DNA from: Candidatus Levybacteria bacterium GW2011_GWA1_37_16
GTDB lineage: Bacteria; Patescibacteriota; Microgenomatia; Levybacterales; UBA12049
DNA: 38,847 nucleotides
NCBI GenBank assembly: GCA_943354875.1
Contig: CALRDJ010000003.1
Coordinates: 1 to 38,847 of the forward strand
Direction of reading: 5' to 3'
Shown: piece after piece, positions 1 to 38,847 of the stretch
How the letters are laid out: the number at the start of each line of letters is the position of its first letter
Numbering within the stretch: the stretch's first letter is position 1
Translations under genes and position numbers: made by a program
The notes under the pieces: model-generated
Told to the model about the DNA's origin: nothing
What the model saw: the letters and a program-made list of their open reading frames with translations, nothing else
Database searches by the model: none

Positions 1-283
1 CCGCATCTACAATACGCTTGAACGTAAGCGTCCAAAACGGACTGATTTCACGCTCTATAAGATCATTAAGATCTACCTGGATAAATAAGTGTTGCTTATC
101 CTCAAGATATCTGGTGGCTATATCACCGCTATTGAGAAAAAAACGCAAGAAGTTTCCAATCCCTACTCGCTTCATGCCGATAAGCGCCACACAGTGTCTA
201 CTTTTTATATGCTGACCTAAGAGCTGAGCATCTTCTTCTCTAAAAGTAATGGGGTATTGGGATTCTATGACCTGATTATCCAT
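1..283 (-). CDS. 5' part of a P-loop/AAA-like protein, putative transcriptional regulator (truncated by window edge)
   Basis: Not in the ORF track. Manual translation from ATG 283: MDNQVIESQYPITFREEDAQLLGQHIKSRHCVALIGMKRVGIGNFLRFFL..., open to the edge. Degenerate Walker A (GMKRVGIGN) follows a hydrophobic strand; TACAAT lies 7 nt upstream. A C-terminal winged-helix domain is only my recollection of similar CPR proteins and lies outside the window. Confidence 0.7.
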   Translation of the reverse strand, partial: MDNQVIESQYPITFREEDAQLLGQHIKSRHCVALIGMKRVGIGNFLRFFLNSGDIATRYLEDKQHLFIQVDLNDLIEREISPFWTLTFKRIVDA

Positions 284-330
284 GACCATTATTGTAACGT
301 TCCTACGATAAAATCGCAACCACTATACAT

Positions 331-395
331 GTCAGATTTAAGTCAGTCATTTGTTTCGAAGCCGTCAAGCGATAGGAATATCGTTTTGTCATAAT
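331..395 (+). promoter_or_regulatory. GTCAG-N6-GTCAG-N17-GTCAAG-N20-CATAAT promoter/operator, copy 1
   Basis: GTCAG 331 and 342, GTCAAG 364, CATAAT 390-395, ATG 402. Same spacing as the site at 2920-2984. Confidence 0.6.
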
Positions 396-401
396 CTTCT
401 T

Positions 402-701
402 ATGAAAAGCATCGCAGAGACACCAACTCGCACATCGATACCAGACACTCACTTATCGTGGCGCCTACCTGATTATGAAGTAGGAGAGAAATACACTCAA
501 TCAACTGAGTTTGAGGAGAAGCCTGTTAGGGCCATGCAGGAACAACAGCAACAGCAGAGATCATATACTGCTCCGCTATTCAGACCACGAGAAGAACGCA
601 GAGTAACCATAGCGCAGTTTCGTGAGATTACCGGCACGCTTCCACATAGCGATTTTCAACTTAGGCAGTACGGTCGCTATGCGGGAAAACCTTCTAAATA
701 A
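402..701 (+). CDS. hypothetical protein
   Basis: ORF 351-701; ATG 402 preferred because a -10-like CATAAT lies 6 nt upstream. No recognisable motif. Confidence 0.6.
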   Translation: MKSIAETPTRTSIPDTHLSWRLPDYEVGEKYTQSTEFEEKPVRAMQEQQQQQRSYTAPLFRPREERRVTIAQFREITGTLPHSDFQLRQYGRYAGKPSK

Positions 702-743
702 TACCTCTAGGTCGCGCTTTTCAAAGTGTGATATATTTACGGT

Positions 744-1973
744 ATGACTAGTGACATTGATACGCTCATTTTCCAAGCGCTTTTTGGAGACGAAGAAACG
801 AAAAAACAAAAACGAAAAAAGATCCGCGACATATCTTTAGAAAAAGGCATAGTTTCTACATCCATTCACCATCTCTATCAGGCATTCGGAACAGGAAAAA
901 TTTTTGGATTTACCGTTCCTGCTATCAATATCCGCGCACTTACCTATGATACTGCAGCCATCATATTTGAACTTATGCTAAAACATAATATTGGCGCAGT
1001 AGTTTTCGAGATCGCACGATCAGAAATAGAGTATACAGATCAGCGCCCAGATGAATACACGACATCTATTCTTGCCGGAGCCATAAAAGCCGGCTATACA
1101 GGTCCCGTATTTCTCCAGGGAGATCACTATCAGTTCAGTAAGAATAAATTTTCTATAGATGCTGATGCTGAGGTAAACCGCATTAAGGAGTTAACGAAAG
1201 AATCCATAGAAGCCGGGTTCTATAATATCGATATCGATGCCTCGACCCTCGTAGATCTAGAAAAATCCACACTACCTGAACAACAGAAAACAAATAGCAG
1301 AATTACGGCCGAAATGACCAGGTTTATCCGCTCGATACAGCCTGATACTATACAGGTTTCTATCGGCGGAGAGATCGGACACATCGGTGGAAAAAACAGC
1401 ACAGCAAATGACTTCATCGCATTTATGGATGAATATAAGAAGGAGATTGCAGAGAACGGAATAAGCAAAGTAAGTGTTCAGACCGGAACCTCTCACGGTG
1501 GCATTCCAACAACAGATGGCAAGATTGAAGATGTAAAACTCGACTTTTCAGTTCTGGAATCTGTCAGCGAAATAGCACGAGATAGATATGGCATGGGCGG
1601 CGCAGTACAGCACGGCGCCTCCACTCTACCAAATGAATTATTTGGAAAATTTGTAGAACATAAAACACTAGAAATTCATTTAGCCACTGGGTTTCAAAAT
1701 ATCGTATATGAAAATATGCCCATCCTACTTCGTGAGGAAATATATGTATGGCTTAAAGATAACCTGAAAGCGGAATGGGAAACAGACTGGACCGAAGAAC
1801 AATTTTTATACAAAACGAGAAAAAAAGCCTTCGGACCATTTAAAAAACAGCTGTTTACCCTGAGCCTTCAGGATAAACAACCTATTGCCGATGCATTATC
1901 TCAGCAGCTAGAATTCTTATTTGAGAAACTAAATACATTTAATACGAGAGAGCTAACTGATCAATTTATTTAA
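744..1973 (+). CDS. fba: class II fructose-bisphosphate aldolase
   Basis: Motifs VPAIN, GDHYQ, DIDAS, GEIGHIGG, GTSHGG, VQHGAS (metal-binding His residues of class II aldolases). Confidence 0.9.
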   Translation: MTSDIDTLIFQALFGDEETKKQKRKKIRDISLEKGIVSTSIHHLYQAFGTGKIFGFTVPAINIRALTYDTAAIIFELMLKHNIGAVVFEIARSEIEYTDQRPDEYTTSILAGAIKAGYTGPVFLQGDHYQFSKNKFSIDADAEVNRIKELTKESIEAGFYNIDIDASTLVDLEKSTLPEQQKTNSRITAEMTRFIRSIQPDTIQVSIGGEIGHIGGKNSTANDFIAFMDEYKKEIAENGISKVSVQTGTSHGGIPTTDGKIEDVKLDFSVLESVSEIARDRYGMGGAVQHGASTLPNELFGKFVEHKTLEIHLATGFQNIVYENMPILLREEIYVWLKDNLKAEWETDWTEEQFLYKTRKKAFGPFKKQLFTLSLQDKQPIADALSQQLEFLFEKLNTFNTRELTDQFI

Positions 1974-1977
1974 GCGT

Positions 1978-2916
1978 ATGCAGGCAATTTCCCTCACCGA
2001 CTTCATTCTGGAAGATCAAAAAACCAATCTTCATGCTAGAGGAAATCTTACTCGAATACTGAATGACATCGCAGAAAGTGGCAAAATCATCGGCTTGCAT
2101 TTAAAAAAAGCAGGGCTTGTGGACATTCTCGGTACTACTGGAGACATAAACACATCAAGCGATGAGGTCAAAAAGATTGATGTATTCAGCAATAATTTGC
2201 TTATCAAAACTCTTACTATCGGTGAGCAAGTTGCTACTATTGCCTCAGAAGAGCTGGAAAACCCAATCGAACTCGGCACTGGTGATTATGTCGTTTTTAT
2301 GGATCCGCTCGACGGATCTGCAAATACAGATGCCAATATTCCAGTCGGTACTATTTTTTCCATCTATCACAAATCAGATTCCATTCTGCAGCCTGGACGA
2401 AAGCAAGTCGCTGCTGGCTATATTCTCTATGGCACCAGCGACATATTGGTGTACACCTGCGGTCATGGCGTAAATGGGTTTACTTTGGATCCATCTATCG
2501 GAACCTTTCTTCTTTCTCATTCGGACATGAAAATTCCTGAAGACGGCGATATTTACTCGGTAAATGAAGCGAATTCTCCACAGTGGGACGATACGCTCAT
2601 CAGGTTTATCGAGTCACTAAAAACATCTGGAAAAAGAGCACGCTATATCGGTTCGATGGTAGCAGATGTACACCGAACACTAATAAAAGGAGGATTATTT
2701 ATGTATCCAAACGATAATAAAAACACGACAGGAAAACTGAGGCTCATGTATGAAGTAAACCCCATGGCATTTCTAGTAGAGCAAGCGGGCGGAAGAGTTA
2801 TTTCCCATGAAACAACTAATCCACTCGACGCAGTCCCCTCCTCTGTGCATGAGAAGTCTCCCGTTATTCTCGGTAGTAAATCGCTGGTTGAAAACTTCAT
2901 ACACTTCGAAAAATAA
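1978..2916 (+). CDS. fbp: class 1 fructose-1,6-bisphosphatase
   Basis: ASEE, DPLDGS, GTIFSI, YSVNE, RYIGSMVADVHRTL and GKLRLMYE signature motifs. Confidence 0.95.
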   Translation: MQAISLTDFILEDQKTNLHARGNLTRILNDIAESGKIIGLHLKKAGLVDILGTTGDINTSSDEVKKIDVFSNNLLIKTLTIGEQVATIASEELENPIELGTGDYVVFMDPLDGSANTDANIPVGTIFSIYHKSDSILQPGRKQVAAGYILYGTSDILVYTCGHGVNGFTLDPSIGTFLLSHSDMKIPEDGDIYSVNEANSPQWDDTLIRFIESLKTSGKRARYIGSMVADVHRTLIKGGLFMYPNDNKNTTGKLRLMYEVNPMAFLVEQAGGRVISHETTNPLDAVPSSVHEKSPVILGSKSLVENFIHFEK

Positions 2917-2919
2917 TTT

Positions 2920-2984
2920 GTCAGGTTACTGTCAGTAGTTTGTTGTTTCACTGTCAAGAAACATAAAAAAATATATTGCATACT
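2920..2984 (+). promoter_or_regulatory. GTCAG-N6-GTCAG-N17-GTCAAG-N20-CATACT promoter/operator, copy 2
   Basis: GTCAG 2920 and 2931, GTCAAG 2953, CATACT 2979-2984, ATG 2992. Confidence 0.6.
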
Positions 2985-2991
2985 AGTTCTT

Positions 2992-3255
2992 ATGGGAACA
3001 CCAGTAGAAGCAGCGCCAAGAAGAACAATAGTCAGGCCAGAAAGAAAACCAGTACAGATTATTGATCTCCGAAAAGAACTGCCTAGATCAAGACCAGTAA
3101 TTTCTGGAGGATCCTCAGACAATGAACCAAAAGAACAGCAAAGCTCTCTTGATTTTATAAATGACCCAGCCAACAAACATGAAGTTGATAACGAAACATA
3201 TTTACGATTTTCTATCGTAGATGCTGCCGACAGAATAATAGCTAACGAAAAATGA
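2992..3255 (+). CDS. hypothetical protein containing RPVISGGS motif
   Basis: 87-aa ORF with promoter upstream; ATGA overlap with the next ORF. Confidence 0.7.
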   Translation: MGTPVEAAPRRTIVRPERKPVQIIDLRKELPRSRPVISGGSSDNEPKEQQSSLDFINDPANKHEVDNETYLRFSIVDAADRIIANEK

Positions 3256-3572
3256 GAAATACACGAGAAAACATAACAGCAATGCCTTTGCCTGTACTTC
3301 CTGTAGACGTCCATGTGGATGTAAAGAGAGGAAGACTTTTCTTAGACGGAAGAGAAAGAGTACCTAGTACCACCGTTTTTTCTGCTCGATTAAGCAGGGA
3401 TGCTGAAAGCACTGGCAAACATTCACCAACTATCTTAACTATTGATGATCGGAAAGCTCCTATTTCAGATGACGAGGCTGCCTTACTAGAATCACATCTT
3501 GTTCACAGAGGAGCAAATATCCTTATACGACAAGCGTCTCAGGTAACTGAAGCTACACCCCCTCTCAGCTAG
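3252..3572 (+). CDS. hypothetical protein
   Basis: 106-aa ORF coupled to the upstream gene by an ATGA overlap; converges on the DUF4012 gene. Confidence 0.6.
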   Translation: MRNTRENITAMPLPVLPVDVHVDVKRGRLFLDGRERVPSTTVFSARLSRDAESTGKHSPTILTIDDRKAPISDDEAALLESHLVHRGANILIRQASQVTEATPPLS

Positions 3573-3583
3573 CACGAACACTC

Positions 3584-6283
3584 TTACTTTTTCCCAAACT
3601 CCAAGCGAAACTTCTTATCTGTTGCTGTATCTGAAGATATTGCCACGCTTTGTCCATTACTAATGGCTCCCGCTGGAACTTTTGTCGGCTTAAATGCATC
3701 TGGATAAAAGAATGTAAGCGCATACGGAGATGTGTCTGTTCCTGGTTGCTTAAAAAACTTCAAGTCATAGGTAAAAAATTGCTGAGAATATGAAACCTTA
3801 TGGGGGTGGGCGTATGATATGGTTACTGTCTTCACTGCTCCGCCCTGAGGAACTGTCACGAGAAATCCGTACAGCACCCTCTCCCCTTCCTCCACCTTCT
3901 CCACCTCTAGACCTTTTGGAAGCTTAAATGTTTTTGCCTCATATATCCGAGGGTCTGTTATCGCTGGCGTAATAACCTGATCTTCTCCATCTATGCTAAC
4001 TCCTTGAAGCAATGCACCAAATGGCAATACTACTCGCAGGTAATTTTTATAATCCCCTCCAGGCCATGCATTGCTTTCATTTATATACTTAATTTCGACA
4101 GTTGAATGCACTACCCCACTCTCATCGACAGAAACCTGTTGGTTAATTTTTCTTTTTACAAAGTAGTTGGCCTTATTTACTCCTAAATTTGCTTCGCTGA
4201 TTCCTAAGAAATCATTTACTGTCACTGAATCCTCTTCTCGCTCATCCCAAAGACTTGAAGACATACCATTCACCATGACTATGCTTTGGATACTTGGATC
4301 AGCAAATGCTATCATCAGATGTTTTTGCTCAATAGACTCTTTTATGGCTCGTGCTATAAATAGATATGATGTTTTCTTGTCAAAGATTTTCATTTGCAAT
4401 GCAGTAAATAGTGAGCGAAGAAAATCTTTTTTCTGAGAAGATCCAGCAAATGAATTCTTTTCTGCATGAGTCTGAGTCAGCATATACATGTTATCTGCGC
4501 TTACCACCTCTCCGTAATCAGGTACTGATACTGAGCCTATTGCCTGAAGCAGGCTCTTGATAAGCAGTATGTCTACTGCCATAACACCATCTACCACCTC
4601 TCCTGTTTCCTGATTCAGGATAAATGCCGCAGCAGAAGCATTACGACTAAAATCCGGATCAAAATTACTATCCCGTAAATACTGGTGAACGCTTGGAATA
4701 TGTCGCCTGATGGCAAATGGCGGCTCTATGTGCCCCTTCAATTGTCCGTCCGCATCGTATACATCTTTTATAGGAAAATCTACAAGTCGGCCGTTCTCAA
4801 ACGACGCGATGCCATACGACCCGATAAATCCCCCACCTGGTCGAAGCTCCATATTATTTTGAAATAAAACCAAGTATGATGTTTTTTTTCCAAAGCCTAA
4901 GATTTTAGGCGCTGAATCCAGTAGCGTCCCTGAGATATCTACCAAGTAATCTAGTGTGTCAAACAACTCTTCTTTCGTCGATCCATAAAAAAATGCTCCG
5001 ACTGTGCCCCGCATACGCTCGAAATTATTCTCCGCACGAAGTTTTTGATATAAAATCGTAGCGTTTTTAGCATCATTAACTACTATCAATATATCTGCAT
5101 CTGGATTCTTTGATTTTCCTGCCAAAATTTCTGTATACCGTATTGCCGCGTTTAGCCCGTATACGCTTGCCTGCGCTGCCTCTTTCTCCACTGAAATAAA
5201 TGACAATGGCGTGTTTATCATATCTTCCTTCCCAAGATACGAAAATTCTGTCCTTACTATCTCCGATACACTCTCAGTGTGAGTTAATACTGTCGATGCA
5301 ATACCCGCGCTCCTTCTCGCATCCGAGAGATTACCCTTCTCCGTCTCGCTGAGTGTGTGCTTCAACAGAACCCCACCTGTTACCGCCCCCACACCAGAAA
5401 CTATCAGAGGAAGAAGGAGAATGAGAACTATAAATATACCTACTGACACAGGGGTAATCATGGGAGCTTTCCTTACATGGCGCATAGTCACCAATGGATT
5501 TCTTTTTATACCATCCAGCTGCATATACGACGCTTGTATTCGCTCTCTCAGTGGATATCGATCAAATAAGTATTCACCATTAATTACTGGTAGCTCTACG
5601 CGAGAAACATCTTTTCCGAAATCAATTTTTACGTTTGGATCATTTTTTTGTATCTCATGGGCTAACCGAAGAGCTGTAGGCGGATGCTTAGGATAAGCCA
5701 AAATAATCGCTTGTTTTTTCGTACTTAATGCTCCTTTTAGTAATGCAGCAACAGCATCCTGAACATGCGTGAACCTTATATGAGACATACCGTCCCCAGG
5801 AACCACTATGCGACCTAACGATCGTGCCGAATGCAAAAATGTGTTCACCGGTCCATTATGTATAAACTTTTCTGACCCAAATAAATCTCCGCAAATAACG
5901 AGCGATATGTTCGTATAACTACTTATTTTAGAGAAAAGTGGATCAGACAGATCACTATAATGAATAAGCATGACTACCCTCTTCCTGTCTTCATCTGCTT
6001 TTTTTAGTACACCCGGGATCATACTTCGAAGCATGCTTTCACCACGATAGATGACAAATATATGAGCATACTGAACACTTGGAATAAAGGCTTTATTTTT
6101 TCGTAAAGAAATTACTGTTGTTCGTTCTAAATTTTCTTTTTTCTCAGTTATAAAAACAGCCTGAAGCGAATCATCATGTTCTTGAATCGTTCGTATTAAA
6201 CAACTTCCTAGAGTGCCCTCGTCATCCAAAACGAGGATCGCCTTTTCTGACACTTGCTGCTCTGATGTAAATGGTGACTTCAT
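3584..6283 (-). CDS. DUF4012-domain membrane protein with N-terminal degenerate NAD-epimerase-like domain
   Basis: YLVLFQNNMELRPGGGFIGSYG, DVYDADGQL, LRDSNFDPDF and EANLGVNKAN are typical of DUF4012; central TM segment; N-terminal ILVLDDEGTLG and FTHVQDAVAAL resemble an extended SDR fold. Confidence 0.8.
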   Translation of the reverse strand: MKSPFTSEQQVSEKAILVLDDEGTLGSCLIRTIQEHDDSLQAVFITEKKENLERTTVISLRKNKAFIPSVQYAHIFVIYRGESMLRSMIPGVLKKADEDRKRVVMLIHYSDLSDPLFSKISSYTNISLVICGDLFGSEKFIHNGPVNTFLHSARSLGRIVVPGDGMSHIRFTHVQDAVAALLKGALSTKKQAIILAYPKHPPTALRLAHEIQKNDPNVKIDFGKDVSRVELPVINGEYLFDRYPLRERIQASYMQLDGIKRNPLVTMRHVRKAPMITPVSVGIFIVLILLLPLIVSGVGAVTGGVLLKHTLSETEKGNLSDARRSAGIASTVLTHTESVSEIVRTEFSYLGKEDMINTPLSFISVEKEAAQASVYGLNAAIRYTEILAGKSKNPDADILIVVNDAKNATILYQKLRAENNFERMRGTVGAFFYGSTKEELFDTLDYLVDISGTLLDSAPKILGFGKKTSYLVLFQNNMELRPGGGFIGSYGIASFENGRLVDFPIKDVYDADGQLKGHIEPPFAIRRHIPSVHQYLRDSNFDPDFSRNASAAAFILNQETGEVVDGVMAVDILLIKSLLQAIGSVSVPDYGEVVSADNMYMLTQTHAEKNSFAGSSQKKDFLRSLFTALQMKIFDKKTSYLFIARAIKESIEQKHLMIAFADPSIQSIVMVNGMSSSLWDEREEDSVTVNDFLGISEANLGVNKANYFVKRKINQQVSVDESGVVHSTVEIKYINESNAWPGGDYKNYLRVVLPFGALLQGVSIDGEDQVITPAITDPRIYEAKTFKLPKGLEVEKVEEGERVLYGFLVTVPQGGAVKTVTISYAHPHKVSYSQQFFTYDLKFFKQPGTDTSPYALTFFYPDAFKPTKVPAGAISNGQSVAISSDTATDKKFRLEFGKK

Positions 6284-6321
6284 AAGGAACCCTAACTGAG
6301 ATATATCTAATTGTAGGAAAG

Positions 6322-6738
6322 TTAGGTGAGGTTGTCTAGCGCTTGGTTTACGTAACGATCGGCATCTTTATTATATTCTCTTCTTACGTGGGAGTATTTT
6401 AGGGGGATTTCAAGTTTTTTTTCTCTTTCTCGAATAGACGCCATAAGTATTTGAAGAGTTGGGTTCTTCACTCGATATATTCTATTTATTTGTGACATTA
6501 AAAGCTCTGAGTCCATAAAAAAAGAAACTTCTTCTATAGAAAGTTTTTCTTTGTTTTCGATAACCCAATCGAGTGCTTGAATAACTGCTGAGTACTCTGC
6601 GACATTGTTTGTCGCTACTCCCAATCGGTTTCCAAATCCACCCAATTGCTGACCTTTTTCATCTGTTATAAAAACTCCGGTTGCTGACGGTCCTGGATTT
6701 CCCCTACTTCCTCCATCAGTAAAAATTCGTATCTTCAT
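6322..6738 (-). CDS. rnhA: ribonuclease HI family protein
   Basis: FTDGGSRGNPGPS, TNNVAEY, DSEL, HVRREYNKDAD catalytic motifs. Confidence 0.9.
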   Translation of the reverse strand: MKIRIFTDGGSRGNPGPSATGVFITDEKGQQLGGFGNRLGVATNNVAEYSAVIQALDWVIENKEKLSIEEVSFFMDSELLMSQINRIYRVKNPTLQILMASIREREKKLEIPLKYSHVRREYNKDADRYVNQALDNLT

Positions 6739-7958
6739 GTTGCGCTTCGCATATAATTTTTATAATAATAGCTTGCCAGGACAACAAAAACAACACATTC
6801 GGTAATTCCGGTAATCATTGCTGACGCTAAATATGAACCAATAGGAATAAAAATAATATTTAAGCCCACATTAAAAATAGCGCAGAATAAATACGTCCAC
6901 ATTAAAAACTTTTGTTTTTTCTCAGCTATAATTCCCCACTGCAAAAGACTAGTTCCAAAGAAAAACGGTAACGAAAAAAGTAGTAATCTAAACGATGCTA
7001 TGGCTCCCACAAAGTCTTGTTTTATAAGTATTATAAGTGGAGCGAGAAACCATAAAACAATAGCAAGCACTACTCCAATTATCATAGCACATACTGTATA
7101 GGCAGCCACCATTTTTCCATTTCTTCGAAAATTTTTCTGGTTTTCCAAAAGCATAGGATACAGTGCATTTGATAAAAAAAGGGGGAGCGCAATCAGAAAA
7201 TCAAAAAACCGATACGACAGTCCATAGGTACCCACATCGGCAGTTGATTTTAGGAAAGACAAAATAAAAATATCTATACGAAAATAAATAAGATTAAAAA
7301 TAAGCATAAGACCTAGCGGTAGGCTTTTCAAAAAAAGCAATTTTACTTTTAGATGATCAACTTTCATATTTACTTTTTTGTAAATAAATATGAACGACAA
7401 CAGCGCTGTCACAATAGATCCGACGACAAAACTTCCCACGACAAAAAGAAGAGAGATGTTTGTTAAAAATGCATAGAATATAAACGCCATAGTAACCGAG
7501 GAGCCAACGAGCGATATAAGCAATAGAGCGGAATATCGTAGTTCTTTTTGATATATCGATGTGGCTGATAACAAAACTGCCTGTGCTATAAGAGTCAAAG
7601 AGAAAATAATCATGCCAGTTTTTACCATAGGAGAAAATCCTATTTCGAAAAAATCACTAAACGGCAACACCACGACAAGCAATGCAATAATTCCTACCGA
7701 AGAAAGAGCCAAAAGAATTCGAGCGACCAGTAGATTACCAAAGTTCTTATGGGGATCGTCCTGAAGAGCGATTGCATTCATGCCGAAATCTACCACGAGA
7801 TAAAGCATGCCGACAGTCGTTGTAATCTGAACAAGCTGTCCGTATCCAGTAACTCCTAAGGCTTGCGCAGTTAAAATGGTAATTAAAAGCGTTATGGATG
7901 CGGTGAGGACTTTCTGAATCACTTGATATAAGGTATTGAGGAAAATCTTTTGATGCAT
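6735..7958 (-). CDS. polysaccharide flippase (Wzx/MOP superfamily)
   Basis: Polytopic membrane protein with LGVTGYG, DFGMN, YFRIDIFILS and VGTYGLSYR motifs. Confidence 0.85.
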   Translation of the reverse strand: MHQKIFLNTLYQVIQKVLTASITLLITILTAQALGVTGYGQLVQITTTVGMLYLVVDFGMNAIALQDDPHKNFGNLLVARILLALSSVGIIALLVVVLPFSDFFEIGFSPMVKTGMIIFSLTLIAQAVLLSATSIYQKELRYSALLLISLVGSSVTMAFIFYAFLTNISLLFVVGSFVVGSIVTALLSFIFIYKKVNMKVDHLKVKLLFLKSLPLGLMLIFNLIYFRIDIFILSFLKSTADVGTYGLSYRFFDFLIALPLFLSNALYPMLLENQKNFRRNGKMVAAYTVCAMIIGVVLAIVLWFLAPLIILIKQDFVGAIASFRLLLFSLPFFFGTSLLQWGIIAEKKQKFLMWTYLFCAIFNVGLNIIFIPIGSYLASAMITGITECVVFVVLASYYYKNYMRSAT

Positions 7959-7974
7959 GAACTTACCTATTGTA

Positions 7975-9201
7975 TCAGATAGACTCTTTCCTCAGAAGCG
8001 GACTCCATGCCAGTCCCAATACAAAGCTGACGATCAAAAGACCCTGCTGACTTGTCAAAAAATAATGATCGGTCATACTCAGAACCAAAACAGCAATTAA
8101 CGTTGTCCGAAGAACTTTATTTTTTGTTTGAAAAAAAGTTTTCATAAGAAGATATCCCGACAAAGCAAATCCAAAAACTCCTGTTTGGCTTAAGATCAAG
8201 AGCATAACGTTGTGAACCGGCTGGTGGGACGAGTGAACATGATTATAAAAATTATTTAACCCAACGCCAAAGAATGGGTGAGACATGGTCATAGAAACAG
8301 CATTCTGGATTAACGAAAATCGCATGGATACCGACTCGTCAAAAGATGTTTGGACAAACCTCTCTGTCACGAAGGGAAAGAAAGCTCCTATTCCTACTAG
8401 CAAGGTCACCACGCCAATTATGGTTACTTTATTTACCTTTAATTTCTTATATAGAATTACCCACCCAAGGGCTCCCACAACTACTACAAGCGCACTTCTG
8501 CTCAGACTCGCAAAAAGCCCGACTATCCCCAGACACATAGATAGTATGTTTAACTTCTTGAGTGGAATAAGATTCTGGAGCATGACACCAATCACCAAAA
8601 ACCCGCCTAAGACATTCGGGTGAGAAAATGTTCCATAGGGTCTGAGGATTAATGCGCCACCAAGAGATACGTTTGCTGCGCCGGGCGTACTACCTACGAT
8701 CATACGCTCTCCAAAAAAATAAAATAATCCACCGATGGCACTCTGATGGAAAAATTGAACAACCGCTAAAAGTGACTGAGAGATTAGGCCAAGCGATAGA
8801 ACCACGAGAGATGCCCTCAAAACCTCTTTACTTGCCACATGTTTTACCAAGGCCCCAAACAATACCATCTCCACAAGTCTTACTAGTCCATATACTCCCG
8901 CGCCAGGATTCACAGAGAGCAGTATGCCTATGGAAATAACGACCACCAATGCGAAAAATAGTCGAGTCAATTGAATATTTTTTTTCTTTTTTTTTATCCA
9001 TTCTAAAAAACACTTACCATGTAAAACAAATTGTGATAGTAATAACACGTCAGTGACATACAGAGTAGGGGAGAGATAATCTACTCGAATTCCATCAACG
9101 ATAGAAAAATCCGGCCAAAAATGATAACCAAACTGGGTGGGAATAAAAAAGATGGTAATTAAGAAAAGGGGAGTAGAAAAATTTCTGATTTCAATTTTCA
9201 A
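7975..9201 (-). CDS. O-antigen ligase/polymerase family protein
   Basis: RPYGTFSHPNVLGG, SLSRSA, HPFFGVGLNNF and PVHN motifs; many TM segments. Confidence 0.85.
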   Translation of the reverse strand: MKIEIRNFSTPLFLITIFFIPTQFGYHFWPDFSIVDGIRVDYLSPTLYVTDVLLLSQFVLHGKCFLEWIKKKKKNIQLTRLFFALVVVISIGILLSVNPGAGVYGLVRLVEMVLFGALVKHVASKEVLRASLVVLSLGLISQSLLAVVQFFHQSAIGGLFYFFGERMIVGSTPGAANVSLGGALILRPYGTFSHPNVLGGFLVIGVMLQNLIPLKKLNILSMCLGIVGLFASLSRSALVVVVGALGWVILYKKLKVNKVTIIGVVTLLVGIGAFFPFVTERFVQTSFDESVSMRFSLIQNAVSMTMSHPFFGVGLNNFYNHVHSSHQPVHNVMLLILSQTGVFGFALSGYLLMKTFFQTKNKVLRTTLIAVLVLSMTDHYFLTSQQGLLIVSFVLGLAWSPLLRKESI

Positions 9202-9207
9202 TTGAAA

Positions 9208-9675
9208 TTAAGCTCGCGGTTTCACAACTAGAGTTCGATCTTTACCTTCGCCAATAGACTCTGACATGACTTCTGGATCTTCCTGTAAAATTACATGAAC
9301 AATACGACGCTCCCAAGATTTAAGACTTGGCAGAGCAATCTCACGACTTTCAGCAAGAGCTCGTTCTTTCGCTCCCTGTGCTAATCTTTCTAATGCATCA
9401 GTCCTGTTTTTCTTATAGTCACCAACTTCGAGAGATACTCGGACAAATGTTCCAACTTTCTTATATAGCTGGAGGGATGCGATGAGCTGGAGAGACTCAA
9501 GTGTTTCACCATGGTATCCGATAATCATCCCGCTATCCTCTGTGGCGATAACCGCATTTACCCCCTCGTCTCCTATTTGTGTTTCCACAGTACCGGAAAC
9601 ACCCAGAGAACTGAGAAGCGACTCAATCGTCTCTTGTGCTATTTTAGGGTCTATAGTTGCTAAAGTTGTTTCCAT
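9208..9675 (-). CDS. jag: Jag/KhpB RNA-binding protein (KH + R3H)
   Basis: IIGYHGETLESLQ (KH), ERRIVH (R3H), SESIGEG; canonical position after yidC. Confidence 0.9.
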   Translation of the reverse strand: METTLATIDPKIAQETIESLLSSLGVSGTVETQIGDEGVNAVIATEDSGMIIGYHGETLESLQLIASLQLYKKVGTFVRVSLEVGDYKKNRTDALERLAQGAKERALAESREIALPSLKSWERRIVHVILQEDPEVMSESIGEGKDRTLVVKPRA

Positions 9676-10493
9676 TATTTTTTATTTTTTATCAATGACT
9701 TCGATGGCCAAAACTTCATGCCTCCCCATCCTTGCAATTGATACTGCTGTAGTATACCAAAAATCGTGAATGTATTCCAATAGAGAGACAAACCGACAGG
9801 AAGCTGATATGAAAAAAGGGCAATCATGAAGGGGAAAAGATAGGTCGATTGGGTCTGAAAAGCAGTGGCAAAGTCATCTGATTTTTTCTTTTCATTCGGA
9901 TCCTTCGGCAGTATCATCATCTTTGATTGAATAAACTGCAAAACCCCCGTAATCACCGGGATAAGAAGTAAATATGGCATCGTCTGTAAAAGAGCTGAGG
10001 GTGAGAGGCCAAGTGGGATACCGAAAAAACTTAAATCCCATGGCATGGTCAGCTTAAATGTTGAGATATATACTTCGTTGTTTACAAAACGCATGGCCGC
10101 GTCTGGCGACATATTTACAATTTTTTGAAATGCATCATAAAGTGCCCAGATAATCGGCAACTGAATTATGAGAGGAAGGCATCCTGCGGCTGGATTTATC
10201 CCGTGCTCTTTATACAACTTCATCGTTTCTGTCTGAAGCTTTTTACTATCGTTCTTATGTTTATCTTTTAATCGAGAGAGGTGTGGCGCTACTGTCTGCA
10301 TCTGCTTAGAAGCTTTTAGCTGAGAATGCGTGAGGGGATACAATACTATTCTCATAACAACTGTTAAGAGAATGAGAGAAAATCCAAGCGGATAGGGCAC
10401 ATGAAGCAACAGGAGCCCATGATAAATCCCCGCCAAGACAGTAACTATTGGCTTTGTTAATGCTGCGTCAAATAAAAATCCTACTGTTTCCAT
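9675..10493 (-). CDS. yidC: membrane protein insertase YidC
   Basis: LYKEHGINPAAGCLPLIIQLPI and GLSLYW motifs. Start moved to ATG 10493 (TAATG overlap with yidD). Confidence 0.92.
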   Translation of the reverse strand: METVGFLFDAALTKPIVTVLAGIYHGLLLLHVPYPLGFSLILLTVVMRIVLYPLTHSQLKASKQMQTVAPHLSRLKDKHKNDSKKLQTETMKLYKEHGINPAAGCLPLIIQLPIIWALYDAFQKIVNMSPDAAMRFVNNEVYISTFKLTMPWDLSFFGIPLGLSPSALLQTMPYLLLIPVITGVLQFIQSKMMILPKDPNEKKKSDDFATAFQTQSTYLFPFMIALFSYQLPVGLSLYWNTFTIFGILQQYQLQGWGGMKFWPSKSLIKNKK

Positions 10494-10702
10494 TATGCAA
10501 AACTGAACTGACTGCAAGAGAGTACTCTCTTCAAGCCACGTTTCATTCCTTTCACTATACCATGATCTTCAACCATCATGATGGTATATTCTGAACAACT
10601 AGGATTAAATCTGCATCCGCGAGAAACACCAAGTAGTTGGTGAAGAAGGGGAGATACGATAATTTTGTAAATGGTTAATGCCATAAGTAAAAGTTTTTTC
10701 AT
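10493..10702 (-). CDS. yidD: membrane protein insertion efficiency factor YidD
   Basis: YKIIVSP, CRFNPSCSEY, RVLSC; synteny rnpA-yidD-yidC. Confidence 0.92.
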   Translation of the reverse strand: MKKLLLMALTIYKIIVSPLLHQLLGVSRGCRFNPSCSEYTIMMVEDHGIVKGMKRGLKRVLSCSQFSFA

Positions 10703-10703
10703 G

Positions 10704-11021
10704 TTAGTTGATAAATTTTTGTACTTGTTCTCGTATGTTCTTATCTAGCACTTCTTTTTCCTGATCTAAGGCCTGTTTTTTGACGATAACTACCATGTCT
10801 CTTCCTGCATGTAGTCCTGTTTTAGCCAAGCACTCCCGAATTATCCGTTTTATCTTATTACGAATAACCGCTCTCATATCTACTTTTTTTGATACCACTA
10901 CGCTAAACCTACTGTGGACAGTATTGTTCATGCCAAGCTTTATAGTGAAAAACGGTGTTGAAAAAGAACGAGTGAGAGCAGGTCGAATATTTCGAGAAAG
11001 CCTATTTCCTTTTTTAAACAT
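10704..11021 (-). CDS. rnpA: ribonuclease P protein component
   Basis: RFSVVVSKKV..RAVIRNKIKRIIRE (RNR motif); synteny. Confidence 0.92.
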   Translation of the reverse strand: MFKKGNRLSRNIRPALTRSFSTPFFTIKLGMNNTVHSRFSVVVSKKVDMRAVIRNKIKRIIRECLAKTGLHAGRDMVVIVKKQALDQEKEVLDKNIREQVQKFIN

Positions 11022-11155
11022 TAGATAGCCAGACGCACCCTTTTGGATGCTCGACGGCGCTTTATTACCTTTTGTCCGCTATGTGTTTTCATGCGAGACA
11101 TGAATCCATGCTTTCTCTTTCTCTTGGCTTTTTTTAACTTAATTGTTTTCCCCAT
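11021..11155 (-). CDS. rpmH: 50S ribosomal protein L34
   Basis: 44 aa MGKTIKLKKAKRKRKHGFMSRMKTHSGQKVIKRRRASKRVRLAI from ATG 11155; HGF..RM.T..G motif; divergent from dnaA. Confidence 0.92.
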   Translation of the reverse strand: MGKTIKLKKAKRKRKHGFMSRMKTHSGQKVIKRRRASKRVRLAI

Positions 11156-11232
11156 ATGTGATAGTATACCAAAAATCACGCTCCCTGAAAAGAGCCGGAT
11201 GAGAAAAAAGGAAATTGACCTAGTTTTATCTC

Positions 11233-11262
11233 TTGACAAGAAGTTATCCACATCGTTAAACT
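11233..11262 (+). promoter_or_regulatory. dnaA promoter with a DnaA box in the spacer
   Basis: TTGACA 11233-11238, perfect TTATCCACA 11244-11252, TAAACT 11257-11262. Confidence 0.75.
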
Positions 11263-11309
11263 GCCTCTTACCACTAACTGCATTAGTATTATTTTTTAGA
11301 AAATCTTAT

Positions 11310-12653
11310 ATGGAAAAAGATCAAAAAAAACTCTGGGAAAATATCCTCGCAAGTCTTGAAACTGAAATTTCTCGAGCCAACTTCCTGACTCTTTTCAGAA
11401 ATACTTCTATTATTTCGCTCGACCAAGACTCAATTACCATTGCTGCGCAATCGTCTATGATTATCGATCTTATCCAAAAAAGATTCCTGGATACACTCAC
11501 TAAAACCATAGCGCAGCATGTCGGACATCCAGTACAAATTCTGTTTATTCCTAAAATAGTTTCTACTGTCCAGCCCGAGGACGATGATTCTCCGCTATTT
11601 GCTCAGGAGATCATAAGAACAAAATTACCCATTGGCCACCTCCCTCGTGTACGACCGGATTTTACCTTTCAAAACATTGCCGTATCATCAAGTAATCAGC
11701 TTGCATTCGTCTCCGCTACAACAGTTGCGAAAAACCCAGGATCCTCGTACAACCCGCTTTTCATTTATGGTCCTACCGGAGTAGGGAAGACCCATCTCAT
11801 GCAAGCGATTGCCAACGAAGTTTATTCCCAAGATCCAAATCGGAAAATAATTTATACAACGAGCGAGGAGTTTACGAATGAGGTGGTTGAGGCTATCAGA
11901 AGTAACCAAACACAAAACATGAAAAAGAGATTTCGCAACGCAGCGCTTCTTATCATTGATGACGTTCAGTTTCTCGCGGGGAAGGATAAAGTACAAGAAG
12001 AATTATTTCATACATTTAATATCCTCATGGATCATGGTGCACAAATCGTTCTCTCATCAGATCGCCCTCCACACGAAATTAAAAAACTAGAAGCGCGTTT
12101 ATCTTCTCGGTTTTCCGGAGGACTCACTGTCGACGTGGAAGAGCCAGACTTTGAGCTAAAAACCGCCATTCTACTCATCAAGGCGAAGAAGTTCGGGGTA
12201 GATCTACCCATAAATGTCGCCAAGATTATCGCAGAATCAGTTACGGATACGAGAACGCTTGAGGGAGTACTACTGCGAGTAATCACCGAGGCATCGTCCA
12301 TGGAAGGGGAGATCACCGAACAAATCGCTACTCGTGCATTGAACGGGAAAAAACCTGAACAAAATCATTTCCACGCAGACGATATCATCAAAAGCGTCTG
12401 TGAGTATTATGATGTAAAGCCCACGCAGATAAAAGGCCCCAAGCGTGATGCATCCCTAGTTCGAGCTCGACAAATAATTATGTACCTACTCAAGACTGAG
12501 CTAAAGCTTCCACTCGTCGAAATAGGAAACGCCCTTGGAGGTCGAGATCACACGACTATTATGTATGGTGTGGAAAAGATGGGAAAACTCGTACTAACAG
12601 ACGAGCGACTACATGAGGAAATCATGGGGATAACTAAAACGGTTCGGGGATAA
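11310..12653 (+). CDS. dnaA: chromosomal replication initiator DnaA
   Basis: YNPLFIYGPTGVGKTHL, LLIIDDVQF, QEELFHTFN, GGRDHTT. Start moved from 11043 to ATG 11310 (MEKDQKKLWENIL). Confidence 0.97.
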   Translation: MEKDQKKLWENILASLETEISRANFLTLFRNTSIISLDQDSITIAAQSSMIIDLIQKRFLDTLTKTIAQHVGHPVQILFIPKIVSTVQPEDDDSPLFAQEIIRTKLPIGHLPRVRPDFTFQNIAVSSSNQLAFVSATTVAKNPGSSYNPLFIYGPTGVGKTHLMQAIANEVYSQDPNRKIIYTTSEEFTNEVVEAIRSNQTQNMKKRFRNAALLIIDDVQFLAGKDKVQEELFHTFNILMDHGAQIVLSSDRPPHEIKKLEARLSSRFSGGLTVDVEEPDFELKTAILLIKAKKFGVDLPINVAKIIAESVTDTRTLEGVLLRVITEASSMEGEITEQIATRALNGKKPEQNHFHADDIIKSVCEYYDVKPTQIKGPKRDASLVRARQIIMYLLKTELKLPLVEIGNALGGRDHTTIMYGVEKMGKLVLTDERLHEEIMGITKTVRG

Positions 12654-12851
12654 CTTGTTAACAATATTTAAAACCTTTGTTATAAACATGTTATACCCAA
12701 AGTTTTCCACTAGTTTTCTACATTAAAACATCTATGTTTAGACTATTAATCCAACCACTCTTGTATTTCTCCACTTTTCCCTATACACTACTACAACAAC
12801 AAATAGAATTATCTAAAGACAAAGACCGAGTTATAAAAACCATATAAATAT
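12625..12851. other. replication origin oriC
   Basis: dnaA-dnaN spacer with degenerate DnaA boxes (TGGGGATAA 12625, CGGGGATAA 12645, TTATAAACA 12680, TTATACCCA 12691, TTTTCCACT 12703, TTTTCTACA 12714, TTCTCCACT 12767), a trio-like CTACTACAACAACAA at 12788-12802 and an AT-rich tail. Confidence 0.8.
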
Positions 12852-13970
12852 ATGAAAGTCTCGTTTTTATCAGAATCTATACAAAAAAGATTATCCCTCT
12901 TAAATCACGCAGTTTCTGCCAAAAGCCAACTACCGGTACTTTTAAACTTTCTTATAGAAACATCTGATGGGAAACTAAAAATTAGCGCTACTGATTTAGA
13001 AATAGGAATAGAAATATATATACCAACCACTATAGAGGAGGAGGGTGGAATTACTGTTCCCGCAAAAGTTTTTACTGAGCTCATCAACTCATTACCAGTA
13101 GGAAAGATAACTCTCCAAACAGAGGGTGGCTCACTAAAGGTAATCTCTTCTAGATCAGAGAGTATTTTTCAGACAATATCACAAGAGGATTTCCCAAAAC
13201 TCTATCAACAAAAGGGAGATAAGATAGCAGAGATTTCAGTTAAGGATCTTCATGACGAGTTTTTAAAAGTAGTATTCGCTGCAAGTCTCGATATAGCTCG
13301 TCCAGCATTGACTGGGGTACTTATGAAAAAAGAAGAGACAGGATTTCTTCTCGTAGCTACGGATGGCTATAGACTCTCACTTAAGCATTATAAGGCTGAG
13401 TCAGTCAGTAATTTAGAGAATGGCGCCTCATTTCTCATTCCCAGTAGGCTTATCAAGGAAGTTATAGGGTTGAAGGGGGAGGATGGGCCAGTTATTTTGT
13501 ATACTGCTAAGGAGAGTAATCAAGTGGTGTTTGAGCAAAAAGATGTACTGATAGTGGGTCGCTTGATCGAAGCAGAATTTCCGAGTTATGAACGTATTCT
13601 CCCTGAGGATTTTGCTACGAGAGTTATATTCGATAGGGGAGAGTTTCAATCTGCGGTAAAAACGAGTGCGATATTTGCGAGAGAAACTGCGAATATTATA
13701 AAAGTATCAGCACAGAAGGATAAATTGGTACTATCTGCGAATACCCCGTCTGTCGGGAGTAATTCTGTGGAAATAGAAGTGAAGCAATCAGGTGAGGAGA
13801 ATGAGATTGCGTTTAATGCTCGCTATGTACTTGACATGCTCTCTATTATTACTGAAAATGAAATGGTGTTTGAGATGACAGGACCATTAAACCCTGGAGT
13901 GTTTAAAATAGCAAGCGATCCTTCGTATCTTCATATAATCATGCCGATTCGTATACAAACAGAAAAGTAG
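12852..13970 (+). CDS. dnaN: DNA polymerase III beta clamp
   Basis: SATDLEI, VATDGYRL, GRLIEAEFPSY, IAFNARY, HIIMPIR. Confidence 0.97.
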   Translation: MKVSFLSESIQKRLSLLNHAVSAKSQLPVLLNFLIETSDGKLKISATDLEIGIEIYIPTTIEEEGGITVPAKVFTELINSLPVGKITLQTEGGSLKVISSRSESIFQTISQEDFPKLYQQKGDKIAEISVKDLHDEFLKVVFAASLDIARPALTGVLMKKEETGFLLVATDGYRLSLKHYKAESVSNLENGASFLIPSRLIKEVIGLKGEDGPVILYTAKESNQVVFEQKDVLIVGRLIEAEFPSYERILPEDFATRVIFDRGEFQSAVKTSAIFARETANIIKVSAQKDKLVLSANTPSVGSNSVEIEVKQSGEENEIAFNARYVLDMLSIITENEMVFEMTGPLNPGVFKIASDPSYLHIIMPIRIQTEK

Positions 13971-13983
13971 GGAGGTATTGAAT

Positions 13984-15142
13984 ATGCCAATTCCTTGGCA
14001 CGAGAATATCACGAGGAGACAGATAATTGGTACTTTTTTTATTACAAGCACCACTCCTAGCTTCTTGTGATTCATCTATGCCCCAAGCACCTCCTAGAGA
14101 AAAGGCTAGAAATATTCGCTCACCAGAACTTGAAGGCGTATTTTTGCCGGGCGATATATATCGACATAAAAATGGGTTTTATTTACCCAAGAATGGCGCT
14201 TACTACAAATTTGAACCAGAGGAATTTGAGCAGTACAAGAAGAATACGTTGTTTCAGGATTATGGAAGAAGAGCTTTTAATATCGATAGAATTTCCAGAA
14301 CAGTAGTACCAATTGGTGATATACAAGAGAACCAGATAGATAACACTGGAAACTTTAAGGTAGCCAAGCCACGTGGTGGAATAGATAATGCATTCTCCTC
14401 AGGATTTCTAGATGATGCGGTCGTTCTTCTACCCTATGACAGAATACTCCTCAATGAAACGTTTGAAACACTAAAACAGGAGTTGGGTGGATCGGGGTGG
14501 GATAGGGCTCTGGATACGGTACATTTTACTCATAGATTTGAAGACTCGGTTGTTAAGGAATATGAGTCGAAAGACACAGCGGTTTCCATACAGACAAGTT
14601 TTAAAAAAGCAGACGTGTTTATAGATAGGTTTGTTCGAGATCACCCACTGGTGCAGTTGAATGGCGTGGGACATAGTCTAGGTGGCTTGATCGTTTTACG
14701 AATGGCCATGAGGCATCCTGGTGTGTTTAATAGTGTTTCTGTTTTGGCGTGTCCTGCATATGGCATAGAGCCCACTGAGGAGATGGAGAAATTAATTACG
14801 GTGGTGCATGGACTTCTGAAAGCAAAAGGAATAGAAGAGGAATTGTCTCAGAGCCTGCTTGAGTTGTGGGGTGATGCGGATTACAGAAAAAAGCTCGACA
14901 CGTTTACGGAGAGCTTTACTAAAGCTGGGAGGAGACTAACAAGTGTTTTCGTGGAGAACGATAGAATCAGTACAAAGAAAAACGCCACACTTAAGGGAGC
15001 TGAAAATATTGAATTATCACGATCTAGTTTTTCAGACTCTATTACTGACCCGTTTGGCTTAAAGGCTCACGGGAGACCACTCAGAGAGCCTGCCTCTATA
15101 GAGGCGATTGTCAGAAGCATTGGAAAGAATCCGAGACTATAG
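13984..15142 (+). CDS. alpha/beta-hydrolase lipoprotein, apparently frameshifted at a T7 tract
   Basis: GHSLGG nucleophile elbow, C-terminal His, lipobox LLASC. GGAGGT RBS and ATG 13984 give MPIPWHENITRRQIIGT, which joins the 14027-15142 frame if one T of 14034-14040 is removed. Confidence 0.75.
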
Positions 15143-15164
15143 TTATCTCTCTGTCTGATAATAG

Positions 15165-16790
15165 TTAAGGATTTAAGATGGACTTCATGAATTGATAATG
15201 GAGCGGAGCGCGACCTTGGCCAAATGGATATAAGCTTTGTTTTTTCGGACAGCTATTCACGATAACTTGTTCAGGAAATAGGTTTATAAAATAAGAGACA
15301 GATTCTGCAAAGTCCTCATCCACATTGCAATCACCATATCCAGTTAGTCCTCCCTCCTTGCTTCTGATTTCCGAAATCTTGCCATAGACTGCTTTTCTCG
15401 GACTACCAGCTGGTCCATGGATGACATGTCCGAGTTCATGAATGATTATTGCCTTAAATAGCGTTTCATTTGCAGTACTGGCACCAGGAGATGTATTTAC
15501 GGTCACCTCCGGTGGATTTTTCCAATTAAATGTTTCAGTGGTTCTTCCTGAATCAGGCAGTATTTTAATGGGTAAGCCACTCCCTGCTTCTTTTAAAAGC
15601 GGAAAGAATTGTGGTGCGACACTTTTCGCATTTCCAAAAGATTCATAGGACCACCTGAGCACTTCAAGACTAAAATCCGTGGCCATATCGATGTTGAACT
15701 GGTCAAGGATTTGTTTGCGTACTGTTGCAAGGTCATTACCTACCGGAGGGACTGTTCCCGATGGAGTGACAGCGGTTAATACGCATGCATGTATGCCAGC
15801 ATACAAGTCATTGCCATAGCTATATGGACCCGAAGTGCATCCCCCTGGTCCATATAGTGAACATCCGTAATAACTTCTTGCTACGGCCTGCATCACATCT
15901 TTGTTGCTGGTCCAGGACGGATCCCATTTAGTACCATCACCATATCCGCCAAATACCGGATAGCTGATTTTTTTTAGGATAAACCCCGTGGCGATCGTGA
16001 TACTGTTTTTTAGGTTACACATGTCAGCTTCAGTCAGTTGTTCCGGGGTTTTGCCGATCATGCGAGCACCGTTTCCCACAGCTCCTCCGTCGTATGCCCC
16101 TACATCTTCAAAGGGTGGAATTGCCTTGCTCGTTCCCCTTAGTCGTGCGTATAGCACATCATGAATCTGCTTCGGTGGCTGTATTTGCATAAGACCGAGG
16201 GCGCCTGTTCCGCTTATGGCGCAGCCAATGCCTGATAGTTCTTCGTCAGCGATTCCTGCGATACTGGGAGATTCTACTCGAGCAATAGCAGCCACCACCT
16301 GTGGGGGAACAGAGGAGAGGGTAGATGCTTCTTGAAAATAGCTCAGGAGCGTAGGGCTTTTATACAGAGCTGTGGTTGGCGATTGATCGCTTCTGGTAAA
16401 CGCACAGGAAGCTAAGTTTCCAGTATATGTTGCGGGTGTTCCTGACGGGATTGTTCCACCAATTGCCGTACCTCCTGGTGTTGGTGTGTCAGATGGTTTG
16501 GTTTCTCCTCCAGAGCTCAGGACTAAAAAAAGAGTTCCGATGATAATACCAATGACTACTAGAACAGGAATAAGTTCGAAAAAGATAACTCTTCCCGCTA
16601 GTTTTTTCGCCACCGATCCAGCGACTTGTTTCTCTACTTCATCGGTTGCTTTCTTTTTCGCAAAGCGTCCTGCAATATTTCTCATCGCAGCGTTTCCTGC
16701 TTGATTTGCAACGGGATTAGAAGATGACCCCGACTGGGGAGCTTGTTGCTGGGGCTGTTCTGGTTCTTGTTCTTGTTCTTGTTCGTCCAT
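15165..16790 (-). CDS. membrane-anchored lytic transglycosylase-like + HExxH metallopeptidase fusion (VirB1-analogue)
   Basis: One TM segment; AAIARVES...GALGLMQIQP (lysozyme/SLT-like); IIHELGHVIH...EDFAES (zincin); directly downstream of virB4. Confidence 0.7.
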   Translation of the reverse strand: MDEQEQEQEPEQPQQQAPQSGSSSNPVANQAGNAAMRNIAGRFAKKKATDEVEKQVAGSVAKKLAGRVIFFELIPVLVVIGIIIGTLFLVLSSGGETKPSDTPTPGGTAIGGTIPSGTPATYTGNLASCAFTRSDQSPTTALYKSPTLLSYFQEASTLSSVPPQVVAAIARVESPSIAGIADEELSGIGCAISGTGALGLMQIQPPKQIHDVLYARLRGTSKAIPPFEDVGAYDGGAVGNGARMIGKTPEQLTEADMCNLKNSITIATGFILKKISYPVFGGYGDGTKWDPSWTSNKDVMQAVARSYYGCSLYGPGGCTSGPYSYGNDLYAGIHACVLTAVTPSGTVPPVGNDLATVRKQILDQFNIDMATDFSLEVLRWSYESFGNAKSVAPQFFPLLKEAGSGLPIKILPDSGRTTETFNWKNPPEVTVNTSPGASTANETLFKAIIIHELGHVIHGPAGSPRKAVYGKISEIRSKEGGLTGYGDCNVDEDFAESVSYFINLFPEQVIVNSCPKKQSLYPFGQGRAPLHYQFMKSILNP

Positions 16791-16798
16791 AGCTCATA

Positions 16799-18805
16799 TT
16801 ATGGTGTTGCCGGTGACAAAGGTGATGGATTTGTAGTTGCGACTGGGGTAACAGGCGAGACTGGAAGCACAGGAATTGGCGCTGAGACAGGAGCCATAGG
16901 TGTCTGAGTGGGTGGTGCGGGTGGAGTGGGCGCAGCTGTGATGGGTTGAGCTACTGGTTCCTGACGCGCCATAGCCTGTTGACGGGCTAAAACTTCCTGA
17001 GGATTTGAGGTGATAAGCTCATGCTCAAAGGGCGCTGCGATAACCTTCATCGCCACATGGTTTTGTCCTGCGAAAAATAGTCCTTCTCCGATGTCGGCAG
17101 AAAGGAGAAGAGCTTTCTCTCCTTCTGAGAGAAAAAAGGTTTTCGTAATCATGTCCACCTCTGCGGCTCCCTGCTTTAGCAGGACTTGAATAGACGAGTT
17201 GGTGAGGACCGCCTTACCATAATCAGTAGAAAGGAAATCCTCTACGTCTTGGGTCGCTGTAGTGAGTCCCAGATAGTACTTACGAGCCCTCTTGGCTATG
17301 CTGTAAACGAATGATGCGCTGTCTTCATATTTCATCATGTACCACGCTTCGTCTAGAATAAGCAGTCTTTTTTTCAGTGTTTTTCGAACTCGTGTCCACA
17401 CGAAATCCAGAATTATATGCATGGCAATTGGTCGTAATTCTTCTTCGAGTCCTCGAATGGAGAAGACAGTAAATGGATTGGTAATATTGAAGTTAGACTG
17501 CTGATTAAAAATACCATTTAAGCTCCCCTTTATAAACTTTTCGAGTCGCAGTGCGAGTTCTTTGGCAGCAGGATCTTCTGTTCCCAGGAGTGTTTTGTAC
17601 AGGTCCTCCATAAGCGGTGCGGGTTGTTTTTGGGTCGCAGGATCTGTCGTAATGCCTTTTTGGCGATACGTCTCCATAAGCGCTCGATCTAATATGGCGT
17701 CGTGTGAGGCATCAAGTTCTCCCATAATGATGCGAAGGAGTCCGTGGAGAGAGAGGATTTTTAGTCCGAGCTCGTTTTCTCCTTCTTCATAGAGACCAGA
17801 CAGATCAAACGGATTGATCTTTATCGGAGAGTTGGAGGTAAATGATACATATTCTCCGCCAACAGTCTTGGCTAATGTTTCATATTCCCCTTCGGGGTCG
17901 ACTATGATCACCTCTGCGCCAAACATAAATTGTCGCATAGCCTCCAGTTTTATAAGAAATGATTTTCCAGAGCCTGATTTTCCGAGGACTACCTCGTTTG
18001 CGTTTTCCAGGGAAAATCGGTCAAAGATGACCAGTGAATTATTTTGCTGGTTAATACCATAGAGCACTCCTTTGTCTTGGGTCAGGGTGGCTGAGGTAAA
18101 TGGAAAAGTAGATGCGAGTGACGTCGTGTCCATATTTCGGGTGATAAAGAGCTTATCTTGTCCGGTAGGCACGGTGGATTTAAATCCTTCTTCCATTTGG
18201 AGTGTGGCTGTTTTGGCTGTCATGAGAAGTGATCCAAGCGTTGCCTGTAGTCTTCTCGTGGAATCTTCGAGGTCTCCATCGGTGTCGGCCGAAATAGTAA
18301 GGTACAGACTGAATTGGTAAAATCGTTCTACGCCCTTTGCTAGTTCTCCTTGGAGCGCAAGTGCGTCCTCCAGCGCTGCGGTGACTTTCGGATCCAAGAC
18401 TTGGTTGTGTTCGACCTGAGACGAGACGGTTGCTTCCATTTCTGCAATTTTTCGCCGTAAGTCTGAAAGGACATCGCTTGAGGTCGTAGGATAAATAAAC
18501 ATAGAGATATCCATGGTATGGTCAAAATCTATGATCGGCTGAAGCCAGTTCGCTGACACATATCGTGGATAGTCGACGACGAACAGCGTTTTAAAGAACT
18601 GTTCACCGACGCGAATAAAGCGAAAGTCTACTTCTATCGACGATGGTGCTATAACATCTGCCAGAGAAACCATGCCTTTTTCAAGAGCTGCGAGCTGTGT
18701 GGCTCCTTGGGCTGCTTGCTCAGTTGGCGACTTGGGCTTCAGTGTGCCCGGTTGGACATTCTCTGTCATGGTCGGCGTAGTTACTTTTTTGCCAAAGCCA
18801 AACAT
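16799..18805 (-). CDS. virB4: VirB4-family type IV secretion ATPase
   Basis: GVLYGIN, GKSGSGKS (Walker A), IVDPEGEY, INPFD, LILDEAW (Walker B), RARKY, ATQDVEDF. Confidence 0.9.
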   Translation of the reverse strand: MFGFGKKVTTPTMTENVQPGTLKPKSPTEQAAQGATQLAALEKGMVSLADVIAPSSIEVDFRFIRVGEQFFKTLFVVDYPRYVSANWLQPIIDFDHTMDISMFIYPTTSSDVLSDLRRKIAEMEATVSSQVEHNQVLDPKVTAALEDALALQGELAKGVERFYQFSLYLTISADTDGDLEDSTRRLQATLGSLLMTAKTATLQMEEGFKSTVPTGQDKLFITRNMDTTSLASTFPFTSATLTQDKGVLYGINQQNNSLVIFDRFSLENANEVVLGKSGSGKSFLIKLEAMRQFMFGAEVIIVDPEGEYETLAKTVGGEYVSFTSNSPIKINPFDLSGLYEEGENELGLKILSLHGLLRIIMGELDASHDAILDRALMETYRQKGITTDPATQKQPAPLMEDLYKTLLGTEDPAAKELALRLEKFIKGSLNGIFNQQSNFNITNPFTVFSIRGLEEELRPIAMHIILDFVWTRVRKTLKKRLLILDEAWYMMKYEDSASFVYSIAKRARKYYLGLTTATQDVEDFLSTDYGKAVLTNSSIQVLLKQGAAEVDMITKTFFLSEGEKALLLSADIGEGLFFAGQNHVAMKVIAAPFEHELITSNPQEVLARQQAMARQEPVAQPITAAPTPPAPPTQTPMAPVSAPIPVLPVSPVTPVATTNPSPLSPATP

Positions 18806-19479
18806 TACCTCGTCCCTCCTATAATTGCGGTATTTGTAGAAGCGCTTATTTGGTTGGATCCTAGAGGGTTATATACGTCATACAGGACTCGTGCTAAATC
18901 TTCTTTTTCTAGTACTTTTGCTCGCAAGCCAAGTCTTCCCAGCTGATTGAGTATTCCGTCAGCCTTCGTATGAAGAACAGTCTTAGCGCTCTCCATTTGG
19001 CTCGATCCGGAAGATTTTTTTACTGATGCCTGAACATTTGCCAATCCTTTTTCCAGCGGTGAGTAGGGAACTACGATATAAAAACTCTTATCCAGTACGG
19101 TGTTTACTTTTACGAGTTCTTGTACGAAATCACGGTAAAGTTTTATTTGTGCTATGAGAAGGCCATTTTGTACTTCGTTTAGCCCTGGATGCAGGAGTTG
19201 TGGGTTATTTATTTGATGCGTCAAATTATTTACATATGATGAGATATCTATTTTTTTATTTCGGATAACGAGCTGAATAGAAAAAGAGAGTGAATTGAGA
19301 AAGCTGGCATACCCATAGATTTTCGCATCTTGCTCATCTCGCGATAGGAGCGCGAAGTTAGTAGCTTGGACTTCGATGATAAGACAGCCATTCCCGTTTT
19401 TTAGCAGTACGACGTTTTCTGAGATGTCAGCAATTTCGGTGAACTTCTGTGTGGATCCTGATTTAGTTTTGTTTGGCAT
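18805..19479 (-). CDS. T4SS-associated protein (resembles the N-terminal region of VirB4/TraC)
   Basis: STQKF, NFALLSRDEQDAKIYGYASFLNSLSFSIQ, FYIVVPY; lies between prgI and virB4 with a TAATG overlap. Confidence 0.65.
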   Translation of the reverse strand: MPNKTKSGSTQKFTEIADISENVVLLKNGNGCLIIEVQATNFALLSRDEQDAKIYGYASFLNSLSFSIQLVIRNKKIDISSYVNNLTHQINNPQLLHPGLNEVQNGLLIAQIKLYRDFVQELVKVNTVLDKSFYIVVPYSPLEKGLANVQASVKKSSGSSQMESAKTVLHTKADGILNQLGRLGLRAKVLEKEDLARVLYDVYNPLGSNQISASTNTAIIGGTR

Positions 19480-19481
19480 GC

Positions 19482-20681
19482 TTAGGCACCGAATAAGTCC
19501 TTTCTGAGATCTTCACGCGCATCTGTTGAGATAATCTCAATGGGTTGGATAGGTTCTCCGACTGCATCTATTTGGATGAGATCAAATTTTTGTTTTCCAC
19601 CTGGATCCTCAAAAGCGAGTGTGTATGTTCCGTTCAGTAGTGAGGTGGCTGCGGCGAACTGGCCGAGCTGGTTGGTTTTAAATGCTCTGACTGGATTTCC
19701 TTCTTGGTCCTGCACTTCTACGAGAATATTTGGCAAAATATTTCCTCGGGAATCCTTTATGATTCCGACGAGTAGATTCGGTGCTTCAGGGGCAGTAGGG
19801 AGTCCGATTCGTACGCCCATTTCTTTCGTAATTTTCCGTACGTTTTGAGAAGGCGCTGGCGTATTTACTCCCTCAGAGGGAGTAAATACTGGTTGGGATT
19901 GACTGAGTTTTTTCGTCATAGACATAAGCTGTTTTTCCAGCTCTGCTTTTTGGGCCATAATCTCTTGGAGTTGTTTTTCAAGCGCTTGGGACTGTTCATG
20001 TGCCACCTCTGCTGTTTTTTGGTCAGTGACCTGTTCTGCAGCTTGGGCGTTTTGAAGCGCTTCAGCTACTTCGAGTGCCCGTTCTTCTAGAACTTTCTCT
20101 TCCTGTGGTACAGAAGGAGGAGGCGTGGCGGGCTGAGGTGCGATAACTACGGGTGTGGGCGCTATTACTATGGGAGCCGGTGCTTCTACGACTGGTTGCT
20201 CGGGTTGTAGTCGTGGGGCAGATAGATTCGTTACGTTTTGAAAAAACTTGAGTTCTTTTTCATCGAGTTTGTTTTGGGTCCTCGGTGTTTTCATTTTTGC
20301 TAAAATATCATCTATCGAGGTCAACTGAGTTTGTCCAGTCGAGTATGTCGAAGTAGATACGGGTGCAGGTATTTGGAAAATCGCTACTTCCCCGCCAATT
20401 TTTTCATAGAGATATCGCTCAGGAACGAATAGCGCTTTTATGAAATTTATAAGCATTATGTCCAGAGGTCTTCCCTCCACAGGCAGAAAGGCGAGTCCAG
20501 CTCCGAGACCCGCCGAAAAAATCATAAAAGGGAGTTTTATGAAAAGAGGGAGGGGAGATGAGAGGAAAAGCCAGGCGATGATGATGCCACCAGCCACATA
20601 TGCGAACTGCTTTATGGTCATATCGCCAATAAGCTTAAACTGGAACCCCGTTATGTCTTGTGGGATAGGATGGTTTTCCAT
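19482..20681 (-). CDS. PrgI-family protein with coiled coil and C-terminal beta-sandwich domain
   Basis: HPIPQDITGFQFKLIGDMTIKQF, two TM segments and GRPLD; Pro-rich linker; C-terminal GIIKDSRGNILPNILVEV...KTNQLGQF. Confidence 0.8.
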   Translation of the reverse strand: MENHPIPQDITGFQFKLIGDMTIKQFAYVAGGIIIAWLFLSSPLPLFIKLPFMIFSAGLGAGLAFLPVEGRPLDIMLINFIKALFVPERYLYEKIGGEVAIFQIPAPVSTSTYSTGQTQLTSIDDILAKMKTPRTQNKLDEKELKFFQNVTNLSAPRLQPEQPVVEAPAPIVIAPTPVVIAPQPATPPPSVPQEEKVLEERALEVAEALQNAQAAEQVTDQKTAEVAHEQSQALEKQLQEIMAQKAELEKQLMSMTKKLSQSQPVFTPSEGVNTPAPSQNVRKITKEMGVRIGLPTAPEAPNLLVGIIKDSRGNILPNILVEVQDQEGNPVRAFKTNQLGQFAAATSLLNGTYTLAFEDPGGKQKFDLIQIDAVGEPIQPIEIISTDAREDLRKDLFGA

Positions 20682-20688
20682 AGGCAGT

Positions 20689-20753
20689 TAGTCAGCATCT
20701 GAGTAATGCTAACTATGTGTAAGTAGCGTATAACGTGAAAATAATGTTTTCAA
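20689..20753 (-). promoter_or_regulatory. prgI-virB4 operon promoter and 5'UTR hairpin
   Basis: Minus strand TTGAAA (20753-20748), 17 nt, TACGCT (20730-20725); 10-bp stem 20689-20698/20706-20715 just before the ATG. Confidence 0.55.
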
Positions 20754-20784
20754 GATTATCAAACTGGGTCAAAAAATGAGGAAA

Positions 20785-20895
20785 TTAGCCTGCCCCGTGA
20801 AAAATCGCTCTTTAAGCCGTACTACGAATAGTAGATCCGCTCGAAGAAACTATTTGAGCGGATAAGGCGAGAAGCAAGATGAATGGGGAGGCTGG
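20785..20895 (+). ncRNA. unknown structured three-way-junction element, copy 1
   Basis: Homologous to 26634-26741; shared AATCGCTCTT, AGCCG, CTACGAATAGTAG, AAGGCGA, AAGATG; compensatory stem changes. Whether it acts as RNA or ssDNA is unknown. Confidence 0.55.
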
Positions 20896-20903
20896 CGTGA
20901 AAA

Positions 20904-21275
20904 TTAATTACGAGGTTTCTTTTTCGATGCTCTTATTTCTTTAATAATCAGCTCCATAGCTTTTCGTGCTATGCCTAGGTCTACTGATTCAGACTGTTTG
21001 ACGGCTACACCTTGCATTTCTTTCTCTATTTCTTGTTCGACTCGGAGATAAAATTCTTTATCAAGCTTCTCTTTTCCTTCACCAGCTTTTACCATGGCTT
21101 CCTGTGTTTTTTCCTCTAGAGCACCCTTATAGATAGCAAAGTAGGTGTCCCAGAGTATCTGCTGAATCACGAGTTTTTGATCATCATCCAGTTGCTCAAA
21201 GAGATCGAGTAGGTCTGTTTTAAATCCTTCTTCGAAAGGAAGGATTTTTATAATGCTTCTGGTCGTTAGTGTCAT
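20904..21275 (-). CDS. hypothetical acidic helical protein
   Basis: 123-aa ORF, ATGA-coupled to the upstream 842-aa gene. Confidence 0.75.
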   Translation of the reverse strand: MTLTTRSIIKILPFEEGFKTDLLDLFEQLDDDQKLVIQQILWDTYFAIYKGALEEKTQEAMVKAGEGKEKLDKEFYLRVEQEIEKEMQGVAVKQSESVDLGIARKAMELIIKEIRASKKKPRN

Positions 21276-23800
21276 AATGCGTTCACCTCGTTCGCTAGTT
21301 GATTAATCATATCTCGAAAACCCGTATAGAGCTGGGGGTAGGAAATATTGCGTGTAACAGCTATGTGTCCATTTATCTGGTCGAGTGCATCCTTCATGGT
21401 GAATGGTGCTGTTAGGCCTAAATTAAACGCGTTATGCATGCGCTCAGCTAGCTGTTCTGGAGGGAATACCTTATGGAGTTTCTGGAATTCCGCTCCGCGA
21501 TTTGGCGTGTCCTGGTAGTTGAATAGTAGGTTTAGTGTTTCGTAATAACCTCTTGGTGCGTTGACTGTTCGTTCTTGTTCGGAGTAGGTATTGTTTGTCG
21601 CTCCTATATCGACAGAATCGGTAAAAGTAGCTATAGAGTCTGGTATCTGTACCGCTTTTGTAAATATTTCTCCTTGGCGAGTGGGGTTTAGGAGTCTATC
21701 GGTTAACTCTATTATTCCTTTTGTGTTCTCCGTGGTTTCATCTGCGGATTTCACGATTTTATTCTGTACCTCTATCTGCTGGTCAAGATCTTTGATTTGT
21801 ACATCGAGCGATGTCTGATATCGGATGCGGAGTTTTTTACGAGCCTCTGTCTGGGCATGTTGTAAGGCCTCCAGGTTGCTTGTTGTAAACGCAGGATCTG
21901 TGCTCCATCTGTAGGGTGGATTGTGTAGTAGATTTGTGAGCTGTGCATCGGACATAGTGAATAGGTCGTTTGCATTAAGCGTTCCGCCGCCGACAGCAGG
22001 ATTTACGATCTGGTTATACACGTCCACTTGGACTACTGGGCTAATATCATATATTTCAATCTGTCGTGCCTCATGCTCGGATTTAGCGCGAAGAATTGTT
22101 TTGCGAAGCTCTGCTTTCTCTTCAGGCGTGGTGTTGCTTATGCTATATGGTGGATTTGTGGCTAGTACGACGAGCTCGTCAAATGTCTTACTCCCTAGTT
22201 CAGCAGGGGTAATGGTGGGAGCGCCCCCTGCAGGAGCGACAAGATCGTCATATGCCTTCTGAGTTTCGCTTAGTTCTTTTGGTAGATTTTCTAAGGTTGC
22301 ACTTTCTGTCTCCTGTTGAGTTTTTATAGCTTCTTGAGACGCGTCTTTTAGCTCCGTTAGTTTCTGTATTCTATCATCTCTATCCTTTATTTCTTTAGAG
22401 AGTTGGTCTTTTTCTGGATGCTGTAAATTAGCTCGTTCTGTCGCTATAGCTTTTACATCTGCATTGTCAACAGAGCCTGTCGTAGTCCCAAGTGCAGCTG
22501 CTCTCCTTCTCGATACGTCTTCAAACTCTGTTTTGTATACATCCAGCCAGTTTCTTCTTGCCTCTGTGTGCTGCTTGCTTAGGCTGTCTCCTCCATTATA
22601 AGCGGTGTTGAGTTCATCTTTTAACCTAGTAATCTCCGTATCTATGGTTGTTGGGATATCTGTAATAATGGTGAGTTTAAATTCTTCTCGGAGCGTTCTC
22701 TCAATTTTTTTAGGGGCCTCCTGTGTAGTGGCGAACACTTTTAGTGGGGTTTTTTTACCCGCTGTTTCTGTCTTGGTAGTATCTAAGGCCTCAATTTTCT
22801 TTCTAGCTTCTTTGGCTCGGTTTCCTGCGGCAGTGTTTGTCTCCTGACCATCTTTTTTAGTCGCAATTGAGCTCCTGATAGCCTTTACTGATTCTAGGCC
22901 AATGCCATCTCTTGAGGGATCGCCTTTCATCAGTACACCTATGGATTCTACCGCTTTTTTCACATATACGTCCTGTTCTGCTTTGCGAAATCTTCGGAGA
23001 TTGCCTATTGTGTCAAGATTATCGTAGTCAGGCGTTGCTCCAGGCATGGCCAATCCTAGTGGGCCGACGCAGAAAAGGGGACTGTCAGCTGTATTATTCC
23101 AAATATCTCTCACGCCACTTCTGTTGGCATCAAATTGGTCTATTATGGTTTTTTCCCACCGAGCTTCAGATTGCTGAAAACCAGTTGTAGTAAGTGTATT
23201 TCGCAGAATTACATCTGCTGGTGTTGACTCAAGGCTTTTCAGAGGCAGGCCGATATCTGCATAAAGACTACGGAGCGCAGTGATTCCTTGTCGTATCTCA
23301 TCTCGTACGGTGTTTGCATTTCGAGTCGTTTCTACGGCTATTCTTCCTGGTATTTTCTCAATGAGATTCGTAGTTGGGTTTACTTGTAGGCTATCGAGAT
23401 CCATGCCTGTCATGGCTTGAAAGTATTCTTTTTCTGCGGGATTTGCTTTCATGGCAGTGAAGAGTTCAGGTCTGAGAGTTATGGATAGTTCTGTGCCACG
23501 TCTGTGGAAGGACTGGACTGCTCGGTGCACGCCATATCCAGCCGCTCCTACTACTGCTGCAATTCCCCCTGCCATAGCACCACCTGCTGGCGATTGAGTC
23601 GCGATGGCGTTAAGCCCTCCTAGGGTAGGAGGAGCCATGATGGCACCAGCTGTGGTGACGATTCGTCTGAGATTGGGCTGTAGGGTGTCGTACCAGAAGG
23701 CACGTACTGTGCCACGATCGCTACCATGAACGACTACTCCCTGAGCTGCGATAACTCGGGGCTCCTGAGGGTCGATTTGTGTCTTAAGACCTAACCCCAT
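21272..23800 (-). CDS. large hypothetical protein (Gly/Ala-rich hydrophobic segment, coiled coils, internal NPPY repeat)
   Basis: 842-aa ORF; may be the 3' part of a gene split from 23791-24204. Confidence 0.75.
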   Translation of the reverse strand: MGLGLKTQIDPQEPRVIAAQGVVVHGSDRGTVRAFWYDTLQPNLRRIVTTAGAIMAPPTLGGLNAIATQSPAGGAMAGGIAAVVGAAGYGVHRAVQSFHRRGTELSITLRPELFTAMKANPAEKEYFQAMTGMDLDSLQVNPTTNLIEKIPGRIAVETTRNANTVRDEIRQGITALRSLYADIGLPLKSLESTPADVILRNTLTTTGFQQSEARWEKTIIDQFDANRSGVRDIWNNTADSPLFCVGPLGLAMPGATPDYDNLDTIGNLRRFRKAEQDVYVKKAVESIGVLMKGDPSRDGIGLESVKAIRSSIATKKDGQETNTAAGNRAKEARKKIEALDTTKTETAGKKTPLKVFATTQEAPKKIERTLREEFKLTIITDIPTTIDTEITRLKDELNTAYNGGDSLSKQHTEARRNWLDVYKTEFEDVSRRRAAALGTTTGSVDNADVKAIATERANLQHPEKDQLSKEIKDRDDRIQKLTELKDASQEAIKTQQETESATLENLPKELSETQKAYDDLVAPAGGAPTITPAELGSKTFDELVVLATNPPYSISNTTPEEKAELRKTILRAKSEHEARQIEIYDISPVVQVDVYNQIVNPAVGGGTLNANDLFTMSDAQLTNLLHNPPYRWSTDPAFTTSNLEALQHAQTEARKKLRIRYQTSLDVQIKDLDQQIEVQNKIVKSADETTENTKGIIELTDRLLNPTRQGEIFTKAVQIPDSIATFTDSVDIGATNNTYSEQERTVNAPRGYYETLNLLFNYQDTPNRGAEFQKLHKVFPPEQLAERMHNAFNLGLTAPFTMKDALDQINGHIAVTRNISYPQLYTGFRDMINQLANEVNAL

Positions 23801-24204
23801 GCCTGATCGTTGTCGAAGTATTTTTCTATTTTTCCCGCATCCGGCTTTCCATCCGTAGTCAATGCATCGTAGAGCATTAAATCCACTCTGGCGTTTTCAT
23901 TGCCTCTAAGTCTTGGTAATACTTGTGAGACCTGTGTCAGATAATCTTCTAGAAAGTGGGTGATTTTATTCTCAGTCTCTTTACTAATAGTTACTTTTTT
24001 CGGCTGAGATTCTGTTTCTCTGTTTCCGACTATATCGGTACCGGTATCAATTCCCAGCTTGAAATCACGTTCATTAAATGTGCGCTTCGCATCGCGTGCT
24101 TTAGCTTCCTCGTTCGCTTTTGTTTGAAGGGCTACGTTCGGTGCGGGCGCGATTCTTCTTTGTTGAATCCTTTGTGCGAGAACATCGGGCGACTGAATAG
24201 CCAT
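23791..24204 (-). CDS. hypothetical protein
   Basis: 137-aa ORF overlapping the next ORF by 10 nt; divergent from 24257. Confidence 0.65.
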   Translation of the reverse strand: MAIQSPDVLAQRIQQRRIAPAPNVALQTKANEEAKARDAKRTFNERDFKLGIDTGTDIVGNRETESQPKKVTISKETENKITHFLEDYLTQVSQVLPRLRGNENARVDLMLYDALTTDGKPDAGKIEKYFDNDQAWG

Positions 24205-24256
24205 ATAAGAAAATAGTAGTTGATGTAGGTTTTTATTTCAAGTATGCTCATTATAT

Positions 24257-25780
24257 ATGGGACCAGAAGGATCAGTAGCGCCACCACCAGAAGCGCGACC
24301 AAAGGCTCCACGACGACCAAAACCAGTATCTCCTGTAAAGCCTGCTGAAGCAGGTGTTTCTTCTGTAGTGCAAACAGAACCTCAAGTATCATCAAAAATT
24401 ACAACAGAGGCTCGGGATTTGTTAAGTAAGCTTAGTCAGGAAGGCACTGTGCCTGCTTTTATAACAGCAAATTTTCAAAGAATATTACAAGAAAACGGAG
24501 TAGCCCAAGAGGATATTAACAAGATGAGGCCAGAAGAAGCGGCAGATTGGTTGAGAAACAAAGCAAAAGCAGAAGATGAACAACCAGAATCTGGTACGCC
24601 CGCTGAGCCAGCAGATGCTACGGAGCCGACAGATGCGTCCGTGGAGAAACCTGTTGATAATAGACAGCGCTTGGAAGATCTCCGGGGAGCAAGTGATGTG
24701 GCATTGACCACAAGAGTTAGAGCGCTAAATAGCGAGTTGGGGAGAATGACTGATGAAGAATACAGAAGCGCAGTAGATGAAAATCGAGGCATAAATGTGC
24801 TTTTGACCTTAGATGATATTCGAAACGGAAAAGAGATTCAGGGAAAACTGGAGGGAGTGAAAACTGCTGAAGGCGTAGTAGTTGTCACGAATATTGCGAG
24901 CGGAGAAGAGAGCAGTGCGGTTTGTGTGATTGAGGGAAGAGCTGAGACGATGTCTATTTCTCGAGGTGCACTGGTAGATGCGCAGTTGCTTTCAGAGGCA
25001 GATGCCATGCGATCACAATTCCCAGATCCAACTAGTCCCGAGAGGATTGTGTTAGAGGCCAGAATTTCAGTCCTGCAGAATGGAGAAGAAGGTTTGCCGA
25101 CGGGAGATACGCCTATCGGAGCTGCTGTGGATGCAGCAGTAGGAAAAGTATTCGATGCAGAGTCGGCGGTGGGTATGGAGGCAGGGCTTTTGGAGTACCA
25201 TGCTGGAGCGTTAGAGCAGAAAATTCAGCAACTCCAAAAAGAAAAAAAGCCGAGAAGTATCGAGGACGAGCGACTTTTAGCGCTTTTGCGTTTAGGGCAG
25301 CTAGCGAGGGGAGAAGGGGCAGTATTTGTGCGTTCTCGAGCGATAACGATGTTAAGAGAGCGAAAAGTTGAAATACCTGAGCCTGTAGTTGCGGCATTGA
25401 ATAAGCAGTTGGGTGAAGCAAGGCCCGCGCTGGACACTCTTCTTAGATCGCTTAAGCTCAAGGATGGCGGAAAGCTTACCGATGAACAGATAGGTAAATT
25501 TAAGGATATTGTTAATCGTATTGGAATTGATCATATGCTTGCTACGGGAGGACTTGAGCCATTATTGGGTGAGGGTGGCGTAGCGCAGGTGGGTGAATTT
25601 ATTTTTGGCGATACACCAGATTCAGATATAAATGCGCAGTTAGGGAATTTATTAGCAGACAAAACATTGCTTGAAAAATATGGTGGAAAAGCGAAAAAGG
25701 GAGGATTACTTTTTCTCGTTATGATTGCTTTAGCTTCAGGAATGGTTATAAAAGACGCTGCGAGTACTGGACGTCACTAA
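24257..25780 (+). CDS. hypothetical protein with C-terminal membrane anchor
   Basis: 507 aa; Pro/Glu-rich N-terminus; single hydrophobic tail GGLLFLVMIALASGMVI. Confidence 0.8.
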   Translation: MGPEGSVAPPPEARPKAPRRPKPVSPVKPAEAGVSSVVQTEPQVSSKITTEARDLLSKLSQEGTVPAFITANFQRILQENGVAQEDINKMRPEEAADWLRNKAKAEDEQPESGTPAEPADATEPTDASVEKPVDNRQRLEDLRGASDVALTTRVRALNSELGRMTDEEYRSAVDENRGINVLLTLDDIRNGKEIQGKLEGVKTAEGVVVVTNIASGEESSAVCVIEGRAETMSISRGALVDAQLLSEADAMRSQFPDPTSPERIVLEARISVLQNGEEGLPTGDTPIGAAVDAAVGKVFDAESAVGMEAGLLEYHAGALEQKIQQLQKEKKPRSIEDERLLALLRLGQLARGEGAVFVRSRAITMLRERKVEIPEPVVAALNKQLGEARPALDTLLRSLKLKDGGKLTDEQIGKFKDIVNRIGIDHMLATGGLEPLLGEGGVAQVGEFIFGDTPDSDINAQLGNLLADKTLLEKYGGKAKKGGLLFLVMIALASGMVIKDAASTGRH

Positions 25781-25781
25781 A

Positions 25782-26102
25782 CTATTTACAGTTATCAAAG
25801 CCGAATTGCTTTATGCAGTCAGTTCCCGTAAGTCCTGAGATGAAATTTACTATGAAAAACGATATAAGTATTATAACCAGTCCTATGACTGCGTAGGTGA
25901 GGGTGTTTCTAGCCGAGTCGGCTTGTTTCGGGTCTCCACCAGCAGAGATGTACTTATAGCCCGCGTAGAGTATCATGAACACTGCTACGATCCCAGAAAA
26001 TATTAATAGACCATTCACTACGTTTTGAAATACTGCGGGAATGCACTTCAGGGTGGCCACGCCATTTACTACACAGTCTTTTACTATAATATTCCAATCC
26101 AT
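25782..26102 (-). CDS. VirB2/TrbC-like T4SS pilin
   Basis: Two TM helices around GYKYISAGGDPKQADSARNTLTYAVIGL. Confidence 0.8.
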   Translation of the reverse strand: MDWNIIVKDCVVNGVATLKCIPAVFQNVVNGLLIFSGIVAVFMILYAGYKYISAGGDPKQADSARNTLTYAVIGLVIILISFFIVNFISGLTGTDCIKQFGFDNCK

Positions 26103-26157
26103 ATATTAAGCGTAGCAAAGAAAAAGAGGTAAGTAAAGGGAATTATGGTGAAACAAC

Positions 26158-26574
26158 CTAGTAACCAGGAGCACCAGGGCGAAGGACAGGGATTTGGAGG
26201 TCGGTTAAGCTGACTCCGAATATGCCTCCAATGAATTGGATGATAAAGAATGCGAGAAGAGCGATAACGAGCCCTACGATGGCTGCCACTATGTGATTTC
26301 GTGCTGCGTCCACTGCTGCTTTATCGCCACCTGAAGTAATCCATTTGATGCCCCCATAAATAAGGAAGAAAAGTGCTGCTACAACTGCTACGATAATGAG
26401 AATAGTAATAAGGCGTGATATGAGGCCACCTAACGAGCCAAAATTAAAAGTACAAAGTAGATTAGCAGTTCTTTGATCGCCTCCGCATAAATTAACCGTA
26501 CTCTGTGCAAATGCTGGAGCTGCATAGGAGAGATAAGAGAGAAATCCTGTGGTTATGCCGATAGCTTTTTTCAT
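26158..26574 (-). CDS. VirB2/TrbC-like T4SS pilin with signal peptide
   Basis: Signal peptide ending PAFA; GGIKWITSGGDKAAVDAARNHIVAAIVGL. Confidence 0.82.
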   Translation of the reverse strand: MKKAIGITTGFLSYLSYAAPAFAQSTVNLCGGDQRTANLLCTFNFGSLGGLISRLITILIIVAVVAALFFLIYGGIKWITSGGDKAAVDAARNHIVAAIVGLVIALLAFFIIQFIGGIFGVSLTDLQIPVLRPGAPGY

Positions 26575-26633
26575 TAATCTAATCTAATAACATTTCACTA
26601 TCCTTGTCAAGCCCCTATTCTCTTTGGGGCGTA

Positions 26634-26741
26634 GACCCCTCAACAATCGCTCTTCGAGCCGCGCTACGAATAGTAGGCCTGCCCGAAATGCTTCGCATAT
26701 CGAAGCGGGCGGGTAAGGCGAAAAGTAAGATGTGTGGGGTC
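26634..26741 (+). ncRNA. unknown structured three-way-junction element, copy 2
   Basis: Closed by GACCCC/GGGGTC; homologous to 20785-20895. Confidence 0.55.
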
Positions 26742-26757
26742 AAGGAGTAAATTCCCC

Positions 26758-27116
26758 TGTCATCCTGAACTTGTTTCAGGATCTCCCTTTCGTCATTGCG
26801 ATCCCGATCTAATCGGGAGAAGCAATCTCATTGTCATTCTGGAGTCCGCCGAAGGCGAGACGATAGAATCTCTTTCTCTCCTCGTTACTTTTTCCGAGGA
26901 AAAGTAACACAAAAACTCTTTTGCACTAAGCCTCCACCTAAAAATACTCCGTTCTCTTATCGGGGGATTGTCCTCCCCCTTCAGCAGTTCGCTGGATTCT
27001 CCCTGATAGCTCACTCCATATTTTTTTAACGGTGACTTCTTAAAGCAAAAGAAAGGGAGACCGCATATAGTTCTGCTATAGACACTGGGAGATCCTGAAA
27101 CAAGTTCAGGATGACA
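26758..27116. mobile_element. MITE/REP-like composite element with perfect 30-bp terminal inverted repeats
   Basis: TGTCATCCTGAACTTGTTTCAGGATCTCCC at 26758-26787 and its exact reverse complement at 27087-27116; further GTCAT...ATCTC palindromes at 26791-26829 and 26832-26872. Confidence 0.7.
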
Positions 27117-27157
27117 CCGATGACACCGATGACAACGAGGAGAGAGGAGAGGGATCG

Positions 27158-27505
27158 TTATGGGGTTCCTTGGGATAAGTCTACTCCAAACAATCCTCCT
27201 ATGAATTGGACGATAAAGAGCGCGAGAAGACCGATTATAAGTCCGATGATGCTGTAGGTGAGGCGATTGCGTGCTGTCTGGAGTGCTTGTTTATCTCCGC
27301 CTGATATAGTCCACTGAATACCACTGTAGATAAGAGAGAAAAGCGCTGCGATGATGACCACGATTATAAATACGGTAATACCGCGCTGGATGATGGCTTG
27401 GCCGGCTCCGCCAGCTTCAAGCCCGCCGGTGGGGATTCCTGTGGGAGCCTGAATGACTACAGGTGTTCCATTCGAACCCGGAATTGATAATGATAGTAAT
27501 CTCAT
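27158..27505 (-). CDS. VirB2/TrbC-like T4SS pilin
   Basis: GIQWTISGGDKQALQTARNRLTYSIIGL between two TM helices. Confidence 0.8.
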   Translation of the reverse strand: MRLLSLSIPGSNGTPVVIQAPTGIPTGGLEAGGAGQAIIQRGITVFIIVVIIAALFSLIYSGIQWTISGGDKQALQTARNRLTYSIIGLIIGLLALFIVQFIGGLFGVDLSQGTP

Positions 27506-27510
27506 CGTTT

Positions 27511-27537
27511 GAATTATGAATAAAGAATTATGAATTA
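27511..27537. repeat. 7-nt repeat array (GAATTAT type), 3' flank of four-helix-bundle gene 1
   Basis: GAATTAT GAATAAA GAATTAT GAATTA; overlaps the stop codon. Confidence 0.75.
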
Positions 27538-27923
27538 CGTGATTTAGAGCTTCGTATAAGTCCGTTTGTTATTTTATGAACAATTATCGCTTGTTCTGCA
27601 AGTTTATCATAGTTTTCTTCTGAAATGAAGCCAACGTCCCTGGCAACTAATAGTTGATTTTGAAGTTCAGTAATTGACCCGAGAGATATTGAATAAAACT
27701 GTGTTTTTTCTTTGTAAGATTGTCTGCTAAAGCCTTCCGCAATATTCGAGGTTATGGATATGGCGCATCTTCTCATCTGGCTAACTAGGCCGAAAAGCTC
27801 TTCTTTGGGAAATGTTCCCGTAGTCGAATAAACCATCAAGACTAATTTATGTCCTTCTTTCCAAGCATTCAAATCATGGAATGTCCTAATCCTGCTTTCC
27901 GTAATTCTTAATTCATGCGTCAT
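27528..27923 (-). CDS. four helix bundle protein (23S rRNA intervening-sequence protein family)
   Basis: FHDLNAW, FPKEELFGLVSQMRR, SITSNIAEG, GSITELQNQL. ATG 27923 avoids overlap with the upstream gene. Confidence 0.9.
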   Translation of the reverse strand: MTHELRITESRIRTFHDLNAWKEGHKLVLMVYSTTGTFPKEELFGLVSQMRRCAISITSNIAEGFSRQSYKEKTQFYSISLGSITELQNQLLVARDVGFISEENYDKLAEQAIIVHKITNGLIRSSKSRNS

Positions 27924-27930
27924 AATTCTT
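27886..27930. repeat. inverted 7-nt repeat array (TAATTC type), 5' flank of four-helix-bundle gene 1
   Basis: GTAATTC TTAATTC ATGCGTC ATAATTC at 27901-27928 plus weaker upstream units; complementary to 27511-27537. Confidence 0.65.
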
Positions 27931-27936
27931 GCGAGA

Positions 27937-29292
27937 TCACTTTCCAAATCCCGGGATTTTTAGGATGTCTACTCCTACTACTTGGAGGATGACGAGGGCA
28001 AAGATCATAAACAGAAGTCCGATGACAGCAGAGGTGAGTGTCTCTCGTGCTGCTTTTAGTTTTTCAGGGTCTCCCTGAGAGGTCATAAATCGATAGCCAG
28101 TAGCGATAATTATGAGAAGGAGTATTCCCCCTGCTAGGCTTAGGATGATGGAGAAGATTTTTTTTACAAAATCAGCGGGATTTGTATCGATATCGCCTAT
28201 GGCCGTATTTACCTTCTTGCATTGATAGGTTTTTCCTCCCCATATATCTTTTCCTTCAACCAGGCTATTTTCTGCGCAAGGAAGCTTCATGGTTTGAGGT
28301 CTGGCTGGATCTGGGAGCTTGAAGTCTCCGGCGTTGGCTCTGGAGCATTGAGCTGTTCCTGGCGCAGGGGGTCCGGGGGTAAAGTTTAAGAGGATGCCAT
28401 TTGTATCGCAGTGGGTGGTGGCTATAGAGAGCCCTGAAACTTTATTAAGGCCTAAGGTAAATACAGTGAGGACTACATTTGCTACATCTCCTACATATGT
28501 AGGTCCGTTGCTGAGGACTGTACTCATCTTTTCTATGCAGAACTTTTTACTGCCTACCTCATCTGTCGAGTTTGCAGGGATGGGAAATTCATCGAATATC
28601 GTCTGATTTTTTTTAGTAGTAAATGCTGGTTGGGCAAAGACACCTCCTTCCCACCACCACCAGTAAGTGGTTTCGGGAGATAGATTAGTGATTCGTGAAA
28701 CTTGAGCTACTGTTCCTGCTTGGAAGGTGCATGCATTTTGGGTTACGACGTCTATTTTCGGTAGCGTGGCTTGTGATGCAGTGGGTTTTTTTTTACCAAC
28801 TTGTATGGTAGTTTCGCCAAGAAAGTATTTTTTATCAGTACATTTGCGTATATCAGTAGTCTTACATATGGCTATGGTCCATGGTTGATCTGGGAATTCA
28901 TCTCCAGTAACAAATGATCGTATTCCCGTAAGTCTTTCATGCAACGGCCCTATTAAGCTAATGTCAGTGGTTAATTTGGTAGCAGAAGATGGGGTAACCC
29001 AATGATGGTCAGGTTGACGCGTGACTAATATTCCGCCGCCTTCTTTAAAAAAATTTTCAGGAAACCCTCCAATCTTTGGGTAGGCAAGGACATAATAAGA
29101 TCCTGCAAACGAGCAGTCAGGGTCGCCAGAAATGGTAATACTCATGGTTCCGCTAAAGGTTGCTGGTAGTGGATCGTTGCCAAATAAAGTGTCTGTTGTG
29201 AGAGTGCAGGCGGCATGTGCTGTCGAAGGAGTGCTCAGGAATGTGGAGATTACGAAAAATAACGATAGTACGACAGGCAGAAATCTTCTCAC
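27937..29292 (-). CDS. large exported Cys-containing domain fused to a C-terminal VirB2/TrbC-like pilin
   Basis: Signal peptide (VRRFLPVVLSLFF...TAHA) from GTG 29292; C-terminal VNTAIGDI...GYRFMTSQGDPEKLKAARETLTSAVIGL. Confidence 0.75.
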   Translation of the reverse strand: MRRFLPVVLSLFFVISTFLSTPSTAHAACTLTTDTLFGNDPLPATFSGTMSITISGDPDCSFAGSYYVLAYPKIGGFPENFFKEGGGILVTRQPDHHWVTPSSATKLTTDISLIGPLHERLTGIRSFVTGDEFPDQPWTIAICKTTDIRKCTDKKYFLGETTIQVGKKKPTASQATLPKIDVVTQNACTFQAGTVAQVSRITNLSPETTYWWWWEGGVFAQPAFTTKKNQTIFDEFPIPANSTDEVGSKKFCIEKMSTVLSNGPTYVGDVANVVLTVFTLGLNKVSGLSIATTHCDTNGILLNFTPGPPAPGTAQCSRANAGDFKLPDPARPQTMKLPCAENSLVEGKDIWGGKTYQCKKVNTAIGDIDTNPADFVKKIFSIILSLAGGILLLIIIATGYRFMTSQGDPEKLKAARETLTSAVIGLLFMIFALVILQVVGVDILKIPGFGK

Positions 29293-29338
29293 CTCTTCAT
29301 CGTAGCGCAAAAACAGCAGGAATTGCAAGCAACGTAAC

Positions 29339-29436
29339 TAGACGGTAGAAGGTGGAGAGTTGAAGATAAAGCTTTGACGGTAGAAAATAGATGGTAGAAG
29401 ATAGAATTTTGAAGATTGAAGATGGAGCATAGAATG
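29339..29436 (+). repeat. 14 x 7-nt degenerate tandem repeat (TAGAAGA-like)
   Basis: TAGACGG TAGAAGG TGGAGAG TTGAAGA TAAAGCT TTGACGG TAGAAAA TAGATGG TAGAAGA TAGAATT TTGAAGA TTGAAGA TGGAGCA TAGAATG. Confidence 0.85.
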
Positions 29437-29450
29437 AATACAATGAGATT

Positions 29451-29813
29451 GTGATCAGAAGTTTTAAAGACTTAGAAGTTTACCAAGAGTCATATGAACT
29501 TGCTATTTTGGTTAACCGAGAAGTTAACAAATTGCCACTTTTTGAACGAAATGACCTAGGATCGCAACTTCGGAGAGCATCAAAATCCGCGCCTTCAAAT
29601 ATTGCAGAAGGCTGGGCTAAAAGAAGGTTTGAAAAGCAATTTAAGCTACATTTGGATTCAAGCATAGGCTCATGCAATGAAATGGAAGTTCATATAAGCA
29701 TGGCGAGAGATTTAAGTTTTTGGAAAAAAGATTTTTGTGAAAGTCTACTTCAACGATACTTACTGCTTGGTGGGAAAATAACCAACTTAAGAAATAATTG
29801 GAAAACGTTCTAA
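29451..29813 (+). CDS. four helix bundle protein (23S rRNA intervening-sequence protein family)
   Basis: IRSFKDLEVYQ, LPLFERNDLGSQLRRASKSAPSNIAEG, GSCNE. Confidence 0.9.
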   Translation: MIRSFKDLEVYQESYELAILVNREVNKLPLFERNDLGSQLRRASKSAPSNIAEGWAKRRFEKQFKLHLDSSIGSCNEMEVHISMARDLSFWKKDFCESLLQRYLLLGGKITNLRNNWKTF

Positions 29814-29883
29814 TCTACCTTCTACGTTCTATCTTCAAGTATCTATTCTCCATTTTCTATTATCTACCGTCTACGGTCTATTG
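29814..29883 (-). repeat. 10 x 7-nt degenerate tandem repeat, inverted relative to 29339-29436
   Basis: On + strand: TCTACCT TCTACGT TCTATCT TCAAGTA TCTATTC TCCATTT TCTATTA TCTACCG TCTACGG TCTATTG, starting immediately after the stop codon. Confidence 0.85.
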
Positions 29884-29918
29884 ATATTGTCAGTTTTTTG
29901 TATCGTTTTCGTGTTCTT

Positions 29919-29983
29919 GTCAGAGATTCGTGTCTATTAGTGTGGTTTGTCGTCAAGCGTGTTTACGCTTCTTCGTGTATCTT
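29919..29983 (+). promoter_or_regulatory. GTCAG...GTCAAG-N20-TATCTT promoter, copy 3 (middle box degenerate)
   Basis: GTCAG 29919, GTCAAG 29952 (33-nt offset as in copies 1 and 2), TATCTT 29978-29983, ATG 29991. Confidence 0.5.
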
Positions 29984-29990
29984 TGTGTTC

Positions 29991-32942
29991 ATGGGAGAGC
30001 AAGTTATAAGACCAGAATCGTTGACAAGTCAGCCTCATCCCGCATATGCTAGAGGTGGAGATATTTCTATGCCCATAGACAACACTGGAGACACACGAAG
30101 ACCTCCTCGTCCGAGAACACAGGAAGAAGTTATAGCCGCGATGCCTCGCAGAGAGGGTTATGAGGTAGCAGAAGAAATGGAGAGGGCAGAGCGTGAAAGA
30201 GGTGAGCGGGTAGCTCGAGAGGCCTCTCGAGCAGGGCCTCAGCAAAGACCGCGACTTGCGGAAAACATGCGGCCGATATCTGGGGGAGCGAATGGAGTAC
30301 ATATCCAAGCAGATGACATCCAGGATCCCAGGATCAGAAGAGAGTTAGAGCGATTAAATAATTTCATGGATGTAAACGATGGTGTTCATGATACGACGCT
30401 TCTTCAGGAAGCAGACAAGCACATAGGGCGTTTAGAGGGGGTAAATCCTGCAGATCGATCAAATGCATTGAATCGAATTCGTGCGGAGCAGGTTGCAGCG
30501 CGCCAGCACATGGAGCAGGAAGCATTAAGACATAAACCTCAGCGTAACAGGCGGGAAGAAGAGTCAGATGATCTAGATTTTCATCCAACTGATTTTTATG
30601 GAGCAACGAAGCTCTCAAAGAATGAGATAGAGAATATTCCAAAGTGGATAGAACAGATGATTAAAACTGTTCGTGATCGTTCAGAAGCTCATGGTGGAGA
30701 CCACGGTCTTCACGCAGTGAGTGGTGACCTAGAGCACAATGATCTAGACCAGCTGTTTAACCGCATGTTTAGGAGGGTAGATAATTCTCCCCGTGAATCA
30801 TTTGAGCATGCATTTGGACAAGTCGGTAGTCAGGAGGAAACAGAATTTTTTACTCAGATCCAGCAATATCGCTTTCAGCTCCAGAAGGAGCATAAGCATG
30901 AAGAGTCGGGCGTGGTCGAGCAGATAATCCACAAATATGAAGTAGAGAAGAGTGCGCGTAGCACACTCCATAATGCTTACTATATCGCTGATTCAGGACG
31001 AGAGATGAAAGACTTCGTCGGATTTATCGCGACGTTCGCCTCTGAATATGCAGATGCGGCATTTCAAAACGCTCCTGAAGTAGAAGCAGCAGTGCGTGTG
31101 CGTGAGCAGGTCTTATTTCAGATAAAGCGGGAAAATAATGGATTTATTCCTCACTCGGTCATCGCCTTTAATCCGAAAATTTATGGATCAGAATTTGATC
31201 ATCGTGCTAAAGCTATGATGCGTACGATGAATGGTAAGAAGCTTTTCGGGGATATACTCGGAGAGTGGAAGATAGATCGGGCCTTGGAGCTTTCTCGAGG
31301 ACTTGGTATGGTCACCTGGCGGTATTTGGAGATCGTAGCAGAGTGTCCACTCCCTGATATTAATGGATCGAATAAGGCTCAGCAAAGTATTCCATGGGAG
31401 CTCATCACGTGGGACATGAATCCGATGGATCATAAAGTAAAGAGGTATCGTATCGGTCGACAGATGCAGTCAATTCTGATCGCAGGAGGAACGCGTACAA
31501 AACAAGGCATGTGGGATAAAAATGAATTGTCAGGCGCATTAGAGCAGTACGAGATAAGCAAGAATATCGATGAGAGTTCCGGGTTCGTAAGCGGTATGGA
31601 CCGGAATAACTTATTTAAAATCGGCGGACCCTTTACGCACACGGGATGGCGTACATTCGTAGCTGCGATGGATGAGAATATGGAGGGACTGGAGCCGATG
31701 CTTGAAAACGATCCGGGAGTAGCGATAAAACTGTTATTCAATAGATATCATGACCACGATCAGGTAAAAGAGCGTGACGCATTTTTAAAAAGTCCAGGTG
31801 TCGCAGGATTATCGACTGCAGAGACAAAACGGCTGTGGGATGAGGAGAAAGAGCGAACAAAGGACGCTGCAAACGAACGGTGGAGTGATGACGATGCGAA
31901 TGCTTTTAAATCGACCACTGCGCGTATTCCACACGTGATGCTTCGTCTCATCACAGACCCTGGATATAAGCTTTTAGATCCAGAAGAGAGGACGAAGTTG
32001 ATGAGAGATATTTTTGGAGATCGCGTGAATCAACCTGGTTTTCAGGAGTACTACTCAAATGTAGAAACACAGCTAACGATCGCAAAGGAAGGACTCCTCA
32101 AAAGGAGAAGGGAATATATAGCTGAGAAAGAACGACGAGAAAAGGCACATGAAAGCCTAGAGGGCTTAGTGTTTAAAAACAGATTAGTGGATGATCCGGA
32201 TGATCCGGATGATGATTTTAAGCTTATTACTGATGATGGTCTGCGAGACCAGGCGATAACGCTTCATCGGGTGATGACTGACCGTATGGATAACGATGAT
32301 ACGTTAGTGGAGAAGATTATAGAAAAGCATAAAGCGCGTGGATTTATGTTCGCGATTACTGCTGAGGATATTCCTTGGGGAGAATTTGCCTATCGAAAAA
32401 CTGGAGGTCGAGGATTTTTCACTCGAAAAGCAAATGATAACATGGCAGACAAGGGTGCGACCGATGAGCTCATGAATATCCTGAAGAATATTAAGCAGTT
32501 TAAGAAGCCAGAGCAAATATATGAGTCTATCTATAAGATGTTCATGGCTGCTGAGACACATGATCTTGATCGGGCACAGGATGCGGTGATATTCGTTCTA
32601 AAAGGTATTATCCGGGTATATCAAAAAGATGGAATACTGAAGATACCTATCTTAGGAGATTTAGAGAGCGCTCGAAGACAAGCGACTGGTCAGTACGAAG
32701 GAGACTCTCTCGCTCAGGATTTCTATGGGCGAAGTATTGCTCCGGCGTGGGATGACGATGCTATTTATAATCTTATATCGATGTTCCAGCCTATTCTCGA
32801 AAAAGATCAAATAGAGGCGCTTCGAAAAGAAGTCGGGGCGACTTTAGGGAAAGCGTTGTGGGCTAAGTCAAAATTAGCAATATACTTAGGTCTTATAACG
32901 TTTATGCTGGAGTTTTTTAACAAATTAACGAAGACGAAATAA
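29991..32942 (+). CDS. large helical hypothetical protein with C-terminal membrane anchor and RPISGGA motif
   Basis: Start moved from 29898 to ATG 29991; highly charged; single hydrophobic tail LAIYLGLITFMLEFF followed by basic residues. Confidence 0.85.
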   Translation: MGEQVIRPESLTSQPHPAYARGGDISMPIDNTGDTRRPPRPRTQEEVIAAMPRREGYEVAEEMERAERERGERVAREASRAGPQQRPRLAENMRPISGGANGVHIQADDIQDPRIRRELERLNNFMDVNDGVHDTTLLQEADKHIGRLEGVNPADRSNALNRIRAEQVAARQHMEQEALRHKPQRNRREEESDDLDFHPTDFYGATKLSKNEIENIPKWIEQMIKTVRDRSEAHGGDHGLHAVSGDLEHNDLDQLFNRMFRRVDNSPRESFEHAFGQVGSQEETEFFTQIQQYRFQLQKEHKHEESGVVEQIIHKYEVEKSARSTLHNAYYIADSGREMKDFVGFIATFASEYADAAFQNAPEVEAAVRVREQVLFQIKRENNGFIPHSVIAFNPKIYGSEFDHRAKAMMRTMNGKKLFGDILGEWKIDRALELSRGLGMVTWRYLEIVAECPLPDINGSNKAQQSIPWELITWDMNPMDHKVKRYRIGRQMQSILIAGGTRTKQGMWDKNELSGALEQYEISKNIDESSGFVSGMDRNNLFKIGGPFTHTGWRTFVAAMDENMEGLEPMLENDPGVAIKLLFNRYHDHDQVKERDAFLKSPGVAGLSTAETKRLWDEEKERTKDAANERWSDDDANAFKSTTARIPHVMLRLITDPGYKLLDPEERTKLMRDIFGDRVNQPGFQEYYSNVETQLTIAKEGLLKRRREYIAEKERREKAHESLEGLVFKNRLVDDPDDPDDDFKLITDDGLRDQAITLHRVMTDRMDNDDTLVEKIIEKHKARGFMFAITAEDIPWGEFAYRKTGGRGFFTRKANDNMADKGATDELMNILKNIKQFKKPEQIYESIYKMFMAAETHDLDRAQDAVIFVLKGIIRVYQKDGILKIPILGDLESARRQATGQYEGDSLAQDFYGRSIAPAWDDDAIYNLISMFQPILEKDQIEALRKEVGATLGKALWAKSKLAIYLGLITFMLEFFNKLTKTK

Positions 32943-32973
32943 CTTTTTATAGAGCTGATATACGTCTCTCGCC

Positions 32974-34800
32974 TTATCCCATATCAACCAAGTCATCTCC
33001 TATTGTGCCCATGGCAGGCATAGATTTGGTTGGACCGGAGTGACCAACTGCATTATCAACTTTTTCTCCAAATCTCATTTTCTGTAGGAGTAGTCCAAGC
33101 GGCGTGTGGGATTTCGATGGATCAATGAACGCAGAGAGAGAGCTGTATGGACTACTGAGTGAATGCCAGGCGCTGCTGACTACGCCAGGACCTACTGCAG
33201 CCGCCTGGAGAATAGAAGGAGTGTATTTGAATTGAGAAGCTTTGAATGTATCGCGCATAATATTTACCACCTGAGGAGCTAGGAGAATAAGGCCAAGTCC
33301 TACAAGTGCGCCAATGCCGTTGGTCGTGCTTGGGTTGGCAATCATGGGAGGGACAAATGTAGTCTCTGGATTAGCACTTGCGAAACTATTTATCAAGACT
33401 CGTCCCATGAGAAAAAGCCCTATGGTGACGGGAAATACAGATGAGTATGCTGCCATGTCACGGAGCCACGCACCGAAGTTAAGTGGAGACCCGGGGAATA
33501 CTCCCGCCATAATCCAAAACGGTGAGAAGATAATATCCAGAAGAAGAAAGACATATGCCTGGAGAAGCTGGAGCCAGAGGCGAAACAGTGACCACATTAT
33601 CGCAATAGCGAGGATGAGCCCAGTGAGAAGAAATCCGATCGCATTTAATATTTGAGGAGCAAAAGCAAAAAACCCAGCTGCCATCGCAGCGCCTATGGTA
33701 GCTCCTATAGCGTCTTTTAATAATCCGCCGCTAAAGTTGGCCACGATAGACGCCATAAGAACTGGTACTCCGATAGTGGCGCCAACACCAGTAAGCGAGA
33801 GAGCAGTTGCGACGAGATTGGCAGCTTTGGTGCCAAACGTATATCCAAGTGCGAAGCCAATTCCTCCGACGATGGTTCTCCCGATGGCAGTTTCTCCTAC
33901 TGGTTGGAAAAAATCTCCGCCTGTCTGAGCGGCAGGTCCTACCAGGCTGAGAAAGCCGAGCTTATCTCCTCCTACGCCTCCTATGGCATTTGCTGCGGTG
34001 AAGGGATTGGTGGCATTGGTGATCGTGGTAAGACTGGGTAAGTCATCGGCAAGTTTTTTATCAGCCTGGGAGATGATATTTGCAGAGAGATATATGGTGG
34101 TATACATCATGTCGATGATAAATCCAGAAATCGAGAATGAAAAAGTGACGAGAAGGAGGCTGACAATCATCTTCGGTATTTGGTTCTCGATAGTCATGAC
34201 CGTGCGTGGATCGATCTTAAACCGGAGCATGATAGCAAATCCTACGACTAAGAAAACGAGAGTAAATAAGAGATATACGATATTTCGAAATGCCATCCAC
34301 AGACTCATGATCGGTTGTAGTCCGCAAAATCCCTGCCCGTGGAACTTTAGTAAATCTGGAGTGCAGGGATCAGCTGCATAGGTTTTTTTCGCAAAGCCGA
34401 AGTTCCCAGCGAGGTGATCGAAGTATTGGTGGGTATGTACGGGAATATTGAATGTCATGCTGATGAGTCCAGTCATCATGCCGATAGCGCCTTTACTGTC
34501 TTCTACATATCCCAATTTTCCAGTTTTCGTATCGATGCCGAGGCATTTGGCGGTAGGGCTCGTGGGATCTTTTCCAGTCAGTGCGCACTGAGCAGCAACC
34601 ATAACTTCGATAAAGGCGTTTTGGGTATAGGTGTGCATGTTATGAGGAACATCTGGATTCGTATCCATCTTGTTCGGCACAGAGTTAGTGGTGGGCGAAG
34701 GAGTGGTCTGGGCGAAGGAGGGGGATACGGCTAGTGGCGTATAGCAGATAGCGAGTAGGATAAAACTAAGAGCGAGTTTTTTTAGGGCAGGGAAGGTCAT
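32974..34800 (-). CDS. VirB6/TrbL-like polytopic membrane protein
   Basis: Signal peptide ending PSFA, LWMAFRNIVYLLF, IPKMIVSLLLVTFSFSISGFIID, IFSPFWI..GVFPG, WLR; start ATG 34800; T4SS context. The family call is inference. Confidence 0.65.
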   Translation of the reverse strand: MTFPALKKLALSFILLAICYTPLAVSPSFAQTTPSPTTNSVPNKMDTNPDVPHNMHTYTQNAFIEVMVAAQCALTGKDPTSPTAKCLGIDTKTGKLGYVEDSKGAIGMMTGLISMTFNIPVHTHQYFDHLAGNFGFAKKTYAADPCTPDLLKFHGQGFCGLQPIMSLWMAFRNIVYLLFTLVFLVVGFAIMLRFKIDPRTVMTIENQIPKMIVSLLLVTFSFSISGFIIDMMYTTIYLSANIISQADKKLADDLPSLTTITNATNPFTAANAIGGVGGDKLGFLSLVGPAAQTGGDFFQPVGETAIGRTIVGGIGFALGYTFGTKAANLVATALSLTGVGATIGVPVLMASIVANFSGGLLKDAIGATIGAAMAAGFFAFAPQILNAIGFLLTGLILAIAIMWSLFRLWLQLLQAYVFLLLDIIFSPFWIMAGVFPGSPLNFGAWLRDMAAYSSVFPVTIGLFLMGRVLINSFASANPETTFVPPMIANPSTTNGIGALVGLGLILLAPQVVNIMRDTFKASQFKYTPSILQAAAVGPGVVSSAWHSLSSPYSSLSAFIDPSKSHTPLGLLLQKMRFGEKVDNAVGHSGPTKSMPAMGTIGDDLVDMG

Positions 34801-34803
34801 ACG

Positions 34804-34870
34804 ATGAATTATGAAGTAGGGATCACGAATCATGGAAAACCATAATTCATAATTCTTTATTCATGATTCC
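34804..34870. repeat. gene-less inverted pair of 7-nt arrays
   Basis: ATGAATT ATGAAGT AGGGATC ACGAATC ATGG, loop, CA TAATTCA TAATTCT TTATTCA TGATTCC; 34843-34869 is a 26/27 match to the reverse complement of 27511-27537. Confidence 0.75.
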
Positions 34871-34928
34871 AATTACAGTGTGGAATATTTGGGAGAAAAA
34901 GTCAACGCTGAGAGCGGAAACGGATACT

Positions 34929-35106
34929 CTATGCTATTAAGCTTTTAATTTGCTCTTTGAATGGAGATAGATCTTTTTGAACGACCTCCCATATAAGTTC
35001 TAAATCTAGTCCAAAATATTCATGGACAATCTTATCTCTCATTCCTGCAATCTCTTTCCATACTCTCCAAAATATGTCTAAGAAAGACTTGTGGATCCTT
35101 TTTCAT
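34929..35106 (-). pseudogene. HEPN/DUF86 (HepT-like) toxin with internal deletion and frameshift
   Basis: MKKDPQVFLRHILES is fused out of frame to WKEIAGMRDKIVHEYFGLDLELIWEVVQKDL (R-x4-H motif); ATGA overlap with the MNT gene. Confidence 0.85.
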
Positions 35107-35393
35107 AAAATTTGTATTTGGTCTTTCTGAATATATACTTTTAAGTATGGAGAAATAGATTTGTATGTTAATAAATCAATCTTTTTCCCAAGCGCTTCCT
35201 GCAATTTGTTCTCAAGCCCTATTAAATCAAGAAGACTTTTTCCTTTCGGAAGTTCCACGAGTACATCAATGTCGCTGTCTTCTGTTTCTTCTCCGCGAAC
35301 ATATGACCCAAAAAGAGAAGAGCGTGTAACGCCTGCTTCTTTCAGGATGGGTAAGGCTTTATTTTTAATATTGTCTAAATTTGCTTGCGTCAT
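35103..35393 (-). CDS. minimal nucleotidyltransferase (MNT) antitoxin
   Basis: LFGSYVRGEETEDSDIDVLV (GS-x10-DxD), LGKKIDLLT. Confidence 0.9.
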   Translation of the reverse strand: MTQANLDNIKNKALPILKEAGVTRSSLFGSYVRGEETEDSDIDVLVELPKGKSLLDLIGLENKLQEALGKKIDLLTYKSISPYLKVYIQKDQIQIL

Positions 35394-35495
35394 AAAGATA
35401 TCACCTTTTTGATTATATCAAACCTGAAAAGAATTTCTCTCGAGGAAAAAAGTCAACGGGACTTACGGTAATTGTTTCGGAAATAACAAGTAAAT

Positions 35496-35623
35496 CGTCA
35501 TTGCGATCCCGTTTAATCGGGAGAAGCAATCTCAGGACCTGACGGCAGACCCGCTTCGACGCGAGGTGAGCAAACCAGAGATCGCCACGTTTCCCCGCCT
35601 TGGCGGGGATCCTCGCGATGACG
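35496..35623. repeat. CGTC-tagged REP-like palindromic dimer
   Basis: CGTCATTGCGATCCCGTTTAATCGGGAGAAGCAATCTC (35496-35533) with partner GAGATCGCCACG...CTCGCGATGACG (35578-35623); first unit nearly identical to 26791-26829. Confidence 0.75.
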
Positions 35624-35648
35624 TGACTTTGTTTAGTAATTACGTCTA

Positions 35649-36047
35649 TTACTCACTCTTTTTAGAGTTTTTCGATAGCCACGAAGAAATTTCTTCAACT
35701 TTCATATCTTCCTTCTCGATTTGTAATATAAACTGTACTAAATTTTTTTGTTTCACTTCCAGGGAATAGTTATTCATCTCTAAAAATAAAAGTGTGGTGG
35801 CCGTAGCAGTTCTTTTATTTCCATCGACAAAAGGATGATTCATGATCAAGGAGTGAAGCAGCGATGCGGCTTTATGAAAAATAGAGGGATACAAATCTTC
35901 TCCATCAAAACTAGATTGTGGTCTGAATACTGCAGATTCTAAAAGTCCTAAATCACGTAAGCCGTGACTGCCGCCATATCGTTCAATTTGGTCTGTATGT
36001 ACGGTAATGACTTGTTCGAGGTTAAGAAAGTACGTATGAGAAGTCAC
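35649..36047 (-). CDS. doc: Fic/Doc family toxin
   Basis: YGGSHGLRDLGLLESA, HPFVDGNKRTA. Confidence 0.9.
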   Translation of the reverse strand: MTSHTYFLNLEQVITVHTDQIERYGGSHGLRDLGLLESAVFRPQSSFDGEDLYPSIFHKAASLLHSLIMNHPFVDGNKRTATATTLLFLEMNNYSLEVKQKNLVQFILQIEKEDMKVEEISSWLSKNSKKSE

Positions 36048-36049
36048 TG

Positions 36050-36289
36050 TTATTTATGAGCCAACTCCTCCAAGGCCTCTCCATATTCTGTATTTACTTT
36101 TTCAAGTAGGCTGTAAAAATCTTTCTTTTTGGTATTTCTTTTCTTTTCGAGACGCCTAATAACCACAGAATTATTGGTCGGGGCGATATTCACTTCCGAG
36201 CCATCACGCAACCCAAGATCGAGAAGAACTTGACGAGGTATACTAACGACCACGGAATTTCCGTTTTTGTAGAGTTTTTGTGTGTACAT
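36050..36289 (-). CDS. AbrB/MazE family antitoxin
   Basis: KLYKNGNSVVVSIPR...LGLRDGSEV; C-terminal YGEALEELA; directly upstream of doc. Confidence 0.88.
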   Translation of the reverse strand: MYTQKLYKNGNSVVVSIPRQVLLDLGLRDGSEVNIAPTNNSVVIRRLEKKRNTKKKDFYSLLEKVNTEYGEALEELAHK

Positions 36290-36293
36290 ACAG

Positions 36294-36324
36294 ACATTGT
36301 ACTGACAATGTACTGACTTGTCAA
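36294..36324 (-). promoter_or_regulatory. sigma70 promoter with overlapping operator for the AbrB-Doc operon
   Basis: TTGACA-17-TACAAT-6-ATG; palindrome ACATTGT-ACTG-ACAATGT at 36294-36311. Confidence 0.8.
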
Positions 36325-36352
36325 GAGATTGTCGATGAGATGAGTTCAGGCG

Positions 36353-38347
36353 TTATTTGCGGAAATGAATGCTTTTGACTACCGTTTTCATGGTTTCCAT
36401 ATATGATCCTTCTGTTAATATATTTGTGCCGAGTACGACCCATTGCCGCCCATTTCCGATAAAGGTGGCTACGACGGTTTCTCGTGCAGGTGAAGTACTG
36501 GTGAGGCCAGGAGAGTTAAACGACATCATGAGAACTGGCGAGCCATCTACGGTTATATCTGTTATGCGAGAAGACATTCGTCCGCCAGCTTGTTCTATCT
36601 GTATGACTCTTTCGCTCATGAGATCTTCTTTCTTTTTCCAAGAATCTTGCTGAGTGGGTAGGGTAGCATTAACTTGAAAGTAGGTGAATGATTCAAAGCC
36701 TTTAGTGGGTGCCATAAATCCATCGCCTTTCGGGTCTTTCGCATATTGCCAGCCAGCAGGATAGTCGATGGTATATGGGAACTGAGGTGAGACAAACTGC
36801 CTGATCCAATTCGTCGGAAGTTCTGCCTGTGCCATGGGTTTGGCAGGAGCGGCTGTAGCTTCAAATGGTCTTTGATTATTTGAAGCTACTCCGACTTTTG
36901 CTGGTTCAGCTGGGAGTGCTCGAGCGGGACCTGGCGTAGGAGTTGGGTTTTTGCGCATATAGTCTTCTTTAACAAGTGGATCAATAGGTAGCACCTGAAT
37001 ATTTCTAATTGACTCCTCAAAGTTTTGTATTATCTGTGCCTGATCGGATTCAGCATTAAGCACAATCATAAAAGCTCTATTGTCAGCGTCTACAAAAAGC
37101 GCTTGTTTAAATGTCCAGTCAGGCTTCTTATGAGTCTGGTAGACGGTGTCGTATCCGTTTATTTTGATACTCTCTTGAGGTAACCCAGCATCCACACGGT
37201 CTCTGATATATTCTCGTGCACTCTGGTGGGAGTCTCTCAATGATGTATAAATCATTATACTGGCAACAGGTTGTCCAGAACTACGCTTAGACTGTACAGT
37301 GGATAAGAAAGTTTCTGGTTCGTTTTCGGGCCTGTTTTGTTTTGTCCATGCTGAAGAAGAATCCGGAAATCTTATTCGCCCAATTGGGCGATCTGTTTCG
37401 TACCATTTTTTACCAGGGCCAATCTCTGTGGTTGGGAACTTGGCGGGGATAGATGGTTTGGCAGATTCTAGGAAAGCAGGGGTGGGGGCACTGGCTCTGT
37501 TTTCGGAGGAAGGAGTATTGATTTTAAAAGTACTCAGTATTTGCTTGTTTTGTTCGATCACTCGAGATTCGCTCGGGTCCGCTGAGGAGAGAAGAGTTAC
37601 CCATGTGCCTTTATCCTCTGTTATAACAGTTGCTACGACAATTCTCGCACCTGTATCGCGAAGAATCCACGTGCTTGCAGGTTTTTTACTTACTTCAGTG
37701 TCTGGAAGTTTTTTAGCAGATATATTATCTTGTATTCCTTTGGTCAGCTCTGTGATGGCAGGATTGCCTGCATCATACGCCATTACTACGAATGCAGTTT
37801 TGGGTTGTCCGATTTCATCCTTGTCTGTAGATGAAAACAAGTATGCCCCATTTGGTGTTTCTGTAGGTTTGATTTGGATGTTCTTAGGGAGACTAACCTC
37901 AAATCGACTACGTCCATTCGGGTCTTTGTAGAGATTTATTTCGCTGGAAGTCGACTGGGTAGTTTCGGGAGATCGTGGGGTAGCAGTAGGTACTCCTTTT
38001 GGAGGCTCAGCTAGTTTTGCAGGAAATGCGGTAGGAGCTCGCATGGGTTCATCTGCGAGTTTGGCTCGTGCTGCGGTCGGAGGAGGGAGCTGTGTGGGTT
38101 CAGCAGAAACAGAAGTAGCGGTAAAGAGGGCGATCGGTCTTGGCTCAGAAGCGGTGGGAGTTGGGGATCCAGCGAGGCGAGCTGCAACTCGTGCTTCTAC
38201 GGCTGCGTCAAATGCGATAGCGGTTCTGTCGGGAGTGGGGGAGGATCCAGGCCTGGCACAGGCGGCCATAAATGGAGACAGGAGAACAGCTCCAAAAGCG
38301 CGACGACTTACTCGTCCGGTGACTAATCGATCAATTAATTTACTCAC
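36353..38347 (-). CDS. lipoprotein with twin-arginine-like signal and three repeated, possibly PsbP-like, domains
   Basis: VSRRAFGAVLLSPFMAAC; Pro/Thr/Ala linkers; domains starting FEVSLP, RIRFP and YTIDYPAGW and ending ILSTFK, SIRNIQ and VVKSIHF. Confidence 0.7.
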   Translation of the reverse strand: MSKLIDRLVTGRVSRRAFGAVLLSPFMAACARPGSSPTPDRTAIAFDAAVEARVAARLAGSPTPTASEPRPIALFTATSVSAEPTQLPPPTAARAKLADEPMRAPTAFPAKLAEPPKGVPTATPRSPETTQSTSSEINLYKDPNGRSRFEVSLPKNIQIKPTETPNGAYLFSSTDKDEIGQPKTAFVVMAYDAGNPAITELTKGIQDNISAKKLPDTEVSKKPASTWILRDTGARIVVATVITEDKGTWVTLLSSADPSESRVIEQNKQILSTFKINTPSSENRASAPTPAFLESAKPSIPAKFPTTEIGPGKKWYETDRPIGRIRFPDSSSAWTKQNRPENEPETFLSTVQSKRSSGQPVASIMIYTSLRDSHQSAREYIRDRVDAGLPQESIKINGYDTVYQTHKKPDWTFKQALFVDADNRAFMIVLNAESDQAQIIQNFEESIRNIQVLPIDPLVKEDYMRKNPTPTPGPARALPAEPAKVGVASNNQRPFEATAAPAKPMAQAELPTNWIRQFVSPQFPYTIDYPAGWQYAKDPKGDGFMAPTKGFESFTYFQVNATLPTQQDSWKKKEDLMSERVIQIEQAGGRMSSRITDITVDGSPVLMMSFNSPGLTSTSPARETVVATFIGNGRQWVVLGTNILTEGSYMETMKTVVKSIHFRK

Positions 38348-38392
38348 CTATTACTGTAATAGCACAGTAATTTGGCTGTTGTCAATAGTTTA

Positions 38393-38411
38393 ATGCGGAG
38401 AGAGGGAGATT
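38393..38411 (-). repeat. duplicated tRNA-Ser 3' end (att-like direct repeat)
   Basis: ATGCGGAGAGAGGGAGATT versus ATGCGGAGAGGGGGAGATT at 38700-38718 (18/19 identical). Confidence 0.85.
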
Positions 38412-38416
38412 TCCGG

Positions 38417-38701
38417 TCATCCGACCGGACCGAGTCGTATGACTCGGCGATTCTTCTCGAGTACGTCACGATATTGCTGTTTAAGCAACCTTCTTCCCTC
38501 AGTTGTTTTCAGAAACCTTTCTCTTCTCAGCGCATCAGATTTTAAAAGATAGGCCTCATATCCAATAAGTTTTAGTGGTCAAAAGTTCTTGGTAGACCTG
38601 ACTTTTCCGTCGTGGTGATCCTTAATTCTCGTAATAGGATTAGCGGTTTGTCCTTTGTAGATATCGTTGTTTGCTAGCAAAAGAAAATAAACGTAGTTCA
38701 T
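38417..38701 (-). pseudogene. GIY-YIG nuclease with an in-frame TGA
   Basis: MNYVYFLLLANNDIYKGQT...RIKDH...STKNF*PLKLIGYEAY...ALRRERFLK; the frame continues past the stop at 38579-38581 to 38417. Confidence 0.85.
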
Positions 38702-38702
38702 G

Positions 38703-38789
38703 CGGAGAGGGGGAGATTCGAACTCCCGATACCCTTGCGAGCATACCTGCTTTCCAAGCAAGCGCACTAGGCCACTATGCGACCTCTCC
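38703..38789 (-). tRNA. tRNA-Ser(GGA)
   Basis: Acceptor GGAGAGG/CCTCTCC, anticodon arm CTTGC-TTGGAAA-GCAGG, long variable arm, GGGAG-TTCGAAT-CTCCC T arm; CCA not encoded. Confidence 0.96.
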
Positions 38790-38847
38790 TTTTATATCAA
38801 TTTCCGTGCTTCTTCCCAAACTTTTCTGTCTGACGGATAGGTAAGCT

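Follow-up and report, generated by a model that had tools for sequence, protein, structure and literature searches.

Two folded segments on the forward strand of the window, that is the whole stretch of 38,847 nucleotides analysed here, are probably (at a rough probability of 0.6) old, diverged copies of a non-autonomous, fold-dependent insertion element that resembles REP sequences and MITEs and has atypical junctions. The element is inserted DNA and lies between genes. The inserted unit consists of a variable leader of 9-62 nt, a conserved hairpin core of 69 nt and an optional extra arm. The target is duplicated over a variable length of about 5 to 30 nt; on the 3' side the core runs straight into this duplication, and the leader lies on the 5' side. 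An earlier note on this DNA had offered a mobile repeat as one of two explanations for the folds, and direct support for it now comes from sites that are filled in some genomes and empty in their sisters, as well as from duplications that flank the inserts.

The two copies in the window and their shared core

Two copies of one fold had been proposed for the + strand, and both were recovered there as diverged copies at 20793-20888 and 26635-26739. The helices named at that time (CCCC/GGGG as the outer stem, ATC/GAT, CTT(T)/(G)AAG, GCC/GGC, the CTAC-GAATA-GTAG hairpin and a variable arm) are also those that RNAfold predicts on its own, with -47.8 kcal/mol and a z-score of -6.47 for copy 1 and with -46.3 kcal/mol and a z-score of -3.59 for copy 2, and for each copy 0 of 200 shuffles folded equally well. 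On the - strand the fold energies are -36.1 (copy 1) and -40.9 kcal/mol (copy 2), in agreement with the suggested preference for the + strand. Covariation in the variable arm was likewise borne out by an alignment of both copies, which differ at four pairs, two of them double-sided (T-A to C-G) and two single-sided, giving G-T. The features are listed below, with bit scores from cmsearch for two covariance models, R1, built from the two window copies, and R2, rebuilt from 31 matches.

20793..20888, + strand: copy 1, long form (115.1 bits with R1, 74.7 bits with R2; RNAfold)
20793-20796/20885-20888, + strand: helix P1 of copy 1
20804-20806/20878-20880, + strand: helix P2 of copy 1
20810-20813/20871-20874, + strand: helix P3 of copy 1
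20816-20818/20866-20868, + strand: helix P4 of copy 1
20822-20825/20831-20834, + strand: helix P5 of copy 1, with the GAATA loop at 20826-20830
20835-20842/20856-20863, + strand: extra arm P6 of copy 1
20786..20895, + strand: copy-specific outer extension of P1 in copy 1, in which about 20786-20791 pairs with 20889-20894, enclosing the copy (MFE structure)
26635..26739, + strand: copy 2, long form, with a two-part 38-nt arm at 26677-26714 (124 bits with R1, 84.1 bits with R2; RNAfold)
26611..26634, + strand: leader of copy 2, in which GTAG comes after a small hairpin, GCCCC...GGGGC (26611-26630)
16799-18805, - strand: VirB4/TraG-type ATPase gene of a T4SS-like cluster
19482-20681, - strand: PrgI-family gene of the same cluster
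25782-26102, 26158-26574 and 27158-27505, - strand: T4SS pilin genes of the same cluster

Both copies lie between - strand genes of the T4SS-like cluster. Their placement next to minus-strand promoters, as the earlier note had it, applies to copy 2, which adjoins a promoter-like site at 26610-26581 on the - strand, but not to the prgI side, where the promoter scan returned none. The placement to the right of the origin of replication is correct for these two copies, with dnaA at 11043-12653, dnaN at 12852-13970 and a turn of the GC skew near 12 kb. In the origin region (window 10500-14000) yidC and a KH/R3H (Jag-like) gene are located on the - strand and dnaA and dnaN on the + strand; the cumulative GC skew has its minimum near 12 kb, and to its right, transcription of the whole T4SS-like cluster opposes replication. 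Between the two element copies lies an ORF of 507 amino acids without a Pfam match (24257-25780, +), which is the sole + strand gene within the - strand cluster. The window further carries two genes of the 23S_rRNA_IVP/bAvd-like four-helix family, at 27528-27947 (-) and 29451-29813 (+), as well as a gene of the Fic/DOC family at 35649-36047 (-) and one for an RNase H (RVT_3-type) at 6322-6738 (-). A different repeat has its arms at 26758-26785 and 27089-27116, about 305 nt apart in the window; in contigs from four lake metagenomes the same arms are joined just 3-9 letters apart, at summed depths of up to about 155, which suggests a different and highly abundant palindromic element that here has an insert. 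The many contig joints seen at 26784-27090 come from that repeat.

Across homologues the core forms a rod of 69 nt, which is built from five short helices with conserved internal loops and ends in a GAAUA pentaloop. The outer helix has 6-7 pairs, with CC/GG near-invariant, and is followed by a small loop, a helix of 3-4 pairs and a loop of 2x2 to 3x3 (GC.. / ..AA). Closer to the tip are a helix of 4-5 pairs, a tandem G-A pair, GCC/GGC and the junction, and the apical helix of 3-6 pairs is capped by GAAUA. This common form measures 67-71 nt in 47 of 57 aligned copies, while the form with the extra arm, of 81-107 nt, accounts for the other 10, and hence the three-way junction by which the element had initially been defined is a minority shape. 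The covariation first claimed from two copies extends to the 57 distinct homologues, in which 98.4% of cells are paired and 14 of the 17 model pairs have double-sided changes, although the alignment was fitted to the model and these pairing and covariation figures are therefore flattered. In the controls, 0 of 500 shuffles were as good, and sliding the partners by 1-3 columns reduced the paired fraction to 30-44%. The folding strand is fixed: G-U outnumbers A-C in core pairs by 15 to 3, and in all 58 cases the forward strand folds more stably than its reverse. The unpaired bases are near-invariant across the class in the same 57-copy alignment, and the tandem G-A pair is replaced by Watson-Crick pairs in four copies (L020, L033, L059 and L061).

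Several sequences accompany the core. A leader of the kind found at copy 2 also stands 5' of at least eight other copies (L006, L009, L010, L017, L023, L031, L072 and L079). Directly 5' of many short-form cores a second conserved hairpin was observed, with arms AGAAACTCTTAA... / ...TTAGAGTTTCT and a small inner hairpin (L013, L016, L024, L025, L026, L029, L032, L035, L038, L040, L081 and L109, the last in G000 C23); on the opposite strand a ribosome-binding site and a gene start come directly after it, and it seems to travel with the core. At L076 (G193:C1:3171-3474) three element copies are arranged in tandem on one strand, each preceded by a hairpin-forming spacer of 48 nt, and a spacer of this type also precedes the copy downstream of rpsI (L008).

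Distribution and gene context

An exact motif pattern derived from both window copies had 0 matches in 60 relatives, so that covariance models were needed. The wider search with a model of both copies, which the earlier note had recommended, returned matches for R1 in 80 of 151 genomes from the family of the window. R2 matched 72 of 151 genomes of the same class, under at least 30 family labels and with 1-27 matches each, and in a phylum-wide sample it matched 0 of 143 genomes of other classes under strict filters. In the genome of the window itself R2 finds four copies instead of the two first reported. A 28-mer from the apical part has exact matches in 111 stretches of genome_contigs; among the 80 matches listed, the record titles name Gottesmanbacteria in 15 cases, Levybacteria in 6, Microgenomates in 3, Roizmanbacteria in 2, Blackburnbacteria and Paceibacterota in 1 each, a "Patescibacteria group" in 19 and "uncultured Gammaproteobacteria" in 33. 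The last 33 contigs, titled "uncultured Gammaproteobacteria bacterium", are third-party MAGs, and in view of where the element otherwise occurs, their titles seem to be placeholders or mislabels. The same 28-mer had 0 exact matches in viral contigs. By record titles, the host range thus comprises Microgenomates-type lineages (Levy-, Gottesman-, Roizman- and Blackburnbacteria), which amounts to one class of Patescibacteria in the samples searched. Divergence among copies is as great inside one genome as between genomes, which indicates that most of them are old but counts against the reading as an insertion element.

The neighbours of the element are unrelated housekeeping genes, among them topA, dprA, dnaX, ybaB, holB, gyrB, secA, serS, metK, rho, lon, mgtE, rpsI, rplJ/rplL, groES/groEL, rpoC/rpsL and smpB, in addition to the leaders of 16S genes. 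One of the 16S leader copies adjoins a further 23S_rRNA_IVP/bAvd-like gene (L014, 1765-2124). Among 58 rows, two of which (L021 and L041) represent one place, 20 copies are antisense and 15 sense within co-directional gene pairs, 10 lie between divergent and 4 between convergent genes, and the others are found at contig ends. No copy was located inside a gene among about 85 with mapped neighbouring ORFs, where, on crude ORF calls, overlap is confined to gene ends; for rplJ in G221 and for the gene at the G000 C23 copy, the element supplies at most the last codons and the stop. Copies often lie no more than 35 nt from a stop codon or adjoin a -35 box or a ribosome-binding site. The rule that the element marks the lagging-strand template does not hold, since elements occur on both the G-rich and the C-rich strand in five long contigs. 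In G193:C10, for instance, the + strand leads throughout (GC3 skew positive), and five elements are on the + and six on the - strand.

Filled and empty sites

The insertion itself is best seen where sister genomes can be compared. In the pilB-holB spacer the filled site of G118 reads as a 12-nt repeat, a 25-nt leader, a 91-nt core and the 12-nt repeat again, while three genomes of the same genus (G173, G014 and G152) are empty, with the region of the 12-mer present once and no element. The rplJ-rplL spacer is filled in G289 (148 nt) and G221 (118 nt), in each case by a reverse-complemented core and a second hairpin, and the insert is flanked by short repeats of the ribosome-binding region; the spacer is empty in five sister genomes, where it measures 20-37 nt, and in G189 the genes overlap (G255 was left out). 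None of 30 further rplL loci carries the element. At the end of gyrB, G229 and G270 are filled and have an imperfect repeat of the gene end (about 22-25 nt), while four genomes are empty, and the groES-groEL spacer is filled in G209 and G289 and likewise empty in four. Both the groES-groEL and the gyrB junction are filled in two genera with compensatory differences.

Two further loci were noted in this comparison. The gyrB end of G314 (L282) holds two tandem units with a different mini-hairpin of 20 nt instead of the element, and each unit consists of a complement of the gyrB end, the mini-hairpin and a copy of the last ~25 nt of gyrB; the layout is that of the filled sites, except that the core is a different one and far smaller. 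At L065 and L066 (G276) the element adjoins a tRNA gene, the 17-nt 3' end of which is repeated after the core, while the leader holds its complement; the two contigs share their left side and diverge after the repeat.

Exact flanking repeats of at least 10 nt were found at 9 of 168 unique copies, compared with a mean of 0.2% and a maximum of 1.8% in 200 permutations. By contrast, 152 of the 168 copies have a flanking duplication of less than 8 nt, which counts against reading them as insertion elements. Six repeats are perfect, with lengths of 30, 20, 17, 15, 14 and 12 nt; the downstream repeat begins 0-3 nt from the 3' end of the core in 6 of 6, and between the upstream repeat and the core lies a leader of 9-62 nt. 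Altogether, duplications of ~5, 7, 9, 12, 14, 15, 17, 20, ~24 (imperfect) and 30 nt were seen, and the duplicated sequences are unrelated from site to site. For the two copies in the window the following repeats were found by repeat search.

20734..20742, + strand: CGTGAAAAT, 9-nt direct repeat upstream of copy 1, with a leader of about 50 nt between repeat and core
20896..20904, + strand: CGTGAAAAT downstream of copy 1, directly after the outer stem and overlapping the stop codon of a - strand ORF (20904-21275)
26606..26611, + strand: GTCAAG upstream of copy 2, part of the - strand TTGACA -35-like box of the pilin gene 26158-26574
26739..26744, + strand: GTCAAG downstream of copy 2, abutting the 3' end of the core

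The CGTGAAAAT pair is a possible target duplication of copy 1, which is tentative because a copy of CGTGAAAAT matching at 8 of 9 positions also lies inside the element (20796-20804). The sequence TCAAG(G) also follows directly after the core in L006, L009, L010, L012, L017 and L023. For the sites of the window itself, a search of metagenomes with the prgI-like protein found no empty allele and reached distant relatives only, whose best segments were mostly 37-52% identical, with one short segment at 66%. Contigs of four DNA runs aligned to window 19400-27600 had no joint across either copy, which is uninformative on empty alleles, as rare variants drop out of contigs.

Alternative explanations and relation to known elements

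Under the preferred reading of an insertion element, copying would require the folding of one particular strand, which may explain why the same strand keeps its G-U pairs, tandem G-A pairs and invariant loops whatever the direction of transcription or replication, and a trans-acting, structure-specific factor would presumably recognise the fold. Next to prgI and the pilin gene, the copies would then be lineage-specific insertions, and effects on these genes, such as insulation or a block of read-through upstream of their promoters, would be secondary. Such an element is comparable to MITEs (Correia, ERIC/IRU, RUP and BOX), which are also non-autonomous, hairpin-forming and intergenic, measure ~70-150 nt, duplicate their target and in some cases lie beside promoters. 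In contrast to MITEs, the length of the duplication is variable (5-30 nt), the 5' and 3' junctions are dissimilar, conservation reaches far beyond species and genus, and no parent IS was found in searches for Y1_Tnp and RVT_1. The outer helix does constitute an inverted repeat, but the inserted unit extends past it with the leader. The palindromic elements of Rickettsia (RPEs) are similar in being structured palindromic insertions in a reduced genome with no known transposase. RPEs are often found in frame inside genes, whereas the ~85 mapped copies of the present element are intergenic. With the attC sites of integrons the element has in common that structure is kept more than stem sequence, that a terminal arm is variable and that unpaired bases are strand-specific; attC sites are recognised as folded single strands, as the element would be. 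It appears to differ from them in that inspection of the alignments by eye revealed no RYYYAAC/GTTRRRY boxes, the copies are mostly solitary and point in both directions, one-direction arrays and a cassette ORF are lacking, and the interior is conserved in sequence.

Since the loop bases are kept throughout the class, the main rival is a functional structured RNA, either a new self-cleaving ribozyme or a protein-binding RNA module, that rides on mobile DNA, which is regarded as possible but unlikely. Near-invariance of unpaired bases across a whole class is indeed more typical of functional RNA than of selfish DNA, and the GNRA-like GAAUA pentaloop, the swap of the tandem G-A pairs for Watson-Crick pairs in the four copies, the excess of G-U over A-C and the optional conserved arm at one junction point in the same direction. 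Dispersed ribozymes (twister, hammerhead, pistol and hatchet) are likewise small, occur several times per genome without a fixed gene context, and combine conserved bases in loops and junctions with variable stems and optional arms. Such an RNA would be new, because it has no match in Rfam: a cmscan of the whole window against Rfam 15 at gathering thresholds, a check proposed in the earlier note, yielded tRNA only; at E<=10 both copies returned only noise of at most 15.7 bits, beside the element, and at E<=1 nothing was found at the element in 20 homologous loci of the short form. Nor did a literature search of sources outside subscription journals return a published description of such an element in Patescibacteria. 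The lack of an Rfam match also sets the element apart from the dispersed ribozymes, as do its many copies in places where no sense transcript is expected. Against an RNA function, the flanks contain no conserved promoter or terminator at a fixed distance, there is no gene association, and 20 of the 58 rows are antisense inside co-directional pairs such as rplJ-rplL, groES-groEL and rpoC-rpsL, where they score like sense copies (~79 versus 76 bits, R2 averages over a sample of top hits). A nut-like boxA/boxB site was considered separately and rejected, as the boxA-like bases (GCUCUUUA-type) take part in pairs that show compensatory replacement (GCAG..., GAAG...) in L049, L051 and some copies from G193 and G276, and the orientation to genes is also variable.

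A more speculative idea, to which a low probability is given, is that the core represents the business end of a new bacterial mobile element that has no transposase from any known family. It would be copied into staggered breaks, starting at its exact 3' end, and the long target duplications of variable length would result from this. This could occur via target-primed copying of a small structured, perhaps self-processing, RNA, as a counterpart of SINEs or retrozymes, or via hairpin-triggered template switching during replication or the uptake of foreign single strands. Eukaryotic SINE-type retroposons are similar to the element in their variable target duplications, their exact 3' junction (0-3 nt overlap) and variable 5' side, and their small structured RNA-like core; to our knowledge, none has been described in bacteria. 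The element departs from SINEs in that no A-tail or internal promoter is known and no reverse transcriptase tracks it. Co-occurrence with a reverse transcriptase was ruled out, as RVT_1 is equally common with and without the element (16 of 72 versus 16 of 79 genomes), and it is absent from G193, which has 27 copies, and from G079, G008 and G195. For 2 of 2 leaders tested, no donor copy with the same leader was found in the same genome.

Distinctly improbable is a REP-like element that is moved as single-stranded DNA by a Y1 (RAYT or IS200-type) HUH transposase acting in trans. The hairpin with irregularities on one defined strand would suit such an enzyme, and Y1_Tnp-like frames of ~220-260 amino acids are present in 101 of 151 genomes of the class and coincide to some degree with the element, in that 58 genomes have both, 14 only the element, 43 only Y1 and 36 neither, although related genomes are not independent in this count. 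Y1 is, however, as common in classes that lack the element (67 of 143 genomes, all without it), and it is absent from G000, G079 and G224, with 4-8 element copies each; the genome of the window has four copies and no Y1_Tnp match. A REPtron layout was ruled out, since no repeats flank a Y1 gene in inverted orientation, and the nearest pairs of element and Y1 are 0.8-2.4 kb apart in only two genomes (G193 and G209), with an ORF in between in G193. Y1_Tnp (IS200/RAYT-type) frames were also observed in 70 of 151 genomes sampled across the phylum, and over the class and phylum samples a single genome has up to 19 of them; many of 220-260 amino acids match only profile positions ~25-121, and ten matches in G263 have identical scores. 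Searches for an enzyme covered Y1_Tnp and RVT_1, and within these no transposase or other enzyme was linked to the element.

REP/BIME sequences with their RAYTs (the REPtrons of proteobacteria) are alike in being imperfect palindromes that occur in many copies outside genes, at gene ends, point either way and have a strand-specific fold, and many genomes with the element also contain Y1-type genes. REPs are about 20-40 nt long and consist of a palindrome with a conserved 5' GTAG tetranucleotide. The GTAG within the core of the present element is only the 3' strand of the apical helix, so that it does not conform to this definition, and it further differs from REPtrons in its 69-nt core of five helices, its loops that are invariant class-wide, its 1-27 copies, its target duplications and its position away from Y1 genes. 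Enzymes of the Y1 (IS200/IS605) type make no target duplication and insert 3' of a fixed short target, whereas recent copies of the element are flanked by 9-30-nt duplications whose sequences are unrelated between sites, unlike palindromes derived from IS200/IS605.

There is also little probability that the element is a hairpin that serves the host and was kept by selection after insertion, as a terminator, an insulator, a stabiliser of mRNA 3' ends or a translation spacer. Consistent with such a role, the element often lies 0-35 nt past a stop codon (that of the upstream gene in 14 of 28 convergent and 6 of 21 co-directional cases), its outer stem resembles a Shine-Dalgarno sequence (GGAGG) and lies 10-23 nt before a start codon in 9 of 27 cases, and the groES-groEL and gyrB junctions stay filled in two genera. 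Yet the hairpin is not followed by a U-tract, several copies come after a classical terminator and not in its place, and sister genomes do without the element. The role would moreover have to work both ways round, while only one strand stays well folded. Finally, a regulatory or origin-of-transfer-like signal of the T4SS-like/pilin locus is extremely improbable: both window copies do lie upstream of - strand genes of this locus, and copy 2 adjoins a -35-like box, but a link to T4SS genes and their promoters gains no support elsewhere, as a prgI-like gene is present in 131 of 151 genomes of the family and 0 of 29 orthologous prgI loci have the element upstream (two weak matches are located elsewhere), only 1 of 80 prgI loci in metagenomes has a copy, ~950 nt away, and the other copies adjoin unrelated genes.

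Patescibacteria have tiny genomes and are thought to be poor in selfish DNA. One class of this phylum nonetheless keeps a deeply conserved, folded element of 69 nt that is still inserting at gene boundaries, including the rplJ-rplL, groES-groEL and rpoC-rpsL spacers and the 16S leader. Its junctions, with long variable duplications and with one exact and one ragged end, match no standard transposition scheme, and together with the lack of a linked enzyme in the searches made, they may point to an unrecognised form of DNA mobility or to a new structured RNA. The covariance model guards against misreading the element as a locus-specific riboswitch or regulator, accounts for differences in spacer length among related genomes and provides a marker of recent genome change in uncultured lineages.

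Follow-up and report, generated by a model that had tools for sequence, protein, structure and literature searches.

In the genome of Candidatus Levybacteria bacterium GW2011_GWA1_37_16, a gene of the family PF05635 situated between two pilin genes probably belongs to an intervening-sequence-type gene cassette outside rRNA, in which two inverted arrays of 7-nt units border the gene precisely and would form a stem in read-through RNA. ORF-bearing intervening sequences of the same protein family in rRNA are already known; the element described here is best classified as a PF05635 cassette that resembles them but lies outside rRNA, has a defined architecture of heptamer arrays, and is turned over at the DNA level. 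The bracketing of the gene by mirrored heptamers is real, highly non-random, general, and pan-bacterial. ORF and arms constitute one evolutionary unit, each protein lineage possessing its own heptamer and the arms staying complementary while both change. Insertion and loss of this unit take place within the short spacer that separates a stop codon from the next start codon, and the unit decays to ORF-less hairpins.

Organization of the cassette between the pilin genes

The stretch of DNA analyzed, hereafter called the window, comprises 38,847 nt (GenBank CALRDJ010000003.1:1-38847, assembly GCA_943354875.1). It stems from a genome of 1.05 Mb in 69 contigs with a GC content of 40%, referred to as G000 in the following. 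Two cassettes and one ORF-less hairpin are found in the window (Table 1).

Table 1. Coordinates of the cassettes, their neighbors, and an ORF-less hairpin in the window
Feature	Position	Strand	Remarks
Small T4SS pilin (PF18895), downstream neighbor of cassette 1	27158-27505	-	115 aa
3' arm, cassette 1	27511-27539	-	GAATTAT units on + strand; spans TAA stop
PF05635 / TIGR02436 four-helix-bundle gene, cassette 1	27528-27923	-	131 aa; ATG at 27923; TAA stop 27528-27530
5' arm, cassette 1	27900-27928	-	TAATTC-type units on + strand, GAATTAT/GAATTAA on coding strand
Large T4SS-pilin-domain protein (PF18895), upstream neighbor of cassette 1	27937-29328	-	463 aa; stop ~8 nt before 5' arm
5' heptamer array, cassette 2	29339-29434	+	TAGAAGA / TAGACGG type
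Second PF05635 gene, cassette 2	29451-29813	+	120 aa; GTG start; 29% identical to cassette 1 protein
3' heptamer array, cassette 2	29814-29881	+	TCTACCT type; begins directly after stop
ORF-less hairpin, cassette 1 heptamer type	34805-34870	.	on - strand ends just before gene start

The arms of cassette 1 are 29 nt long, 83% complementary, and 360 nt apart, and each of them consists of about four 7-nt units; for positions 27510-27537, Tandem Repeats Finder (TRF) reports a period of 7 with 4.0 copies. The 5' arm includes the ATG (27921-27923) and the first eight codons of the gene (MTHELRIT), and a direct-repeat pair with a spacing of 14 is situated at 27906-27933. The 3' arm stops 5 nt short of the ATG (27505) of the downstream pilin gene, beyond which two further pilin genes follow. 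A reading made from the sequence alone had claimed that GAATTAT-type units cover the stop codon and complementary TAATTC-type units encode the N-terminus, that the cassette lies co-directionally between two pilin genes and ends a few nt before the next ATG, and that its heptamer differs from that of cassette 2. All three statements were confirmed: the arms are located as given in Table 1, both neighbors belong to PF18895 with a gap of 5 nt to the downstream one, and the heptamers are of the GAATTAT type in cassette 1 and of the types TAGAAGA and TCTACCT in cassette 2.

Concerning the folding of cassette 1, its flanks reach a duplex energy of -55.9 kcal/mol, compared with a mean of -27.4 and a best value of -34.9 among 20 shuffles. 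Folded as a whole, the cassette obtains a z-score of -2.41 (1 of 100 shuffles equally good), and both arms are paired in the minimum-free-energy structure. In cassette 2, the arms are 60 nt long and 70% complementary, and the fold has a z-score of -4.51 (0 of 100 shuffles as good). There is no rRNA at cassette 1; the Rfam scan of the window yielded one match, a tRNA gene at 38703-38789 on the minus strand.

The encoded protein

The only ORF inside cassette 1 is the PF05635 gene, and no transposase gene is contained in the cassette. In profile searches, the protein matches four-helix-bundle families only: PF05635 (23S_rRNA_IVP) with an E-value of 1.2e-35 and 122.4 bits (cut-off 33.8), and TIGR02436 ('four helix bundle protein') with 116.1 bits (cut-off 24). 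The proteins of cassette 2 and of a third copy in G000 also score above the curated cut-offs of PF05635 and TIGR02436. Over residues 9-124, the cassette 1 protein is homologous to the PDB entry 2gsc_A (XCC0516; phmmer E-value 1.7e-21), and it is thus, as judged from sequence similarity, related to a solved pentameric four-helix-bundle protein. Searched with the PADLOC anti-phage models, all three PF05635 proteins of G000 matched 0 families.

Further copies and ORF-less arrays in the genome

G000 possesses three PF05635 genes, all of them with inverted arms and each with a heptamer of its own. The third copy, situated on contig C29 (locus L003), is flanked by arrays of the CAGTTTT/AACCGAA type. 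The mutual identity of the three proteins amounts to only 27-29%. In L003 (positions 1385-1415), and also in the downstream flank of locus L032, a short G+C-rich hairpin of the CGCTTTGGCGAAGCG type interrupts the heptamer array and thus represents another small element inside the arm. Regarding cassette 2, a 35-nt piece of its 3' array (29827-29861) is surrounded by other sequence in three metagenome runs (X2, X3, X4).

Tandem repeats with a period of 7 are the commonest ones in G000 (128 of 585 TRF rows), and a period of 14 is found in 34 of the 585 rows. Many of the arrays are adjacent inverted pairs and form ORF-less hairpins (e.g., C62:4177-4258, C6:6661-6736, C10:7847-7922, and C28:7455-7530). 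In the ORF-less hairpin of the window, the right arm shares 26 of 27 consecutive bases with the 3' arm of cassette 1, the irregular CTTTATT unit being among them; folded alone, the hairpin has an energy of -23.1 kcal/mol and a z-score of -2.48. When the orphan arrays of G000 were compared with 36 cassette units of relatives, 20 of 82 were identical to one of these units. Shuffling of the units gave 9.8 on average and at most 17 in 200 trials, such that the excess is modest; within 1 mismatch, 68 orphan arrays corresponded to such a unit vs. 61 for shuffled units.

At C18:13815-14106 of G000, inverted arrays of the AATTTCT type, 244 nt apart, surround a frame of 72 aa, and this stretch may be an internally deleted cassette. 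The enclosed part (C18:13870-14085) was considered as a truncated remnant of PF05635; with an E-value of only 1.3, it was not counted.

Generality of the arrangement

Of 101 genomes of the same order, 74 contain PF05635, among them G000, and a single genome has up to 19 matches. A match was also obtained in Bacteroides thetaiotaomicron, which served as a control. The flanks of the gene were studied at 33 loci from the genomes of the order, at 80 loci retrieved by scanning GTDB species genomes, and at 43 loci from IMG/VR. The GTDB set comprises many CPR groups, Elusimicrobia, Anaerolineae, Nitrospirae, Planctomycetes, a Chroococcidiopsis, Flavobacteriaceae, and MAGs labelled Gammaproteobacteria. 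Enough clean flank for analysis was available at 105 of the 113 cellular loci, and 193 windows of the same geometry, 700 nt to either side, served as controls for the inverted repeats.

A flanking inverted repeat exceeds the 95th percentile of these controls at 101 of the 105 loci and their maximum at 97 loci, such that the arrays are not absent around homologous genes, in agreement with the sequence-only reading. The median arm has 33 aligned columns and is 83% complementary; the 5' arm ends at a median position of +2 relative to the ATG, and the median start of the 3' arm is at -4 when counted from the end of the stop codon. Seven is the best period in 85 of the 105 5' arms and in 88 of the 105 3' arms, compared with 14 of 198 control windows. 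It is the best period in both arms at 76 loci, and a period of 8 is found in both arms at 4 loci. At 59 of the 105 loci, the 5' unit and the reverse-complemented 3' unit differ by at most 1 mismatch, whereas the same applies to 580 of 10920 pairs of arms from mismatched loci. The arms thus vary widely among loci and yet are complementary within each of them, which is covariation on a large scale. Of the 42 analyzable IMG/VR loci, 37 lie above the same threshold, and 28 exhibit a period of 7 in both arms. The purine fraction of the 5' arm has a mean of 0.64; it is above 0.6 at 62 of 101 loci and below 0.4 at a single one.

Units of 8 nt are found in both arms of the cellular loci L099, L106, L111, and L113 and of the viral loci L235, L264, and L265, and the 5' array of L090 contains 8-mers mixed with 7-mers. 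Telomere-like G-rich heptamers (GGGATTA, TTAGGGA, GGGTTTA, GGGAGTT, GGGACTT) occur among the arrays of L088, L012, L004, L011, L109, and L112; G-rich heptamers of this kind were studied as quadruplex-forming in Xanthomonas and Nostoc, according to the accessible part of PMC4692102.

Parallel change of heptamer and protein

Over many loci, heptamer and protein were found to co-vary, as had been anticipated from the sequence alone: the distance between heptamers is correlated with the identity of the proteins (Spearman -0.27), and none of 500 permutations was as extreme. Among protein pairs with more than 70% identity, all 13 of 13 share the heptamer within 1 mismatch; the share is 36% at 60-70% identity and 2-4% below 40%.

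The suggestion that each paralogue goes with its own heptamer holds for the three G000 copies, all of which differ, and equally for two genomes with many copies. In G009, 10 of 19 copies were compared; their identity has a maximum of 54% and a median of 33%, and the heptamer differs at at least 2 of 7 positions in 44 of 45 pairs. In G061, with 7 of 11 copies compared and a maximum identity of 59%, this is the case for 18 of 21 pairs. Paralogue-specific heptamers would equally be expected from joint inheritance alone. The copies found together in a genome separated long ago and have diverged strongly, and they thus show no sign of recent transposition bursts. Among the matches listed for the genomes of the order, only 7 PF05635 genes contain in-frame stops, which indicates that the protein is generally kept intact.

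Gain and loss at gene junctions

According to neighbor statistics that rest on crude ORF calling, the upstream neighbor is co-directional at 87 of 101 loci and the downstream neighbor at 76 of 99 loci, and the cassette is antisense to both neighbors at 3 of the 95 loci at which both were called. The median gap amounts to 4 nt between the upstream stop and the 5' arm (n=87) and to 6 nt between the 3' arm and the downstream start (n=76).

The junction at the 3' end of thyA was compared among 86 genomes of the order, 10 of which possess a full cassette, 7 an ORF-less period-7 array, and 69 neither. The ORF-less arrays are those of G002, G054, G074, G092, G094, G097, and G050, the last of which appears by eye only as an A/T-rich stretch. 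At empty junctions, G000 included, the thyA stop often abuts or overlaps the next start. In G033, G074, G083, and G006, the thyA stop lies within the first array units, and in G080, G068, and G002, the ATG of the gene following the thyA cassette or array (NUDIX-like or FolA-like) lies within the 3' array. The arrays hence supply the stop and the last residues of ThyA, or the start and the first residues of the downstream protein, such that turnover of the cassette rewrites the ends of neighboring proteins. Within a single genus (g66), the cassette is found in G080 and G068 and an ORF-less hairpin with a different heptamer in G092, and the junction of G091 is empty. The hairpin of G074 could be aligned to both ends of the G033 cassette (29/32 and 42/59 positions), an ORF of ~350 nt being skipped. 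The cassette proteins at the thyA junction are 58-75% identical, and these cassettes may derive from one ancient insertion with many losses instead of repeated insertions.

At the large-pilin junction, a cassette is found in G000, G041, G049, and G062, ORF-less arrays are found in G013, G054, G018, and G057, and the junction is empty in G007, G012, G017, G043, and G033. With 4 cassettes, 4 ORF-less arrays, and 5 empty junctions in 13 genomes, the cassette is not fixed at the pilin position; constant fixation there would have refuted the sequence-only reading. The four cassettes represent three unrelated lineages: the proteins of G041 and G049 share 72% identity and are 20-21% identical to that of G000, and those of G000 and G062 share 41%; the median over all pairs is 42%. 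From the presence of unrelated lineages it follows that this junction was occupied more than once.

With full cassette, ORF-less hairpin, or nothing at two orthologous junctions, gene and arms together behave as a unit that is gained and lost in DNA. This turnover, the ORF-less hairpins left by it, and the pan-bacterial distribution had escaped the sequence-only reading. Like transposable elements and MITEs, the cassette possesses terminal inverted repeats and is present or absent at orthologous sites. When empty and filled thyA junctions were compared by eye, no target-site duplication was recognized, the boundaries being blurred by the arrays. In four metagenome runs, no contig skipping either cassette of the window was found, which is a weak test, as contigs drop rare variants.

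Possible pairing of the arms in RNA

By analogy with the rRNA intervening sequences, it is plausible that the arms pair in RNA. In a read-through transcript, they would form a stem of 29-60 bp, the base of which would bring the upstream stop and the downstream start to within ~10 nt of each other; the same spacing is found at empty large-pilin junctions (4-9 nt in G007, G012, and G017). Such a stem would be a likely substrate of RNase III, as in the ORF-bearing 23S rRNA intervening sequences, and a gene for this enzyme is encoded in G000. Pairing of the stem would render the insertion nearly harmless to the operon. As 7 is not divisible by 3, each codon contained in the unit would appear in all three frames within 21 nt, and an inserted array could terminate the upstream gene and restart the downstream gene whatever their frame, in agreement with the loci at which arrays provide the stop of the upstream gene and the start of the downstream one. 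Of 101 5' arms, 48 contain stops in all three frames, compared with 27% expected from composition; this enrichment is likely a by-product of the periodicity.

The sequence-only reading had proposed that the arms pair in mRNA and loop out the ORF, as 23S rRNA intervening sequences do, and that this could affect translation of the downstream pilin. This interpretation is supported in part. On the one hand, the architecture matches that of the ORF-bearing ones, of which that of Coxiella has heptamers and is cut by RNase III; on the other hand, an excess of G-U on the sense strand, which would be a signature of pairing in RNA, was not found among the arm mismatches of the cellular loci (153 G-U vs. 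199 A-C). Likewise, the duplex energies of sense and antisense strand do not differ (p 0.12).

Consensus scans for promoters and terminators between positions 27300 and 30000 of the window remained at chance level, with 5 found vs. 5.4 expected. A promoter-like spacer noticed by eye in the viral locus L247 was considered as an internal promoter; it was not flagged by the consensus scan and was dropped. SD-like motifs precede the ATG at only 19 of 101 loci, and a ribosome-binding site therefore does not account for the purine richness of the 5' arm.

Comparison with known systems

In the ORF-bearing 23S rRNA intervening sequences of Coxiella, Leptospira, and Brucella (S23p), a member of the same family is situated in the loop of a stem of terminal repeats, as in cassette 1. 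For the Coxiella sequence, PMC4990558 describes 3-4 tandem heptamers (GACAGAT) directly upstream of the S23p ATG, a terminal stem of 28 bp, and in vitro cleavage by RNase III at the first of the repeats. Insertions with 23S_rRNA_IVP ORFs are also described for CPR 16S and 23S rRNA (accessible part of PMC11270868), and 23S_rRNA_IVP genes wedged within cas operons are mentioned in that of PMC3936711. Among the sources accessible to the literature search, heptamers beside an S23p ORF appear only in the Coxiella work (PMC4990558), and no paper was found that treats heptamer arrays as a general property of PF05635; subscription journals or supplements could hold such a link. The term 'TIGR02436' was not found in this search. 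Despite the general similarity, cassette 1 differs from the 23S intervening sequences in its location: it lies between protein-coding genes and not in an rRNA helix, and its arms abut the stop and the start of the neighbors. It thus has the terminal inverted repeats enclosing an ORF that characterize intervening sequences, but not their location in rRNA.

REPtrons consist of RAYT (TnpA-REP) genes flanked by inverted REPs, RAYT being an HUH tyrosine transposase and REPs being single palindromes of 20-40 nt. They share with the cassettes the small gene between inverted hairpin-forming repeats, the many gene-less intergenic copies, and the lineage-specific repeat, whereas the cassette protein is a four-helix bundle without a known catalytic site instead of an HUH Y1 transposase, and its repeats are tandem 7-mers. 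Correia and ERIC are miniature inverted-repeat elements that are processed in mRNA and have inverted repeats of unique sequence and defined target duplications. They resemble the present elements in that they are hairpins devoid of an ORF, lie in intergenic spacers that are transcribed, and are polymorphic in presence/absence, but unlike the cassettes, they possess neither tandem heptamers nor a cognate four-helix gene.

The Avd proteins of diversity-generating retroelements (DGR) belong to a homologous helical-bundle family, with weak hits: cassette 1 remains below the cut-offs of both Avd models (PF22296, 22.6 vs. 40; NF033474, 22.3 vs. 80). The only RT-like frame in G000 (C4:6640-7104, within an open frame of 517 aa, E-value 1.6e-11) is located on a contig other than those of the three PF05635 genes. 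An assignment of cassette 1 as DGR Avd was rejected, as the profile scores are sub-threshold and a reverse transcriptase is not adjacent.

The STRR of cyanobacteria are orphan intergenic heptamer repeats. Repeats of this kind resemble the cassette arrays as intergenic tandem 7-mers which, according to PMC4679880 and PMC4692102, often end 1 nt before a start codon and are lacking at the same junction in related genomes; they differ in that the cassette arrays are tied to a gene family. TAACTGA repeats are described for Beggiatoaceae, cyanobacteria, and Bacteroidetes in the accessible part of PMC4679880, and GGGAATC repeats with 70-75 convergent (inverted) pairs in Xanthomonas, as well as GGGGA(C/T)T repeats in Nostoc, in that of PMC4692102. 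S23p, intervening sequences, and four-helix proteins have 0 occurrences in PMC4679880 and PMC4692102.

Alternative explanations

It is unlikely that the arms function in DNA only, i.e., as the inverted repeats terminating a small mobile element, with hairpins or cruciforms at its ends, that is moved by the four-helix-bundle protein or by a host function, with RNA pairing being incidental. Such an element would fit the presence/absence pattern and the ORF-less derivatives at orthologous junctions, the missing G-U excess on the sense strand with equally good sense and antisense folds, and the purine-first palindrome (mean 5' arm purine fraction 0.64), which holds on both strands. However, neither target duplications nor near-identical copies within a genome are seen, PF05635 lacks a known catalytic motif and its solved homologue is a plain helical bundle as far as the accessible sources describe them, and RNase III cleaves the Coxiella intervening sequence, which has this layout as well, in vitro (PMC4990558). 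Quite improbable appears a binding register, in which an oligomeric four-helix-bundle protein would bind its own heptamers, one protomer per unit, in RNA or DNA, for autoregulation or for protection of the stem, such that each paralogue would recognize its own cassette only. The co-divergence of heptamer type and protein and the fact that copies of the same genome almost never share a heptamer agree with it, but joint inheritance alone would also yield such co-divergence, and many ORF-less arrays of G000 have heptamers without a cognate gene in this genome. Avd is a nucleic-acid-binding partner of a retroelement, and the relation of the family to Avd by weak profile hits points in the same direction as a binding register.

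The recurrence of PF05635 cassettes in or near the pilin clusters of relatives (G062, G023, G042, G084, G041, and G049), together with the position of cassette 1 between co-directional pilin genes, could suggest that the cassette has been domesticated to regulate the pilin operon, its stem setting the ratio or the coupling of large and small pilin, with the ORF being secondary. This is very improbable: the same architecture is found at unrelated junctions (thyA-folA and many others), the junction is empty in 5 of 13 genomes, whose orthologous operons work without a cassette, and the filled pilin junctions hold unrelated cassette lineages. Chance low-complexity sequence or ordinary terminator hairpins might come to mind in an A+T-rich genome (GC 40%) in which 7 is the commonest tandem period (128 of 585 TRF rows), yet their probability is negligible, as the comparisons of arm score, period, and covariation refute this reading. 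The controls never reach the scores of 97 of the 105 loci; moreover, the arms are A/T-rich and lack a G+C stem followed by a T run, and the terminator scan (27300-30000) flags neither arm. A far wider interpretation, possible but rather doubtful, would regard PF05635 genes with inverted arrays as a pan-bacterial class of self-contained mobile cassettes, the oligomer reading its own 7-nt register and mediating insertion and excision at stop-start junctions and hairpin loops, with rRNA helices as one target; the orphan heptamers (STRR, TAACTGA, GGGAATC, and the ~80 arrays in G000) would then be ORF-less, non-autonomous remains.

Implications and a neighboring palindromic element

TIGR02436/PF05635 is among the commonest unexplained small protein families of bacteria, with up to 19 copies per 1-Mb genome searched, and intergenic tandem heptamers have repeatedly been described without an explanation; the tie between them gives both a testable context. 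The intervening-sequence-type cassette favored here is a candidate for an element without a recognized transposase that is inserted exactly between the genes of an operon, its arms possibly hiding it from the host transcript. Regarding the gene as part of a cassette would also explain the first discovery of the family inside rRNA stems. For annotation, it has to be considered that arrays can supply the ends of neighboring genes.

A further inverted pair is situated between two pilin genes at 26758-27116 of the window, where two copies of a motif of ~28 nt (GTCATCCTGAACTTGTTTCAGGATCTCC type) surround an insert of ~305 nt; Rfam gave no match in this region. In four lake metagenomes, the two motif copies reach 8-40 times the depth of the neighboring sequence, and dozens of metagenome contigs join position 26784 to 27090 with only 3-9 letters between them. 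Together, these contigs and the high depth of the motif point to a widespread short palindromic element, the loop of which is filled in the window. Motifs similar to the GTCATCCTGAACTTGTTTCAGGATCTCC type are also found in the vicinity of cassettes in L102 and downstream of thyA in G032, G041, and G051.

What the first reader, a model, noticed from the sequence alone, without database searches (positions are those of the whole stretch)
29339..29883. Four-helix-bundle cassette 2: gene enclosed by 14 + 10 inverted 7-nt repeats, a candidate undescribed mobile or regulatory unit
Seen: a strictly phased purine-rich array (TAGA core, last three bases variable) upstream, and its pyrimidine-rich complement (TCTA core) starting on the first base after the stop codon. 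Established: this family was first found in 23S rRNA intervening sequences, is structurally related to the DGR accessory protein Avd (a nucleic-acid-binding pentamer) and has no assigned function. Two cassettes with different heptamers plus a gene-less array pair within about 7.4 kb suggest a system. Inference: an oligomeric protein recognises periodic repeats in its own RNA or DNA, and the hairpin-bounded unit spreads or tunes expression in surface-structure operons without a transposase.
Basis: partly seen in the sequence, partly recalled or inferred. Interest (0 to 1): 0.85.

Follow-up and report, generated by a model that had tools for sequence, protein, structure and literature searches.

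The report
Heptamer-repeat-bracketed four-helix-bundle gene cassette

Summary
ORF 29451-29813 (+) is a PF05635/TIGR02436 four-helix-bundle protein. It lies between 14 phased T[AGT]GA-N3 units (29339-29436) and 10 complementary TC[ACT]A-N3 units (29814-29883) that start on the first base after the stop codon. The pattern occurs only there (14 matches, 0.01 expected).

It is a rule for the family, not an oddity:
- 3 of 3 copies in this ~1 Mb Patescibacteria genome show it.
- So do most of more than 150 cassettes from relatives and metagenomes.
- So do 6 of 10 plasmid examples from Cyanobacteria, Bacteroidota and Alphaproteobacteria.
- The published Coxiella 23S IVS also has tandem heptamers upstream of its ORF.

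Each protein subfamily keeps its own 4-nt core at period 7. Gene-less heptamer arrays rise with the number of these genes across 27 genomes (Spearman 0.83).

Best reading: this is an IVS-type cassette lying outside rRNA, with its own leaderless promoter. Its arrays are cognate cis-sites, probably read by the encoded ring-shaped protein, and they zip into an imperfect RNase III-type stem when co-transcribed. Binding and cleavage are inferred, not shown. Current transposition is not supported. Spread over evolutionary time is.

The parts
29339..29436 (+). 5' arm: 14 phased heptamers with a T[AGT]GA core and 3 variable bases, purine-rich
29341..29412 (+). 35-nt (five-unit) tandem duplication inside the 5' arm; explains 14 versus 10 units
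   Evidence: TRF: period 35, 2.1 copies; the alignment places the first ~35 nt as extra
29416..29444 (+). Promoter-like site: -35 TTGAAG (a repeat unit), 17-nt spacer, -10 TACAAT ending 6 nt before the start codon. Implies a leaderless mRNA (inferred)
   Evidence: Conserved in 40 of 71 subfamily members, 31 of them at exactly 6 nt; control 3 of 71
29451..29813 (+). Four-helix-bundle protein gene (120 aa, GTG start); PF05635 / TIGR02436
   Evidence: nearest solved structure is 2GSC, E 2.5e-11, an entry with 5 chains
29814..29883 (+). 3' arm: 10 phased heptamers with a TC[ACT]A core, the complement of the 5' arm, starting right after the stop codon
   Evidence: a strain contig lacks exactly 7 nt at 29869
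27528..27923 (-). Cassette 1 gene: a second four-helix-bundle protein (131 aa from the ATG), 34% identical to cassette 2
27900..27934 (-). Cassette 1 5' arm (GAATTAT-type units on the minus strand); the ATG lies inside it
27502..27543 (-). Cassette 1 3' arm (TAATTCA-type on the minus strand); it overlaps the last codons and the stop
34803..34875 (.). Gene-less back-to-back inverted pair with cassette-1-type GAAT cores, abutting the start of the 608/619-aa gene (32974-34800/34833, minus strand)
27937..29328 (-). Neighbour: 463-aa protein with a C-terminal T4SS_pilin domain. Cassette 1 lies just downstream of it; cassette 2 lies just upstream on the other strand
29991..32942 (+). Neighbour downstream of cassette 2: 983-aa protein with no family match, fast-evolving

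Best explanation
This is an IVS-type cassette, the same gene-plus-inverted-repeat unit known from 23S rRNA intervening sequences. Here it lies outside rRNA, in the divergent intergenic region of a T4SS-pilin locus of a Patescibacteria genome.

The two arms are functional cis-elements under selection, not slippage debris. Each is a phased series of a 4-nt core (TAGA-type here) separated by 3 free bases, and the 3' arm is the complement of the 5' arm.

Proposed mechanism (inferred):
- The encoded protein, a homologue of a ring-shaped homopentamer, reads the periodic core of its own subfamily. It does so on the transcript, or on single-stranded or duplex DNA at its own promoter, and so controls its own expression and that of genes next to gene-less arrays with the same core.
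- When both arms are on one transcript (read-through, operon-embedded relatives, rRNA hosts), they zip into a long imperfect stem of 4 paired plus 3 loose positions per unit. That stem tolerates register slips of 7 nt and is a substrate for RNase III, as shown experimentally for the Coxiella IVS.
- Cassette 2 carries its own promoter. The -35 is a repeat unit and the -10 ends 6 nt before the start codon, which gives a leaderless mRNA.
- Arrays grow and shrink by whole units.

Shown here: the anatomy, its generality, core conservation, arm complementarity, the coupling of protein subfamily to core, and the co-variation of arrays with gene number across genomes.

Inferred: protein binding, RNase III cleavage and promoter use.
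For: 1. Anatomy beyond chance: 14 pattern matches, all in the two arms, against 0.01 expected.

2. Family-wide.
- 3 of 3 copies in this genome.
- In 28 loci from relatives, a period-7 score of 0.6 or more occurs in 16 of 28 upstream and 11 of 28 downstream flanks, against 0-5 of 28 at periods 4-11 other than 7. Cognate arm complementarity has a median of 28, against 14 for non-cognate and 13 for direct orientation.
- Among 82 cassettes of the cassette-1 subfamily, 74 of 82 upstream and 42 of 82 downstream flanks pass at period 7, against 6 or fewer at other periods.
- All 71 usable cassette-2 relatives look alike by eye. T[AGT]GA is in phase 3 or more times in 67 of 71, and TC[ACT]A in 69 of 71.
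- 6 of 10 plasmid examples from other phyla have inverted heptamer arms, and a seventh has period 8.

3. A 57-pair stem in one conserved register across 49 sequences.
- 79.5% of cells pair, against 41-52% when the partner is slid 1-3 columns.
- The covariation score is 0.175 against 0.144 in shuffles (0 of 500 reach it).
- Folding of this cassette gives a z-score of -4.55, with the arms as the closing stem. Cassette 1 gives -2.78.

4. Sequence-specific constraint. The four core positions are nearly invariant (44-49 of 49). The three spacer positions vary and often do not pair.

5. The core goes with the protein subfamily. GAAT is in phase in 53 of 82 cassette-1 relatives but only 2 of 71 cassette-2 relatives.

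6. Gene-less period-7 arrays per 100 kb track gene copy number. Spearman is 0.76 for 15 relatives, 0.90 for 12 genomes of other families, and 0.83 for all 27. Periods 5, 8, 10 and 11 show no comparable excess in most of them.

7. Possible trans targets in this genome: 12 further T[AGT]GA-type and 5 further GAAT-type arrays, against 0-1 in Markov genomes.

8. Polarity. The 5' arm is purine-rich in 100 of 111 cassettes. The rRNA and the cassette are on the same strand in 16 of 16 rRNA-context loci.

9. Promoter. Cassette-2 relatives show no orientation bias to their neighbours (32+/24- upstream, 23+/31- downstream). Cassette-1 relatives are co-oriented with both neighbours in 61 of 66.

10. An RNase III gene is present.

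11. Literature. RNase III cuts the Coxiella IVS at the start of the first heptamer, and unit number varies between strains (PMC4990558, passages). An H. influenzae heptamer-repeat 5'UTR hairpin is cut by RNase III (PMC12721329, abstract).

12. One-unit deletion in a related strain contig.
Against: - No experiment and no RNA data exist for this locus.
- RNAalifold on the same alignment did not recover the long stem (13 pairs, -0.3 kcal/mol).
- Covariation is modest. Variable columns pair in 64.9% of cells against 60.6 +/- 0.9% with shuffled partners, and registers shifted by 7 nt pair almost as well (72-73%). The shuffles ignore relatedness.
- If transcription starts at the inferred promoter, the cassette's own mRNA lacks the 5' arm. 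In that case no stem forms on it.
- The association across genomes is not phylogenetically corrected, and it has exceptions. G022 (4 copies) has 9 arrays against a background of 7-8. G043 (5 copies) has 11 against 5-15. G020 (0 copies) has 10 against 5-7.
- The commonest gene-less arrays in this genome are A/T-rich (TTNAAAA-like). No four-helix-bundle gene in the assembly carries that core. That argues against a strict one-protein-one-core relation in trans.
- Coupling of core to subfamily is also what common descent of the whole cassette would give.
- 3 of 10 plasmid examples do not fit: Calothrix has no arrays, Nostoc 7120 gamma has arms that are not complementary, and Pseudanabaena has direct rather than inverted arrays.
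- In the Coxiella work, S23p was reported as probably not made in vivo (abstract).
Confidence: 0.5

Rival explanations
1. A purely structural RNA element. The arms exist only to form a long stem, so that RNase III excises or processes the insert and the host transcript is not harmed. This is IVS logic. The protein does something unrelated to the repeats, or nothing at all. The heptamer periodicity only makes the stem tolerant of slips.
For: - Long closing stem predicted, and 79.5% pairing in a conserved register.
- RNase III cleavage is shown for the Coxiella IVS, where the protein seems not to be made.
- 16 of 80 close relatives lie in rRNA operons, co-oriented with the rRNA.
- Cassette-1 relatives are embedded in operons in sense orientation (61 of 66).
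- An RNase III gene is present.
Against: - A pairing-only constraint should let all positions covary. Instead, 4 of 7 positions are fixed in sequence and the other 3 are often unpaired.
- Cores differ between subfamilies within one genome and stay constant within a subfamily at 58-83% protein identity.
- The ORFs are intact and conserved in more than 150 cassettes.
- Many gene-less arrays are single arms next to start codons, not stems.
- The promoter inside the 5' arm would leave cassette 2's own mRNA without a stem.
Confidence: 0.2
2. A selfish mobile element. The arms are terminal inverted repeats and the four-helix-bundle protein is, or recruits, the mobility function. Gene-less pairs are non-autonomous (MITE-like) derivatives.
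For: - Close relatives of cassette 2 (69-83% identity) occur in many contexts, including 16S-proximal and 23S-internal sites.
- The slot right after the T4SS-pilin-domain gene holds different cassettes in different genomes. Three protein subfamilies occur there, 21-43% identical to each other, each with its own heptamers. One genome has a gene-less pair in the same slot.
- Gene-less pairs are abundant, and their number tracks gene copy number.
- Small GC hairpins are inserted inside arms, at C29 and in loci L323, L329 and L338.
- The old proposal that the IVS is mobile is cited in PMC4990558.
Against: - There are no identical or near-identical copies within the genome. The 3 copies are 31-34% identical and have different arms.
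- No filled-versus-empty difference was seen among near-identical strains in 4 runs.
- I saw no target-site duplication at the ends (by eye only).
- Positions are syntenic over family- to order-level divergence, for example thyA-cassette-folA in 3 genomes and the slot after the pilin-domain gene in G000, G026 and two Levybacteria-type loci.
- The fold has no known nuclease or recombinase motif.
Confidence: 0.13
3. A DNA-level promoter or operator device. The arrays are binding sites or supercoiling-sensitive cruciform arms that flank promoters. The inverted symmetry serves looping or insulation of a self-contained transcription unit, and RNA pairing is incidental.
For: - The -35 of the inferred promoter is a repeat unit, and the -10 sits at a fixed 6 nt from the start codon (31 of 71).
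- Five gene-less hairpins in this genome have their arms around AAGGTACTATAAT, each a few tens of nt upstream of an ATG.
- Arrays lie next to gene starts (median distance 12 nt) and rarely between convergent genes (4 of 51).
- A Nostoc preprint reports effects of heptamer repeats on promoter activity and postulates an unknown binding partner (10.1101/2022.06.06.494920, passages).
Against: - The polarity of the arms relative to the gene (100 of 111) and the strict co-orientation with rRNA (16 of 16) point to the transcript.
- A 7-bp period does not match the DNA helical repeat.
- The cassette-1 subfamily has no such promoter and sits inside operons.
- The promoter call rests on the E. coli-type consensus, which is untested in Patescibacteria.
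Confidence: 0.12
4. Neutral by-product. Replication slippage at AT-rich palindromes makes heptamer arrays that have no function, and the gene merely tolerates them.
For: Unit-number changes do occur: a 7-nt deletion, a 35-nt duplication, and variation among Coxiella strains.
Against: - Only period 7 is enriched.
- The same architecture occurs in several phyla.
- The core and the register are conserved at 69-83% protein identity.
- The arms are complementary in a cognate-specific way.
- The arrays are placed exactly at the start and stop codons.
Confidence: 0.03

Closest known systems
23S rRNA intervening sequences that carry an S23p ORF (Coxiella burnetii; Leptospira, Xanthomonas and Brucella as cited there)
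   Same: - Same protein family (PF05635).
- The ORF is enclosed by terminal inverted repeats that form a long stem.
- In Coxiella, tandem heptamers (GACAGAT x2-3) lie directly upstream of the ATG. Their number varies between strains, and RNase III cuts at the first repeat (PMC4990558, passages).
- 16 of 80 close relatives of this very protein lie in rRNA operons.
   Different: - This copy is not in or near an rRNA gene. It lies between protein-coding genes of a T4SS-pilin locus.
- The arms are much longer (14 and 10 units).
- It appears to have its own leaderless promoter.
- The generality of the heptamer arms, their subfamily-specific cores and the link to gene-less arrays are not in the papers I found.
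Avd, the accessory protein of diversity-generating retroelements
   Same: Related four-helix-bundle family. PF05635 resembles Avd (PMC10053308, passage). Cassette 1 has a weak hit to the Avd model (E 1.2e-4). The nearest solved relative, 2GSC, has 5 chains.
   Different: - The score is far below the Avd equivalog cut-off (22 against 80 bits).
- No reverse transcriptase lies nearby. The only RT match in the genome is on another contig.
- No template or variable repeats were seen.
Intergenic heptamer direct repeats of Cyanobacteria, Beggiatoaceae and Bacteroidetes (TAACTGA repeats; Nostoc heptamer repeats; 'STRR' as I recall the older name)
   Same: Tandem 7-nt units lie in intergenic DNA, mostly just upstream of start codons or at promoters. 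Their function and binding partner are unknown (PMC4679880, passages; 10.1101/2022.06.06.494920, passages). Gene-less arrays here behave the same way.
   Different: Those papers do not mention the four-helix-bundle gene family (0 occurrences of '23S', 'S23' or 'four helix' in PMC4679880). Here the arrays come as complementary pairs around that gene, and their density tracks its copy number.
hmw1A 5'UTR heptamer-repeat hairpin of Haemophilus influenzae
   Same: A 7-nt simple-sequence repeat forms one arm of a long RNA hairpin. RNase III processes it and so tunes a surface protein, and repeat number changes (PMC12721329, abstract).
   Different: There, only one arm is a repeat and the other is a G-rich stretch. 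No gene lies in the loop and no dedicated protein is encoded.
Ring-shaped RNA-binding regulators that read phased short repeats (TRAP with GAG/UAG triplets; HutP with UAG-N4 repeats). Recalled from memory, not checked in any call
   Same: An oligomeric ring in which each subunit reads a short core repeated at fixed spacing. The (UAGA-N3)n array here resembles, in form, the UAG-N4 spacing that I recall for HutP.
   Different: The folds are unrelated. Binding by this family is not shown. A complementary second array is not part of those systems.
MITEs and REP/RAYT-type hairpin elements
   Same: Short inverted-repeat units dispersed in intergenic DNA, with and without a gene.
   Different: There is no transposase-like fold and no target-site duplication was seen. 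The arms differ between copies and are built from phased heptamers. Copies are old and syntenic.

Membership tests
PF05635 / TIGR02436 four-helix-bundle (23S rRNA IVS protein, S23p) | Sequence match above the curated cut-off | tested here: met
   PF05635: 82.1 bits against a cut-off of 33.8. TIGR02436: 78.5 bits against 24.
PF05635 / TIGR02436 four-helix-bundle (23S rRNA IVS protein, S23p) | Conserved motif of the GxxRxxxSxxxNxxE type, noted by Zhang and Ye (PMC3936711) | tested here: met
   The protein reads ...GSQLRRASKSAPSNIAEGW.... Q39, I51, E53 and G54 are invariant among the 9 aligned sequences. The motif is quoted in the passage read.
PF05635 / TIGR02436 four-helix-bundle (23S rRNA IVS protein, S23p) | Homopentameric ring | not tested
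   Only by homology. 2GSC matches at E 2.5e-11 and the entry has 5 chains. 'Homopentamer ... toroidal' is as cited in PMC4990558. No fold or complex job was run.
Intervening sequence (IVS) of rRNA in the strict sense | Inserted within a 23S (or 16S) rRNA gene | tested here: not met
   The window has no rRNA match, only one tRNA at 38703-38789. By contrast, 16 of 80 close relatives are in rRNA operons.
Intervening sequence (IVS) of rRNA in the strict sense | Terminal inverted repeats that form a stem enclosing the ORF | tested here: met
   z -4.55; 57 pairs, 79.5% of cells paired.
Intervening sequence (IVS) of rRNA in the strict sense | Excision by RNase III | not testable with these tools
   An RNase III gene is present. 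No RNA runs are listed for this DNA.
DGR accessory protein Avd | Match to the Avd equivalog model above its cut-off | tested here: not met
   Cassette 2 has no hit. Cassette 1 scores 22.3 bits against a cut-off of 80.
DGR accessory protein Avd | Adjacent reverse transcriptase with template and variable repeats | tested here: not met
   The only RVT_1 match in the genome is at C4:6640-7104, on a different contig from all three copies.
Transposon or MITE | Multiple near-identical copies with the same terminal repeats | tested here: not met
   The 3 copies are 31-34% identical, with three different heptamers.
Transposon or MITE | Insertion polymorphism (filled and empty sites) among close strains | tested here: not met
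   Contigs from 4 runs bridge or cover the cassette. No joint skips it. The only differences are a 7-nt and an 11-nt deletion in one contig of depth 3.4. Contigs can miss rare variants.
Transposon or MITE | Target-site duplication | tested here: inconclusive
   None seen by eye at 29330-29338 and 29884-29892. No systematic test was made.
Heptamer direct-repeat arrays (TAACTGA / STRR kind) | Tandem 7-nt units, intergenic, near start codons | tested here: met
   Period-7 excess genome-wide. 108 arrays found. Median distance to a gene start is 12 nt (with a crude gene caller).

The most novel reading that the evidence does not exclude
Four-helix-bundle proteins of the S23p/IVS family are ring-shaped, sequence-specific readers of heptamer-periodic nucleic acid. 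Each subfamily recognises its own 4-nt core repeated every 7 nt. That would make them the long-sought partner of the intergenic heptamer repeats of Patescibacteria, Cyanobacteria, Bacteroidota and others. Gene plus cognate inverted arrays would form a self-contained, evolutionarily portable module that autoregulates, insulates or processes transcripts wherever it lands, rRNA genes and operons included. The gene-less arrays would be its regulon. This would be a widespread, modular protein-repeat code without a transposase.
Probability: 0.33. Interest if true: 0.9.

Novelty: new variant of a known kind. Interest (0 to 1): 0.72.

Why it matters
Two old puzzles would become one testable question.

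The protein encoded in rRNA intervening sequences has had a solved structure since the mid-2000s but no function. [quoted passage not shown]

The comparative data here give a concrete prediction: protein subfamily X binds (core X-N3)n. Cognate and non-cognate pairs are ready-made within a single genome, TAGA against GAAT.

If the prediction holds, it also explains why these genes sit inside CRISPR-Cas, ribonucleotide reductase, thyA-folA and T4SS operons, and why rRNA insertions carry them. It would also offer a small, modular set of repeat-reading proteins.

If only the RNA-stem reading holds, the result is more modest. IVS elements would then be a general class of cassette, not confined to rRNA and built from register-tolerant heptamer zippers.

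Tried and rejected
- Expression data. The look-up of sequencing runs listed no RNA holder for this DNA. This says nothing about expression.
- Filled or empty alleles. Contigs from runs X2-X5 showed no joint that skips either cassette. One joint, 27115 to 27511 (side 27, in X5), lies at a highly repeated hairpin and I did not trust it.
- Orthologous empty site for cassette 2. The downstream 983-aa protein has only three weak relatives among 41 genomes (26% identity). Their neighbourhoods in G012 and G007 are rearranged and hold neither a cassette nor an array, so there is no clean empty site. Four metagenome loci (L299, L306, L308, L310) share the upstream flank of the window by eye. They are filled.
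- RNAalifold on the 49-sequence alignment returned only 13 pairs and no long stem. I then counted a stem that I defined from the two arm consensuses. That choice favours the structure.
- Strict one-protein-one-core relation in trans. Clustering of array consensus heptamers at one mismatch or less was too lax for A/T-rich units. It showed that the largest class has no matching gene.
- The search for related loci with the 9-sequence alignment failed because there was no conserved stretch. The 4-sequence alignment that I used instead returned only the cassette-1 subfamily, so one search is not a sample of the whole family.
- CRISPR, DGR and peptide-coding readings of the arrays were considered and dropped. 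The arrays have no spacers, no RT is nearby, and the arms are complementary.
- Pentamer against five units. The modal array length is 5 units (5' arm: 49 of 111; 3' arm: 35 of 111), and the duplication in this cassette is 35 nt. I note this only as a coincidence worth testing. The counting rule (3 or more units, 2 or fewer mismatches) shapes the distribution, and the cassette-2 subfamily has about 8 units.
- Complex and fold jobs were not run. A pass would rest on likeness to 2GSC.
- Literature. Searches found no paper that links this protein family to heptamer arrays beyond the Coxiella note. The supplements are closed and may bear on this: MacGregor 2015 tables, Tsurumaki 2024 Table S4, and the Nostoc preprint tables.
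Full report
WHAT IS THERE

The window is contig C3 of a 1.05-Mb, 69-contig genome with 40% G+C. Its closest loci in public genomes are all labelled Patescibacteria/CPR.

Around the finding lies a type IV secretion-like locus:
- four proteins with a T4SS_pilin domain (25782-26102, 26158-26574, 27158-27505 and the 463-aa 27937-29328);
- a TraG/VirB4-type P-loop ATPase (16799-18805);
- an SLT-domain protein (15165-16790).

The ORF 29451-29813 (+, GTG start, 120 aa) is a PF05635 / TIGR02436 four-helix-bundle protein. Its nearest solved relative is XCC0516 (2GSC, E 2.5e-11, five chains in the entry).

The four-unit pattern matches 14 times in the window, all within the two arms, against 0.01 expected. 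The arms are complementary (60 nt at 70%). The whole 561-nt unit folds with the arms as its closing stem (-145.2 kcal/mol, z -4.55, 0 of 100 shuffles as good). The surplus of units in the 5' arm is largely a 35-nt, five-unit tandem duplication.

IT IS A FAMILY RULE

All three PF05635 genes of this genome are bracketed in this way, each with a different heptamer:
- GAATTAT-type around 27528-27923 (minus strand);
- TAGA-type here;
- CAGTTAT / AACCGA-type on contig C29. There the 5' arm is interrupted by a small GC hairpin.

Relatives of the same order. PF05635 is found in 31 of 41 relatives (G000 included), with up to 20 matches per ~1-Mb genome. I examined one locus per genome for 28 loci; 4 of the 32 loci then held were not picked up by my single-sequence phmmer and were left out. 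Only period 7 stands out: 16 of 28 upstream and 11 of 28 downstream flanks score 0.6 or more, against 0-5 at periods 4-6 and 8-11. The upstream flank matches the reverse complement of its own downstream flank (median score 28) better than that of other loci (median 14, 95th percentile 21), or than its own downstream flank in direct orientation (median 13). The cognate partner ranks first in 14 of 28.

Cassette-1 subfamily. 80 loci from public genomes cover many Patescibacteria classes, at 58-73% identity to cassette 1. They gave 82 usable cassettes. Of these, 74 of 82 upstream and 42 of 82 downstream flanks pass at period 7, against 6 or fewer at other periods. Most share the GAAT core. For that reason cognate and non-cognate scores separate poorly in this set (20 of 82 above the non-cognate 95th percentile).

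Other phyla. Ten plasmid-borne genes were read.
- Six have inverted heptamer arms: Nostoc edaphicum (GTAGGGA / TCCCTAC), Geminocystis, Anabaena 90, N. punctiforme, Riemerella (Bacteroidota) and Azospirillum (Alphaproteobacteria).
- Picosynechococcus has the same design at period 8.
- Pseudanabaena has direct rather than inverted arrays.
- The Nostoc 7120 gamma plasmid has arrays that are not complementary.
- Calothrix has none.

Literature. In the published Coxiella 23S IVS, two or three tandem GACAGAT units precede the S23p start codon. Their number differs between strains, and RNase III cuts at the first unit of a 28-bp terminal stem (PMC4990558, passages read).

THE CASSETTE-2 SUBFAMILY

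A metagenome scan returned 80 loci that encode proteins 69-83% identical to this one.
- All 71 with enough flank look the same by eye. T[AGT]GA is in phase three or more times in 67 of 71 upstream arms, and TC[ACT]A in 69 of 71 downstream arms. The GAAT core of cassette 1 appears in 2 of 71. In cassette-1 relatives GAAT appears in 53 of 82 and T[AGT]GA in 8 of 82.
- Sixteen of the 80 loci lie in rRNA operons (11 of 20, 0 of 20, 5 of 20 and 0 of 20). Some are inside 23S and some just after the 16S 3' end, and always on the rRNA strand. So the window's cassette is a true IVS-type element that sits outside rRNA. The window itself has no rRNA.

I aligned 49 non-redundant cassettes. These were the window plus 48 of the 59 that passed a 97% redundancy filter. 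I left out eleven loci (L315, L317, L320, L323, L324, L329, L338, L347, L352, L362, L370); several of them show hairpin insertions or rearranged arms.
- The two arm consensuses are colinear reverse complements over 57 positions.
- On that stem 79.5% of 2717 cells form standard pairs. The figure is 41-52% when the partner is slid by 1-3 columns, and 77.3 +/- 0.4% when partners are shuffled among sequences (0 of 500 reach the observed value).
- The covariation score is 0.175 against 0.144 (0 of 500). Cells changed on both sides number 130 against 100.6 (2 of 500).
- Two cautions apply. I derived the stem from these sequences, and the shuffles ignore relatedness.
- Shifts of exactly one unit pair almost as well (72-73%), so the stem is a register-tolerant zipper.
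- RNAalifold did not find it.

The most telling feature is the pattern within each unit. The four core positions are nearly invariant in sequence (44-49 of 49). The three spacer positions vary freely and are unpaired in a quarter to a half of the sequences. Pairing alone would not fix the core, so something reads it.

WHO READS IT (inference)

The core differs between cassettes of one genome, with three cores in G000. It is constant within a protein subfamily across deep divergence. A shared host factor such as the ribosome or RNase III cannot therefore be the specific reader. The only component that changes with the core is the encoded protein.

Common descent of gene and arms as one unit would also produce the coupling. 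It would not by itself hold the core fixed while the spacers and the synonymous sites drift.

A second, independent line of evidence is genomic. I sampled 100 kb from each of 27 genomes and excluded arrays within 200 nt of a detected gene.
- The number of gene-less period-7 arrays rises with the number of PF05635 matches in the genome: Spearman 0.76 (p 0.001) for 15 relatives of the same order, 0.90 for 12 genomes of seven other families, and 0.83 overall.
- Zero-copy genomes have 1-10 arrays per 100 kb, the same as periods 5, 8, 10 and 11. Genomes with 8-11 copies have 7-65.
- Exceptions exist (G022, G043, G039 low; G020 high). The test is not phylogenetically corrected. My 9-sequence HMM may miss divergent genes. 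The planned extra zero-copy genomes could not be fetched.

In G000 itself there are 12 further T[AGT]GA-type and 5 further GAAT-type arrays, against 0-1 in Markov-simulated genomes. One of the GAAT-type arrays is the gene-less back-to-back pair at 34803-34875, which abuts the start of another gene of the same secretion locus.

Against a simple code, the commonest gene-less arrays of G000 are A/T-rich types for which the assembly holds no matching gene.

RNA OR DNA?

For the transcript:
- The 5' arm is the purine-rich one in 100 of 111 cassettes.
- Cassettes in rRNA operons are co-oriented with the rRNA in 16 of 16.
- Cassette-1 relatives are co-oriented with both neighbours in 61 of 66. Their ATG lies in the last 5' unit, and their last codons and stop lie in the first 3' unit. 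These are operon-embedded inserts, so the polycistronic RNA must carry both arms.
- The genome has an RNase III gene.

For DNA:
- In cassette 2 and in 40 of 71 of its relatives, a -10-like hexamer ends 5-7 nt before the start codon (31 at exactly 6 nt; control window 3 of 71). A repeat unit, TTGAAG, serves as the -35.
- That predicts a leaderless mRNA which starts after the 5' arm.
- It fits the lack of any orientation bias toward neighbours in this subfamily (32+/24- upstream and 23+/31- downstream).
- Five gene-less hairpins in G000 have their arms around AAGGTACTATAAT, just upstream of genes.
- Arrays in general sit next to gene starts (median 12 nt) and seldom between convergent genes (4 of 51) (crude gene calls).

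My conclusion is that the arms are used in both settings. I put the transcript first and the promoter-operator reading second.

MOBILITY

I see no sign of current movement.
- The three copies are 31-34% identical.
- Near-identical strains in four runs differ only by a 7-nt and an 11-nt deletion in one low-depth contig.
- Several slots are syntenic over family- or order-level distances, such as thyA-cassette-folA in three genomes.

Over long times the unit clearly relocates or is replaced.
- Close relatives occupy rRNA and many other contexts.
- The slot right after the pilin-domain gene holds three unrelated subfamilies (21-43% identity), each with its own heptamers, in G000, G026 and G008/G009. 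In G025 the same slot holds a gene-less TAGAAAT pair.
- In 19 of the 31 gene-bearing relatives (G000 included), a copy lies within 5 kb of that pilin-domain gene (my cross-reading). That is far more than about five copies per megabase would give by chance.

COMPARISON AND NOVELTY

As a kind, this is an rRNA-IVS cassette in a new setting.
- It is not an Avd: it falls below the model cut-off and has no RT.
- It fails the tests for a transposon or MITE.
- The closest functional precedents are the RNase III-cut Coxiella IVS and the H. influenzae hmw1A heptamer hairpin. From memory only, ring proteins such as TRAP and HutP, which read phased triplets, are also comparable.

VERDICT

The mechanism is plausible but untested. 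Interest is high because a cheap binding experiment with ready-made cognate and non-cognate pairs could give a function both to an orphan protein family and to bacterial heptamer repeats.

Noticed in passing
window 27080-27118 and 26745-26790; also 11 other places in G000 (C4, C6, C8, C23, C24, C29, C30, C34, C51, C62 x2): A small GC-rich hairpin repeat (CTGGGAGATCCTGAAACAAGTTCAGGAT type) occurs 13 times in the genome at 3 or fewer mismatches. It shows very high summed depth and many loose ends in lake metagenome contigs, so it is widespread beyond this organism. The 26600-27110 spacer between two pilin genes holds several such hairpins.
   Followed up: partly
G000 contigs C10:7829-7941, C36:4496-4595, C56:4588-4683, C62:4164-4267, C63:328-429: Five copies of a promoter-like palindrome. 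Four to five TTAAAAG-type heptamers, then AAGGTACTATAAT, then the complementary heptamers, each a few tens of nt upstream of an ATG.
   Followed up: partly
loci L234-L238 (G092:C1:100001-200000), e.g. 402-854, 6027-6498, 7738-8185, 17917-18464 of the joined 100 kb: Long intergenic mosaics, 400-500 nt, made of many different heptamer arrays in a recurring order, in both orientations. There are 65 arrays per 100 kb in a genome with 9 PF05635 matches.
   Followed up: no
G000 C29:3632-3660; loci L323, L324, L329, L332, L338, L340 (5' arms): Small GC-rich hairpins (TCCCGAT...ATCGGGA or TCGCCTCGC...GCGAAGCGGG type) are inserted inside heptamer arms at a similar position.
   Followed up: no
plasmid loci L225, L227, L232, L233: In Cyanobacteria the gene sits inside CRISPR-Cas operons (cas6-gene-cas4; cmr2-gene-cmr3) and between ribonucleotide reductase genes, still with its arrays. 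This agrees with the 2013 note that the family occurs in cas loci.
   Followed up: partly
loci L307, L325, L330, L339, L343, L345, L346, L356, L358, L372: In rRNA-context cassettes a further conserved pair of motifs lies outside the arms: GGTAATACCGAGGGAAG upstream and TTGACCCCGTAGAGACT downstream. It could be an extension of the stem or the host rRNA helix. Not resolved.
   Followed up: no
window 35103-35393 and 35649-36047 (minus strand): There is a nucleotidyltransferase-domain protein (PF01909). The neighbouring 132-aa ORF looks, by eye only, like a Fic/Doc-type or HEPN-type partner, so this may be a toxin-antitoxin pair. Not examined.
   Followed up: no
locus L337:1152-1379: A group I intron lies in a 23S rRNA gene next to a cassette-2-type insert. 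Several kinds of insertion therefore occupy one CPR rRNA gene.
   Followed up: no

What the first reader, a model, noticed from the sequence alone, without database searches (positions are those of the whole stretch)
34804..34870. Empty heptamer hairpin matching cassette 1, directly upstream of the VirB6-like gene
Seen: two inverted 7-nt arrays separated by only about 6 nt; one arm is 26/27 identical to the reverse complement of 27511-27537; it ends a few nt from ATG 34800, the same placement relative to a start codon as cassette 1. Inference: a non-autonomous derivative, excision scar or pre-insertion target, or a trans-acting binding site that lets the four-helix protein regulate T4SS genes.
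Basis: partly seen in the sequence, partly recalled or inferred. Interest (0 to 1): 0.75.

Follow-up and report, generated by a model that had tools for sequence, protein, structure and literature searches.

The report
Empty heptamer-repeat hairpin in gene leader
A 68-base hairpin built of 7-letter repeats sits between a promoter and the start of a secretion-system gene, and it is the gene-less twin of the repeat brackets that surround a small, widespread four-helix protein gene, which suggests that these puzzling repeats and this protein of unknown function belong together.

Summary
Window 34804-34871 holds two inverted arrays of 7-nt units around a 4-nt loop. The right arm is 26/27 identical to the reverse complement of 27511-27537 (0 of 100 shuffles gave a second match).

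The 'four-helix' genes belong to PF05635 (S23p, '23S rRNA intervening-sequence protein', Avd-like). All 3 copies in this genome are bracketed by inverted heptamer arrays. So are 69 of 78 evaluable subfamily loci across Patescibacteria, 5 of 8 cyanobacterial or Azospirillum plasmid loci, and a true 23S rRNA intervening sequence.

The hairpin is the ORF-less form of such a bracket. It keeps the start-codon end of the left array and the stop-codon end of the right array. It is a ~66-nt insertion in what relatives have as a 7-22-nt leader, between a conserved promoter and the ATG of a TrbL/VirB6-like gene.

The genome holds about 100 such arrays, at least 18 of them empty hairpins and some in frame inside genes.

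In four relatives (two independent lineages) the array at this gene's promoter matches the heptad family of the local PF05635 cassette. The two arms share a motif rather than a co-varying stem.

My best reading is a non-autonomous derivative that keeps recognition sites of the cassette protein. This is unproven.

The parts
34804..34835 (.). Left arm: four 7-nt units (GAAT-type heptads, two of them degenerate) ending in ATGG. On the + strand this ATG corresponds to the start codon that ends the left array in full cassettes. On the - strand an in-frame upstream ATG (A at 34833) lies here.
34836..34839 (.). Loop AAAA
34840..34871 (.). Right arm: CCAT plus four units. 34843-34869 is 26/27 identical to the reverse complement of 27511-27537. 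Read on the + strand it encodes KTIIHNS, the C-terminus of PF05635 subfamily members.
34877..34905 (-). Promoter of the downstream gene: -35 TTGACT (34900-34905), 17-nt spacer, -10 CACACT (34877-34882). The motif TTGAC[AT]-N17/18-[CA]AnACT stands upstream of the orthologous ATG in 17 of 20 loci.
32974..34800 (-). TrbL/VirB6-like membrane protein gene (608 aa, signal-peptide-like N-terminus MTFPALKK, aligned with MKLPAL of orthologs). The hairpin occupies its 5' leader.
27508..27947 (-). Cassette 1: PF05635 gene 27528-27947 (E 1.4e-35) with inverted heptad arms 27508-27539 and 27900-27928 (83% complementary). The start codon lies in the upstream array and the stop codon in the downstream array.
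29339..29883 (+). Cassette 2: PF05635 gene 29451-29813 (E 4.1e-23) with inverted arms 29339-29433 and 29814-29883 of another heptad family (GAAGATA/GACGGTA).

Best explanation
The element is an ORF-less (non-autonomous) copy of the heptad-array bracket that surrounds PF05635 genes (S23p / 23S-rRNA-IVS protein, relatives of the retroelement protein Avd).

Shown:
- It is real and non-random.
- It belongs to the same GAAT-type heptad family as cassette 1, 7.3 kb away, and its right arm is that cassette's nearest relative in the genome.
- It keeps the two ORF-proximal ends of a cassette.
- It is an insertion of about 66 nt in a leader that is 7-22 nt long in 12 relatives (33-48 nt in 3 more, one of which carries a heptamer array there). 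It lies between a conserved promoter and the ATG of a TrbL/VirB6-like gene, so it would form the very 5' end of that mRNA.

Inferred: the heptads are recognition sites of the pentameric four-helix protein, one heptad per subunit, as DNA or as the RNA hairpin. The relation would be that of a transposase or RAYT to its terminal repeats and of MITE/REP elements to their autonomous partners.

The empty hairpin would then still be bound by the cassette-1-type protein. That would couple expression of the downstream gene to that protein, through a roadblock just after the -10 or by binding or occluding the 5' hairpin next to the start codon.

The origin would be loss of the ORF from a former cassette, with later exchange between its right arm and cassette 1's arm.

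My confidence that the element is an ORF-less family member inserted in the leader is about 0.9. My confidence in protein recognition and a trans effect is about 0.4.
For: Identity and family:
- establish the element and its match to cassette 1.
- PF05635 was assigned. All 3 copies in the genome are bracketed by arrays.

Generality of the bracket:
- Arm complementarity exceeds the maximum of the shuffles in 23 of 30 loci from 30 related genomes.
- The same holds in 69 of 78 evaluable subfamily loci across Patescibacteria; 77 of 78 have a period-7 array on at least one side.
- It holds in 5 of 8 plasmid loci from cyanobacteria and Azospirillum, one of them a true 23S rRNA IVS.

Junction anatomy.

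Insertion in the leader:
- The promoter motif is found in 17 of 20 loci.
- The distance from the -10 to the ATG is 7-22 nt in 12 relatives, against 76 nt here.

Motif rather than stem:
- Permuting unit order in one arm does not lower complementarity (59 loci, mean z 0.40, 0 loci with p<=0.05).
- Core positions are 93% complementary. Variable positions are 65% complementary in register and 58% when slid.

Arm size: 4-5 units in 52 of 73 upstream arms and 56 of 74 downstream arms. The solved homolog 2GSC has five chains.

Co-occurrence: array counts track PF05635 copy number over 41 genomes (Spearman 0.58). Eight of the 10 genomes without the gene have at most 5 arrays.

Family match near this same gene in other lineages: G025 and G008/G013/G023, with local clustering of those families.
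Against: - No binding, expression or processing data exist for this organism, and no RNA run is listed.
- PF05635 has no known sequence-specific nucleic-acid binding or catalytic activity.
- Most heptad families in this genome (for example the AAAGTnn hairpins) have no PF05635 gene with matching arrays among its 3 copies.
- G010 and G015 have 41 and 37 arrays but no PF05635 match.
- Arrays also lie in frame inside coding genes and at varied positions around the orthologous promoter. This fits selfish spread as well as function.
- Five relatives examined (G018, G027, G031, G034, G040) have no array upstream of the gene. G012 has only a weak AACGTTC repeat there, of a family unlike its cassette's.
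- The left arm is degenerate (2 of 4 units off the GAAT core).
- G008, G013 and G023 share their arrangement by descent. Independent lineages with a family match are therefore three (including G000), and short-range copying would also explain them.
- The match between 5 units and a pentamer is numerology.
Confidence: 0.4

Rival explanations
1. Inert remnant. A former PF05635 cassette, or a MITE-like copy of its arms, landed in the leader and lost or never had the ORF. Nothing binds it in trans. Any effect is only that of a 5' stem-loop in cis (mRNA stability, occlusion of the start region).
For: - About 100 arrays of many families, most without a cognate gene in this genome.
- In-frame insertions in a glycosyltransferase linker, a 5'-3' exonuclease domain and a prepilin peptidase, as is known for Rickettsia palindromic elements (recalled).
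- Variable presence and position at the orthologous site.
- A degenerate left arm.
- G010 and G015 have arrays but no PF05635.
Against: - The right arm is 26/27 identical to cassette 1's arm, while the rest of the family differs at 3-5 or more positions.
- A same-family array abuts the -35 of this gene in three genera. That is hard to keep without constraint or continuing exchange.
- The arms keep the motif rather than a stem.
Confidence: 0.3
2. RNA processing or stability element that works like an ORF-less 23S rRNA intervening sequence. The transcribed hairpin is cut by RNase III, or protects the 5' end, independently of any PF05635 protein.
For: - The hairpin folds better than shuffles and lies at the predicted 5' end of the mRNA.
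- RNase III is encoded in the genome.
- In Coxiella the S23p IVS stem, which includes tandem heptamers next to the ATG, is cut by RNase III (PMC4990558, passages read).
- Cassettes are co-oriented with the upstream gene in 70 of 75 loci and with the downstream gene in 67 of 75. The baseline for neighbouring genes is 0.71. This fits dependence on read-through transcripts.
Against: - There is no register-specific complementarity between arms. Predicted stems are 4-5 bp helices broken every 7 nt, here 14 contiguous pairs including G-U.
- A stem alone does not explain 7-nt periodicity.
- Solo one-directional arrays are common.
Confidence: 0.15
3. Pre-insertion or homing site. The hairpin is the primary element, and PF05635 ORFs move into hairpin loops by recombination between matching arms.
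For: - Empty and filled forms of one family coexist 7 kb apart.
- Arms of 30 nt at 93% identity could support gene conversion.
- Hairpins outnumber cassettes.
Against: - In full cassettes the start and stop codons lie inside the arrays. An incoming ORF would therefore lack its own start and stop.
- The hairpin centre keeps ORF-end nucleotides. Deletion explains this more simply.
Confidence: 0.1
4. Chance AT-rich low complexity, or an intrinsic terminator of the upstream MNT/HepT remnant.
For: The region is A+T-rich and lies downstream of the HepT fragment.
Against: - 0 of 100 shuffles gave the 27-mer match.
- There is a period-7 excess genome-wide.
- No terminator-like site was called at the element.
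- A conserved promoter lies between the HepT fragment and the hairpin.
Confidence: 0.02

Closest known systems
23S rRNA intervening sequences (IVS) with an S23p ORF (Leptospira, Coxiella, Brucella, Xanthomonas; here Azospirillum locus L137), and ORF-less IVS hairpins of enterobacteria (the latter recalled)
   Same: - The same protein family (PF05635) lies between complementary termini.
- In Coxiella tandem heptamers precede the ATG and their number varies between strains (PMC4990558, passages read).
- The Azospirillum IVS has inverted heptad arrays.
- Both ORF-bearing and ORF-less forms exist.
   Different: - The element is not in rRNA. It lies in an mRNA leader, and the cassettes lie between protein genes.
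- The arms are degenerate motif arrays rather than a near-perfect 28-bp stem.
- There are dozens of copies and many heptad families per genome.
MITE / REP-type non-autonomous palindromic elements with an autonomous partner (REP-RAYT; Rickettsia palindromic elements) - recalled
   Same: - Short inverted-repeat element without a gene, whose arms match those around a gene elsewhere.
- Many copies, intergenic and in frame inside genes.
   Different: - The partner gene encodes no known transposase or nuclease.
- No target-site duplication was seen.
- The arms are tandem 7-nt units.
Heptamer tandem repeats of unknown function: cyanobacterial STRR sequences (recalled) and TAACTGA repeats of Beggiatoaceae, Cyanobacteria and Bacteroidetes (PMC4679880, abstract and passages read)
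   Same: Tandem 7-nt units, 2-6 or more copies, mostly intergenic and within a few nt upstream of start codons, with many related heptamers in one genome.
   Different: - Those are described as direct repeats (one indirect set in 170).
- They are not linked to PF05635. That paper has 0 occurrences of '23S', 'S23' or 'intervening'.
- Here the arrays come as inverted pairs and bracket PF05635 genes.
Heptad operator arrays of the omega repressor of plasmid pSM19035 (recalled)
   Same: Arrays of 7-bp units in direct or inverted order next to promoters, read by a small oligomeric protein that also controls its own gene.
   Different: - Omega is a ribbon-helix-helix dimer. PF05635 is a four-helix-bundle pentamer (2GSC).
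- Binding here is only inferred.
Avd of diversity-generating retroelements (same Pfam clan; bAvd match E 1.8e-4, below cut-off)
   Same: Four-helix bundle, pentameric, basic nucleic-acid-binding partner of a mobile element (recalled from the DGR literature; PMC10053308 passages read for the homology).
   Different: - No reverse transcriptase, template or variable repeat lies beside the cassettes.
- Avd is not known to read heptads.

Membership tests
PF05635 heptad-array cassette family (as defined here) | Inverted arrays of 7-nt units of one family, 4-5 units per arm | tested here: met
PF05635 heptad-array cassette family (as defined here) | A PF05635 ORF between the arms | tested here: not met
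   Only 4 nt lie between the arms. It is therefore filed as an ORF-less derivative, not as a cassette. Cassettes 1 and 2 meet the feature.
PF05635 heptad-array cassette family (as defined here) | Left array ends in the ATG; right array begins with the last codons and the stop | tested here: met
   The centre ATGGAAAACCAT and KTIIHNS in the right arm.
23S rRNA intervening sequence | Inserted in helix 25 or 45 of 23S rRNA | tested here: not met
   No rRNA match in window 26000-36000. The element lies between a promoter and a protein gene.
23S rRNA intervening sequence | Complementary termini that form a stem | tested here: met
   -21.9 kcal/mol, z -3.4
23S rRNA intervening sequence | Excised by RNase III | not testable with these tools
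   The RNase III gene is present. No RNA data.
MITE / REP-like non-autonomous element | Arms match those flanking a gene-bearing partner in the same genome | tested here: met
   26/27 match to cassette 1
MITE / REP-like non-autonomous element | Many dispersed copies | tested here: met
   98 array elements, of which 18 are hairpin-type and 7 belong to the GAAT family
MITE / REP-like non-autonomous element | Target-site duplication | tested here: inconclusive
   The flanks GTAATTG and ATCGT show no clear duplication. The ends of the arrays are fuzzy.
MITE / REP-like non-autonomous element | Partner encodes a transposase or RAYT | tested here: not met
   The partner is PF05635 only.
Heptamer tandem repeats (STRR / TAACTGA type) | Tandem 7-nt units close upstream of a start codon | tested here: met
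   3 nt from ATG 34800. Period-7 excess genome-wide.
Heptamer tandem repeats (STRR / TAACTGA type) | Direct orientation only | tested here: not met
   Inverted pair
Intrinsic terminator | G+C-rich stem followed by a T run | tested here: not met
   No site was called at 34804-34871.
Protein operator array | Specific binding by a regulator | not testable with these tools
   Indirect evidence only: family match near the same promoter in other lineages; motif rather than stem.

The most novel reading that the evidence does not exclude
PF05635 proteins (S23p, the ORFs of 23S rRNA intervening sequences) are sequence-specific readers of 7-nt repeat arrays, with one heptad per subunit of the pentamer.

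Together with their flanking arrays they form a widespread selfish or regulatory module. Its gene-less derivatives would be the heptamer repeats long known but unexplained in cyanobacteria (STRR), Beggiatoaceae (TAACTGA) and now Patescibacteria.

This hairpin would be a natural case in which such a derivative puts a secretion-system gene under the control of the cassette protein.
Probability: 0.3. Interest if true: 0.85.

Novelty: new variant of a known kind. Interest (0 to 1): 0.65.

Why it matters
Three things have lacked an explanation for decades:
- what the S23p/PF05635 proteins inside rRNA intervening sequences do;
- why some bacteria are full of tandem heptamer repeats next to start codons;
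- what the abundant small repeats in Patescibacteria genomes are.

The data here tie them together. The protein gene is almost always bracketed by inverted heptad arrays, in three phyla and in a true rRNA IVS. Gene-less arrays of the same families are scattered through the same genomes.

The hairpin is a compact test object. It comprises a conserved promoter, a 68-nt element and a start codon, with the presumed cognate protein encoded 7 kb away and a second cassette of another heptad family as a built-in specificity control.

I found no paper that states the general link. Searches found only the Coxiella note on heptamers in its IVS. The library lacks most subscription journals, so a prior statement cannot be excluded.

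Tried and rejected
1. I first read C7:10208-10406 (two GAAT arms 122 nt apart) as a half-deleted cassette, on a weak tblastn match. Pfam showed that the 122 nt are real prepilin-peptidase coding sequence on the other strand. That reading is withdrawn.

2. An ungapped hairpin finder (>=19/24) found only 19 hairpins, mostly of another repeat family. I replaced it by pairing period-7 regions.

3. Register-specific covariation of the arms was looked for and not found. A strict co-varying RNA stem is therefore not supported.

4. Sequencing runs: no RNA holder is listed. Contigs of X1 and X2, which are possible sources of the window, bridge the hairpin unchanged. X3 and X4 gave no listed contig across it. 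There is therefore no information on presence/absence polymorphism.

5. No Rfam family matches the hairpin or the cassettes.

6. No terminator-like site is called at the element.

The subfamily alignment A2 was used instead. The 80 loci are therefore one subfamily, not the whole family.

8. The promoter motif of the VirB6-like gene was found upstream of 0 of 75 cassettes. Only this one motif was scanned, so the result does not show that cassettes lack promoters.

Ralph and McClelland 1993 is not held, so it was not read.

10. No structure prediction or complex prediction was run.

Full report
OBSERVATION

On the + strand, 34804-34831 is four 7-nt units. ATGG follows (34832-34835), then the loop AAAA (34836-34839), CCAT (34840-34843), and four more units (34844-34871).

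The right arm 34843-34869 equals the reverse complement of 27511-27537 at 26 of 27 positions. No second match appeared in 100 dinucleotide-preserving shuffles. The 30-nt arms are 93% complementary.

The left arm is only 77% like 27510-27535. As RNA the element folds at -21.9 kcal/mol against -13.3 +/- 2.6 for 200 shuffles; one shuffle was as good.

The array begins 3 nt from ATG 34800 on the minus strand. Cassette 1's array begins 2-4 nt from ATG 27505.

WHAT THE 'FOUR-HELIX' GENES ARE

Gene 27528-27947(-) matches Pfam PF05635 (23S_rRNA_IVP) at E 1.4e-35. Gene 29451-29813(+) matches at E 4.1e-23. The first also matches the solved pentamer XCC0516 (2GSC, five chains) at E 2e-21.

The window is a contig of a 1.05-Mb, 40% G+C genome with T4SS-pilin, PrgI and VirB4-like genes next to dnaA. 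The genome has three PF05635 genes.

All three are bracketed by inverted arrays of 7-nt units, each with its own unit sequence: GAATTAT-like, GAAGATA/GACGGTA-like, and CAGTTnn/nnAACCG on contig C29.

THE GENOME IS FULL OF SUCH ARRAYS

- A period-7 scan gives 108 regions at >=15 of 21 matches, against 9-56 for periods 5, 6 and 8-11.
- At >=16 it gives 75 regions, against at most 15.
- Merged, these are 98 elements.
- My script marks 18 as hairpin-type, meaning a complementary partner arm within 60 nt.
- A few more, listed as single regions, span both arms: C10:7843-7927, C28:7452-7533, C53:5154-5225 and C69:2605-2670.
- Seven elements are of the GAAT family.
- Most families, such as the AAAGTnn hairpins, have no PF05635 gene with matching arms in this genome.
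- Outside my crude ORF calls the arrays usually fill the spacer between one gene's stop and the next gene's start.
- About half fall inside crude ORFs.
- Three were checked, and all three are in-frame insertions in real genes: the linker of a GT4 glycosyltransferase, the N domain of a 5'-3' exonuclease, and a prepilin peptidase.

THE BRACKET IS A GENERAL PROPERTY OF PF05635 GENES

PF05635 was found in 31 of 41 related genomes, with up to 20 copies.

In the best locus of each of 30 genomes (one is the window's own), the two flanks were more complementary than any of 200 shuffles in 23 of 30. Unit sequences varied widely.

A scan of one genome per species for the cassette-1 subfamily gave 80 loci across Patescibacteria. 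Of these, 78 were evaluable:
- 77 have a period-7 array (>=15/21) on at least one side.
- 67 have one on both sides (>=14).
- 69 exceed all of 100 shuffles in arm complementarity.
- Shuffled flanks reach 15 at most.

Arms have 4 or 5 units in 52 of 73 upstream arms and 56 of 74 downstream arms.

The ORF is co-oriented with the upstream gene in 70 of 75 loci and with the downstream gene in 67 of 75. The baseline for neighbouring genes in this genome is 720/1018 = 0.71.

Outside the phylum I fetched eight plasmid loci, seven cyanobacterial and one from Azospirillum. Seven have a strong array on at least one side, and 5 of 8 have arm complementarity above the shuffles.

The Azospirillum locus is a true 23S rRNA intervening sequence. 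In cyanobacteria several of the genes sit between cas genes. This was noted before without mention of repeats (PMC3936711, passages read).

JUNCTIONS

In full cassettes the start codon is the end of the left array (for example ...GAATTATGGAAAA...). The last codons and the stop are the beginning of the right array (...AAAACCATAATTCATAA, encoding KTIIHNS*).

The hairpin's centre, ATGGAAAACCAT, is the two ends joined over the A run. Its right arm still reads KTIIHNS, 7 of 7 identical to the C-terminus of locus L051.

This fits loss of the ORF body better than insertion of an ORF that would lack its own start and stop. Because ATGG and CCAT are themselves complementary, the argument is not conclusive.

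CONTEXT

Orthologs of the downstream gene were found in 36 of 41 genomes. Upstream of the ATG, 17 of 20 loci carry TTGAC[AT]-N17/18-[CA]AnACT.

From the end of the -10 to the ATG there are:
- 7-22 nt in 12 relatives;
- 33-48 nt in 3 relatives (one of which has a one-directional heptamer array there);
- 76 nt here.

In the window the promoter is -35 at 34900-34905 and -10 at 34877-34882. Then come GTAATTG, the hairpin, ATCGT and the ATG.

The start at 34800 is chosen because MTFPALKK aligns with MKLPAL of the orthologs. An in-frame ATG at 34833 lies in the hairpin.

The element is thus a ~66-nt insertion that would form the 5' end of the mRNA. The 'VirB6-like' label rests on an automatic cluster name (score 0.96); Pfam found nothing.

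A LINK WITH THE NEIGHBOURING CASSETTE THAT RECURS

PF05635 genes lie within 10 kb of this gene in at least 14 of the 26 genomes that have both. I counted this by eye from the coordinates; six matches are not listed. A 20-kb span is about 2% of these genomes.

- G039 has a cassette directly upstream of the gene's promoter.
- In G025 a hairpin of TTTCTAT units abuts the -35, and the local cassette has the same units.
- In G008, G013 and G023 a one-directional array of CTAGTNG units abuts the -35, and the local cassette has the same units. These three share the arrangement by descent.
- With G000 that makes three independent lineages.
- G018, G027, G031, G034 and G040 have no array there. G012 has only a weak AACGTTC repeat of a family unlike its cassette's. 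G019 and G029 have arrays only in the signal-peptide coding part.
- The families concerned are locally clustered in the T4SS-like region.
- In G000 the hairpin's right arm has cassette 1's arm as nearest relative (1 mismatch, next 3-5).

Over 41 genomes, counts of two array types track PF05635 copies (Spearman 0.58, not corrected for kinship). Eight of 10 genomes without the gene have at most 5 arrays. G010 and G015 have 41 and 37.

STEM OR MOTIF?

If the arms were kept as a base-paired stem, mirrored units should match at their variable positions. They do not.

- Permuting the order of units in one arm leaves the best complementarity unchanged (59 loci, mean z 0.40; none with p<=0.05; 13 with p<=0.2).
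- Core positions are 93% complementary.
- Variable positions are 65% complementary in register and 58% when slid by one or two units.

The arms therefore share a motif in opposite orientation. This points to recognition of the unit, or to a copying process that homogenises units, rather than to selection on pairing alone.

MECHANISM

I commit to the following, with the steps marked.

Shown: the hairpin is an ORF-less member of the PF05635 bracket family, inserted in the leader.

Inferred: the heptads are the recognition sites of the pentameric protein. Hairpins stand to cassettes as MITE or REP elements stand to their autonomous partners. This copy therefore exposes the downstream gene to the cassette-1-type protein.

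The rivals are:
- an inert remnant with only a cis 5' stem-loop effect;
- an RNase III or stability element like an ORF-less IVS. RNase III is present, and in Coxiella the enzyme cuts at the first heptamer of the IVS stem (PMC4990558, passages read);
- a homing site.

Against my reading: there is no biochemical evidence, there are orphan families and orphan genomes, and there are in-frame insertions that look purely selfish.

KNOWN WORK

The Coxiella paper notes three tandem heptamers before the S23p ATG and strain variation in their number. MacGregor 2015 (PMC4679880, abstract and passages read) describes TAACTGA and other heptamer repeats a few nt upstream of start codons in Beggiatoaceae, Cyanobacteria and Bacteroidetes. 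It proposes a translational role and does not mention S23p.

My searches found no statement of the general link. The library lacks most subscription journals. I opened no supplements.

LIMITS

- Gene calls are my own crude ORF calls.
- The 80 loci are one protein subfamily.
- Related genomes are not independent.
- Orientation of the 'virtual ORF' in the hairpin (+, opposite to the flanking genes) is uncertain, because the element is nearly symmetric.
- No expression data exist.

Noticed in passing
window 26758-27116: A second palindromic repeat family (30-nt arms beginning TGTCATCCTGAA, 100% complementary here) encloses 299 nt that are a mosaic of other small repeats. More than 20 short copies with loops of about 3-40 nt lie elsewhere in the genome and in other community members.
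   Followed up: partly
G000 C28:7452-7533, C28:4877-4995, C7:10208-10245 and 10363-10406 (loci L139, L140): Heptamer arrays lie in frame inside real genes: the interdomain linker of a GT4 glycosyltransferase, the N domain of a 5'-3' exonuclease, and both sides of the catalytic segment of a prepilin peptidase.
   Followed up: partly
G000 C18:11301-11992: Inverted heptamer arrays (CTTGAAA type) flank a two-gene module of small ORFs that looks like a toxin-antitoxin pair (no family search was run) and has its own TTGACA-N17-TATACT promoter. Cargo other than PF05635 can therefore lie between such arms.
   Followed up: no
window 34930-35393: The MNT nucleotidyltransferase gene (35103-35393, -) is followed by only the last ~40 residues of a HepT ribonuclease profile. 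This is a truncated toxin-antitoxin pair.
   Followed up: no
loci L142, L144, L146, L148, L149 (first ~25 codons of the VirB6-like orthologs); window about 34730-34770: The signal-peptide coding part of this gene is itself 7-nt periodic in several relatives (TTATTCn, TCTATTC, GTTATTn units) and faintly so in the window. Arrays may have been taken into coding sequence.
   Followed up: no
window 29869: A related strain in run X3 lacks exactly 7 nt in the right array of cassette 2 (one contig, depth 3.4). This is a one-unit copy-number change like that reported for the Coxiella IVS.
   Followed up: no
loci L132, L133, L138 (cyanobacterial plasmids): PF05635 genes with heptamer arrays sit between cas6 and cas4, or between cas10 and cmr3, in the same orientation. 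In L132 the arrays on the two sides are direct, not inverted (14 or more CTAAAAG units).
   Followed up: partly
genomes G010 and G015: Many heptamer arrays (41 and 37 matches to two patterns) but no PF05635 match, in genomes 94% and 97% complete.
   Followed up: no
G000 C7:7716-8775 and 9894-10679: GAAT-family arrays outside the window lie at type IV pilin genes and the prepilin peptidase, so this family is found at two sets of surface-appendage genes.
   Followed up: no
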